Origin: Mobula hypostoma
Lineage: Eukaryota
NCBI RefSeq assembly: GCF_963921235.1
Contig: NC_086107.1
Span: 45,694,001-45,758,000, forward strand
DNA: 64,000 nt
Direction: 5' to 3'
In this document: positions 1 to 64,000 of the stretch, piece by piece
Position numbering within the stretch: the stretch's first letter is position 1
Layout: every line of letters starts with the position of its first letter
The notes under the pieces: model-generated
Databases searched by the model: none
What the model was told of the DNA's origin: nothing
The model's input: the letters and a program-made list of their open reading frames with translations, nothing else
Position numbers and translations under genes: made by a program

Positions 1-42
1 GCCGTCCTGGGATGTAACCAAGAGGTGGTTCGTGTTTGATCG
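1..42 (-). CDS. PLEKHA7: PLEKHA7 coding exon 2, truncated by window edge: (D)DQTRTTSWLHPRT
   Basis: Polypyrimidine tract and acceptor ttcccgcag|C at 43-45. Phase matches exon 1. Matches human DQLRCTTWLHPRT. Intron 1 is 127 bp. Confidence 0.92.
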
Positions 43-169
43 CTGCGGGAAACAAAACAAAGAAAAGGGCACACAAACACAAACAAAACAATCTTTTAAA
101 ATTATATGCGATTACAGTGAGCGTCTATAAGCGACGAGTCGACGTGAAAGTTGCGCTGGGTGAACGTAC

Positions 170-252
170 TCAATGAAAAAGATACGGCCATCCTTGCAGA
201 CCCCATAAGACCAGTGATCAGGTAGCATCTCCCGCCTCAACCCAGCCGCCAT
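170..252 (-). CDS. PLEKHA7: PLEKHA7 coding exon 1 (start of first WW domain): MAAGLRREMLPDHWSYGVCKDGRIFFI
   Basis: Manual translation from ATG at 252 matches the PLEKHA7 N-terminus (human ...LPEHWSYGVCRDGRVFFI). Ends at phase-2 donor GA|gtacgt (169). CpG-rich surroundings. RPS13 is a neighbour, as in human. Confidence 0.93.
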
Positions 253-919
253 GATCCGTCTCACGGATTATCAACCCTCGATCAAGGACGGGCCAGGGTT
301 AAAGGAACAGTGCAGGTTGGTTTCCGCCGACGAAAAATAACAATTGAAAAAGCCCAGCAAATTCCCTTTAAAGGGAGAATGAAAGCTGATTGATACGTCA
401 GCGGCCAGCGGCGAAAAGGAGGTGGGAACAGTTTAGTGATAGCAAACGGGAAAGGGTAACAATCGCTCAATATATCCCAGTTCTGCGATGTTTGTTTTTG
501 CCGTCTGAACTTGTTACTGGCTGGATACATTGTATCAAATAAAACCTCAGGTTGAAAGCAGATTACATCAAATTCTATTATTAATCTCTACTATATAAAT
601 TATAACAGAATTGATATCAGATATCTGATGGTAACCAAGTGAATGTTATCTGAGAGTTGTACAATACCAACACTGTTCGTCTCCTTGCTCTGTAACATGC
701 GTTCGGTTACCTGCATCCACCCAAACGTGGTCGCCTTTCACAATGTTCTGGTCCTTCTGAGAATTGAAGCTACATCACCGAAGAAAAGTATAACAGAAAG
801 TACCTGAATCACTTGATTCCGAATTATTAGGGTCCAAGTAAAAATAAAGCTTTAGCAGTGCGTGCGTGTGTAGCTGAAGCCAAGGTCATAATTGGGTCAA
901 GTGCGGATCCGAAATAACA

Positions 920-1838
920 CCTCATCGCTGACAATCAACACTGGCTCACCTCAAGGATGCGTGCATAGTCAAATGCCCTACTACTCTCTCTACGCCCATG
1001 ACTTTGCGACTAGGCGCAAATCAAAACGCCATCTGCAAATTTGCTGATGACACAACTGATGTGGCAGAATCTCAGATGGTTACGAAGCGACGTACAGGTG
1101 TGTGACAGGTCGCCAAGGTGGCCAGGATGACAATGCTGCAGTAACAGCTTTGCACTTAACGTCAGTATCACTAAAAATTTGATCGTGGACTTCAAGAAGC
1201 AGCAGCCAGGAGAACATACAACAGCCCTCATGGGAGGGTCATCAGTGGAAAAGGTGAACAACTTCAAATTCCTGGGTGTCAACTTCTCTGAAGATCTGTC
1301 CTGTGCCCAACATATTTCATTAGGAGCTTGAGGAGATTAAGTATGTCATCAAAGACTCTAGCAAATTTCTACATTTGTACAGTGGAGAACATTCTGACTG
1401 GTTGCATCACCCCGTGGTATGGAGGAGCCAATGTACAAGAACAGAAAAAAAGCTGCAGGAGGCTTTAGACTCAGCTTGCTCCATCACCGGAATTAGCTTC
1501 TCCAGCATCTTCAGAAGATGATGCCATCCTCGAGACAGTGGCATCCGCCATTAAGAACCCTCACCATCCAGGACATGCCCTCTTCTCATTACTACTATCA
1601 GGAAGGAGGTACAGGAGCCTGAAGACACACACTCAATGTTTTAGGAACAGCTTCTTCTCCTCTTCCATGAGGTTTCTGGAAGGCCCATGAACTCACTATT
1701 TTCCTCTATTTTGCCCTGCTTACTTTCTATATATTTCCTATTGTAACGTACAGCAATTTTCATGTATTACAGCGTACTGCTGCTGCAAGACAAACTAATT
1801 TTACAACGTAGTGATGATAAACCAGATTCAGATTCTGA
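920..1838 (+). mobile_element. Rex1/Babar-like LINE, decayed 3' RT fragment
   Basis: Degenerate RT motifs (KFADD-like aaatttgctgatgac, FKFLGV) and a gattcagattctgat tail. Same family as 4185-5337. Confidence 0.75.
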
Positions 1839-3240
1839 TAAAACCTTCAGGAATATGAGCAATCTGATCTGACCTTTCATTATTTCTATCCCTTTCACTT
1901 GTATACTTCCCCCTCCCACCCCAATAGTGGTTGATAAACACTAAATTATTGAAATTGCCTCCTTATATTTGCCCCTGAACAGGCACAACAATGCTAGTGG
2001 CAAAGCTTCAAGAGATCACAGCAGTGAGCACAAAACGGCAGAAGGAAAAAGTGCCACAGAGGGTCAATTTTACATCAACTTCTGACAAATGCTTACAATA
2101 AAATTGCCGTTTAAACCAACAGAAGAAATCAATGCCTGAAATGATTTTGCTGTCTTCCCATACTTAGCCTCCAGTGACTGTAGCTCAGAATTCCTCTGTA
2201 AATAATGGACTCCAAAACTAAGAACTAACCTAAAAAAAATTAATGCAGCAGACAGATTTTATATTTGTTAGTAAGATGAGTAGGAGCAAATCAAAAATTG
2301 ATGCATGGTATCTTTAATTGTTTCCAACATTCCAAGAAAAGCATGTGATGTATATTTGGTTCCTGAAAGTCTTTGGTTTATTTTCGCAAAGCTGGCATTC
2401 CAAAACAGCAGCTACCACTTGAAACATCAAACAGTTGTTAAAAAAAACTTCCAACGATATGCTTTGTTTAGCTTCTGGCCGTAAATGGCAGCCAGTCTAA
2501 AGTTCTTAAAATGTAAGTGGTAAGTAGTAATCAGCTTGAAAGTAAAAACACTGTTTTGCAAATAAGCTCTGTCTGCAGAGCAAGTTGCTAGCCCACAAAC
2601 CCTGCCATATTGCTCAAAAGGTGCAGTATAAACCAATGGATTATTTAACGTGGCTTGTTTCTAAATAATCATGTTGGCTAAACTGCTCAGTTCAAAAAAG
2701 TTTGCAAGCCAGATGGAAACAAACACTTAGCATATCAATAACTAATTTGTTAATAAATTAGAAATTTTGTGTACTCAGAGAAGTTAGCTTTACTGCATTA
2801 ATTATGGGTAGTTATGACCTGGGTCTCCAAAAAGCTTTTAGACCATATGTGTAAAAAGGTTATCTGAGGAAATTTCACACGTGTGTGAAGTCACTCAAGT
2901 GACTGGTGTAAGTGTAGACACCAGTTCAGGCTTATTAGGAATAGGGTATGGAGCATCAAGAAGCATGAGAGAAATATGGGGTGAACTAGAATCCATTCCT
3001 TTGACTTCAACTTTTGCGACAAATGAGTTCTTTGTGTGCATCATTGCTATGTCCTTTCAGTTTATAGGAAGTATTTTGGAAATACTTTTCATTTAGAAAG
3101 CTTTGCATTTTAAAAATGGCTTGTAATTTGGGAATGTCTAAAATAGAAATCCTCTGTGAACTTTAAGTGCATTTTAAGAATGCTGTTTGGATTTAAATGT
3201 GTATCACTGAAAATAAATTAACTTGATTTAAACTTTTTTT

Positions 3241-3370
3241 TCCAGTCCTGAAGAAAGAACTCAGCATGAAACATTGACGGTTTATTCATTCCCAGAGATG
3301 CTGCCCGACCTGCTGAGTTCCTCCAGTATTTCGTGTGTGTTGCCTTGGATTTTTGGCATCAGCAGGTTTT
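3241..3370 (+). mobile_element. Penelope-like element pseudo-LTR (pLTR) fragment with degenerate hammerhead motif
   Basis: cagtc-CTGAAGA...GAAAC-ATT-gac followed by gatgctgcc..cctgctgagttcctccag, the same tail that follows the GIY-YIG ORF at 9652-10420. Confidence 0.65.
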
Positions 3371-3593
3371 ATCATGTATGTTTTAAGCTACTTTGTGAGC
3401 TGGAAGCATCTTCTCTGTGGTAGGGAGGAGGAGACCCACCACTTGAATATACCCTATTGGCATCTAAATGCACTGTGGAGAATAAACAAGGAAGTTAAAC
3501 ATTTTTTGAAGATTGGGTGATTACAATAAAATCTCCCTTTAGTGAAAGTACTCATGGCTATTTATATCCAATAGGGCTTAAGAACTTTGTTTG

Positions 3594-3644
3594 AGTTTAA
3601 AATGTTGCAGTCAACAAAAGTTTAAAATGTTGCAGTCAACAAAA
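3594..3644. repeat. 25-bp perfect tandem duplication
   Basis: agtttaaaatgttgcagtcaacaaa occurs twice in tandem. Confidence 0.9.
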
Positions 3645-4184
3645 CTAATACAATCACAGGTAGTAGCCTCTTGTGGCCTCCAAGCCACAATTTTAAAAAG
3701 TAACAAGTGATCACTAAATAAACTCCATATCCACCTTTACTTTTCATTCCTTGATGCTTTTAGATCAATTTCAGCTTTAAAAGTAATGACTGATCCAGCA
3801 TCATCTGCCGTTTCACATTTCTACCACACTTTGGATGGAGGATGCTCCTCATTTCATTCCTGAAAGGCCTGATTTCTCCTAAACTATGAACCCCAAATCC
3901 TAGACACCACCCATTTCCCCAGAACCAGTCATAATTAATTCTCTATAATTTTGGTCCTCCTTTATCCCTAGATGGTTTTAATAATGACATTAATAACTTC
4001 AATGAAATTACATATTAATTTTTCAGGTTCCAACAAATAATGGTCCAGTTTATGCAATCACTCCTGCTAATTCAACCTTCATAGTCCAAGTAGCATTTAC
4101 ATAATATTTCATTCAATATTGATCCTAAAGGACAGGGCCTTGAGCTAAACACAGGAATCCAGTGAGACCAAACAACTACGACTA

Positions 4185-5337
4185 TAGATCAGCATTTAAT
4201 ACCATCATTCCCACAATCCTGATTGAGAAGTTGCAGAACCTGGGCCTCTGTACCTCCCTCTGCAATTGTATCCTCAGCTTCCTAATCAGAAGACCACAAT
4301 CTGTATAGATTGGTGATAACATATCCTCCTTGCTGACGATCAACACTGGTGCACCTCAGGGGTGTGTGCTTAGCCCACTGCTCTACTCTCTATATACACA
4401 TGACTGTGTGGCTAGGCATAGCTCAAATACCATCTATAAATTTGCTGACAATACAGCTATTGTTGGTAGAATCTCAGTTGGTAATGAGAGGGTGTACAGG
4501 AGTGAGATATGCCAACTAGTGGAGTGGTGTCGTAGCAACAATCTGGCGCTCAATGTCAGTAAGATGAAAGAGCTGATTGTGGTCTTCAGGAAGGGTAAGA
4601 CAAAGGAACACATACAAATCCTCATAGAGGGATCAGAAGTGGAGAGAGTGAGCAGTTTCAAGTTCTTGGGTGGCAAGATCTCTGAGGATCTAATCTGGTC
4701 CCAGCATATCAATGTAGTTATAAAGAAGGCAAGACAGCGGCTATGCTTTATTAGAAGAGATTTGGTATGCCAACAAATACACTCAGAAACTTCTATAGTT
4801 GTACTGTGGAGAGCATTCTGACAGGCTGCATCACTGTCTGGTATGGAGGGGCTACTGTACGGGTCCGAAAGAAGCTGCAGAAGGTTGTAAATCTAGTCAG
4901 CTCCATCTTGGGTACTAGCCTACAAAGTACCCAGGACATCTTTAGGGAGCGGTGTCTCAGAAAAGCAGTGTCCATTTTAAGGACTCCAGCAGCCGGGGCA
5001 TGCCCTTTTCTCACTGTTACCATCAGGTAGGAGATACAGAAGCCTGAAAGCACACACTCAGTGATTCAGGAACAGCTTCTTCCCCTCCGCCATCTGATTC
5101 CTAAATGCACATTGAATCTTTGGACACGACCTCTTTTTTTTAATATACAGTATTTCTGGTTTTGCATTTTTTTTAGTCTATTCAATATCTATATAATTGA
5201 TTTACTTGATTATTATTATTTTTATTTCCATTTATTATTTTTTAAATCTCTGCTAGATTATGTATTGCATTGAACTGCTGCTGCTATGTTAACAAATTGC
5301 ACGTCACATGCCCGTGGTAATAAGCCTGATTCTGATC
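4185..5337 (+). mobile_element. Rex1/Babar-like LINE, 5'-truncated RT region with frameshift
   Basis: ORFs 4330-4821 (TGAPQGCVLSPLLYSLYTHDC, KFADN) and 4767-5030 (ESILTGCITVWYG). Tail cctgattctgat. Confidence 0.88.
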
Positions 5338-6262
5338 TAAACATAATTTTGTCCATCTATAGTGTGATTTCCATAATTCCATATAAAGGCAAATGTTTCA
5401 TTAATTTTTTAGGTTATTTACAGAAAATGTTCATGCCCATCAATAATCTGTGAAAAGCACTTACATTTATATTCAACATTTCATGTTGTACAGCCAATCC
5501 AATATACGTAAGGCTCAATTTAAGGGGGAGGGAGGCATTTAGGACTAGAGTGTTGAGAAATTTCTTCACTTTAAAAACAATGAATCTTTGCAATCCTCTT
5601 TTGGGGACTTTTAGAGTTCAGTCATTGACTGCATGCACAATAGATATTGATGGTGTTTACGAGTGGCTGATCCAGGGTGGAGTTGAAGACAATCATAGTA
5701 AGTATCATTTAGCTTCACATCCAAGAGTGAAGAACTGAAACAACTAAGCAAAGTTAATGGTCTGCATTGATTGTGGCACTGAAGTATGATATACAGTTGT
5801 GCAAATAGCATGATAGAAACAGAAATGACAAGAGGATGTAATTAAATATTACTTGATGAGAATTACGTGGATGAGGGTGGCATTTAATATATCATATTGT
5901 GATTGGATGATACTTAACAGAAATGCTTGCAGCAAAATTACAAATCTGCAAATTAAATTTCTGAATATTTCTCAAACTAGCAGTCTCTTGGGCAACTAAG
6001 GACCTTTAGCAGAAATCCATTGTTGATGCCAATATTAAATTTATCCTGTCAAGGATCAATTAATCAACTAACTCCACTTTATCCAATATTCACATTGAAA
6101 TATAATGACAATAATTTTCATATTGAGACATGTATGTCTGTTTAAGATACTTTTGGATGAGAGATTCCCAATGGAATGCTACTAAATTCAATGTAATATT
6201 ATTTTCTGCAAGGATTTGAATATTTACTATCTTCTATTCGGACGGTTGGTCATGAAAGAAGC

Positions 6263-6294
<32 letters not shown>
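6263..6294. repeat. (TA)n(CA)n microsatellite
   Basis: Direct reading. Confidence 0.85.
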
Positions 6295-9059
6295 GTATAC
6301 AGTACATATGGAAAAATTTCAGTATGTGCCTTAAACTACGATGGGCAAGATCATTTGGGTTTGTAACCCACCTCTGACCATTCTAATCCTGTGGTTCTAC
6401 CTATCTGCTGCAACACGCACAGGACGGGCCATGCTGAGGACATCCTTGTCGCAGCCCAGCTGTGAAGCAGAGCAGTCTACAAGTGGCAACGCAGCCCCAG
6501 GTAGTGACACCCAAGACCTAACTCGGATAGCACTCAACAGCTCATTGTCGTTCAGGACATTTAATTTTTATCTTTAAACTGTTAATATTCAGAAACACTT
6601 AAAAATGGTTAAAATTAGTTTAAATAATTGAGATACTTTTGCAATAAAATTTAGATACACAATGAAATAAAGAAAATAAAACAATTGACTTGAGTGTATC
6701 ATTTTAATGAAAAGGGCTACCACTCCTAATCAGTCATGGTGTTAAAGTGGATTAAGAGATAAGTTTAACCAATCCACTTAGTGCCATTTTGGGGTCACTG
6801 TTGAGTTCAATGGCATAGCTGGAAGTCCTGATGTAGAAATAAGACAAAGGTTCCAGCATTACTTTGTACCATTTGTATAACCTTACAGCGAGTATTCCAT
6901 TACTGCCTTGCTTGATTGACAAAGGCATATCCGTTCTTTGTTTGAGGTTTAAAGACTTGGATGGTTCCAAGTTTGAACGTTAGACTGTACAGATCAAGAG
7001 GATCCAAGGTGTGTCTAAATTGACCTTATGGTTTGCTTTTCCCGATTCACTAATAATCATTGGGCATTTCTGCCTCACTGTCACTATCTACCGTTCTTTC
7101 CAGAATGACGTTGAAGTTTGGATGCATCTATATTGAATGTTTCAATCACTTGTGTAGAGTTTAACATATTCTTTACTCTTTGGGTTAAGAAGATTTTTCT
7201 GTATTTCCTATGGACTGACACTGAAAATAATTGTAAAATTCAAATGGAGAGCTGACCTGCGTGTCCAAATGATCGGAACAAGAAGGTGATGTTCAACTTT
7301 GCAATTATAGATAAGGGTTTCCATATTGAGTGAATTTTGCAAATTATTGTCAGGGTCTAAAATAGTTTCACTTTGATCCTGCAGAGTCTGATCCCGCACA
7401 TTTGTAACTTTTCAATCCATTATTCTGTTTCTCAGTACGTACTTCAAATTGTTTGCATTAATATTTTAGGTCTTCATCCCCAACTCTGTACTTCTTCCTT
7501 GGGATATTGTGTCTGTTTTCCTCTTCCTCTGTTTTAAATATTGACCCAAAGTTATCATTCAACATGCCCTCTGATCCTTGCTTTCATTTACAAAACATCA
7601 TGATGTTTCAAGGGGACCAAGTTTCTCTAGAACTTCTCATTGAGTAGCTTGTATTGCTTTTGATATACCATCTAAATTTTCATATTTTCTTCCTACTATT
7701 GTTTTCTTACCAATTATTGTCTTTTTTATCTCTGAATTACCAGGATCCATGCTCATATTTGTTTCTTTGTTTTTCATTTAGTTTTGCTTTCATGCCTCTT
7801 ACCAAATTTGTTTTTAAATTTAATTATAGAATTCTCAGTAGAAATTATTAGGGTAACATTTTTTGAACCTCTTGTCATTAACAAGATTTGCCTATTAACA
7901 ATGGAGGTGTTTAGTAATATTCTTTTGAAAATAGTGTTACCTGTAATCGAATTAATTAGTTATTTGTCCCTTTGTTGTAAGTAGTTTGCACTGAGAATGT
8001 GTCTGTTTCGGACCTATTAGCTCAGATCATGGCTTGAAGACCATCAAGAAGCTGACATGAGATGGAGACGAATTTCTCTGGGCAACTAAATTTGAGAAGT
8101 ATCCACAGTTACCTTTGGGTTGACAGGGTCAAAGTAAAAGCCTATAAAATGCTGATGATGTTCTTTGTATTTATTTTGGAATGTTGTAACTATACACTCT
8201 GGGAAAAATACACTCTCAGGACAACAAATACTTTTTCGGGTCTTTAATTCCTTTACCTGTTTTAGACTTTTTAATGCAGAAAGAGGGTATCAAGATAAAT
8301 ACAACAAAATTAATTTTTTAAAAAGTTTCTGCTATTACAATCTCAGCTTAATTTTGGTCCACACACTTGTGTATCAACCAGTTACATATACAGTATGAAA
8401 ATAAATAAAAACAAAATATACAAAACCAATATAGTAGTGGCAATTCTACTAGACCAATAAGGAACTTTACATGACCATGCTATCCAGCGCCAATACCTTA
8501 CGCCTTGAGCCTGGGAAAAGCAGTTCCTAATACTTGATGCTCGTCTTTCTAGAACATTGAATTCTTTTTTCTACTCCACACATGCATAATGATGTCACTG
8601 TTTTCTCTTAAGGCACAGGCAACTATTTTAGCATTACCAGGGTGAATACATAAGTGCACTTTTAACAGTAAAAAATAAAATTCAAGTCACCTGGTTACAT
8701 ATACATGGTGAGGCTTGTGTCCTTTCTGCTTCTGGGTGAAGAGGTTCCATGCTGTAATTCTGGAAGCAATTTTCCTACCAGGAGAAGTGACTTGGCAATG
8801 ACTCTCCCTGTGACCAGACAGAAGGGAAACCCCTCTGTAGTTAATATGCTCAAATTTCTCTCTTTTGAAGTTGGTCTTGATCATGGCTATTGGTTAGTCA
8901 ACATTTTGCCAATGTGCTTTTTTAACTGGGTCTTATGAAAATAACTTTGCTTATTCTTTTCTCTACTTTGAATTCATCCTTGTTAACTGACAAGTGTAAA
9001 AACATATGAGGCTGTGGCTAGGCTAGTACCTTCAAGTCTCTTTGTCAAAATGCGCTAGG

Positions 9060-9645
9060 TTTATTCCACTCCAGGGATCTGCGTATAAGCTGGCTGACAT
9101 TTCACTACAGTGTAAATTGTTTCATTACTGAATGAGATGTTAAACTGAGGTCAGGCCCTGCTTGGTATCTCAAGTGGAAGTAACAGATCCCACAAAGTGA
9201 TAGGTTATGGTAAGATTGTGACCTGATATTCAGAGCTGTGTTATCATTGATTTGGAGAATCCAACCTAGGTAACTGGAGAATTTAAATTCAAGTATTTAA
9301 GTAAAGTTGGAATGAAACACTAATATGATCAATACCAACAATGAAATTATTGTATTTTGTGCAATCTATCTGGTTCACTAATTTTTATCAGGGAAGTAAT
9401 TTTCCATCTTCCCCATCTGGCCCACGTGTAACCTCAGAACCAGACCAGTGTAGCTGTCTGTTGTAACCTGGAAAGTCAAACAACTTTCCCTCTAGAACTG
9501 TAATTAAAGAAGGTCAGAAATACTAGCCCAGAGAAGCCTATTTGTGAATGAATATATCTACAGGTTTTGAATTATGGGTGTTAAGCTTTGATAACTTACT
9601 CAAAAGGAATTTGCCAATCAACATTGATTAAACAGATTATCTGGT
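9060..9645 (+). mobile_element. Old DeuSINE-like element (SacSINE/AmnSINE-related core) interrupted by a second SINE-like repeat at about 9240-9555
   Basis: ggctgaca...cagt, gagatgttaaactgagg...ctcaagtggaagtaacagatccca and tail aaacagattatctggt resemble the Deu-domain SINE consensus as recalled. Highly diverged. Confidence 0.5.
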
Positions 9646-9651
9646 GATTCA

Positions 9652-10420
9652 CAAACAGAAGAGATTTTGCAGATGCTGGAAATCCAGAGCAACACACACA
9701 CGATGCTGGAGGAATGCAGCAGATAAGCAGGATCTATGAAAATGAATAAACATTCGATGTTTCAGCCAGAGAAACCTTCATCAGGACTGGAAAGGGAGGG
9801 TGAGGATGCCAGATTTAAAAAAGGGGGAGGGGGAGGGGAAGGAGGATAGCTGTAAAGTGATTGGTGAAGCTGGCTGGGCAGGAAAGGTAAAGGGCTGGAG
9901 AAGAAGCAATCTGATAGGAGAGGAGAGTGGACCATAGGAAAAGTGGGGGGGGGGGGGCTCCAGGGGAAGGTGATAGACAAGTGAAGAGAAGGGGTAAGAG
10001 GCCAGAGTGGGGAATAGAGGAAGTAGGAAAAGAAAAATATTACTGGAAGGAGAAATTGATGCTCATATCATCAGGTTGGAGGCTGCCTGGAAAGAATATT
10101 AGGTGTTGTTCCATCACCCTGAGTGGGGCCTCATCATGGCAAAAGAGGAGGCCATGGACCAACATGTTTGAAAGGGAATGCAGATAGAAGTTAAAACAGT
10201 TGGCCACCAAGAAATTCCGTTTTTTGCAGATGGAGTGGAGGTATTCAACAAAGCAGTCCCCCAACTTATGTTGAGTCTCAACAACGTAGAGGAAGCTGCA
10301 CTGGGAACACTGGATGCAGTGGAAACCCCAAGCAGATTTGCAGGTGAAGCGGTGCCACACCTGGAAGGAATGTTTGGGCCCTTGAATGGAGGTGAGGGAG
10401 GAGATGTAGGGGCTGGTGTG
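9652..10420 (-). mobile_element. Penelope-like retroelement 3' fragment: decayed GIY-YIG endonuclease plus pLTR with hammerhead core
   Basis: ORF 10040-10360 (FTC...CIQCSQCSFLYVVETQHKLGDCFVEYLHS...EQHLIF..GSLQPD.M.INFS) fits a Penelope GIY-YIG domain. CTGATGA...GAAAC core at 9751-9789 on the minus strand. Confidence 0.85.
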
Positions 10421-10696
10421 TCACCTGTTCTGCTTACAAGATTAGGGAGGGAGAACGGTGGGGATGAATGAATGGACAAGCATTCAAGAAGAGCTGTTGA
10501 GGTCATCTACTCGGTAATGTGTAATTAGTACTGGGGTATGATCTGAAACCGTGATTATTATACAAGTGCAAAAGCCATTCCTTATGGAATTGGTTCATTA
10601 CTGCCACATGCACCAAAATAGCTTGTCAACATACTGTTCATACAGATCAAATCATTACACAGTGCATTGAGGTAGAACAATAACAATGCAGAATAA

Positions 10697-11111
10697 ACAT
10701 AGAACATAGAATAGTACAGCACAGTACATGCCCTTTGGCCCACAATGTTGTGCCAACCCTCAAACCCTGCCTCCCATATAAGCCCCCACCTTAAATCCCT
10801 CCATATACCTGTCTAGTAGTCTCTTAAACTTCACTAGTATATCTGCCTCCACTACTGACTCAGGCAGTGTATTCCAGGCACCAACCACTCTCTGAGTAAA
10901 AAACATTCCTCTAATATCCCCCTTGAACTTCCCACTCATTACCTTAAAGTCATGTCCTCTTGTATTGAGCAGTGGTGCCCTGGGGAAGAGGTGCTGGCTA
11001 TCCACTCTATCTATTCCTCTTATTATCTTGTGCACCTCCATCATGTCTCCTCTCATCCTCCTTCTCTCCAAAGAGTAAAGCCCTAGCTCCCTTAATCTCT
11101 GCTGATAATGC
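10697..11111 (-). mobile_element. CR1 LINE 3' end, relatively young
   Basis: ORF 10760-11113 (LGLYSLERRRMRGD...FFTQRVVGAWN). (ttctatg)n tail. Near-identical family copy at 47930-48840. Confidence 0.9.
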
Positions 11112-11145
11112 AAGTGTAACAGTTACAAAGAAAGTGAAATGCACA

Positions 11146-11780
11146 AGACATAGGAGCAGAATTAGGCCATTTGCCACATCAAGGCTGCTCCACTATTCCA
11201 TTGTGTCATTATCCCTCTCAATCCCATTTTCCTGCCTTTTTCCCATAAACTTTGACACCCTTACAAATCAATAACATATCAACCTCCACTTTTAATATAC
11301 CTAGTGACTTGGCCTGTATAGCTGTGTGTGACAATGAATTCCACAGATTTACCACGCTTTGGCTAAATAAATTCCTCCTCATCTCTGTTCTAAAAGGACA
11401 TCCTTGTATTCTGAGGCTGTACCCTCTTGTCCTAGATTCCTCCACTATACGAAACATCCTACCCACATCCACACTATCTAGGCATTTTAATATTCAATTC
11501 TCCCCTCATTCTTCTAAACTCTAGCTAGTACAGGCCCAAAGACATCAGATGCTCCTCATACATTAACCCTTTCATTCCCAGGATTATCCTCATGATCGTC
11601 CTCTGGACCCTCTCCAATGCCAGCAAATCCTTTCTTAGTTAAGGGACCCAAAACTACTCACAATACTCCAAGTATGGTCTGACAAAATGAACATTGCATT
11701 TCCCTTCCTTACCACAGACTCAACTTGCAAGTTAACCATCAGGGAATCCTGCACTAGAACTCCCAGTTCTCTTTGTACCT
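11146..11780 (-). mobile_element. CR1 LINE 3' fragment, different subfamily
   Basis: ORF 11218-11472 (SRTRGYSLRI..FRTEMRRNLFSQ.VVNLWNSL). Confidence 0.82.
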
Positions 11781-14700
11781 TTATGGCAGATTGACATTAT
11801 CCAGTAGTGGGATGAAGGATAAATTCTAGAATTGCCCATGGCCCACATATCTAGTCTATAAATAAAAATATTCTGTAATCAATTCAGAACGGAAGAAATT
11901 AATGTGAAAAAATCTATCCAGTTAATGCATAGCACCACCGTGTGGCTTAATTAATTTCTGCAGACAATCAACAGCTTTTCTCTGTCCACTCACTCAAGCA
12001 TCAAAATCTATCACAATTGTGTACTTTATTCCTTTAAAACACAGAGGGAAGAGACTTAGGAACTGAGGGGTGTGGAGTCTGAATTGTTTCACTGTGACTT
12101 TGTGGATTTCCCAAGATGTTCTGATTTCCTCCCACATCCCAAAGACTTGCTGATTGAGAGTTAATTTGGCAATAGTAAATTACCCCAGATAAGATTAGAT
12201 AACCATGTGAGACAGAAAAGATTACAGGGAATTAACTTGAGGGATAAGATTTCTCCAAGAGTTGGCATAGATTTGGTGGGTTAATTGTCCTCCTGCATGA
12301 CATAGAGAACATGAGAATAGGAGGTATCCTATTGTGAGGTCAGTAGCAAAGACAAAATAGGTCCATTCAAAATGTGAGTGTGCGTTCAGCTAGCAAAAGC
12401 ATTGTCTATCAATATTTCTCAAAACAATGCAGTCCATTGTGGTACATTCAGATATCTCATCACTTTGTCTAAATACCTCATCCTTTTCAAACTCCTGCGT
12501 ATCTCTGTCACCTCATCCAAATTCATCAACCTCGAACTCAGCACTCTGACCATTCCCAGATTATCAAGACTTTGCTGTTGGCAGTGTCTCCAAAAATCTA
12601 GGCAGTAAATTATACGTTTCCTCTCCTTACCCTCAATCTCCCCATCTTTCTTTTTCAAAACCTACTTTCATGAGTATCATATGCCCCAATATCTCACATG
12701 GTGCATGTAATGTTTGATGATTTTCCCAGGAAATATCATGGGATAATTTTCAATACAGTTGTTATATAAGTGCACTTAATCAATAGAATGCTTCATTGGC
12801 AACATCATGATTCAACAAAGTACTCTTAAGTAACATAAATTCTCATTTCACTGTGCAAATCCTTGCCATTCACACATTACTCAGTTCATCCCGCATATTG
12901 CAAAGTCTGTTCAATTAGGAAGGAAATAAATGAAAATAATCAATTTATAAGATAAAATGAATTATTTTCTAAATCAAATTACTGATAAAACACAATGGCC
13001 ATTTAATTATTGTGTATTATCTGCTTGTAATTTAGAAAGGTCAAAGAGATGATGCTGAAGATTTGCAGCCAGTGAGAAAGTTTGATAAACTTCAGGGAGG
13101 TCGCATCTGTCAATTAATTGCAATAAGCTGTAATATATAACTCCTGAAATATCTCATGGGTTTGCCTTAAAGGGGGTTATTATAAAAAATATATTGCCAC
13201 CAGTGACATCAATTAGTTGGCAGCTTACTTTCACACTCCAAACTAGACACCTTGGATATTATCAAAACTTGGAAACACACAGGAATCCAGATAGCATTCT
13301 GTGCAGAGAAAAGTGCCCGACGAAAGTTCACAGATCTGAAACATTTCCTTCTCTCTTCCCAGTTGCTGCATGATTGCTGACCTATCATTTTGACTTTCAC
13401 CATGTACACAGTTTTTTTGTGTGCTATTCTACAGCAAGAGTATAGGTAGATAGATACTTTGTCGATCCTAAATTAATTTAGTGTCACACTAACATTACAA
13501 GTGCACATATATACAAATATTAGAAAAGAAGAAAGAAAGAATAGAAAGTAAGTTACCTCGGTCTCACGGGAGGGGTCATCACTTCCCTGGCTATAGGTTA
13601 GCTCATTTTAAAGCCTAAAAGCTGAGGATAAGAATGACCTCATATAGCGCTCTTTGGAGCAGGGTAGTTGTCTTAATCTGTTACTAAAAGTACTCCTCTG
13701 TTCAGCCAAGGTGGCATGCAAAGGGTGAGAAACGTTGTCCAGAATTGCCATGCCATTGACAGGTTATAACAGATCTGTTCATATAAATTGTTTAACTAGA
13801 GTCATTGCTACTCTACAACAAACAACCAATTCTGCTTCCTTTTATGGGGTTATATCTCTACAGAATCAGCTTCTGACAAGGTGAATTAAATCTTGGTTTT
13901 GAAAGGAGGCCAATCAGTGATCGAACATGTGACATGACGTAGTTCACTCACATTCACTGACTGAGTACATAGGACATTGATTCATGTCAGTCTGGTGTTT
14001 CAAGAGAGGCCAATTGGCGAGCAGAAGTGTGAGAAGATGTAGCTCACTTAGGTTTACCGATGGAGTACATAAGGCATTGATGCACAGCAGTTTGGTTCTT
14101 GAACGGTGGCCAATTGGGATTGATTGGCAAGAACAAATAAAAATAATGTAGGGACAAGCGGAGCAGACACTGTTGGAGTAGACAGTGTTAGAGTGGTTAT
14201 TTGAGGCTTTAGCAAGGAGAGACGAGTGAGAGAAGGCAAAAAAGCTGCAGGTCGATTTTTTTTTCAATTTATTAATTGTTTCCTGTTTTATATTTGCAAG
14301 GTAGAGCAGCAGGGATGCCAGGCATGGATAAAAAGAGTGATGTGCCTCTGCAAAGTGAGTTCAGAGAGTTAGGAGCTAAATTAAAGGACAGGACCTCCAG
14401 TGTGGGATCTCAGGACTGCTACCTGGCCATATGCAAGTGAGGCCAGAAATAGGAAGATCATACAGTTGAACACACAGCTAAGGAATTCGTATAGGAAGGA
14501 GAGACTCAGAAGTTTGGGTCATTGCGCTCACTTCCAGGAAAGGTGGAACCTGTTCAGAAGAGATGGTTTGCACCTGAACTGGAGGAGGAATCATATCCTA
14601 GTGGGATGGTTTGCTAGTGCTGCACTGAGGGGTTTAAACTAGAGCTGCAGGGGGATGGGAACCAGAGTGCCAGAACAAATGGTGGTGAGGTTGTTAAGAC

Positions 14701-15335
14701 TTCAGACAAAGTCAGGAATCAATTGGTTGAATGCGGTACAGCTAATGTTCTGAGTTGTGTACATTTCAATGGAGGAAGTATTGTAGGGAAGACAAATGAG
14801 CTCAGGGCATAGATCAGCACATGGAATTATGATATTGTAGCCATTAGAGACTTGTTTGCAGGAGGGGCGGTACTGGCAAATCAATATTACAGAGTTCTAT
14901 TGTTTTAGATGCAACAGTGTGGGAGGGATTAAAGGGGAAAGGGGTGGCAATACTGGTCAGGGAAAAGGTCATGGCAGTGTTAGATTGGAGAACTCATCTA
15001 GCAAAAATTTCTGGGTGGAAATGAGGAATAAGAAAGGCATGACCACATTAATGGGGCTACATTATAGACCACCCAACATTCTGTGGGATTTAGAGGAGCG
15101 AATTTGTAGAGATCTGTTGCAAGAAATACAAGATTGTTATGTTAGGTGATTTTAAACTTTCCACAGATTGACAGGAACTCTGATACTGTAAAAAGGACTA
15201 GATGGGATAGAGTTTGTCAAATGTGTTCATGAAAGTTTCATTAATCAGTACATAGAAGTCTAAATGAGAGAGTGTACGCTAGTCGATCTCCTATTAAGGA
15301 ATGAGGCAGGGCAGGTGACAGAAGTTTGTGTAGGG

Positions 15336-16200
15336 TGTTATATACCTCAAGCAGATCTTGTGGGAATGATGTAATGGTCTTTTGGAGGTCACCTGATGTA
15401 GTTCTCCCACCAATGTGAGGTCACGTGATGACATGTTCACCATGGGTATATAAGGGAAGACCTCAGATGACGCAGTTAGTTTTTAGTTTTCAGTTTTCCA
15501 GCTAGAACATTAGTCTGTCTCCGTTTCTGTTGCGTATTTATTTTATGACGCAGTTTCATTTTAAAAATGGAGTGTTACGTTCTGTTGTAAGGTACAATAG
15601 TGCTGGATTAGCAATTTTTGCTAGATTTGTTGATGTACCTTTTTCCAGTAGTATGGGAGAGTGAAGACTTTATCGAAGTACAGGACCCAAAGGATTAAAA
15701 GAGTTTGGTATCGTTCAGCAGTTTAACGAAGGATCGACCTTATTGAGTCTAAGTTGAAGAAGTAGCGGCCTGCATCGAGATAACTCTTGCCAAAAGAACA
15801 AAGAAGTTCAAGCGGGATTTGCTCTCTAGAAACTAAGGTCAGTTGTTTTAAACTGTTTATTTCTAGCATCATGAATCCTTTGGATAGAACCAACAGGAAA
15901 TTCACGTCTATGAAGAAATCCTTCTCCAGAGAAGTCTCTCCCGATTGAATGTATAAATCTGTTGGACTTCCGAATTTACCATTTTAAGAACTGTGTTTGA
16001 CTTTACCGCTTTAAGAACTGTTTTTGCATTTAAGGCTTTAAGAACCAGTACCGAGTGACGATTTGTTAAACCGCTGCATAGCGGTTAACATCTGGTTAAG
16101 GTTTTCGTTTGTTTTTATTGGTTATCTGTGTTTAATAAATGTTTGGTTGTTTTTATATAACTTGTCTCGATTGATATTCATTGTTGCCGGTTACGTAACA
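15336..16200 (+). repeat. 5' LTR of element A (865 bp)
   Basis: TGTTA...TAACA termini, TATA-like tatataag, aataaa near the 3' end. Aligns with 20508-20865 + 26171-26644 + 27486-27525. Confidence 0.93.
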
Positions 16201-16332
16201 TAATCTGTGGGGCTTCGTCCGGGTTATGTTCCGATTTTGAGTTTAAGTGCTGGTAATTGCCATTCTGATTTGGAAAAGGGAAATATCCGATTTTTTTTAG
16301 TTTGATTGGTGTGTGAGTGGTATTCGGCAACA

Positions 16333-19300
16333 ATGAACGTTGACGAGTTTATGGATACTCCTGACCCGGTGTTTTTAGTGAATGTGAGAAAACCTGAGGT
16401 AATGGAGATTGCTACGAAGAATACCACAAAGGCTTTAATACAAAGAAAAATCGCTGAGCATTATATCAGTTTGAAAACGTTTGATGATGAGGTGTTAGAT
16501 AGGTTTCCAATGAATAATCTGGAAATGCAGTTACATCTTGAACAGTTAAAGTTTGAAAGATTTAAAGTGGAAATAGCCGAAAGAGAGGCTAATAAAAAAA
16601 GGGAATTTGAAGAAAGAGAAGCTGAAAATCAGAGGAAATTTGAGTTAGAGATGGAGAAAATAAGGATGGGAAATCAGTCTTCTGGTTCTAAGAAACAGTT
16701 TATTGCTAGTCGTGAGGTTATTTTGGCTCTTCCATTTAATGAGCCTGAAGCGGACAAATATTTCCAGCATTTCGAAACTATTGCTCTGACTTTAAAGTGG
16801 CCAAAAGGGCAATGGCCAGTGATGTTACAAAGTGTTATTAAAGGCAAGGCACAACAACTTTGTACAGCTCTAAATGCTGAGCAAGCACTGAATTATGATA
16901 TTGTTAAACAGCATGTATTAAAGGCATATGAGTTGGTTCTGGAAGCGTATAGAGAAAGATTTAGAAATTTGAAGAAATTGATGGAAAAAACTTATGTAGA
17001 ATTTGACTATGAGAAGTCTGTGTGCTTTGAGAGATGGGTTTCCTCTAAAAATGTGAATGGGGAGTATAATAAATTAAAAGAGGTGATTTTACTGGAGGAA
17101 TTTAAAAGAAGCATTCCTGTTGAAGTGAGAACATAATTAAATGAAAGGGACACTGCTACATTGCAGGAGACTGCTAAATTAGCTGATGAGTATACTTTAA
17201 TTCATAAGAATAAATTTTCGCCGGATAGAACTTTTAAAAGGAAAAATAGCACAGAGAGTCAAAGTAAACCAGAAATTAAATCTGAAGTTAGTGAGAAAAG
17301 TAAGGATGAAAGGAGACATGTGAAGGAAAGACATTTTGGTATTATTTGTAATTATTGTAAGAAACCTGGACATGTAGTAGCTAACTGCTTCCGATTGAAA
17401 AAGAAAGTGAAAGAAGCCGTCCCAGATGCTTGTGTGCAGCATATTGAAACACTTGTAAATTCATAGAGTTTGCCAAATACTAATGAAGATTTGTCAGAGT
17501 CTGACCAAGTTAAAAAGGGATATGAAACTTTTATAACAGAAATATTTGTATCCTTGAAAGAAGGATCCAATTCAGTACCAATAAGAATACTTAGAGATAC
17601 TGGTGCTTCTCAATCACTAATATTAGACAGTGTGCTAAAGTTTAGTGATGAGTCTGACATTGGTGAGGTAAATTATATAAGAGGAGTTGGGAGTGCCCTT
17701 ATGCCAGTACATTTACATAGAGTGAATTTAAGGTCAGGATTAGTTACAGGGGTTGTTAAGGTAGGACTTCAATCCAGTTTGCCTGTGAATGATGTTTCTC
17801 TTTTTTTAGGGAATGATTTAGCAGGTGGACAAGTTTTTCCTGAAGTGCATTTGACAATAAATCCTAATTCTGAAGAACCACAGAGGGATTCTAACACAGA
17901 TTCTTCCTGTGCTGTAACAAGAGCTATGGCTAAAAAGACTGATGTACAGGATGAGGTTGTTACCCATGACTGTTCAATTGAAGATTCGAATTTTGAGGAT
18001 GTATCAGAAACTTTCTTACCTACATTATTTGATCAGGATTTTGGTAGTAAATCTGACCAGGAAGATTTGTCTTTATCTCAGAAGGAGATGATAGCAGAGC
18101 AGGGAGATCCTGAGATAGTTACATTAAAAGAACAATCTCTTCCAGATAGTGAAATTGAAAAAGTGCCAGTAGGATATTATTTTGAAAGGGGGTATTAATG
18201 AGAAAGTGGAGATCGCCTACAATTCCTGCTAGTGAGGAATGGGAAGTTAATCATCAGGTAGTAGTTCCGAAAGTTTATCGAAATGAGATTTTAACTATGG
18301 CTCATAGTATACCTTTGGGTGGTCATTTAGGTGTAAAGAAAACTATGCACAAGGTTTCTAAACATTTTTATTGGCCTAGTTTAAGAAAAGATGTGGCGAC
18401 ATTTTGTAGAACGTGTCATAAGTGTCAAATTGTGGGTAAACCTAATCAGGTTACTCCAGTGGCCCCATTGCAACCAATTCCAGCATTTGATGAGCCATTC
18501 TCAAAAATCATTGTAGACTGTGTAGGTCATTTGCCAAAGACTAAAACTGGACATCAATATTTGTTAACTATTATGTGCACAGCATCTAGGTTTCCAGAGC
18601 AGTACCTCTTAGAAATATAACAGCCAAATCTGTGACAAAGGCTCTTATAAAATTCTTTACTTATTTTGGGTTGCCTAAGGAAATACAATCGGATCAAGGT
18701 AGTAATTTTATGTTGGGATAGTTTCAGCAGATAGTTTATAAACTGGGAGCAAAATAGAGTATTTCATCAGCCTATCATCCAGAATCACAAGGAGCCTTGG
18801 AGAGATTTCATTCTACATTAAAAACTATGATTAGGACATATTGTGTGGAAAATGAAAAGGACTGGGATGAAGGTAGACATTTACTACTTTTTGCAGTATG
18901 AGAGGCAGTGCAGGAATCATTAGATTTTAGTCCTTTTGAACTTGTGTTTTGGCATAGAGTTTGACGACAATTGGCCTTGTTGAAGGAACAGTGGATTAAT
19001 AAAGAGGTACACACTAATTTGTCAGATTATGTTTTAAAATTTAGAGAAAGATTATATAAAGCTTGTAGCTTGGCAAAAGAAAATTTAAAATTAGCTCAAG
19101 AGAAGATGAAGACTTGGTATGATAAGGAAGCTAGGATGAGGTCATTTAATCCTGGGGATAAGGGTTGGATCTTTTCCCGGTGCAATCAAACCCATTACAA
19201 GCTAAATTTCATTGTCCTTATGAGTTTATATCTAAGGTAAATGATGTGGATTATGCAATAAAAACCCTAAATCAAAGAAAGGCAACACAACTGTGTCATA

Positions 19301-20311
19301 TAAATATGATAAAACCATATTATGAGAGAGAAGCTGCTACTATGACTGTTGTGATCAATAATGAATCTGATCTTGATAAAACCTTAATGGATGATTCACC
19401 TGAAACTCATTTTAAACCCAACATTATTTCAGCCAGGTTACCAAATTCAAAAATTCTAGGAAACATTTATGGAAAGTTAGCTTATTTACAGCCAGAGCAG
19501 AGAGAGCAGATGAAACAGTTAATTTTTAAACATAGAGATTTATTTCCAGACGTCCCTAGAAGAACCACCGTAGCTACACATGATGTAGATGTTGGAGATG
19601 CAAAACCCATAAAACAACATACGTATCAAATGAACAGGGAAAAATGTGAACTTGCGGAACAAGAGATTAAGTATATGTTAGAGAATGATATTATTAGACA
19701 TTCTAATTCGAATTGGAGTTCACCATGTGTTCTGGTGCCTAAGCCAGACAACAGTATTAGGTTTTGTACAGATTACAGGAAGGTGAATGCTGTGACAAAA
19801 ACTGATGCATATCCAATCCCTAGGGTAGATGATTGTGTGAATAAAATTCCTTACAAAAATTCATATGTTAAAAGGTTATTGGTGTGTTCCATTGACAGAT
19901 AGAAGGAGAGAGATTTCAGCATTTGTAACCCCATCTGGGTTATATGAATATAATGTTCTTCCATTTGGGATGAAGAATGCACCAGGTACTTTTCAGAGGA
20001 TGATTAATAGTGTGATTCAGGGATTAAAAGATACAGATGCCTATATTGATGATTTAGTTACAGGAAATACTACATGGAAAGCACATATTACTGCGATGGA
20101 GAAATTATTCGAGAGACTTTCAAAAGCTAACTTAACTATTAACTTAGCTAAAAGTGAATTTGGTCATGCTACTGTGACCGTTAAGGAAAAGGGTTAAGGA
20201 AATTAAACACCAATATAGTAATACAGTTTAATGTTACAGGAGTACAATATTTTGATCACTCATATTAAAGGTAAAGATAATGTGATCGCTGATTGTCTAT
20301 CTAGATGTTAA
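16333..20311 (+). pseudogene. Disrupted gag-pol of element A (SCAN-like capsid, zinc knuckle, protease, integrase, RT, RNase H tail)
   Basis: EAYRERFR...ILLEEFK (SCAN-like); CNYCKKPGHVVANC; LRDTGA; H..PLGGHLG...CRTCHKC; IVDCVG; RFCTDYRKVN; YIDD; terminal HIKGKDNVIADCLSR. Many stops and frameshifts, and a deletion across RNase H. Confidence 0.9.
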
Positions 20312-20865
20312 ATGTACAATTTTTTTATGGAGTGGTATTTTAAAATTTGTAACACTCCTGCTGTATATTAGTTTGTAAAGTGCTGAAAGATAAGACTGTA
20401 TATATTGTGTATGTTGTAAATTTTATACCTTTGTATTTTTTTTAATGTAAATTGTTAATTGTTAGAATTTTGCTCTTTAAGAGATCAATTTTTTTTTTGG
20501 AGTGAGGTGTTACATACCTCAAGGAGATCTTGTGAGAATGATGTAATTGTCTTTTGGAGGTCACCTGAGGTAGTTTTCCCACCAATGTGAGGTCACGTGA
20601 TGACATGTTCATCACTGGTATATAAGGGAAGATCTCAGATGATGCAGTTAGTTTTTAGTTTTCAGTTTTCCAGCTAGAACATTAGTCTGTCTCCGTTTCT
20701 GTTGTGTATGTATTTTATGATGCAGCTTCACATTTAAAATGGAGTGTTATGTTCTGTTGCAAGGTACAATAGTGCTGGATTGACAATTTTTGCTAGATCT
20801 GTTGATGTACCTTTTTCCAGCAGTATGGGAGAGTGAAGACATTATCGAAGTACAGGACCCGAGGA

Positions 20866-23800
20866 TTTTTTAAAATATAATTTTTATTGAGTTTTCGAAA
20901 TGATTACATAGAATGATAATATCTACCCTCCCCCCTCCCTTTAACCCTTTCCCCCGATATATACCCCTACCTGAAAAAAAAGGAAAAAAAAGAAAAAGAA
21001 AGAAGAAAGAAGATCTGCCTGGATATTGGAAAGTTTCCACATGCTCCATGGGATTCAAAATAAATTTAGTATATTTATTTATTCCTTTCCCCAAGGGACC
21101 AACATCTTTATCATCGGAGCAACTAAATGTGCCATCCTATCTTTTGTAAATATGGGCGCCAAATATTCAAAAATGTATCATATTTATCTCTTAAATTGTA
21201 AGTAATTTTTTTGAGTGGAATACAACTAGAAATGTCATTATTCCAACGATCCATACTTAAATACGAATCCAATTTCCAAATAACTGCTATAGCCTTCTTG
21301 GCTACTGCCAATGCAATTTTTATAAATTCTTTCTGATATTTATTCAGTTTAAGTTTCAGTTTTATCCCTTCAATATCACCTAATAGAAATAATGCAGGGT
21401 TATGTGGAAGTTGAGCTCCAGTAATTTGTTCCAATAAAACTCTTAAATTTATCCAAAAATGTTGAATTTTGGAACAAGACCAAATAGGATGTAAGAAAGT
21501 ACCAATTTTTTGATTACACCAAAAGCATTGATCAGATATGTTTGAAATTAATCTATTTATTTTTTGCGGTGTAATATATAATTGGTATAAAAAATTATAT
21601 TGTACTAATTTAAGTCGAACATTTATTGTATTTGTCATACTGTCAAGACACAGTCCTGACCAATTTGTTTCATCAATATTAATATTCAGATCTGTTTCCC
21701 ACTTTTGTTTTGACTTGTGGATTCCTTGTTTAATTGTCTGTTTTTGAATCAAATTATACATAAAAGAAATAATTTTTAAAATTTTTCCTTTTTGAATTAA
21801 AATTTCAATTTAATTGGGTTTTGGCAAAAACATTGTTTGACCCAGTTTGTCTTTTAAATAAGCCCTTAATTGAAGGTAACGAAAGAAAGTGTTATTTGAT
21901 ATTTTATATGTATTCATTAATTGTTCAAATGACATCAATATACCTCATTCATAACAGTCTCCTATAGATCTAATCCCTTTTTTGGTACCAATTTTATAAA
22001 AGTTGATTATCCATTGTAAAAGGAATAAGTCTGTTTTGAATCAAAGGTCTCCTTGCTAATAAAGATTTCTTTATTTCATTATCAACGTTTATCTTATTCC
22101 ATAGATCAATCAAATGTTTTAATATAGGAGATTCTTTCTTTTCCTGTATCCATTTAGATTCCCATTTATATATAAAATCTTCGGGTGTATTTTCTCCTAT
22201 TTTATCTAATTCTATTCTAATCCATGCCGGTTTATGTTCGTCAAAGAAAGATGCAATAAATCTAAGTTGATTTGCTTTATAATAATTCTTAAAGTTTGGA
22301 AGTTGTAACCCTCCTAACTCAAATTTACATGTCAATTTTTCCAATGATATTCTTGACATTTTACCTTTCCAAAGAAATTTTCTCACACATTTATTTAACT
22401 CTTGAAAAAAAATCTGTGGCAATTGTATTGGTAATGTTTGAAACAAATACTGTAATCTAGGAAATATATTCATTTTTACAACATTGACTCTCCCCACTAA
22501 TGTTATTGGTAGTATCATCCATTTGTCAAGATCTTCTTGAATTTTTTTTCAATAGTGGTAAATAATTAAATTTATATAAATTCTTTACATCATTACCAAG
22601 TCTTATACCTAAATACTTTATACCATTTACCGGCCATCTAAATTGGGATACTAATCGACATTGGCTATAGTCTCCTTTAGTAAGAGGTAAAATTTCATTT
22701 TTATCCCAATTTATTTTATACCCTGATAGTTTCCCATATTCATCCAATCTGGAAGATAATTTATGTAACGGATGCCATGGGTTTGTTAAGTAAACCAAAA
22801 CATCACCAGCAAATAGATTAATTTTATATTACTCCTGATTAACTCTAAAACCCTTAATATCTGAATCAATTCTAATTAGTTCTGCTAATGGTTCTATTGC
22901 CAATACAAATAAAGCAGGTGATAATGGACAACCTTGTCTAGTTGACCTTTTTAACTGGAATGGTGTTGAAATTTGACTATTTGTCACTACTTTAGCATTA
23001 GGGTTAGTATTTAAAGTTTTAATCCAGTTTATAAAAGGTGTTCCTAACCCATATTTTTCTAATACTTCAAATAAAAAATCCCATTCCAATCTATCAAATG
23101 CTTTTTCTGCATCCAAGGCTACGACTATACTCATGTCCTCCCGTTTTTGTGCCAAATGAATTATACTGAGTAGCTGAGTTGCATTATCTGCCAATTGTCT
23201 ATTTTTAATAAATCCTGTTTGATCCATCTGTATTAATTTTGGTAAATATTTAGATAACCTATTCGATAAAATTTTTGCTATTATTTTATAATCCGTGTTC
23301 AACAAAGAAATATGCCTGTATGATGCTGGTTTTAAAGGATCTCTATCTTTTTTTGGCAATACTATTACAATCGCTGTTGAGAAAGATTCTGGGAGTTTTA
23401 TGTATTTTTTTCCGCTTGACGTATTAACTCCATAAAAGGAGGAAATAATAAATCTTTAAACTTTTTATAAAATACAGGTGGAAAACCATCCTCTTCAGGA
23501 GATTTATTACTTTGAAGTGATCCTAAAGCTTCTTCAACCTCTTTTAATGTAAAAGGCATATCTAATCCCTTCTATTCTTCCGAATTCAATTTTGGAAGAG
23601 TTACTTGTGATAAAAACCTTTCTATCTCATTAATATTATTTTGTGATTCCGATTGATATAATTCAGAATAGAAACTTTTGAAGGTTTCATTAATTTCTAA
23701 AGGTTTATAAGTAATTTTATTTGCACTTGTTCTAATTGCATTTATTGTTTTGGAAGCCTGTTCTGTTTTCAACTGCCAAGCAAGAATTTTGTGTGCTCTC

Positions 23801-26170
23801 TCACCTAACTCATAATACCTTTGCTTAGTTCTCATGATTGCTTTTTCCATTCTATATGTCTGCTTTGGGATTGATTCTTCTCCATATATCAATCAAATTT
23901 AAATCCTTCATCAATGATAAAGTTAGTTTTACTACCTTCGATTTTGCAAACAGCCTTAGTTGATCTATCTAAGACTGGGTCTAGGCAAAAATTAAAATCT
24001 CCTTCTTAATATTTTTTCATGTGCATCAGCCAAATTCAAAAAAGCTTCTTGTATAAATTTTGTATCATTTTCATTTGGTGCATAAATATTCGTGAGAGTC
24101 CATAATTCGGAAAAAAGTTGACAGTGTATAATCACATATCTCCCTGCAGAATCGGGTATTACATTTTGTATTCTAATTGGTAACGTTTTATTGATCAAAA
24201 TTGCTACTCCCCTTGCTTTTGAATTAAATGAAGCTGCAACACTACCCACCCAATCTCTCTTTAATTTTTGATGTTCTGTTTCTGTTAGATGCGTTTCCTG
24301 CAAGAAGGCTAAATCTACCTTCATTTTCTTAATATGTGTTAAGATTCTTTTTCTTTTCACTGGTCCATTAAGCCCATTAACATTAAAACTCAAAAAATTC
24401 AATAAATTAGTCATTATTCTTAACAAAGTTACTCCAATCTAAAACGTTACTTAACATCTTAACTCTCATAGTTCCTTGGGGAATCTCTTTAAACTTCACC
24501 ATGTTGCTATGTGTTTCCCTCCCAATCATCCAGGCAAAAAGAAAGAAATAAAAGATAGATGTGATACAAAAAGAAAAATAACAAAATACCCCCGTACTAA
24601 TGTTGTGAATGAAAAAAAGGACAACACTACCACCCTCCATTTTGCGGATCGTGGCTATAGCCACGCTTGCACACATGAATTCTGTAGTGATTGGTCAGTA
24701 TTTCTTCCAGTTCCCCCGTAACAAAAATATTGTATACATATAGAAAAATTAATGTCACTATTCCCAACTAATATTCTTCAAACTTTAACCTTTCGTCCCC
24801 TCTATCATATAATTAATAATATATTTATATATTTTTCACCTTTAAAAATCCACCAAGTCTATTCCTTGACCCAATCTTCATCTTTAATCCATCTCGCTCC
24901 CCTGGGTTTGTTCTTGTAGCTTTAAAGAATCTCGCACAAGCAAACTCCTCCGCTTTCTGGTAATCGTCAAAAAATCTTTTTTTCTCCGTTAGCCAAAACA
25001 ATCTTCAAGGTTGCAGGATAATGCAGTATAAATTGATAACCGTGATCCCATAGGACTTTTTTCACTGGATTAAATTTCTTCTTTCTCTTCAAAAGTTCAT
25101 AACTTATGTCAGGGTGGAAAAAAATTTTGCTCCCTTCTATCATCAATGGCCCTTTTCTAGTCTTGGCAGCTCGAGCAGCCACCTGTAGAATCCTTTCTTT
25201 GTCTTGAAATCGTAAGAATTTTATTAAAATTGATCATGGATATTGGTCAACTTGTGGTTTTGGTCTTAGAGCTCTATGTGCCCATTCAATTTCAATTGAT
25301 TGGTCTCCCGCTTTCATTTGCAAAGTTTCCGGGATCCATCTTTGAAAAAATTCTATTGGATTGTCTCCCTCTATACTTTCTTTAAGACCAACAATCTTAA
25401 TATTATTTCATCTACTAAAAATTTCCAGCACGTCCACTTTTTCCAACAGTCGATTTCTTTCCGTTTTCCAGACAAGCGTATCATTTTCTGTTTTTTCCAC
25501 TCTGTTGTTAATATGCTCCATTGTTCTTTCCAACTTTGGAAGTTTCTTATCCATTTTCTCCTGTCTTTTCATAGCTTTATCATAACTCAGTTTCATGTTT
25601 CTAATCTCTATTTTTAATCCTTTTAATTCAATTATTACTTGCAATAAAGCCTCTTTTATGTCTCCTTCATATCCTTTACTTTTAGTCTCTTCCAGTTCTT
25701 CCTCCTCCTCTTCATCTGTGTTCTCTACAAAATCCAATTCTGACTCTGAGTCACTTTCGCTTGCAGTGGCCGTTGGTCCTTGTCATTTGAGTTGTATCGA
25801 TTTGTGCATGACTACTTCTTTGCACATGCGCAATTCCAGCATCTTCTTCCCAGGGACCGCTACCGCTGCCATTGCTCCCTGTTCTTCTACGCCAGAGATA
25901 AAATGTGTCTCCTCCGAAGGAGATCCAACCTGAGTCCAAGGTTCCATCGCTGCAGTAGGCCTTTTTCTCTTCCCATCTTGCGGCGACTTCACAACAGCAG
26001 ACTTCTTCTGTTGCAGTTTACGAGGCATATCGTAAAATAGTCTTGAGAATTTATAAGTAGTTTTCGGAAAGTATTTATTAACTTTGCTTTGTTTAAATGG
26101 TACTTTGCTGATTTTTTACGGGAGAGCTGGATTCATACGTCTCCATCCCACGTCATCACGTGACGTCCCC
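20866..26170 (-). mobile_element. Essentially full-length L1-clade LINE inserted in the 3' LTR of element A
   Basis: 5' end GGGGACGTCACGTGATGACG. ORF1 remnants (coiled coil; KIFFHPDIS...YPATLKI). ORF2 endonuclease (SFNVNGLN, LQETHL), RT (LDAEKAFDR, RQGCPLSP) and C-terminal Cys-rich region. T-rich 3' end at about 20866. Imperfect TSD aggaccc(g/a)a..ga. Internal deletion after the endonuclease domain. Confidence 0.92.
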
Positions 26171-26644
26171 TAGGACCCAAAGAATTAAGAGAGTTTGGTA
26201 TCCTTCAGCAGTTTAACAAAGGATCGACCTTATTGAGTCTTCGTTGAAGAAGTAGCGACCTGCATCGAGATAACTCTTGCCAAAAGAACAAAGAAGTTCA
26301 TGCGGGATTTGCTCTCTAGAAACTAAGGTCAGTTGTTTTAAGCCGTTTATTTCCTGCATTGTGAATCCTTTAGATAGAAACAACAGGAAAGTTGCGTCTA
26401 TGAAGAAATCCTTCTCCAGAGAAGTCTCTCCCAATTGAATGTATAAATCTGTTGGACTTTCAAATTTACCAGTTTAAGAACTGTTTGACTTTACCGCTTT
26501 AAGAACTGATTTCGCATTCAACGCTTTAAGAACCAGTACCGAGTGACGATTGGTTAAACGGCCGCATAGCGGTTAACTTCAGGTTAAGGTTTTCGTTTGT
26601 TTTTTATTGTTTATCCGTGTTTAATAAATGTTTTATATAACTTA

Positions 26645-27485
26645 TGTCACGTACCCCATAACTGGGTTGTCAAACCAGCAGAAATGGAACACTCATTGGA
26701 GTCTGTGATTACTAGAAACTAATAAAGTTTTATTAACAAAAATAAGTAATACAGTACACTCACCACAAGGATATAAATGTAACAGGTTAGCAATGATAGT
26801 ATACACATATACACAGACATAGGGTAATAGGAATCAACCAAACTCTATCACAGTCTAGGGGTAAAATGATCAGTCTTAAGGTGAAGCAGAGTTCAGATCA
26901 GTCTAGTGTAGTTTGAAGTAATCGCTGTCGTTGTACCATTAGAGAGAGAGAGAGTGAGAGATACAGCTGAGGTTGCAGGTAAACCTTTCGATGCCTTCTG
27001 ATCCCACTGTGGTCACTGACTGTGACCCCTCCGTTCCAGATGCACCATTCTTCCGTGGTGAACCCGGCACCCAGGCAAAGGTGGACACACAACAGGTCCC
27101 CACCGGTCGTACCTTTACACCCTGTGAGCCTCTGACTGATTCCCACGAATCAGTCCTCCAGACTCCCACCATCTTGTGGGGCACAATGCTCTTTCCAGGG
27201 TCTCGTGGCGTGTGTGTTGTGCCTTAACAAACCCCCTATTTTTATCTCCCTGATGGGGTATCACCCGTCCATCAAACTTCACACTTCCTATTGTCTCAGC
27301 AGGATTGTTAATGAACAGTTCAGGTTCAAAGCAAACTGTCTGTGGCAGACACCACATACTGAATTATGTGTTTCTCGCTCTCGTTCTCTCTCTCATTAGC
27401 ATTTTGAATGGCTCTCTGTTGTCTCTCATTATCTCTCTTGTTAACATCATCCATTCTGCAGCTGTGCTTGGCTTCACACATGACA
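26645..27485 (-). mobile_element. Solo LTR, related to the LTRs of element B, inserted in the 3' LTR of element A
   Basis: TGTCA...TGACA termini. Shares gtacccc.taactgggttg.caaaccagcagaaatgg with 27848 and 31917. Degenerate 4-bp TSD (ctta/cctg). The host LTR resumes exactly after it. Confidence 0.88.
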
Positions 27486-27847
27486 CCTGTCTCAATCACT
27501 ATTCATTGTTGCCGGTTACGTAACAAGGGAAACACTTCGCATCTAGTGATCATAATGGCATTAGTTTCAAAATAAGTATGGAAAAGAATGGGTCTGGTCA
27601 TGGGTTGAGATTCCAAATTGTAAATACACCAATTTTTATGGTATCTGAAAAGATCTGGCAAGCTTGGACTGGGACAGGCGGTTTTCTGGCAATGGCATAC
27701 TTGGTAAGAGGGTGGCCTTCAAAGCTGAAATTATGAGTACAAAGCTTGTAAATCCAACAAGTTTAGGGAACCTTAGATTTCAAAGGTATGGAGGCTCTAG
27801 GTAAGAAAATAAAGGGAGGTGCATAGCAGACATATGCATATAGGAAC

Positions 27848-30800
27848 TGTTAGGTACCCGGTAACTGGGTTGCCAAACCAGCAGAAATGGATCACTCAGT
27901 TGGAGTCTGGATTACTGGAACTAAGAAAGTTTTATTAAAGAAATAAGCAACACAGTACTCTAATCAAAAGAATAATAAATGCAACAGTTCAGCAATGATA
28001 AACACACATGTCCACAGAACTAGGATAATAGGATCAATCAAGCTCTATCATCGTCTAGGGGTAAATGACCAGTTTCAAAGTGATGCAAGGGGGAGAGGGG
28101 GAGGGGGAGGGGTAGGGGGAGAGGGAGGGGGAGAGAATGAATATTCAAAATTGGATTCCAAACAGACCTTCGATATTCCTCACAGTCAGCTTTCGGGCGA
28201 GCTCTTTGTAATGTCTTCTGAGGTCACTGACTGTGACCCCTCCGTTTCAGATACGATCGTTCCTCTGCAGTGAACCTGGCATCCAGGCAAGGGCGGACAC
28301 ACACCAGGTTCCCACTGATCGTACCTTTCCACCCTGTGCGTCTATGGCTTGGTCCCGTGACCAGCCCTCCAAAAACTCCGACTGACTTGTGGGAGGCGCA
28401 CCGCTTCCAGGGTCTCGTTACCTCGTGGTGTCCTGTATGTCCTGCCTTAGCGAACCTGTCCCTTTTTATCCCCCTGCTGGGGTATCGCCTGTCCATCACA
28501 CTTCAAACAGTTCAGGGTTCAAAAAGGAGCCGATTTTGACAGTTCTCAGACCGGTGTCTCCTTCCGTTAAACTCTCTCGTCTCTTCATTAACATTTCCAA
28601 ATGCTGCTCCATTGTCTTCCTTATCTCTCTTTCTCCTGAAGACAGGTGGCAGATCAACTGCTGATCCCACTGGTGCCAGCACAGGACAGTTAACATCTTA
28701 ATCTATGTGTACTTTTTGTAACCCTCTTTCGTCACACCCCTCACCTTTAAGGATTTTTACCGGGGTAAAAATTACAAACATGAATACATTATTAGATACA
28801 CACAAATATACATCTTCATCAGCTATTTGGCTAATACAGAGAATTTTAAGTTGTCAACACCTGACAGACAGTCAGCAATCACATTTTCTGTTCCTTTTAT
28901 ATGTGTTATTTTAATAATCCTTTAAACCAGGCTCCAATTTAGTAAACTTCATAGTGGCCAAAAACACTGATGAATTGTAATTAGTGTAACCTCTCATTGG
29001 GTTTCGTCCCGGACCACGATAACAAGGGTCATCCCATCCTGACTTAGTTTTCTTTCGCAAGGGCTTAGGAGGGGAAGGGGTAGTAACCGCAAAGTTATTG
29101 CAAAACTTCCTACAGTACCCCACCACCTCCAAGAGCGTTCTGAGGGCCCTCTTGTCTGTCGGGGTTGGGATGTCAGAGATAGCCCGCACCTTAGCTTGCA
29201 TCGCTGCCAGCTGCCCCTGTGTTACCATAATTCCCAGATAAGTGACTTTCGTGTGGCCAAACTCACTTTTTTCGAGGCTCACTATCAAGCTGGCTTCAGA
29301 CAGCCGTATTGTATCACCAATATACACTTCTGTGTTCGTTAGCCCTTTCGTCACTGAATTACTCATTCTATAGGGCTGTTGCTCACTAGGCTGACCTAGC
29401 GTGACAAACACCACCCAACGTCCCAGTTCTTTGCATCGCCTCGGGACAATCAAACACACGTGTGCGAGCCGTTTAATTAATTCCCCTAAAGGGTCACTTT
29501 GTTCGGGGATTAAGGGAGAGACCTTATCAGCAGAGCTGGCCAAAACAATAGCCTTCTCCCATCTGGTCGATACCATACTCATCTTTTCAAAATGGTTTTT
29601 TTCCTTATCAGGGGCACCCTAGCTTCACTGATTTCCGCGCTAACACCGACTAGGTTCGTTAGCATATCAAAAGCCTGTGACCGTCTCAGTTCGCGTCTGC
29701 CATAATCAATAACATCCTTCCTCCTGTGCAGCCAGTAAACCTCTTTCATGATTCCGCCAACTGTTTCCTTCAGCACCTCAAAATGTCCACCGAGGGGTAC
29801 CTTGTGGGCCAGGTTAAAAATCTCATCCCCAGAGATTTTTGGCACCATCCCCCATTCCTCATCTGTGGTACTTGGTCTCCCTTCCTTAGCACCTCCTCCT
29901 TCACACCATAGCCTACTGGCTCTCTTCCTAACTCTGTTTCACAGCGAGCTGTTTCCTTGTCTCGCTCCTGTGCCTGTATAAAGTCCTTCTTTTCTAATGA
30001 TAAATCTCCCTTAATTTCCCCACTTCCTCCTGTTTCATTACACTCCTTCTTTTCACTTTCTACCTCCCCCTCGTACAAGGCTGGCAGAAATGTCTCAGCT
30101 AACTTATATCAGCCTCTGCAGCCCTCCTCGACATCTGCCGAGTTACTGCGCAAACGGGATAAACCTGCGAGTCCATGGGCGGGGCCTCAATGCTGGCAGG
30201 CTGAATTGTCAATCTCACGGCTGAGAACACAATTCCCCTCACGAGGTCATTACCGAGTAAGACTTCCATCGGTAATTCGGGCCTCACCCCGATCGTGACT
30301 AGTCCAGAGACCAAGTTGCTTTGTAGGTGTATCTGGTACAAAGGGACAGCCTCAGTCTCTTCCCCAACACCTTTGACCCCGACCTCCCCAGTCTGGGTCT
30401 CTGAACTAAACTCTAACACACTCTTCAATATCAATGACTGACATGCTCCCGTGTCTCTCCAGATCCGCACTGGAACTGGGTTTAACCCCTCCTTCTCCAA
30501 CACCAATCCGGCCGAGATAAACCTCTTGTGCCCTTCCTGAACTTTGGCAGACCTTTCCTCTCCTAGCGGTTTGTTTACCAGCTCGATACAGCCAGTCAAA
30601 ATCGCCGTTTTTCCTTTTCCCGTCTCCTTCTTTGGGGCAAAGCACCTGGACGCAAAGTGTCCGACTTTCCCACAATTATAACAGACGACCCCAGGGGACT
30701 TCCTACCAAACTGCTCCCGGTCCACCTTATCCTTCTCACTAGTCCCTGGCTTACTTACTGACTTTTCTGGCGGACTCTCCCCGCTGTCCTGACTACCCTT

Positions 30801-32827
30801 CTGGTAGCCTTTACTCAGAGCAAACTTCATTTTATGCGTCAACACGTACTCATCCGCTAACTTAGCAGTTGCGGCTAACGTGGCTGCCTCTTTCTCATCT
30901 GGGTAGGGTCTCATACCTTCAGGGACACAACTTTTAAACTGCTCAATCAGGATCAGCTGTAGCAGTCTGTCATAATCCCCCTCTACCCCCTTCGAGGCGC
31001 ACCAACGCTCACAATATGTCTGCATCTCACAGGCAAACTCTAAATACGTGCGGTCCCACTGCTTCCTCGCATTCTGGAACCTCTGCCGGTATGCCTCCGG
31101 GACCAACTCATAAATCCTGAGGATGGCCCCTTTCACCACATCATACCTCTGGGCATCTTCCGCGGACAAAGCTGAGTAAGCTTGTTGGGCTTTCCCTTTT
31201 AGTACACTCTGAAGCAAAACAGCCCACTTAACCCTCGGCCAGTCCTGACGTAGCAACTTTTTCAAAATGGAGAAAGTACCGATCCACATCAGTATCGTCA
31301 AATGGGGGAACCAGCCTAACCTCCTGTGTTGCCCGGAACCCTCTACCTTGGTTCGGCACGGGCCCCTGCTCTGCCATCATCTTTAACTTCTCCAGCTCAA
31401 ATTCCCTTTCCCTCTGCCTCTCTTCTTGCTCCAACTGTCTGTCCCTCTTTTCTCGTTCTGTCTGTCCCTCGCTTCTCGTTCTAACTGCCTCTCTTTCTCC
31501 TGCCGTTCCAACTGCTTCTCTCTCTCTTCGTGTTCTAGTTGCCGTACCCGGAACTCGTGCTCGAGTCTCAGTTTTTCAAGCTGCACCTGTACTGCGTCTC
31601 CACTAGGTTTTCCAATAGGTAACACCTCCAGCTCCCCTTGGGAAAACACACCTTTAGATACATAGTGCTCTACGATAGCTCTGTGCATCTCCTCTCTCCA
31701 CATTGTCGACTTCCCCTTAACAAGATTCAACCGTTTTGCCACAGCTGCCAATTCCGCTTTCCTGGCATCCTCTAATGCCTCCAAGGTCGGCGGCTTTAGA
31801 AATTCCTCAATCTCCATTTCTGCTGTTTGCCTTTTCTTTCTTTCGGGAATTTTAACCCAATCAATTTACTCCGTCCCAAATTTAGCGTTTGAAATCCTGG
31901 ACGAGAACCCCACTTATGTTAGGTACCCTGTAACTGGGTTGCCAAACCAGCAGAAATGGATCACTCAGTTGGTGTCTGGATTACTGGAACTAAGAAAGTT
32001 TTATTAAAGAAATAAGCAACACAGTACTTTAATCAAAAGAATAATAAATGCAACAGTTCAGCAATGATAAACACACATGTCCACAGAACTAGGATAATAG
32101 GATCAATCAAGCTCTATCGTCGTCTAGGGATAAATGACCAGTTTCAAAGTGACGCAAAGTTCAGTTCAATTGAGTTCAGTTTCCAGTAATCACTGCCGTG
32201 GGAGACGGAGAGGGAGAGGGAGAGAATGAATATTTAAAATCGGATTCCAAACAGACCTTCGATATTCCTCACAGTCAGCTTTCGGGCGAGCCCTTTGTAA
32301 TGTCTTCTGAGGTCACCGACTGTGACCCCTCCATTTCAGATACAATCGTTCCTCTGCAGTGAACCTGGCACCCAGGCAAGGGCGGACACACACCAGGTTC
32401 CCGCCGATCATATCTTTCCACCCTGTACGTCTATGGCTTGGTCCCGCGACCAGCCTTCCAAAACAACTCCCGCCGACTTGTGGGAGGCACACCACTTCCA
32501 GGGTGTCGTTACCTCGTGGTGTCCTGTATGTCCTGCCTTAGCGAACCTGTCCCTTTTTATCCCCCTGCTGGGGTATCGCCTGTCCATCACACTTCAAACA
32601 GTTCAGGGTTCAAAAAGGAGCCGATCTTGACAGTTCTCAGACCGGTGTCTCCTTCCGTTAAACTCTCTCGTCTCTTCATTAACATTTCCAAATGCTGCTC
32701 CATTGTCTTCCTTATCTCTCTTTCTCCTGAAGACAGGTGGCAGATCAACTGCTGATCCCACTGGTGCCAGCACAGGACAGTTAACATCTTAATCTATGTG
32801 TACTTTTTGTAACCCTCTTTCATCACA
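27848..32827 (-). mobile_element. Gmr1-like LTR retrotransposon B, internally deleted non-autonomous element (4980 bp)
   Basis: LTRs at 27848-28736 and 31917-32827. TSD GAAC at 27844-27847 and 32828-32831. tRNA-Pro-like primer-binding site tggggttctcgtccaggat. Polypurine tract ggtgagggg. Gag with SCAN and CCHC, and protease WRDTGA, in ORF 30099-31301. Only fragments of integrase, RT and RNase H remain. Confidence 0.93.
30099..31817 (-). pseudogene. gag-protease of element B, nearly intact but split by frameshifts
   Basis: ORFs 31383-31817, 31228-31434 and 30099-31301: coiled coil, PEAYRQRF...LILIEQF SCAN-like domain, CYNCGKVGHFASRC, RDTGA. Confidence 0.87.
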
Positions 32828-34880
32828 GAACAAATGAGGTCCTTATGGAGTACAAGAAATGCAAGAGAACACTTAAGAAAGAAATTAGGAGGACGAAAAG
32901 AAGGCATGAGGTTGCCCTAGCAGACAACGTGAAAGAGAATCCCAAGGGATTCGATAGATAAGTTTCAAGCAGAAGGATTGCAAGGGATAATGTGTTCCCT
33001 TGGACCCTGCGGGAGACAAGTACTGAGATTGCAGGGGCCCTAACAGAGAGGTTTAAATTGTGTGGTACAACAAAGGGATCTGGGAATACAACTCCATCAT
33101 TCATTGATAGTGGTGGCACAGGTAGATAGGGTCATAAAGAAAGCTGTTGGTACATTGACTTTCATAATTCAAAGTATTGAGTACAGGATATGGGATCTTA
33201 TGTTAAAGTTGTACAAGATGGTTAGTGAGGCATAATTTGGAGTATTGGGTGCAGTTTTGGTCACCTACCTACAGGAAAGTTGTAAATAAGGTTGAAAGGG
33301 TACAGAGAAAACTTACAAGGATATTGCCAAGACTGAAGGACCTGAGTTATAGGATTGAATAGGTTAGGGCTTTATTCCTTGGAATATAGAGGACTGGGGG
33401 GAGATTTGATAGAGGTACACAAAATCACAAGGGGTATAGATAGGGTCAATGCAAGCTGAGGTTGGGTGGAACTACAACTACAGGTCATGGGTTAAGGGTG
33501 AATAGTGAAAAGTGTAAGGGGAACACAAGGGGAATCTTCCTCACTTGTGAGCAGGTGGAACAAGTTGCCAGTGCAAGTGGTGCGTGCAAGCTCAATTTCA
33601 ATGTTTAAGAGATGTTTGTATAGGTATATGGATGGCAAGAGTACAGAGGGCTACGGTCTGGTTGCAGATTGACGGGACCAGGCAATTGAAATGGCTCAGC
33701 ATGAACTATATGGGGTGAAGGGCCCATTTTTGTACTGTACTTTTGTATGACTCTTTTACTCAACTATTTTTCCAAATACAAGTTAATTTTTGTTTGTTAC
33801 CCATTAAGCAACACTATTTATATTCCTGCCCAGACTGATACAACCAAAGTGCATACTCTTGAGATATTCACGTGAAACAAAACTAATTATTTCAAATTAT
33901 GAAGAATATTCATCACTCCCTGGCCTGTTAGCACTTCTTACTGTACACTAATAGGCATCAACTGGAATGTGCCTGTACTCAGATGACTTAATTTTTTGAA
34001 TCAAACATGTTTTAACCCAAAAAACTTTTCTAGAGAAATTCCCTAGAAGACAATTTTGTATATTAGTCACTTATGAGGGTACATTTGGAAATTATTAACA
34101 AAAAATCAGTTTTAATATCCTTTGATATAAAATTCAATGCCTAACTTTAATTCAATAACTAAAGCCTACAAAACAAAAGGTAGATAGGTTACAAAGTAAC
34201 ATTAAAAAAATACTGCGACAAATAACAGGATGGTAAGTGAAGAAACCATATTTCAATGCATTGTTCAATGTTGAGGGGTAACTTAACAAGAAGTGACAAA
34301 ATATTTGCCATTAACATAAGTATCTGAATTTGCAATAGTTACATTATCAAAATAGTAATTCTAATTAATAAAAAATCATTCCAATTAGGCAGAAATCAAT
34401 ATTTCAAAAAACTAGATAACATGCCAGTAGATCAGATATTCCAATGATAAGGCAGCCTGGTGAATAGATTTCTGAATCATTCCTTGATCTAGTTGTATCT
34501 GCACACATGAAAAGTGGTTAACTCCTGATACCAGGGTGACAGGCAAGGGACATAGAGGTAGTTATCTCTAGACAAAAACTAACATTTAACTTTAACAGAT
34601 TTCTTCAGACAGTTATAATCAGACTTTTTTTTCCTCCCCACTTATGTTGAAATTGTCATAATCTGATTTGTGAAACAAAGTTGGATTTTGTGATGTCATA
34701 TGAACTTGTTAACATACATAAGGACCAAAATATATTACCAGGCCCAACAGAAAAATGGAGTCATGCACTGCATTAACTACAATGAGTTCAAAATAGTTAT
34801 TCAGAAATCTTCAATGTTTCTCAATCAATAAATCTAATACACAAGATATTGTAAAAGAAATGCATGTTAAATTATACAAA

Positions 34881-34886
34881 TTTATT
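34881..34886 (-). terminator. Candidate polyadenylation signal of the PPP1R15-like gene
   Basis: AATAAA on the minus strand about 365 nt after the stop codon, followed by U/GU-rich sequence. Confidence 0.55.
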
Positions 34887-35250
34887 TTGTTGTAATGTTG
34901 AAATGTAATAATTGAACAGACAAAACCAGAATGGAGAAGCAGTTCTACATGAGCTTTAGTTTCTGGCATCTATTTAATGAACATTGCAGCATTGAAGACA
35001 GTGCAAGCTCTTCCATTATCAAGATTAGAAAATATTCTTGATTCAAAGCTTGGCCTACACATATGGAACCAATGTTAATTTGCAAAGTGCATCAGAATTT
35101 CACATCTCCATCAGGCCAACTTGGAAAGATCCATCAATGTCCCAGATAGTTCATGACTAGCTACTGCAACATTGTTATAACCATATAATCTAAATGGTAA
35201 AAAGGAGATCACAGTCCATCAAGTCCTTTTTACACTCAGTGGCTACAGAA

Positions 35251-35469
35251 TTACACTACATAATTCTGTGAATTGTGAATTTTTTCCCAGATTTTCAATC
35301 TGTGATCCTTTTGGAGACAATAACCAATTGCCATTTCTGTGTTCCGCACCCTGTCTAGGAACCTTAATCTGTCATGAGCTGCCTGTATCCAATGTCCCTT
35401 CCGAGCTTCACGCAAAGCGAAGGACCACGCCACCATTGTGTGAACTTCAACAACAGGAGAAAATCTCAG
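35251..35469 (-). CDS. PPP1R15-like exon 3: PP1/eIF2alpha-binding C-terminal domain
   Basis: Acceptor ttttctcttccag|CTG AGA TTT. Translates LRFSPVVEVHTMVAWSFALREARKGHWIQAAHDRLRFLDRVRNTEMAIGYCLQKDHRLKIWEKIHNSQNYVV*. Confidence 0.95.
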   Translation of the reverse strand: MRFSPVVEVHTMVAWSFALREARKGHWIQAAHDRLRFLDRVRNTEMAIGYCLQKDHRLKIWEKIHNSQNYVV

Positions 35470-38400
35470 CTGGAAGAGAAAATAATCAAAATATTAAAAC
35501 TTTAAAATAACTGAAGCTTTTGGTTCACAAACAAATTGCCACGCTGTTCTGCAGGCAGGCAGTGTTGGAACATGAATGGGGCATTCAACCCTTCAAGTCT
35601 ATTTTGTACTCCATTGATCTTGCATCAGCAGCTTATTGCAGAAGATATTTGACCATTTCAGAAAATCTCAAACTATGCTTAAAAGTTTCTTTTCCAATAG
35701 CCCCTTCCCTTCCTTCCAGTTCTAATTCAAACAAATCTTGGAAATTAAAATGATACCAGAGCAAGCTGATTTGCATAGTAGGCACACAGGTGAGGATGAA
35801 TAAAGATCTCCCGATCACTATCTAAGTGCCTATACCATAAGCATACTCGTTGCTCAAAGTACAATCAAGGATAATCAAGGACATGACCCACCCGCCAACA
35901 CACTTTTCGTCCCTCTTCCCTCCGGGAGAAGGCTCAGGAGCTTGAAGACTCATACGGCCAGATTTGGGAACAGCTTCTTTCCAACTGTGATAAGACTGCT
36001 GCACGGATCCTGACCCGGATCTGGGCCAAACCCTCCAAATATTCGGACCTGCCTCTTGGTTTTTTTGCACTACCTTACTTTTTATTTTTCTATTTTCTAT
36101 TTATGATTTATAATTTAAATGTTTAATATTTACTAACTTTTACTATTTTAAATATTTGTAATCTAGGGAGTGTGAAGCGCACAATGAAATATCGCTGTGA
36201 TGATTGTACGCTCTAGTACCAATTCTTTGGCGACAATAAAGTATAAAGTATACAGCAGAGACAGGAACATACTCCAACAATTCAACAGATCAACTGGCAA
36301 GCCAGTATAAATCCTTCAGAATATGTACAGACGAACAAAAGAAAATAGAATTAACATATTCAAAGCAACACACACAAAACACAAGAGGAACTCAGCAAAT
36401 CAGGCAGAATCTATGAAAATGAAAAAACAGTTGACATTTTGGGTGAAGACCCTTCTTCAGGACTGAAGGAAGGGAGAAGACAACACCAGAATAAAAAGGT
36501 GGGGGGGGTGGGGGGAGGAGGCTAGTTGGAAAGCAATAGGTGAAGCTGGGTGGGTGGGAAAGGTCAAGGGCTGGAGAAGAAGGAATCTGATAGGAGAACA
36601 GAGTAGACCATAGGAGAAATTAAGGGGACCCAGGGTAAAGTGAATAGAGATAAAAGGTCAGATTGGGGAACAGAGGATGGGGGTAATTTTTTTTTAAACC
36701 AGGAGAAATTAATATTCATGCCATCAGGTTGGAGTTCCTCAGATGGAACATAATGTGTTGCTTCTCCACCCTGAGGCCATGGACTAGTATATTCAGCTGG
36801 ACTTCTCACACACTAAGGGTCTTAACTATTAATCATTCCTCTGCTTCCAACAGATGCTACTCAATCTATTGAGTTCCTCCAGTAGCTTTTTTTTTTTTAA
36901 AATTGTTCCAGATTCTTGCATTGCAGTTTCATTTGTAAACCTATTCACCTTGCTGGTTGATGAACTCCTTCACAATGCCACTAAATGCTCAATGTTACTA
37001 CACTGTTGAATGAATTTACATCAATAATGTCACATCCGTGGCAATCAGGTGTATACATCTTGTATTTCAGGCAAGCTTCTGATCATTGCATCTGTTTAAA
37101 ATACTTTACCTTGATACATAAAGTTCATTTTCCATCTAAACTTCAACCAATGCAAATCCAGAAAATATTCTTTCTTTGCTAACCTGTCAGCCATGGCCAT
37201 AAGCCTCCAACAATACCTTGTATTTAACTATGCATGGAAACATTGCGGAATGAAGCTTTGGTTTTGAACTGCGGATGATAGCCCAGTTTATTAAGAAAAA
37301 CTAATAACCAACTTATTACAGCTAAAAGATGACTAAGCAGCAAACATCATACTTACAAAATATCATGTAGCCATTTATCATGTTATGCTTCATATTACTT
37401 AATACAGTTAAGATGTCCTTTATTAGGAAAGTACACAATAACCATTAACATGAAGGTCTGAATGAGCAGTTAATCATTGGTCAGATTACTATGGATACTC
37501 CCAATTTATTTTAAGTGCAATATACAATTCCTCACTGATGCAAGCGAACAATAACAGTGACACTGAGCAAACAACAGTACTTAGAAAGAGAATTACAAAC
37601 AGTTTTAGTATGTCAACATGGATGCTTGATTAAATAATTGTAAATTTGGAAATAATTCATAAAGTAAAAAAGTTGTTTCAGGTTAAAAACTTGAACCTTC
37701 TAGTAAATGATACACTTAGAGGGCAAAATTAGGCTTGGGTATAATGTGTTGTGATATGGTGAAAGCCATTCTTGAATGTTGCATCAACTGCCTTTAGTTA
37801 CAATGGCAGCAGCGGTTCTACTGTTGCAAATGCAAACATGATGCCATGCTTCATTTATTCATCTGGGTGACCTTTGAACTTACTCTTCCAATGCAAAGAA
37901 CCAACCTATACTGAGGGAAGCAAACTTGAATGAAGTATTTTGAATATATTACCAAAGAACATAAGGAACAGAATCAAACACAGATTATGTGTCTCATTGA
38001 CACAAGTCTTGGCCAAAACATTGACTGTTTATTCCCCTCCATTGATGCTGCCTGATCGGAGTTCCACCATCATTGTGTGTATATCTCTCATTTAGACTGC
38101 TTGCTATGCCATTAACCTCAACGGTTTAATTCTATAGCCCTCTATTCCCGGAGAGCCACAAATCCTTGCACCTTCTGGACATTTACAAAGTAAAAAGCTT
38201 TCCTACCATTACATCTATGGTTGCCTGACCTGTCACAGTGACAGTCACTTTCTACAAACCAAACTAAAACACTACCCAAGGTAAGGGACATCACAGTACT
38301 CTGGATCAAAGCATCCATATTCTGAAATTTGCCTCAAAAATTCTGAATCAAGCCTCCTTGAGTGACAAACATTTACAGCAAATGTACTGGCTAAACAAAT

Positions 38401-41400
38401 GCCATCTCACCCAGTTGCTCCCCCACCCTCATGATCTGACAAACCAGAGATTCTCTCTCACTATCACATTCCTGTGTTTTCCATTATTTTAATCACTTGT
38501 TACTCTTTAATGAATTAATTTAATACATTATAATCAAAAATATTCCTGACAAGCCATCAACTATTCAGTACTGCAACCTAGCAAATGTCAGCACATGCTA
38601 AACCCCCTAGCCTTCTGCATGAAGCTTTCACATTACCACATTCTGCTTTTCCTACTTTATCATGCAATCCATTCAAATTATAATTTATAGTTAGACTCTG
38701 CCCCTTAATTTTAACCATTTAAACTCTTACTATTTTCATACTCCCAAGCTATACCATTTCTATATTATTCTCCATAACTTCCACTTTTTAGCTTCCATTA
38801 TCTTCTAAAATAATGGGCTATTTCTACTTGTTAGAATGGTAACCATTAACTTTGCTGGCTTTAGTTCAGACTCAAGTCCCACATGAACTGGAGGACAAAA
38901 AGCATTCTTATCAAAAATCTCTTTTTCCCGCAGTGCTCTTATTTTAAGAAGCAGAAAACACAATCCAAAGACAGTGCTCTCCACCCCATCCACTTTCTCC
39001 CTGTTCCCTATCTACACTTTCTGCTGTGACTTCCCTTAAGTGGTACAAGAATTGATTAAGTGACATGCAAAAGTTTGGGCACCCCGGTCCAAATTTCTGT
39101 TACCATGAATAGTTAAGTGATTAGAAGATGAACTGATCTCCAAAAGTCATAAAGTTAAAGATGAAACATTCTTTTCAACAACAAGATTAGTGTATTATTT
39201 TTGTTTTGTACAATTTTAGAATGAAAAAAAAAGGAAAGGAGCACCATGCAAAAGTTTGGGCACCCCAAGAGATTAGAGCTCTCATAACTTTTACCAAGGT
39301 CTCAGACCTTAATTAGCTTGTTCGGGCTATGGCTTGTTCATAATCGTTAGGAAAGGCAAGGTGATGCAAATTTCAAAGCTTTATAAATACCCTGACTCCT
39401 CAAACCTTGTCCCAACAATCAGCAGCCATGGGCTCCTCTAAGCAGCTGCCTAGCACTCTGAAAATTAAAATAAATGATGCCCACAAATCAGGAGAAGGCC
39501 AAGAAGATAGCAAAGCATTTTCAGGTACCCATTTCCTCAGTTCATAATGTAATTAAGAAATGGCAGTTAACAGGAATGGTGGAGGTCAAGTTGAGGTCTG
39601 GAAGACCAAGAAAACTTCAAGAGAACTGCTCGTAGGATTGCTAGAAAGGCAATTCAAAACGCCCGTTTGACTGCAAAAGACCTTCAGGAAGATTTAGCAG
39701 ACTCTGGAGTGGTGGTGCACTGTTCGACTGTGCAGCGACACCTGCACAAATATGAATTTCATGTCATCAGAAGAAAACCTTTCCTGCATCGTCACCACAA
39801 AATTCAGCATTAGAAGTTTGCAAAGGAACATCTAAACAAGCCTGATGCATTTTGGAAACAAGTGCTGTGGACTGATGAAGTTAAAATAGAACTTTTTGGT
39901 CGCAATGAACAAAGGTATGTTTGGAGAAAAAAGGGTGCAGAGTTTCATGAAAAGAACACCTCTCCAGCTGTTAAGTATGGGGGTGGATCGATCATGCTTT
40001 GGGCTTGTGTTGCAGCCAGTGGCACAGGGAACATTTCACTGGTAGAGAGAAGAATGAATTCAATTAAATACCAGCAAATTCTGGAAGCAAACGTCACACC
40101 ATTTGTAAAAAAGCTAAAGGTGAAAAGAGGATGGCTTCTACAACAGGCTAATGATCCTAAACACACCTCAAAATCCACAATGGACCACCTCAAGAGGCAC
40201 AAACTGAAGGTTTTGCCATGGCCCTCACAGTCCCCCGACCTAAACATCATTGAAAATCTGTGGGTAGACCTCCAAAGAGCAGTGCATGCAAGAAGGCCCA
40301 AGAATCTCACAGAACTAGAAACCTTTTGCAAGGAAGAATGGGCAAAAATCCCCCAAACAAGAATTGAAAGACTGGCTACAGAAAGCGTTTACAAGATGTG
40401 ATACTTGCTAAAGGGGGTGTTACTGACCATGCAGGGTGCCCAAACTTTTGCTTTGGGCCTTTTTCCTTTTTTGTTATTTTGAAACTGTAAAAGATGGAAA
40501 TAAAAAAGTAATCTTGCTTAAAATATTAAAGAAATGTGTTACCTTTAACTTTATGCCTTTTGGAAATCAGATCATCTTTTACTCACTTAGCTATTCAGTA
40601 ACAGAAATTTTGACCAGAGGTGCCCAAATTTTTGCATGCTACTGTATTAAGCTGACCAGACTTGCTTTACATCTCCTTAAACAGAAGCATTTCAGTGGAT
40701 TACACACCAGTCATTGGCATTTCAATTAAAACAATGGAAGCCTTGCTAAATGAGAAAATGCAAAAACAAACCAAATAGATAACTTATTCCAAAACAGATA
40801 GTTTTGCTTTGTTAGCATTCTAGACATGACAGTAGTGGATGATATTACCAAATTTTTAGAAGTCAGATTGAAAGTGTCAGAAATAAATTAAAACATGGAA
40901 AGATTGAATGGTTGGTGAACTGAAATATTAACTGCTTCTGTCTCTACAAATGTTGCCTAAATTCCTCAGGTTCAGCATTTTCACTGGGATTATGATATTT
41001 TTATAGAAATAAAAGAATACCAAAGATGAAGGAAAGTATAAATATTTGATATGGGCATACCTTTTTACTGGTTGGTTTACCCATGACGTTGCCTTTTTCG
41101 AGTTTAGTGCATTTCGATGACTTTCTCCACACATGTAATTTGACATTTTCCCCAGCACCAAGTTTGCAAAAGTGTTGGAAATGCCTCTGTGATAAAATTG
41201 GTTTCTGTGCAAATGATACATTTACTTTAGCTGTGCTGGCTTTCCTCTTCACATTCTTTTCTAAACACTGTTCCTTTAAATCTTCAGCGACTCTTCTTGT
41301 GGAAGAACTAGTAAGTTGTGCAGAAAAATTCCATGGATTGTAGATGTCTGTTGTAAAGAAAGATTTCCAAAGTATTTCATTCTGTTCCTCATCACTAAGT

Positions 41401-44367
41401 GATTCGTAACTATTGCACTGAGTAGATGACTCTTCAGAGTCATCCCATTCATCATCATCAGTCGAACTGCAATCTTCTTCATCATCCACTTCATTCTTCT
41501 GTTCTCTCATAAGTTTTGTAAATGCACTTTGATTGACAGGGTACCCAACAACCACACATTTGCCATCAGTCATACAGTTACCATCATCTCTGAAGTATTC
41601 TTGGTTGAACTTATTATTCAGATAAGGTTGACAATAGTCCTCCTCAGTACTGGGCTGCAAATTTTTTTCTGATTTAAATGGAGGCATAGAGATTATTTTG
41701 TGGTCAGTTAAATTACATTCATTTAAGGTCAATTGAGAATTAATTTCTTTGGCAGTCTTTACGAATCTGCACTGCAGGCTACAGGCATCATTGGTACCAA
41801 ATGCTCTTCCAAACCCGTTCAGTAAACTTTTGTCACATTTTTTGACTTCAACCACTTGTTCATTACTTGGTGGCCCCTTGTCTATAGGCTTGAGATGTGA
41901 TGATCTGGATAGCCGAAGAACTGCAAAATATCAAATCCAAGATGAAATTGGCTATGATGGCATAATCACAAACATGCCAAATATTAATAACTTATCTTTA
42001 TAAATGATTAGGCTGAAGACAGACAGACCATCCCAGACCCCTTCAGTTTCACATCTCTAAAAGACAGAGAAGGTGGTGTACCATTATGATTCAACTGAAG
42101 TCTTGGTCCAATAAGAATCAAATACACATTCACACACGCCCCAGCTCCTTCATGTTTCTGTAATACATCAAATGGTCATTGTATACACCTATATTTCCAA
42201 TCTTTCAGATCTGCAAATGAATGTTAAGTGATAAACACAAGAGATTTGGCAGATGCTGGAAATCCAGAGCAACCAGCATTTTGTGTGTGTTGCCCACAGA
42301 GTACTTACGAAATTGGACAGTCAGTATGGCAGCAACCATCAAGCTTGTTTCAAGACCTTCCCTGATATTATTATAACTCAATGGTTAAAAACAAAAGCTT
42401 CCTTCCCTTTCTTGCAATGCCCTTCCTGCCAATGTCCCTAAAAAGCATCATCTTGCTGTCAAGCAAATTTAGTGGGGAAAAACTAGTGAGTAGAATTAAC
42501 AGTAATCCCAAATTAGACTTGAAGACAGAACTAACTTAATGTCACTGTTACAATTTACATTCACCAAAATGAGGGTGCTATACATTTATCCATAAATCCT
42601 AAATCCCCTACATAGATCTGTCTTTCCAAATTCATCACAATCCAATTATTTCATAAAATCTAAGGCACGAAATCCACAAAAACTGCAAGCAACACTATTT
42701 ATCTCAAATATGGCTGTCATACTAAGAAAGAAACTTCGTAACAATGTATGGCAATATTTTCTCTAACGTGCATCCAACCTGATGGCATAAGCATTGAGTT
42801 TTCGAAATTCTGGTAACCCCCACCCGTCCTGCAAATTTCCTCATTCCTGCTTCCCCCTCTGACCTGATCTCCTTACCTACTCATCACCTCCCTCTGGTGC
42901 TGCACCTCCTTCCCTTTCTCCCATAGTTCTTTATCCTCTCCTTTCAGATTCGCCCGTCCACATCCCTTTCTCTTTCACCATCAACTTCTCAGCTCTACTT
43001 CACCCCCCCCCCTCGTTTCATCCATCATCTACCACCTTGTACCTCTTCTTCCTCCCATCTTCTCACGTACCCCGTGACGGGGATAAAGAAACCAGCAGAA
43101 ATAGAAACCACTTTGGAGTCCAGTATTGCTATAAACTACTAATATTAGCGGGGGGGAGGGGAGGCATAGACAACTCCCCACCAGTCAACCCCCTACGTTG
43201 GAATAGCAATTTGGATCAATCCGCCTGATTGATCCTCCAAAACCCACTTTCTCTGTGGGCACAACAATGCTCATTCAGTGTCCAGAACATGTGTCCTGAG
43301 GTCTGTATCATCTGACCTCCTATTTATTTGTGCTGAGCATCACCTGTCATTCAAAGAGTCCCTCCCTCCTTTGTCTACAAAGAAATGCACAAGCAGGCAG
43401 TAAGTCCTTGAAAGTAACATCAATAATGTGCTGAAAATCATAACATCGCGTGTCCATTAAATAACACTGCCTTTGGTCACCATAGCAACCTTCGAGCTGC
43501 TCGGTGCTGTCTCCAACTCCAAACTCAGTAAAAATCCAAAGTTTCTTCCAATGCCTTAAAGTGACAGTCCAACCGTCAATCTTCGTCTCTCTCTCTCTCT
43601 CTTCAAAAGCAACAAAGCGGTAGTAAATAACTCTCTCTCTCCTTTCCAAACAAACCATCAATGATAAATGTCTCTCTCTGTTTCTCTTCAAACAGTTAAT
43701 AGGGGCACACCTGGATCCCCTCACACTCCGGCTTCTCTTCTTTCCAGTCCTGGTGAAGGGTCTCAGCCAGATACGTCAATCATTTACTCTTTTATTCGTC
43801 GTTGCTGCCTGGCCTGCTGAGTTCCTCCAGCATCTGCAGACTTCCTCGTGTTTATGACTTCATAACAAGCATTTGTTTTAACAATGCTGGCTCAGATTAC
43901 GAAAGCGCTTACCCGTACGGACCCGTTCAGAAAGACGGATAGCCAAGGTTTACCACAGGCAGCCAATCCTTTTCTGGTGATCTGAACCAGTAAGTGTTAA
44001 AACACACACACACACAACACGGGACTGAAACATGACCAACACTGTTGTTTCAGAACATAGGAGAGATCACGAACAACACTCCCATCAATTATAACGTTCT
44101 GCGCACCAAGAGTCTTGGTTTAGAATTCCAAAGGGAACGAAATACATCACAAACCCTTTCGACGGAGGCAAACTGTTTTTTCAGCCCCGCGTCCCCTGCT
44201 CATCAAGGGTTTCGCTTACCTGAGTGGAGCTTAATCAACAGCGCAAGAAAGACCCTGAACTGGGTCAGCAGAATCAGCCCACAGTGCCACAGGATGGACA
44301 GAGAGCAACTAACCCTGGCGAAAAGGGTGGTTGAGTGTTGATTGTGAATGTGCTTGACGGGAACCAT
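35251..44367 (-). CDS. Protein phosphatase 1 regulatory subunit 15 family protein (GADD34/CReP-like eIF2alpha phosphatase subunit), 3 coding exons, 408 aa
   Basis: Join 44367-44220, 41920-41061, 35469-35251 = 1227 nt, open frame, GT-AG introns with matching phases (1, then 0). Contains a hydrophobic N-terminus, an acidic tract, the PPP1R15 motif LWKSFFTTDIYNPWNFSA, KKLRF, and the eIF2alpha-binding motif RKGHWIQAAHDRLRF...AIGYCL...R..IW. Confidence 0.88.
35857..36252 (+). mobile_element. Rex1-like LINE 3' fragment in PPP1R15-like intron 2
   Basis: HP...F..LPSGRR...R..NSFFP-type C-terminus and a (taaagta)n tail. Confidence 0.7.
36361..36780 (-). mobile_element. Penelope-like 3' fragment
   Basis: LQPDGMNINFS end of the GIY-YIG domain plus a pLTR similar to 9652-10100. 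Confidence 0.75.
39059..40644 (+). mobile_element. Tc1/mariner DNA transposon (long terminal inverted repeats with internal direct repeats, DD34E), full-length but defective
   Basis: About 200-bp inverted repeats with outer and inner catgcaaaagtttgggcaccc motifs. TA flank. Transposase from ATG at 39428 with frameshifts and a stop; motifs WTDE, QQANDPKH (catalytic D changed to A), SPDLNIIE. Confidence 0.93.
41061..41920 (-). CDS. PPP1R15-like exon 2 (860 bp)
   Basis: Acceptor attttgcag at 41921-41922 and donor AAG|gtatgc at 41060. Overlaps the 284-aa ORF with the acidic tract and the LWxSF..D.YNP.NF.A motif. Confidence 0.92.
42800..43855 (+). mobile_element. Penelope-like 3' fragment interrupted by a solo LTR
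   Basis: Pyrimidine-rich 3' region continues after 43725 into cagtcctggtgaagggtctcagcc...cctgctgagttcctccag. Confidence 0.7.
43061..43725 (-). mobile_element. Solo LTR (Gmr1-like family related to element B LTRs), internally deleted
   Basis: Begins cacgtaccccg...aaaccagcagaaat...tggagtc like 26645 and 27848. Ends tcaca. TSD not clear. Confidence 0.7.
44220..44367 (-). CDS. PPP1R15-like coding exon 1: MVPVKHIHNQHSTTLFARVSCSLSILWHCGLILLTQFRVFLALLIKLHS
   Basis: Strong Kozak context gacATGg. Consensus donor CAG|gtaagc in phase 1, matching exon 2. CpG-rich region. Hydrophobic segment consistent with a membrane anchor. Confidence 0.75.
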
Positions 44368-44549
44368 GTCACTGAAACAGCCTTGTAGCCGAGCCACGAC
44401 ACCAAAGGAAGACCGGTTTAACACCAACACAACCTTGCCTTTATCTTCTGATAACTTGAACAATATTTGGTGCTCCCAAAGCCCGAACACTACCAATGGA
44501 CAACGAATCGAGATGGCAATGCTTCTCTTCCGTAATCAGAAGGATCCCC

Positions 44550-45020
44550 TCTACAGAGGGAAATCACGTAGAAACATATACTATATCATCAGGCACCAGA
44601 GTTTCCACAACGTCACACGGGAAATTCCGACCAGAGCACGGGGGAAGCCTCAAATCACCCCAAATGAGTCACCAATACGATTACCACTTGTTTTGAATGA
44701 ACCCACCCAACATACCTCTCCAGCAGTTGCTATTAATTAATTAATTAGTTTTTGTTCTTAGTGTCGTTTATGAACTTGCCAGTCCGATTTTCAAAATATA
44801 ATTTCGCAGAATGATTCAACCAGGCAGTTACTTGGGGTTATAAAGCATTAATGTAAGATAAGCAAATATTTGCGGTCTTTATGGGACAAAAACTAGGAAT
44901 TATAATAGCTAATTTGGCACTATCAAATTGTTGCCCAGTCCTTCGATTTCAATTGGATTAATTGTGGTAACGTAACGACTGTTTCTGGAAGCAAATCCAT
45001 AATTATAGCTGACGTCATGA
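44550..45020 (-). promoter_or_regulatory. Putative promoter of the PPP1R15-like gene
   Basis: TATA-like 44576-44586, half-CRE 44610-44615, NF-kB GGGAAATTCC 44619-44628, AP-1 TGAGTCA 44665-44671 with adjacent CCAAT, full CRE TGACGTCA 45010-45017. Confidence 0.6.
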
Positions 45021-45639
45021 ACTGCGTCGAAAGCGCGGGGTTGACAAAACTTGCAAAATAATTATCTTCGCGCACAGTAGACGGAAAAACAGCTGAAATC
45101 ATGGAAATAACAATTCCTCAAAACAATACTCCCACTTCGATATCCCTCCGGCAGTGCACATCAATTCCGTTCCTGTGAATTTCTGCCATTAAGGTCTGAA
45201 TTCCAATTCAAGCTATCCAAGTTTCTAAACGCTGCTATTAATGATAACGTCTTCAGGTACTCTGGTTCGGAGCTATGACAGTTCCTCCGTAAAATTTAGT
45301 TACCGACCTCTTCAGACCACGCCTAAAGATTTATCTGCACGGGCTTTCTGTCACTGACCCAGTTTCTCCGAATGTCTGAAGTGTTCAATTTTACCTGGTA
45401 AAATGGAAAGAAGCAGGAACCTTTTTGTACGTCGATAAGCCATTGGAAGACGAAATAAGTCAGTTCTCTGCTAGGAAAGGCAATTAAAGAAATTCAGCGT
45501 GATATGTATGAGAATAACTATTGCTGGAGTCAACGCGGCAAGATTCTGGTGATATCTATACTGAGTTGGATTTTTAAAAAGTTTTTTTTATCCTGCATAT
45601 AGCAGTATTTCATAGGATTCCGTGGATTGGCCATTTAGA

Positions 45640-48600
45640 ATCAATAGGCTTGCCTAACGAGAGGGTAGTAGTCGACGGAACTTTTAATTCTGGCCGGTGA
45701 TCTTGACTAATGGTGTTCCGCAGGGAGCCATGTTGGGACCTCAGCTCTGTGATATATGTAGGTGACCTGAATGCGTATGTGAATCGGTAAGTTAATGAAT
45801 TTGTAGATGCAGACTGTGTGGATAGCGTGGAAGACTGCTAAAGAACACTGTGGTATATAGATCAGATAGGGAGGGAAAATTGTCAGTTGTGGAGTTGAAA
45901 CCAACCGAATGAAAAAATGTTGCATTTGTGGGCATCAGATGTAAACAGACTTAAAAAGCAAAGGATGTCAGGATTTAAGTCCATGGCTCCCTGATTGTAG
46001 TCACAAGTTTACAGGATGGTAAGAGCAGATGGTACGCTTGCCTCGAGAAATGGAGTTCAAGAGTCAGGAAATAATATGCAGCATTGTAAACTGCAGCTAG
46101 GCCACGTGGAATTATTACAGACAGTTCAGATTGTCCTTCCATTAGGCAGTCATCTTAAACAGTGGTGGGGGCTTTTTGTTGTAATATTAGCAGGCCTTTT
46201 GAGCCACACCACTTAGCAATTGCCAGTTTAATCCTAGCCGAATCACAGGACAATTTACAATGACAATTAACCTAACCAGTAGGTCTAAAGACCATGGGAG
46301 GAAACTGCAATACCCAGAAAAAAAAACCAAGCATTCTACAAGCAGAACATATAGAAACATAGAAAACCCACAGCACAATACAGGCCCTTTCTCCCACAAA
46401 GTTGTGCCAAACATGTCCCTACCTTAGAAAATACTCGGCTTACCCATAGCCCTCTATTTTCCTGAGCTCCATGTACCTATCCAAAAGTCTCTTAAAAGAC
46501 CCTATTGTATCCGCCTCCACCGCCGTTGCTGGCAGCCCATTCCACGCACTCACCACTCTCTGAGTAAAAATACTTATCCCTGACATCTCCTCTGTACCTG
46601 CTTCCCAGTACCTTAAACCTGTGTCCTCTTGTGGCAACCATTTCAGCCCTGGGAAAAAGCCTCTGACTATCCACACGATCAATGCCTTTCATTATCTTAT
46701 ACACCTCTATCAGGTCACCTCTCATCCTCCGTCGCTCCAAGGAGAAAAGGTCGAGTTCACTCAACCTTTTTTCTTTTTGGGAGCATGCCTTATGAGAATG
46801 GGTTGAGTGAAGTTGAAGTCATTTTGTTATTTTTGTATCTTTCAAAATCTGCCTTCCAATCTGCACCTCAGTGTCTCTGTTACTGTTGTGGGGGTAAGAA
46901 TGGGTCAATAGAATACTCCCAATAGAGTGATTGCTCCCTTCCTGTTTATTACTTCCACCCACACTGACTCAGCACACGATGCCTCCAAGTACTCCCTTTT
47001 GCAGTTGTGAATATTACCCCTGATTAACAATACCACTCCCACACACCTTTTTTTATCTCCCTTCCTGCCTTTTTGTAGCATCCAAACCCCTGATCAACCA
47101 GCAGCTATTCCTGCCTTTGTGATGGCCAAATCTCTGTAATGGTCACATCATAATTCCACAAATTCACCCATGCTCTGAGTTTTCTACACGATCAATGCCT
47201 CTCATCCTCCGTCGCTCCATGGAAAAAAGGCTGATTTCACTCAACCTGTTTTCATAAGGTATGCCTCCCAATCCAGGCAACATCCTTGTAAAGCTCCTCT
47301 GCACCCTTTCTACATCCACATCCTTCCTGTAGTGAGGTGACCAGAACTGAGCATAGTATTCCAAGTGGGATCTGACTAGGGTCCTATATAGCTGCAACAT
47401 TACCTCTCGGCTCATAAATTCCACAATTGAAGGTCAATACACCATATGCCTTAACCAGGGTCAACCTCTGCAGCTGCTTTGGAGTCAGACCCCAAGATCC
47501 CTCCAATCCTCTACACTGCCAAGAGTCTTACTATTAATACTATATTCTGCCATCATATTTGACCTACTGAAATGAACCACTTCACACTTATCTGGGTTGA
47601 ATTCCATCTGCCAATTCTCAGCCCAGTTTTGCATCTTATCAATGTCCCACTATAACCTCTGACAGCCCTCCACACCTCCAACCATCAAACTTACTAACCC
47701 ATCCCTCCACTTCCTCATCCAGGTTATTTATACAAATCACAGAGAGCAAGAGACCAAGATGATCCCTGAGGCACACCACTGGTCACTGACCTCTGTGCAG
47801 AATATGACCCCCCTACAACCACTTTTTGCCTTCTGTGGACAAGCCAGTTCTGGATCAACAAAGCAACGTCCCCTTGGATCCCATGCCTCCTTACTTTCTC
47901 AGTAAGCTGCTTTTTTAAAAAAATTAATGACGTGGATGTTGGGGTAGAAGGGTGGGTTGGCAAGTTTGCAGACGACACAAAGGTTGGTGGTGTAGATAGT
48001 GTAGAGGATTGTCAAAGATTGCAGAGACATTGATAGGATGCAGAAGTGGGCTGAGAAGTGGCAGATGGAGTTCAACCCTGAGAGTGTGAGGTAGTACACT
48101 TTGGAAGGACAAACTCCAAGGCAGAGTACAAAGTAAATGGCAGGATACTTCATAGTGTGGAGGAGCAGAGGGCTCTGGGGGTACATGTCCACAGATCCCT
48201 GAAAGTTACCTCACAGGTGGATAGGGTAGTTAAGAAAGCTTATGGGATGTTAGCTTTCCTCAGTCGAGGGATAGAGTTTAAGAGTCACAATGTAATGATG
48301 CAGCTCTATAAAACTCCAGTTAGGCCACACTTGGAGTAGTGTCCAGTTCTGGTCGCCTCACTATAGGAAGGATGTGGAAGCATTGGAAAGGGTACAGAGA
48401 TTTACCAGGATGCTGCCTGGTTTAGAGAGTATGCATTATGATCAGAGATGAAGGGAGCTCGGGCTTTACTCTTTGGAGAGGAGGATGAGAGGAGACATGA
48501 TAGAGGTGTACAAGATAGTAAGAGGAATAGATAGAGTGGATAGCCAGCACCTCTTCCCCAGGGCACAACTGTTCAATACAAGAGGGCATGGCTTTAAGGT

Positions 48601-49465
48601 AATGGGTGGGAAGTTCAAGGGGGATATTAGAGGAAGGTTTTTTTTACTCAGAGTGGGTGGTGCGTGGAATGCACTGCCAGAGTCAGTGGTGGAGGCATAC
48701 ACACTAGTGAAGTTTAAGAGACTACTAGACAGGTAGATGGAGGAATTTAAGGTGGAGGCTTATATGGGAGGCAGGGTTTGAGTGTCGGCACATTGTGGGC
48801 AAAAGGGCCTGTACTGTGCTGTACTATTCTATGTTCTATGGGGTACCTTATCAAATGCCTTGCTGAAATCCAAATACACTACATCTACTGCCCTTTCTTC
48901 ATCAACGTGTTTAGTCACATCCTCAAAAAATTCAATCAGGCTCGTAAGGCACGACCTGCCTTTGACAAAGCTATGCTGACTATTCCTAATCATATGCCTC
49001 TCCAAATGTTCATAAATCCTGCCTCTCAGGATCTTCTCCATCATCAACCACCGAAGTAAGACTCATTGGTCTGATTTCCTGGGCTATCACTACTCCCTTT
49101 TCTGAATAAGGAAACATCTGCAACCCTCCAATCCTCTGGAACCTCTCCCATCCCCATTGATAATGCAAAGATCACCACCAGATGCTCAGCAATCTCCTCC
49201 CTTGCCTCCCACAGTAGCCTGGGGTACATCTCATCTGGTCCCGGTGACTTATCCAACTTGATGTTTTCCAAAAGTTCCAGCACATCCTCTTTAATATCTA
49301 CGTGCTCTAACTGCAAGTCATCACTACAATCACTAAGATCCTTTTGCATAGTGAATACTGAAGTATTCATTAAGTACCTCTGCCATTTCCTCCAGTTCCA
49401 TACACACTTTCCCAACTGTCACACTTGATAGGTCATATTCTTTCACATCTTATCCTCTTGTGCTT
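45640..49465. mobile_element. Cluster of CR1 LINE fragments: 45640-46170 (+), 46345-46765 (-), and about 46830-49465 (-) interrupted by a younger CR1 at 47930-48840 (+)
   Basis: ORFs with LERRRMRGDLIE, SGVPQGS, DKSPGPD, YLDFSKAFDKVPH. (ttctatg)n tails. Confidence 0.85.
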
Positions 49466-50863
49466 CAGTCCTTTCAGAGAACATTGGGTCAACAGGGACA
49501 GTAATTGGAAGGATATGGTTATCATGCAGATTAATTCAGTATTTTAAAAAATAGTTCAGCATAACTTTGAGCGGAAGGACCTATACTCGTGTTGTACTGG
49601 TCAATATTGTGCTCTGGATAGGAATAAGCTATCAATCTGGAAGAGCAAACCTCAGATTGAAAATGGAAAGTACACATTTAGAAGACTTGACTAAGTTCTG
49701 AAAAGATACTGTTTTGTAGCATCCAGTTGTGATGCAAACCCTTATTGTTTTGCCTATAAATAGCATTTTAATTCTCTCCTCCATTTACAAGTGCAGGTAG
49801 ACCATCCTTGGGCTCACATTTCTCATGCCATTTATTCATTCCTACCCATCTTTTCAAATTCTTTGGTACAGTACTTTAAACTACAATCTCAGTCTATAAA
49901 CAATTGTAAATAGAAGAATTGAACCAAATATTCATTTGTCTCCTCAAAGTGAAGACAATGCTATTGTCACATTTGAACCAACTACTACATTTTAATAAAG
50001 GGCAATGTTCATTTACATAGTAGCCTGGTTTAACTGCGGCACATTGTAACTGCTAAATCTAACTACCTGCACTTTAGAAGTACTGCACTTAATAATTGTT
50101 TCCTTTGCACTGTATTGCCGCTGCAAAATAGGTTTCACAGCCAGTCAGTGATGTTCCTGATTCTGCTTCTAATACTACCAAAGCAGTTTTTCAAGCCTTT
50201 ATTTTAGGATGTTTTTCCAGAATATAGTTTGCAAATGGTTTATAGTTCCAAAAGGTTTGCAAACAAGTATTTCAGAACAGCCAGCTGAAAGAACTAAGTC
50301 CATGCATTAAGAATTCAGGGCAAGTGATGTTCAACGAATCTGTAGGATTTAAAAAAAAAACAAACTTCATTTATTTAGGATGTGACACAAAGACAAATAT
50401 TGTTTTAAAAGCAGCTGAACAATCAGCAGTGAAGAACATCTACAAAGAATAACATCGCCAACACAATGTTTGCTCAAATGAACAGCCTTGTTAACTAGTT
50501 TAGGTCAGGGTAGGCCACTTTTATAATAGATGGAACTAAGTGAACATTTCCATGACAGGACAACAGATCCAATCAAGAATACGTCAATAAATCCTTTTAA
50601 TGTCTTTACGAATTATAATCTTAAATGGGAGTCAGGTTAAAACCCATTTGGATATTAAGTTTGCAAATACAAGAGGATAAGGAATCATCCTCACAGGAAG
50701 ATTTGTCCCAGACTTGCAATCCTTGGTAGCAAGTTTTAACCAGTACAAAGAAACTTGTAACAACACTGCTTGGCCATACATCTATTATGCATTTTAATAG
50801 TGTAATACCAAGGCTTCCATCTCAATCAAAACTCAAGACGTGTTAGTTAGCATGACAAATTGA

Positions 50864-50869
50864 TTTATT
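50864..50869 (-). terminator. RPS13 polyadenylation signal AATAAA
   Basis: 35 nt after the stop codon, giving the short 3' UTR typical of ribosomal protein genes. Confidence 0.85.
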
Positions 50870-50904
50870 TTTTCTGAGATCCATTCAGTCAATGAAGAGA
50901 GTCC

Positions 50905-54701
<3,797 letters not shown>

Positions 54702-54716
54702 GGCGGCGGCGGCAGC

Positions 54717-54728
54717 AAAGAAAAGGAG
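54717..54728 (-). promoter_or_regulatory. 5' terminal oligopyrimidine tract / TCT initiator of RPS13
   Basis: CTCCTTTTCTTT just upstream of a short 5' UTR and the ATG. Confidence 0.85.
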
Positions 54729-54879
54729 CGCTACTGCCGCGCATGCGCCAGTTATGGGCGAGCGCCCGGAAGAGACGTCATTGCGTCCGCCGACGCTCCA
54801 ACGCGCCCGGGCCCGGCGCCAGTCTGTGTGACGTCACGGCTGGTCTGCAGGGAAGGGGATCCTCGGCTGAGGTCCCGCC
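54729..54879. promoter_or_regulatory. Divergent RPS13 (Pol II) / 7SL (Pol III) promoter in a CpG island
   Basis: NRF1 GCGCATGCGC 54739-54748, ETS/GABP CCGGAAG 54766-54772, CRE-like GACGTCA 54774-54780, full CRE TGACGTCA 54829-54836 (-51 to -44 of the 7SL start). Confidence 0.8.
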
Positions 54880-55177
54880 GCCGGGCGCGGTGGCGTGCGT
54901 CTGTTATCCGGCTGCTCGGAGGCTGAGGCTGCAGGATTGCTTGAGGTCGGGAGTTCTGGGCTGCTGCGCGCTGTGCCGATCGGGCATCCGCGTTAAGATC
55001 GGTATCCATATGGTGTTTCCAGGGGAGCCCGGAATCACCAGGTGCGATAAAGAGGGGTGAACCGGCCCAGGTCGGAAACGGAGCAGGTCAAAGCCCCCGT
55101 GCTGATCTGTAATGGGATCGTGCCTGTGAATAGCCGCTGTAGTGCAGCCTGACCAATACAGTGGGACGCAGTCTTTT
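54880..55177 (+). ncRNA. RN7SL: 7SL / metazoan signal recognition particle (SRP) RNA, full length
   Basis: Starts GCCGGGCGCGGTGGC. UGUNR motif, helix-6 GGAG tetraloop, helix-8 GCCCAGGTCGGAAACGGAGCAGGT. About 298 nt, ending in a TTTT Pol III terminator with no poly(A). Upstream CRE present. Confidence 0.96.
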
Positions 55178-55309
55178 AAAAACAATTACATTGAGCAATT
55201 CCATAAATCTTTCTTAATAAGTGCATGAGTTATGTGAATGGAGGAGCAGGCTTGAGAGATGCCATTGTGTATGCTTAATTTGCTTTTCTTCATCTCTAAT
55301 TGTTCAATC

Positions 55310-56125
55310 ACTTCCTAGCCCCGATAACAAGTTAGTATTAATTAACAATTAATTAGACTGCTACTGTCTTCTACTATTCACTGGTCTGATAGTGTATTTA
55401 CATATTACTATTTAACTATTTATGGTTTTATTACTATTTAATTATTTATGGTGCAACTGTAACGAAAACCAATTTCCCCCGGGATCAATAAAGTATGATT
55501 ATGACTATTTGAATTCTCCTTTCTTGGAAATTTATGCCTCACCTGGTCCCTCACCTGGCACAGCAGAATCTTCACTTTCTAAAGAGATTGAAGCAAGTGA
55601 GGCTCCCCCCCCCCACTCCCCATTTTAACCAATTTTTACAGGAGCACAATTGAGAGTGTCCTGACCAGCTGCCATCACCATCTGGTGTGGGAATTGAAAG
55701 GCATCTGATCGCAAGGATTGCGAGGATTGCTGAGAGATACATCGGAGTCACCTTCCACCCATTCATCAGGAGCCTTAGCATTCTCAGTGACCCCTTCCAT
55801 CCATCCAACAATCTCTTTGACTCCCACAGGAGGTGCAAGAACTGTTAGAATGGGAAACAACTTCTTCCCCACAGACTACTGAACTTACTGCCACAACCGA
55901 GGTCTCCTTACACATGGAGTGCCAATAGTGTTATCCTGTTTAGCTTTTAACTTGTATGTATATTTGCACCTTACTATTTTAAAAATAATATATTTGTGGT
56001 AATATTACTTTATGTGTTATGTGTATGAGTTAAGTATACCTTGATCCAGAGGGATGTTGTCTCGTTTGGCGGTACAGTATATGTGTGTATATGGTTGAAT
56101 GACAATAAATTTGAACTTGAACTTA
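55310..56125 (+). mobile_element. Two Rex1-like LINE 3' fragments
   Basis: Tails caataaagtatgattatgactat (about 55505) and aataaatttgaacttgaactt (about 56120). ESVLT..IT.W.G remnant. Confidence 0.6.
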
Positions 56126-56914
56126 ATGTCCAGTAGGGGGCAGTGAACTTCCACACTCCAGTCACAGTGTTATATTCACAGTAATGATTTTGAATAATTC
56201 TGAAATTTTCATTAAAAAATTAAGATAAAATCATTTGTTAAGCAAAAATGAAATGGCATTTAGTTTGTTATGTTTTATATGTTTTCTTAAATGGACAATA
56301 ATTTCATATATTCTTATTTGGCTGGAGCAAAATGGCACATTACTTTAATCAAAGGAGGAGATTTCTTTAATCGGAATTAGTTTCCTGCTTCTCATCTTAC
56401 TGCCTCCCAGATTTTGTAGGGTGGGCAAGGTTGGGACAGGGAAACCCCAAGCCATGCTGTAAAGAATTGGCAAATCCCACTGGTGATACAAGGGAACATT
56501 GATCCCACCAAGTCATTCAAAGACACCAGGAGTTGCTCAGTGTTTAAAATCTGTATCTTTAGCGTGAGTATCTTGTGTATAAGTATTTAACAAATAATTG
56601 ACAGTATGTAATGAATGTTAGCATGTTTTGTTTTATCTTCCATATCAAAAATGCAAAAAAAAACACAAATGCTCAGAAGATCTATAGATGAATTCACTCT
56701 CTATCTTCTGCTTGTCGTCTTTTCCACCCTATGGAAGCAGCCTGACCTCCTGAGTATTTGCTGTTTTTATTTGCGATATCCAGCATCTGCAAATTTTTGT
56801 TTGCTATTCCAGACTTGCTCCATCAGTATTCACTGGCACCCAGTTGGCAATATGCAAGCAAACAAAACTTTTAAACAAGGGGTTCTGGTGATCCTTAGTT
56901 GGGAGTTACCTTAT

Positions 56915-57235
56915 AGAAATGTTTAAAATTAGAAGAGGTAAAGACAGTAAAAGTCTTTTCACCAGGGTAAGGGAATCCAAAACTAGGAGGCATAGGTTTA
57001 GGGTGAGAAGGGACACATTTGAAAGGAACCTGAGGGGCAACTTTTTCACACCTGAAGAAATAGTTGAGGCATGTACTGTAGTATCATTTATGAAGCACTT
57101 TGATTGGCACATAGAGGGGCAGGGCTTAGAGGGATATGGACCATGTGCGGGAAATTGGGATTAGCTGGGCAGGCACCATGGTCAGCGTAGACTTGTTAGA
57201 CTTAAGGGCCTGTAACTATGTTCTAGAACTCTATG
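56915..57235 (+). mobile_element. CR1 LINE 3' fragment
   Basis: ORF 56919-57164 (LFTRV.ESKTRRHRFRVR...LRGNFFT). Confidence 0.8.
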
Positions 57236-57331
57236 ACTTCCTTCATCAAAGTCTTTGAACCACACGAGAACCAAGAGATACGGGAGAGTGCGATCATCTG
57301 CTGCAACCAGTCAAGCTGAATGGAGAAAATC

Positions 57332-57602
57332 ACGAGGTGCAGTGGCCTGAACTCGTGATCCTGCTGCCAGGAGGCTGACGATGCCGATTGCTTGAGGTCA
57401 GGAGGCCTGGGCTGCAGCTGTGTCTGTTGGGTGAGAGAAGGCACTCAGCGTAGCATCCACAGAGCCTGAGGTCACAAAGTGGTCAAAGAGGGGTGAACTC
57501 GCCCAGGTCGGGAAAAGAGCAGGTCAGATCCCCTATACTGTGCAGGAATCAGCTGGTACCTGGGATGGTGTTGCTGCCTGATACAGTCAAATGCATCCTT
57601 TT
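57332..57602 (+). pseudogene. Degenerate 7SL copy
   Basis: ggtgcagtggc...ggaggctga...gattgcttgaggtcaggag..ctgggctgc...aaagaggggtgaactcgcccaggtcgggaaaagagcaggtca...cctttt, colinear with 54880-55177 but with deletions. Confidence 0.85.
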
Positions 57603-59769
57603 CCTACACTTAACAGTGGAAGTTTGCACAATCTATTTCAAATTATCCAAGGTCAAACAGCCCATAGCAAGATTATCACCACAACCAGCAGTCTAGTATT
57701 ATAATTATCACTTTATCCATCTATCATATTGCACACATGATGCAATGTTATATGATGTGTTTTCACCTTCACTGTTCCCCGCAGAATTTAACAACTCTCC
57801 ACAAGAGATGCTGGTCATCTTGAGCGACACACAGAAAATGCTGCAGGAAGTCAGGCAGCATCTATGAAAGGGAATAAACAAGTCAATGTTTCCGGCTAAA
57901 CCTTTCATCAGGGCTCCATTTCTGGTAATTATGGTCTCTAAGGCCACATGTTTTAATTTCTCCATTCAACTGAACGGACCTTTCATTGCAGTATATTCAC
58001 AATCAGGTTTAATATTATTGACATATGTTATGAAATTTGTTCCCAATAAGCCTATTGCTTTTTTTCCCTTAAATTTCCCTCCTTCACTGTAGAAATTCTG
58101 CCTGCATACATTCCATGACTCATTGTTAGACAGATTTTAAATCTTTTAAGATAACTTCCACTCCAATTGTTTTTCAAAATGAATCTGAACCATATAGTTC
58201 AATATTGCTGCTGCTAATTGTACATCAATTCCCAAAAACTGCCTGCCCCCCTCCCCCGTGAAAAAAATGTGATGCTGAGACTCTCGGACCAAGTAGCTAG
58301 GCTAGCTTTGAAGACAAACTTATACACTCCTACAGTACTGCAGAGGGCAATCCATGGCTTTCATTCTGAAACCATCCACAGTACACAACTTGTTAATATT
58401 CGCTTTTCCGTCCCATACCAAGATTATTATAACAACCAACAGAAAACACCAGAATCCAGTTCATACCAATCGTTTCACGACAGATTCCCTAATTACTCTG
58501 TTTTTGCCACCGCGGTGCTCTCTGCTGTTGGCTGTAGGCATCACACACACAATATACCTTTTCTACAACCACAAAAGAGTGCAATTGCCCTTTTATTCTG
58601 CTGCTGTCTGATGGAGGGTGCACATATCTCATCAGTAGTCTCCTGATATTTTTATTAGATTTCATTCGTAAACCTTTTGCTCTACCCTGGCTCAGTCCTA
58701 AATAGCACACATTTCCTGTTGCAGTTCCCTTGTAACCAGCCTTGTCGCTGATCTTTCCTCTTTGGTCATTCACGAGCTAAATCATGCTGCCTTCAATTTG
58801 TCAGCTTTGGTATCTTTTTCCCCACGACAAATGCAACTGAATGAGAAGAAGCAAAGTAACTACAGGGCACAATTATTAACAGATTACAAGAACAGGGAGT
58901 TGTGGATGTGCCAGGCGGGCAGAGAAAGTGGATAAAAAAGAGGGAACTAGATGTTTTTGAATACGTTCAAAGTACTGATTCTTTGAAAGTAAGGAAGTTG
59001 CAACAAGAAAATGAGGAAACTGTATCAGGAAGGATATAAAGGCACAATAAAATTCTTCGGTAGCCTTTTCTTCAAAGTCGTTCTGGGGATATTCCTCATA
59101 TCATTTTCGTGCTGCTGTGAATCATTTTCAAAAGCACTTTCCTTCCATAATGGGAAATCACTCTCCATCTCCTGTGTTTATATTCATCATAATTTTAAGT
59201 CATCAGATCTCCTTACACCTCCCTCTGCTCCAAGGAGAACAATCCCATCTTCTGTCTGCTAACTAAAGTTCCTTGTGTCTGAAATAACCTTGGAAAATCA
59301 ATTCTGTTTCCTTTTCTAAAGCCCTTACATCCTTTTTAAAGTATTTTCATATTTCCTGCTCACCACCAGGCAAAAGACTTAAGGGGGATGAAAAGTTGAG
59401 GAACTCAGCAGGACTGGCAGCATTTATTAAGGAATATGGACAGATGATATTTAGATGAAGAGTCTAGACCCAAGATGTTGACTATCCATTTCCTTCCATA
59501 GATGCCACCTGTTCTGCGAATTCCTCCAACATTTTATGTGTTACTTTGGCTTCCAATGTCTGCAGTCTCCTGTGTCTCCAGAATAAAAGCCAGCCTGCCC
59601 ATGCTGTCAATGGCAACACTGTGTCCAAGCTGCTGCTTTCATTCCTAAACCTTCCTTAGATAGGCACTGCCTGCGTCTGACTTGCTCTTATCTAATGTTG
59701 ATCCTATCCAGCATTATCTCCATGACCAGTCTGACAGACAAGCTGATGCAATGATACCATCCTGTCATA

Positions 59770-60000
59770 AAGATGAGAAAATCTGCAGTTGCTGGAAATC
59801 CAAGCAACACACACAAGATGCTGGAGGAACTCAGCAGGCCAGGCAGCATCGATGGAAAAGAGTAAACAGTTGCTGTTTTGGGCTGAGACCTGTTATGCAG
59901 GACCTTAAAAAATGATGAGAAGTTAGAGCAAGAAGGTGGGGGGAGGGGAGGAAGAAGTGTAAGGTGGTAGGTAAGAAGTGGAAATCTGATAGGGCGGAAG
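59770..60000 (-). mobile_element. Penelope-like pLTR fragment (further short ones at 57822-57913 and 59450-59575)
   Basis: gctggaggaactcagcaggccaggcagcatc block shared with the other Penelope fragments. Confidence 0.65.
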
Positions 60001-60274
60001 ACTGTTGTTACATGAATTCAATCACCGGAGAGAGAGTTACTGGTAGATACAAAGCAGCTTCTTTATTCGACAAAACAAGGTAGAACAGGCATCATACTGA
60101 GACGCTTTCGGTGGAAAGGTCTGCTGGCCCAATGTGGGGCTTGATATTTATTTGCTAAACACAAAAGACAATTCCATATTTACGAAGTATAGATAATGCT
60201 TTCTTTTGAAGCTACATACAAACTTTGGCCTGTCTTGACATGTGACTGCAGGTGTTCCGTAACCTCAGCCCAGG

Positions 60275-60960
60275 AGGAGGAGAAGATGGCGGCGGGATGC
60301 AGTGTGCGTGGCCGCTCTGGAATAATATCTGTATTTGTTAAGTAGGAAACCGTGCACAATTCTGATTTGATGGAGACAGATGTGAGAGCACGGAGGAACA
60401 TCTGGAGAAACTTCTGAAATGCCTGCTTTGCTGCTGCTGCTACTGTGTGTTTCAGAATCTCCAGAGGAGTAGGCCTCTGAGTCCTCGGCATTGCTTGTTT
60501 TAGATGCCGGGACGAGGTTGAAGGCGCTCAGCAGAGGATGGCGCTCGGGAGGCTGTATCGGAGGGGCTGGTTGGAGGCTCGAAGTTTTCGGATGGACTCA
60601 GTCGGCTATGTTCGGGTGCTTCCAATGCATCGGCAGTTGGCAGTTGTCGGTGCCTGGAGGTTTATGGCAGGGGAGCTTCTCCCTTTTTTCCACCTGCTAT
60701 CAGGAACTATAGGAGTTGATCAGGACTTGAGACTTTTTTTTACCATGCCCATGGTCTGTTCTTTATCAAATTATGGTATTGTTTTGCACTACTGTAACTA
60801 TATGTTATGATTATGTGGTCTTCTCAGTGTTAGTCTTTGGTTTGTTCTGTTTTTGTGTGATATCACTCCGGAGGAACATCGTATCATTTCTTAATGCATG
60901 CATGCATTTCTAAATGACAATAAACGAGGACTGAGTGTCCTCATAATCTAATCTAATCTA
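60275..60960 (+). mobile_element. Non-coding LINE-derived (non-autonomous) retroelement with (AATCT)n tail
   Basis: Starts gagaagatggcggcg, ends caataaacgaggactgagtgtcctcataatctaatctaatcta. Preceded by an LTR-like fragment starting TG at about 60003. Confidence 0.6.
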
Positions 60961-62889
60961 GCAATTAATTCCAACAATTTCCCAACTACTGATGTCAGGC
61001 TAACAGGTCTATAGTTTCTTTTCTAGCTGCCTCCCACCCTTCTTAAATAGCGGAGTAACATTTGCAATTTTCCAGTCATCTGGTACAGTACCAGGATCTA
61101 TTGATTCTTGAAAGATCGTTATTAATGCCTTCGCAATCTCTCCAGCTTCTTCCTTCAGAACCTGAGGGTGCATTCCATCAGGTCCAGGAGATTTATCCAT
61201 CCTCCGACCATTAAGCTTCCTGAGCACCATGTCAGTCGTAATTTTCACTGCATATACTTCACTTTCCTGATACTCTTGAATGTCCTGTACACTGCTAGTG
61301 TCTTCCACTGTGAAGACTGATGCAAAATAGGCATTTAGTTCCACTGCCATCTCTGTGTCTCTCATTACAATATCTTCAGCATCATTTTCTATTGGTCCTA
61401 TATCTACTCTCAACTCTCTTTTACCCTTTATATGCTTAAAAAAGCTTTTAGTATTTTCTTTGATATTAGTCGCCAGCTTCCTTTCATAATTCATCTTTTC
61501 CTTCCTATTGACCTTCTTAGTTTCCTTCTGCAAGTTTTTAAAAGCTTCCCAATCCTCTATCTTTCTACTAGCTTTGGCTTCCTCGTACTCTCTCTTTTGC
61601 TTTTACTTTGGCTGTGACTTTACTTGTCAGCCACGGTAGTGTCCTCCTTCCATTTGAAAATTTCTTCTTGTTTGGAATATATCTGAATTGCACTTCCCTC
61701 GTTTTCCACTGAAACTCCAGCCATTGCTGCCCTGCTGTCCTTCCTGCTGGTGTCCCTTTCCAGTCAACCCTAGCCAGTTCCCCCCTTATGCCATTATAAT
61801 TTCCTTTATTCCACTGAAATACAAACACATTGGATTTTTGTTTGTCCTTCTCAAATTTCAAAGTGAACTCGATCATATTGTGATCACTGATCCCTAAGGG
61901 TTCCTTAACCTCAAGCACAACACCCAATCCAGCACAGCCAATTCCCTAGTAGGCTCAACAACAGGCTATTCTAAAAAGCCATTCCTTAATCATTCTACAC
62001 ATTCTCTCTCTTGAGGTCCAGTACTGGCCTGGTTTTCCCAATCCACTTTCATGTTAAAATCCCCAACGATTATCATGACATTTCCCTTCTGACACGCCTT
62101 TTCTATCTCCCGATGTAATTTGTAATCCACATCCCGGGGCTGTTTGGAGGCCTACATACAAATGCCATTTGGGTCCTTTTACCCTTGCCGTTTCCTAACT
62201 CAACCCATAGAGACTCTACACCTTCTGATCCTATGTCATCCCCTTCTAATGATTTAATATTATTTCTTATACACAAGGCCACACTACCCCCTCTGCCTAC
62301 TAACCTATCTTTCTGATACACCATATATCCTTGGACATTCAGCTCCCAATGGCAGCCATCCTTAGCCAAGTTTCAGAGATGGCCACAAGTCATACTTGCC
62401 AATCTGTAGCTGAATTTCAAGACCATCCATTTTATTTCTTATGCTGCGTGCATTCAAATGTAACACTTGCAGTCCAATATTTATTGCTTTCTGTATTAAC
62501 TGCACCATGCCTCTATTGCCCTGTAACTCATCCCACTGGCTGTGTTTATGCCTCATTTCCTGCCTGTCCTTTCTATCATCTCTGTTGCACACTATCTTTG
62601 ATTTATTTCTGTTTTCCCCTTCCTCAGCCCTATCACTCCGGTTCCCATCCCTCTGCCAAATTAGTTTAAACCTTTAAACTCTATTAAACCTGCCTGCTAG
62701 GATATTGGACCCTTTTGGGTTCAGGTGTAACCCTTCCTTTTTGCACAGGTCATACCTCCCCCAGAAGAGGTCCCAAGGATCCAGAAATCTGAAGCCCTGC
62801 CCTCTACACCAGTTTCTCAGCCACGCATTAATATGCTTGATCATGCTATTCTCACGCTCATTAGCACGTGGCACAGGCAGCAATCCTGA
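60961..62889 (-). mobile_element. CR1 LINE 5'/middle part (ORF1 esterase, ORF2 endonuclease and linker), decayed
   Basis: EGLHLNPKG (SGNH esterase), LNARSIRNK, EPLG.SDHNMIEF, DKSPGPDGMHP, WKIANVTPLFKKG. Confidence 0.88.
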
Positions 62890-64000
62890 GGCTATGTCCA
62901 CACTACGCCGGATAATTTTGAAAACGAAGCTTTTTCTCTTCATTTTGACCCTCCGTCCACACTAAAGCGGCATTTTCATCCCCCGAAAACGGAGATTTTC
63001 AGAAACGGTCTCCAGAGTGAATAAATCTGAAAATGCCTAATACCCATTGTAGTGTGTACGGGGTAAACGGAGAGATTTAAAAACGCTGTCATGACAACAC
63101 CACAACAAGAATGCTTTTTCTGCTTCTGCTTGGTACTGTGCAAGCACTGCCGTACAGTTGTTATAAAGCGCAGTCGGTGTGAACGGCGTGAGAGTTAAAT
63201 TGTAAAGTGAGCTTTTTGACTATTTAAAACCGCTGTCATGACTTGCCGGAACAGATGGCGGCAGCGCGGCATTTCGTAGTTTTCTTGAACACAACTCCCC
63301 ACATAACCTAACAGTTTCAGAACAGACAGCAACGAGATTGAAGCCAGAAGAGTTAGAAATGTACTCACCAAATACTTTGACCCATAGCATACTGAATAAA
63401 TAAGTATACTCACTTTGCCCTGTTTTTCTGTCCTTGTTTGTATGACGGTGGTTTACCTGTTTATGCAAGTACTTCTCTGACAATAGATGCGTAACAGCCT
63501 AATGTAACGTTGTATGGAAATACAAGATAACACTGATGCAGACATGTTTTATACATTTAACAAGGTGCTTTATTAATGCAACAGAGTTAGTCAGTTTTTC
63601 AATGTTCATCGTGAGCCGGGTCAGACTGTCCGTGAACTCCCTGTCGGTTGCCTCCATACGCTCCAGTATTTGTTTTTTTTAGTTTTAAGTCCTCCTGCGT
63701 GAGAGCCAAGAGCAATTCCTTTTAAACGCAAACAACAGGAATTCTGCAGATGCTGGAAATTCAAGCAACACACATCAAAGTTGCTGGTGAACGCAGCAGG
63801 CCAGGCAGCATCTGTAGGAAGAGGTGCAGTCAACGTTATCCTACAGATGCTGCCTGGCCTGCTGCGTTCACCAGCAACTTTGATGTGTGTTGCAGCAATT
63901 CCTTTTAAGTTTTTTTTACTCTGTAACTGGACAAACTCGCACTAAGTATACCGTTTCCTCTTCGCTTGTTTTCTGTGTGTCCTGCGCGTGCCCAGTAGAG
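62890..64000. mobile_element. DNA transposon end (PIF/Harbinger-like terminal inverted repeat) interrupting the CR1; runs off the window
   Basis: Abrupt break after tga, then GGCTATGTCCACACTAC with repeated ccacacta and gaaaacg subterminal motifs. The second terminal repeat is not in the window, so the superfamily call is tentative. Confidence 0.6.
63726..63893. mobile_element. 168-bp Penelope-derived insertion with a perfect 55-bp inverted repeat and 15-bp TSD
   Basis: Arms 63765-63819 and 63839-63893. TSD agcaattccttttaa at 63711-63725 and 63894-63908. Confidence 0.88.

What the first reader, a model, noticed from the sequence alone, without database searches (positions are those of the whole stretch)
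35251..44367. Candidate third vertebrate PPP1R15 paralogue (eIF2alpha phosphatase subunit) between PLEKHA7 and RPS13
Seen: an intact 408-codon, three-exon PPP1R15-family gene in the order PLEKHA7(-), PPP1R15-like(-), RPS13(-). Known: mammals have two members, PPP1R15A/GADD34 (beside PLEKHA4 and NUCB1) and PPP1R15B/CReP (between PLEKHA6 and PIK3C2B, same orientation). The paralogous human block PLEKHA7-RPS13-PIK3C2A-NUCB2 has none. Inference: this gene occupies the equivalent slot of that paralogon, so it is probably neither A nor B but a whole-genome-duplication ohnologue lost in human. It would be an additional, apparently uncharacterised arm of the integrated stress response. Its sequence is mosaic: A-like RFS..V.VH...W after the PP1 motif, B-like LWxSF..D.YNP.NF.A and AIGYCL. 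Automated pipelines may already label it '15A-like' or '15B-like', and other non-mammalian vertebrates may retain it.
Basis: partly seen in the sequence, partly recalled or inferred. Interest (0 to 1): 0.9.

Follow-up and report, generated by a model that had tools for sequence, protein, structure and literature searches.

The report
Third PPP1R15 paralogue in devil ray
A devil-ray genome carries an intact, transcribed third version of the gene family that ends the cell's stress-induced shutdown of protein synthesis. It is an ancient duplicate that cartilaginous fishes, ray-finned fishes and lungfish kept and land vertebrates appear to lack, and databases label it inconsistently.

Summary
A 408-codon, three-exon PPP1R15-family gene lies on the minus strand at 44367..35251. 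All splice sites are canonical, spliced RNA contigs support the junctions, and the Pfam PP1c_bdg match scores 51.9 bits. The window is 100% identical to Mobula hypostoma chromosome OY992602.1. The minus-strand gene order is RPS13, this gene, then PLEKHA7 exon 1.

Two independent alignments each give three vertebrate clades. This gene falls in a third clade with sharks, chimaera, lungfish, bowfin, sturgeon and teleosts. Members checked in eight species of this clade all lie directly downstream of RPS13. A teleost B-type gene lies next to a PIK3C2 gene instead. A clade-specific motif and a shared phase-1 intron add support. The same Mobula chromosome also carries an A-clade gene.

Caveats:
- No B-type gene was found in any cartilaginous fish, and the AU test does not reject a chondrichthyan-plus-B grouping.
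- A 2022 PLEKHA7 paper already noted a "Plekha7-Ppp1r15b" block in these fishes.

Most core residues for PP1, G-actin and eIF2alpha contacts are kept, but E583, R587 and R594 are changed. dN/dS is 0.36-0.44. I class it as a new member of a known kind.

The parts
44368..44573 (-). 5' untranslated leader, at least 206 nt, with no upstream ATG
   Evidence: RNA contigs reach 44518 and 44573. No ATG lies between 44573 and 44368; the nearest upstream ATG is at 44577.
44220..44367 (-). Coding exon 1 (codons 1-49 plus 1 nt), ending in a phase-1 donor CAG|GTAAG
   Evidence: The junction 44220 to 41920 is seen in RNA contigs. A phase-1 intron at the same place occurs in Hypanus, Pristis and the Megalops C-type gene.
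44224..44325 (-). N-terminal hydrophobic segment (residues 15-48), a likely membrane-association helix
   Evidence: Kyte-Doolittle 19-residue mean peaks at 1.93 for the window starting at residue 29. Comparable hydrophobic N-termini occur in other members of the third clade.
41061..41920 (-). Coding exon 2 (860 nt)
   Evidence: The pieces of the RNA contigs end exactly at 41920 and 41061.
41319..41486 (-). Acidic tract followed by the family-wide motif LWxSF..D.YNP.NF.A (residues 195-250)
   Evidence: Pfam PP1c_bdg covers it. It aligns to a PPP1R15B chain, 9hvf_A, at E 0.0012. The near-invariant P of DPYNP is I here.
41166..41195 (-). Motif specific to the third clade, LSQRHFQHFC (general form LPxRHF[KQR]H[YF]C)
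   Evidence: Found in 12 of 21 third-clade proteins (rays, sharks, bowfin, sturgeon, teleosts, lungfish). Found in 0 of 19 A, 0 of 13 B and 0 of 12 outgroup proteins.
35251..35469 (-). Coding exon 3 with the stop codon, carrying the conserved C-terminal functional core
   Evidence: It aligns to human PPP1R15A in 7nzm_C (E 9.8e-8) and to PPP1R15B in 4v0u_E (E 1.8e-7).
35461..41066 (-). PP1-docking motif KKLRF, split KK|LRF by the phase-0 last intron
   Evidence: The same phase-0 intron (KK|VRF) occurs in A, B and third-clade genes of other species.
169..255 (-). PLEKHA7 coding exon 1 (start of WW domain 1), the downstream neighbour
   Evidence: tblastx against the 5' end of Callorhinchus PLEKHA7 gives 79% identity over 29 aa.
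51794..54158 (-). RPS13 coding exons (the part seen), the upstream neighbour, with three intronic SNORD14 genes
   Evidence: RPS13 peptide motifs were found in the minus-strand frames. Rfam SNORD14 matches at 51577-51668, 51941-52036 and 53090-53182.

Best explanation
This is the Mobula hypostoma copy of a third jawed-vertebrate PPP1R15 gene, here called the C type. It is an ancient duplicate sitting in the block PIK3C2A, RPS13, [this gene], PLEKHA7. That block is paralogous to PIK3C2B-PPP1R15B-PLEKHA6 and to the PPP1R15A-PLEKHA4 region.

Shown here:
- The gene is intact, spliced and transcribed.
- It is under purifying selection.
- It belongs to the PPP1R15 family.
- It groups with RPS13-linked genes of other fishes, not with the A or B clade.

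Inferred:
- The hydrophobic N-terminus tethers the protein to membranes.
- The KKLRF motif and the following V.VH segment dock the PP1 catalytic subunit.
- The C-terminal helices bind G-actin through the equivalents of human PPP1R15A F592, R595 and R612.
- They present phosphorylated eIF2alpha through the equivalents of W582, D588 and R591.
- The complex would therefore dephosphorylate eIF2alpha and end the integrated stress response.
- The observed 5' leader has no upstream ORF, so expression may not be boosted by stress in the way PPP1R15A and PPP1R15B are.
For: Gene model and splicing.

Family membership: Pfam PP1c_bdg at 51.9 bits, and matches to solved PPP1R15A and PPP1R15B chains.

Phylogeny: three clades in two alignments, with C at 91/89 and 94/88, A at 91/82 and 86/89, and B at 99/94 and 100/99. 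Grouping the chondrichthyan C genes with the chondrichthyan A genes is rejected (AU p 0.0135).

Synteny: RPS13 followed by the C gene in Hypanus, Pristis, Mobula, Chiloscyllium, Callorhinchus (with PLEKHA7 next), Amia, Megalops and Synchiropus. In Synchiropus the order is PIK3C2, RPS13, C, PLEKHA7. The Megalops B-type gene, which has a weak CReP_N hit, lies next to a PIK3C2 gene.

Other markers: a C-only motif and a phase-1 intron shared by ray and teleost C genes. Mobula also has an A-clade gene on the same chromosome, 58.7 Mb away.

Selection: dN/dS is 0.36-0.44 overall and 0.24-0.28 in the core.

Core residues: 32 of 35 highly conserved family columns are kept in elasmobranch C genes, including R578, W582, D588, F592, R595 and R612. 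The functional roles of these residues come from PMC8500838.
Against: - No B-type gene was found in any cartilaginous fish. The AU test does not reject a chondrichthyan-C-plus-B clade (p 0.085 and 0.247). Orthology to the bony-fish C genes therefore rests on the best tree plus synteny, the motif and the intron.
- The alignments are short (105 and 196 columns), and the order of A, B and C is unresolved.
- Three near-invariant core positions are changed in elasmobranchs: E583 to I/M, R587 to H/Y/N/L, and the P of DPYNP. R594 is D here, V556 is L in rays, and the Hypanus orthologue has R591 as S. These changes could weaken eIF2alpha handling.
- No biochemical evidence exists.
- RNA depth in the window's own species is low, about 3-4.
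Confidence: 0.75

Rival explanations
1. It is simply the cartilaginous-fish orthologue of PPP1R15B (CReP), as NCBI labels it. Cartilaginous fishes would then have the usual two genes, and the "third clade" would be an artefact of fast B-clade evolution.
For: NCBI names it "15B" or "15B-like" in Mobula, Pristis, Narcine and Callorhinchus. No separate B-type gene was seen in any cartilaginous fish. AU tests do not reject a chondrichthyan-C-plus-B clade (p 0.085 and 0.247).
Against: Teleosts hold both a B-type gene beside PIK3C2 and an RPS13-linked gene that groups with this one. This gene lies in the PLEKHA7 paralogon, not the PLEKHA6 one. There is no CReP_N hit. It has the VH...W core that the B clade lacks, plus the C-only motif and intron.
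Confidence: 0.1
2. It is a genuine third paralogue that has drifted away from eIF2alpha in sharks and rays. It would now be a PP1-targeting subunit with weakened or different substrate choice, or a gene under relaxed constraint.
For: Changes shared by elasmobranchs occur at near-invariant core positions E583 and R587 and in the DPYNP motif. R594 is lost, V556 is L in rays, and Hypanus has R591 as S. R591 and R594 contact eIF2alpha in the human complex. Overall dN/dS of 0.36-0.44 is only moderate. The elasmobranch stem branch is long (0.24).
Against: After those changes the core still evolves at dN/dS 0.24-0.28 among rays. The G-actin contacts F592, R595 and R612 are kept, as are W582 and D588. 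The R594A mutation had the mildest effect in the human protein. Position 581 varies among family members: H, as here, also occurs in Bufo and Synchiropus.
Confidence: 0.2
3. It is a lineage-specific duplicate of the cartilaginous-fish A-type gene that landed next to RPS13.
For: The core resembles the A type (RFSPVVxVH..W), and both genes lie on one chromosome in Mobula.
Against: A chondrichthyan-C-plus-chondrichthyan-A clade is rejected (AU p 0.0135). The same RPS13-linked position is held by orthologues in bony fishes. In Hypanus, Pristis and Narcine the two genes lie on contigs of different length. The A-like core features are ancestral and also occur in invertebrates.
Confidence: 0.02

Closest known systems
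PPP1R15B / CReP (constitutive eIF2alpha phosphatase subunit)
   Same: Shares the PP1c_bdg domain, the LWxSF..DPYNP.NF.A motif, AIGYCL and the phase-0 intron inside the PP1-docking motif. It also occupies the equivalent slot next to a PLEKHA4/5/6/7 gene and a PIK3C2 gene.
   Different: It falls in a separate clade and has no CReP_N domain. It keeps the ancestral VH..MxxWSFA segment that B replaced with VxEYY..DED. It is 408 aa against about 700, lies in the PLEKHA7 paralogon rather than the PLEKHA6 one, and has an extra phase-1 intron.
PPP1R15A / GADD34 (stress-inducible eIF2alpha phosphatase subunit)
   Same: Shares the core KxRFSxxVxVH...W...RxGxW...DRxRF..R, aligned to 7nzm_C over 68 residues. 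It also has a hydrophobic N-terminus and a two-exon split at the docking motif.
   Different: It falls in a separate clade, and the AU test rejects union with the chondrichthyan A genes. The same genome has its own A-clade gene (P0235). No upstream ORF is seen in the leader. No FLKAWVY-type repeats were looked for or seen. R594 is D, and E583 and R587 are changed.
The "Ppp1r15b" gene next to Plekha7 noted in PMC8983885 (2022)
   Same: It is the same locus. That paper lists Plekha7-Ppp1r15b, Plekha6-Ppp1r15b and Plekha4-Ppp1r15a as paralogous blocks, and says the Plekha7 block is kept only in Chondrichthyes and Actinopterygii.
   Different: The paper uses the gene only as a synteny marker, under the name Ppp1r15b. 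It gives no phylogeny, motif, transcript or functional analysis of it, and it reports loss in all sarcopterygians, whereas a lungfish member is found here.
Invertebrate PPP1R15 and viral ICP34.5 / DP71L
   Same: They share the roughly 70-residue core. The invertebrate cores carry the same VH.M..WSFAYR.ARKG.WE pattern.
   Different: Those proteins form the outgroup (98/97). They lack the vertebrate mid motif in most rows, and all lack the C-specific motif.

Membership tests
PPP1R15 family (Pfam PF10488 PP1c_bdg) | Profile match above Pfam's gathering score | tested here: met
   51.9 bits against a cut-off of 26.1 on P0003, which equals the window's C-terminal 222 aa. The Hypanus orthologue scores 45.8 bits.
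PPP1R15 family (Pfam PF10488 PP1c_bdg) | RVxF-type PP1-docking motif followed by the V.VH segment | tested here: met
   KKLRFSPVVEVH is present. L replaces the usual V (V in 96% of other members), and this is specific to rays.
PPP1R15 family (Pfam PF10488 PP1c_bdg) | Core residues shown to matter in human PPP1R15A: W582, R591 and R594 (eIF2alpha side); F592, R595 and R612 (G-actin) | tested here: inconclusive
   W582, D588, R591, F592, R595 and R612 are kept, but R594 is D. E583 and R587, which are near-invariant across the family, are changed.
PPP1R15 family (Pfam PF10488 PP1c_bdg) | Phase-0 intron inside the docking motif (KK|VRF) | tested here: met
   It is present in the window and in A, B and C genes of other species.
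PPP1R15 family (Pfam PF10488 PP1c_bdg) | Binds PP1c and G-actin and promotes eIF2alpha-P dephosphorylation | not testable with these tools
   This needs biochemistry or a cell reporter assay.
PPP1R15B / CReP orthology group | Falls in the B clade | tested here: not met
   The B clade (99/94 and 100/99) excludes it. A forced chondrichthyan-C-plus-B clade is not rejected (p 0.085, 0.247).
PPP1R15B / CReP orthology group | CReP_N domain (PF10472) | tested here: not met
   No hit in P0001, P0003, P0005, P0158, P0007, P0009 or P0018. The Megalops B-type protein has a weak hit, and several other B-type proteins carry the precomputed domain.
PPP1R15B / CReP orthology group | Position between PIK3C2B and PLEKHA6 | tested here: not met
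   The window gene lies between RPS13 and PLEKHA7. The Megalops B-type gene lies next to a PIK3C2 gene.
PPP1R15A / GADD34 orthology group | Falls in the A clade | tested here: not met
   The A clade (91/82 and 86/89) excludes it. Union with the chondrichthyan A genes is rejected (AU p 0.0135). Mobula has its own A-clade gene, P0235.
PPP1R15A / GADD34 orthology group | Upstream ORFs in the 5' leader that give stress-resistant translation (established for mammalian PPP1R15A and B; from my own knowledge) | tested here: not met
   There is no ATG in the transcript-supported 206-nt leader. The true transcription start is not mapped.
Third (RPS13-linked) PPP1R15 clade | Lies directly downstream of RPS13, in the same orientation, upstream of PLEKHA7 | tested here: met
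   Seen in the window and in eight other species.
Third (RPS13-linked) PPP1R15 clade | Motif LPxRHF[KQR]H[YF]C upstream of the docking motif | tested here: met
   LSQRHFQHFC at residues 292-301. The motif occurs in 12 of 21 C proteins and in 0 of 44 others.
Third (RPS13-linked) PPP1R15 clade | Phase-1 intron after the N-terminal hydrophobic segment | tested here: met
   Seen in the window, Hypanus, Pristis and the Megalops C-type gene.

The most novel reading that the evidence does not exclude
The three PPP1R15 duplicates may have been retained differently in each lineage. Cartilaginous fishes would keep A and C and lack B. Ray-finned fishes would keep B and C and lack A. Tetrapods and coelacanth would keep A and B, and lungfish would still hold C. 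If so, the gene called "ppp1r15a" or gadd34 in ray-finned fish models would be the C duplicate, not the orthologue of mammalian GADD34. The feedback arm of the integrated stress response would then have been built from different duplicates in fish and mammals. No actinopterygian fell in the A clade and no chondrichthyan in the B clade among the proteins I could name. NCBI calls the RPS13-linked bowfin gene "PPP1R15A".
Probability: 0.35. Interest if true: 0.7.

Novelty: new member of a known kind. Interest (0 to 1): 0.55.

Why it matters
Reviews of the integrated stress response describe the vertebrate PPP1R15 family as two proteins, GADD34 and CReP (PMC10743859).

This work shows a third, anciently duplicated member. 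It is intact and expressed in a ray and conserved across cartilaginous fishes, ray-finned fishes and lungfish. Source records name it "15A", "15A-like", "15B", "15B-like", "DP71L", "PLEKHA7" or "uncharacterized".

It matters in three ways:
- Gene naming and orthology calls in fish models of the stress response need review.
- It gives a natural series of core variants at residues known to contact eIF2alpha.
- It adds a clean marker to the PLEKHA4/5/6/7 - PIK3C2 paralogon.

The finding is not a new mechanism, and its existence beside Plekha7 was already mentioned in passing in 2022.

Tried and rejected
The alignment of 65 family members shows that the motifs are ancestral.
- P0100 was first used as an outgroup and then fell beside the sharks on a branch of length 1.04. 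The protein atlas points to arthropod PPP1R15, so I treated this as long-branch attraction and removed it.
- The B-profile word search was swamped by 8000 candidates, probably drawn in by acidic low-complexity words. It returned mostly frogs, so its silence on cartilaginous fishes is weak evidence.
- The lungfish locus returned no DNA and no neighbours, because the gene spans 106 kb.
- Neither supplementary file search of PMC8983885, for ppp1r15 or rps13, gave any hit.
- The Rojas 2015 motif paper is not held, so I did not use its consensus.
- The term "PPP1R15C" occurs in one pig-muscle paper only, which I did not read and which looks unrelated.
- Searches of earlier scan notes for PPP1R15, PLEKHA6, PIK3C2B, PLEKHA4 and NUCB1 found nothing.
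- I made no structure prediction. The protein is largely disordered outside a core that folds only on PP1 and actin, so a monomer model would add little.
Full report
**Gene model.** On the minus strand an ATG at 44367 opens a 148-nt exon that ends at a CAG|GTAAG donor. An 860-nt exon runs from 41920 to 41061. A 219-nt exon runs from 35469 to 35251 and ends in TAA. All acceptors are AG and all donors GT. The joined reading frame is 1227 nt, or 408 codons plus a stop.

**Family.** Pfam PP1c_bdg (PF10488) hits exon 2 and exon 3 when they are translated separately. P0003, the NCBI model for Mobula hypostoma, has 222 residues identical to the C-terminal 222 residues of my model and spans the last junction. 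It scores 51.9 bits against a cut-off of 26.1. It also aligns to human PPP1R15A in the holophosphatase structure 7NZM (E 9.8e-8), to PPP1R15B in 4V0U (E 1.8e-7), and, through its acidic and LWxSF region, to PPP1R15B in 9HVF.

**Source of the window.** A locus fetched from Mobula hypostoma GCA_963921235.1, chromosome OY992602.1 (45,719,251-45,745,510), is 100% identical over 26,260 bases to window 51510..25251. The public model there is cut down to 222 aa, starting at an internal Met at 41510. The Hypanus (413 aa), Pristis (398 aa) and Narcine (408 aa) models keep the exon-1 N-terminus, which supports the longer model.

**Transcripts.**
- RNA contigs from a closely related species lie on 44518/44573..44220. 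They then jump straight to 41920..41061 and continue for 208 and 573 more bases beyond the stretch I laid.
- A contig 100% identical to the window ends its exon-2 piece exactly at 41061 and has 298 further bases.
- Both introns are therefore removed as predicted.
- The leader is at least 206 nt and contains no ATG.
- Depth in the window's own species is low.

**Neighbours.** RPS13 peptide segments lie on the minus strand between 54158 and 51794, with three SNORD14 genes in its introns. PLEKHA7 coding exon 1, the start of the first WW domain, lies at 255..169 on the minus strand. The minus-strand order is RPS13, this gene, about 35 kb of transposon-rich spacer, then PLEKHA7.

**Relatives.** A profile of the four ray proteins, searched against 1.84 billion representatives, found 875 family members. 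The best are from sharks (391 aa), Callorhinchus, bowfin, sturgeon, tarpon, other teleosts and the lungfish Protopterus. Their source names range over "15A", "15A-like", "15B", "15B-like", "DP71L", "PLEKHA7" and "uncharacterized".

**Phylogeny.**
- I built a careful tree of 64 named proteins on 105 profile-aligned columns. It gives three vertebrate clades against an invertebrate outgroup (98/97), as follows.
- A (91/82) holds chondrichthyans, coelacanth, amphibians and reptiles.
- B (99/94) holds tetrapods and teleosts.
- C (91/89) holds the window gene, rays, sharks, chimaera, lungfish and ray-finned fishes.
- An independent MAFFT alignment of 196 columns gives the same three clades: C 94/88, A 86/89, B 100/99.
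- The branching order of A, B and C is unresolved.
- Forcing the chondrichthyan C genes together with the chondrichthyan A genes is rejected (AU p 0.0135).
- Forcing them together with B is not rejected (p 0.085 and 0.247).

**Synteny.**
- The C-clade gene lies immediately downstream of RPS13, in the same orientation, in eight species. These are Hypanus, Pristis, Mobula, Chiloscyllium, Callorhinchus (followed by a WW/PH gene of 1269 aa, which is PLEKHA7), Amia, Megalops cyprinoides and Synchiropus.
- In Synchiropus the full order is a class II PI3K, RPS13, C, then a WW/PH gene.
- A B-clade protein of Megalops atlanticus, with a weak CReP_N hit, lies directly after a class II PI3K gene.
- Thus one teleost genus has both a B-type gene in the PIK3C2 slot and a C-type gene in the RPS13-PLEKHA7 slot.
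- From established knowledge of the human map, PIK3C2B-PPP1R15B-PLEKHA6 and PIK3C2A-RPS13-PLEKHA7 are paralogous blocks. This pattern is what whole-genome duplication predicts.

**Two further markers.**
- The motif LPxRHF[KQR]H[YF]C, about 40 residues before the docking motif, occurs in 12 of 21 C proteins, from rays to lungfish, and in none of 44 A, B or outgroup proteins.
- A phase-1 intron after the hydrophobic N-terminus is shared by rays and the tarpon C gene.
- The phase-0 intron splitting KK|(V/L)RF is common to A, B and C.

**The same genome.** Mobula hypostoma has a second family member, P0235 (424 aa, labelled "15B-like"), at 104.40 Mb on the same chromosome. It falls in the A clade with other ray and shark proteins. 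I found no B-clade gene in any cartilaginous fish and no A-clade gene in any ray-finned fish. My searches could miss them, so this is only a lead.

**Selection and likely function.**
- Pairwise dN/dS among Mobula, Hypanus and Pristis is 0.36-0.44 overall and 0.24-0.28 in the core.
- Of the 35 alignment columns that are at least 80% conserved in the other family members (30 to 59 residues per column), elasmobranch C genes keep 32. These include R578, W582, D588, F592, R595 and R612 in human PPP1R15A numbering.
- In the human complex W582, R591 and R594 serve substrate binding, and F592, R595 and R612 bind G-actin (PMC8500838).
- Changes are E583 to I/M, R587 to H/Y/N/L, the P of DPYNP, R594 to D, and V556 to L in rays. 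Hypanus also has R591 as S.
- Residues 15-48 are strongly hydrophobic, with a peak Kyte-Doolittle mean of 1.93.
- I infer a membrane-tethered PP1 and G-actin eIF2alpha phosphatase subunit. Some drift in substrate contacts in sharks and rays is possible.

**Prior knowledge.**
- PMC8983885 (2022) lists "Plekha7-Ppp1r15b, Plekha6-Ppp1r15b and Plekha4-Ppp1r15a" as paralogous blocks. It says the Plekha7 block survives only in Chondrichthyes and Actinopterygii.
- A 2012 kisspeptin paper counted two PPP1R15 paralogues in this paralogon.
- A 2023 family review describes two vertebrate members.
- No held paper names or studies a third member.
- The gene is therefore annotated and has been seen in passing, but it is not recognised as a separate family member.

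Noticed in passing
window 54880-55177 (+): A full-length metazoan 7SL (SRP) RNA gene (259 bits) lies head-to-head with RPS13. Three SNORD14 copies lie in RPS13 introns at 51577-51668, 51941-52036 and 53090-53182 (minus strand).
   Followed up: partly
window 41510 (minus strand); locus L003: The public NCBI model for this gene in Mobula hypostoma is cut to 222 aa, starting at an internal Met. It misses exon 1 and the first half of exon 2, which transcripts and orthologues support.
   Followed up: yes
window 39474-40401 (+), inside intron 2: A Tc1/mariner-like transposase remnant (ORFs of 53 and 179 aa) lies here. RNA contigs pile on 39100-40700 at depths in the thousands, so the repeat family appears to be abundantly transcribed.
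   Followed up: no
window 42100-42299 and 43700-43899 (intron 1): Two short stretches reach RNA-contig depths of 10,000-80,000, with many joints between them on opposite strands. This looks like a pair of inverted copies of a very abundant short repeat.
   Followed up: no
window 14000-33000: The 35-kb spacer between this gene and PLEKHA7 exon 1 is filled with mobile elements. Gag/pol-like ORFs lie at 16306-20197 (+) and 28911-31817 (-). LINE reverse-transcriptase ORFs lie at 21123-24426 (-).
   Followed up: no
L008 (Mobula OY992602.1, 104.40 Mb): The A-clade PPP1R15 gene of Mobula lies on the same chromosome as the C gene, 58.7 Mb away. In Hypanus, Pristis and Narcine the two genes lie on contigs of different length. 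This may reflect a chromosome fusion in the Mobula lineage.
   Followed up: no
P0001 (Hypanus sabinus orthologue), core: Hypanus has Ser in place of the Arg equivalent to human R591, the eIF2alpha-contacting residue whose mutation was among the most damaging in vitro. Mobula, Pristis, Narcine and the sharks keep Arg.
   Followed up: partly
P0100 and its group (P0145, P0150, P0151): A probably arthropod PPP1R15 group carries a core (DWMQLALDR) that converges on the shark C-type core (QWMQIALDR). This pulled it next to the sharks in the first tree.
   Followed up: partly
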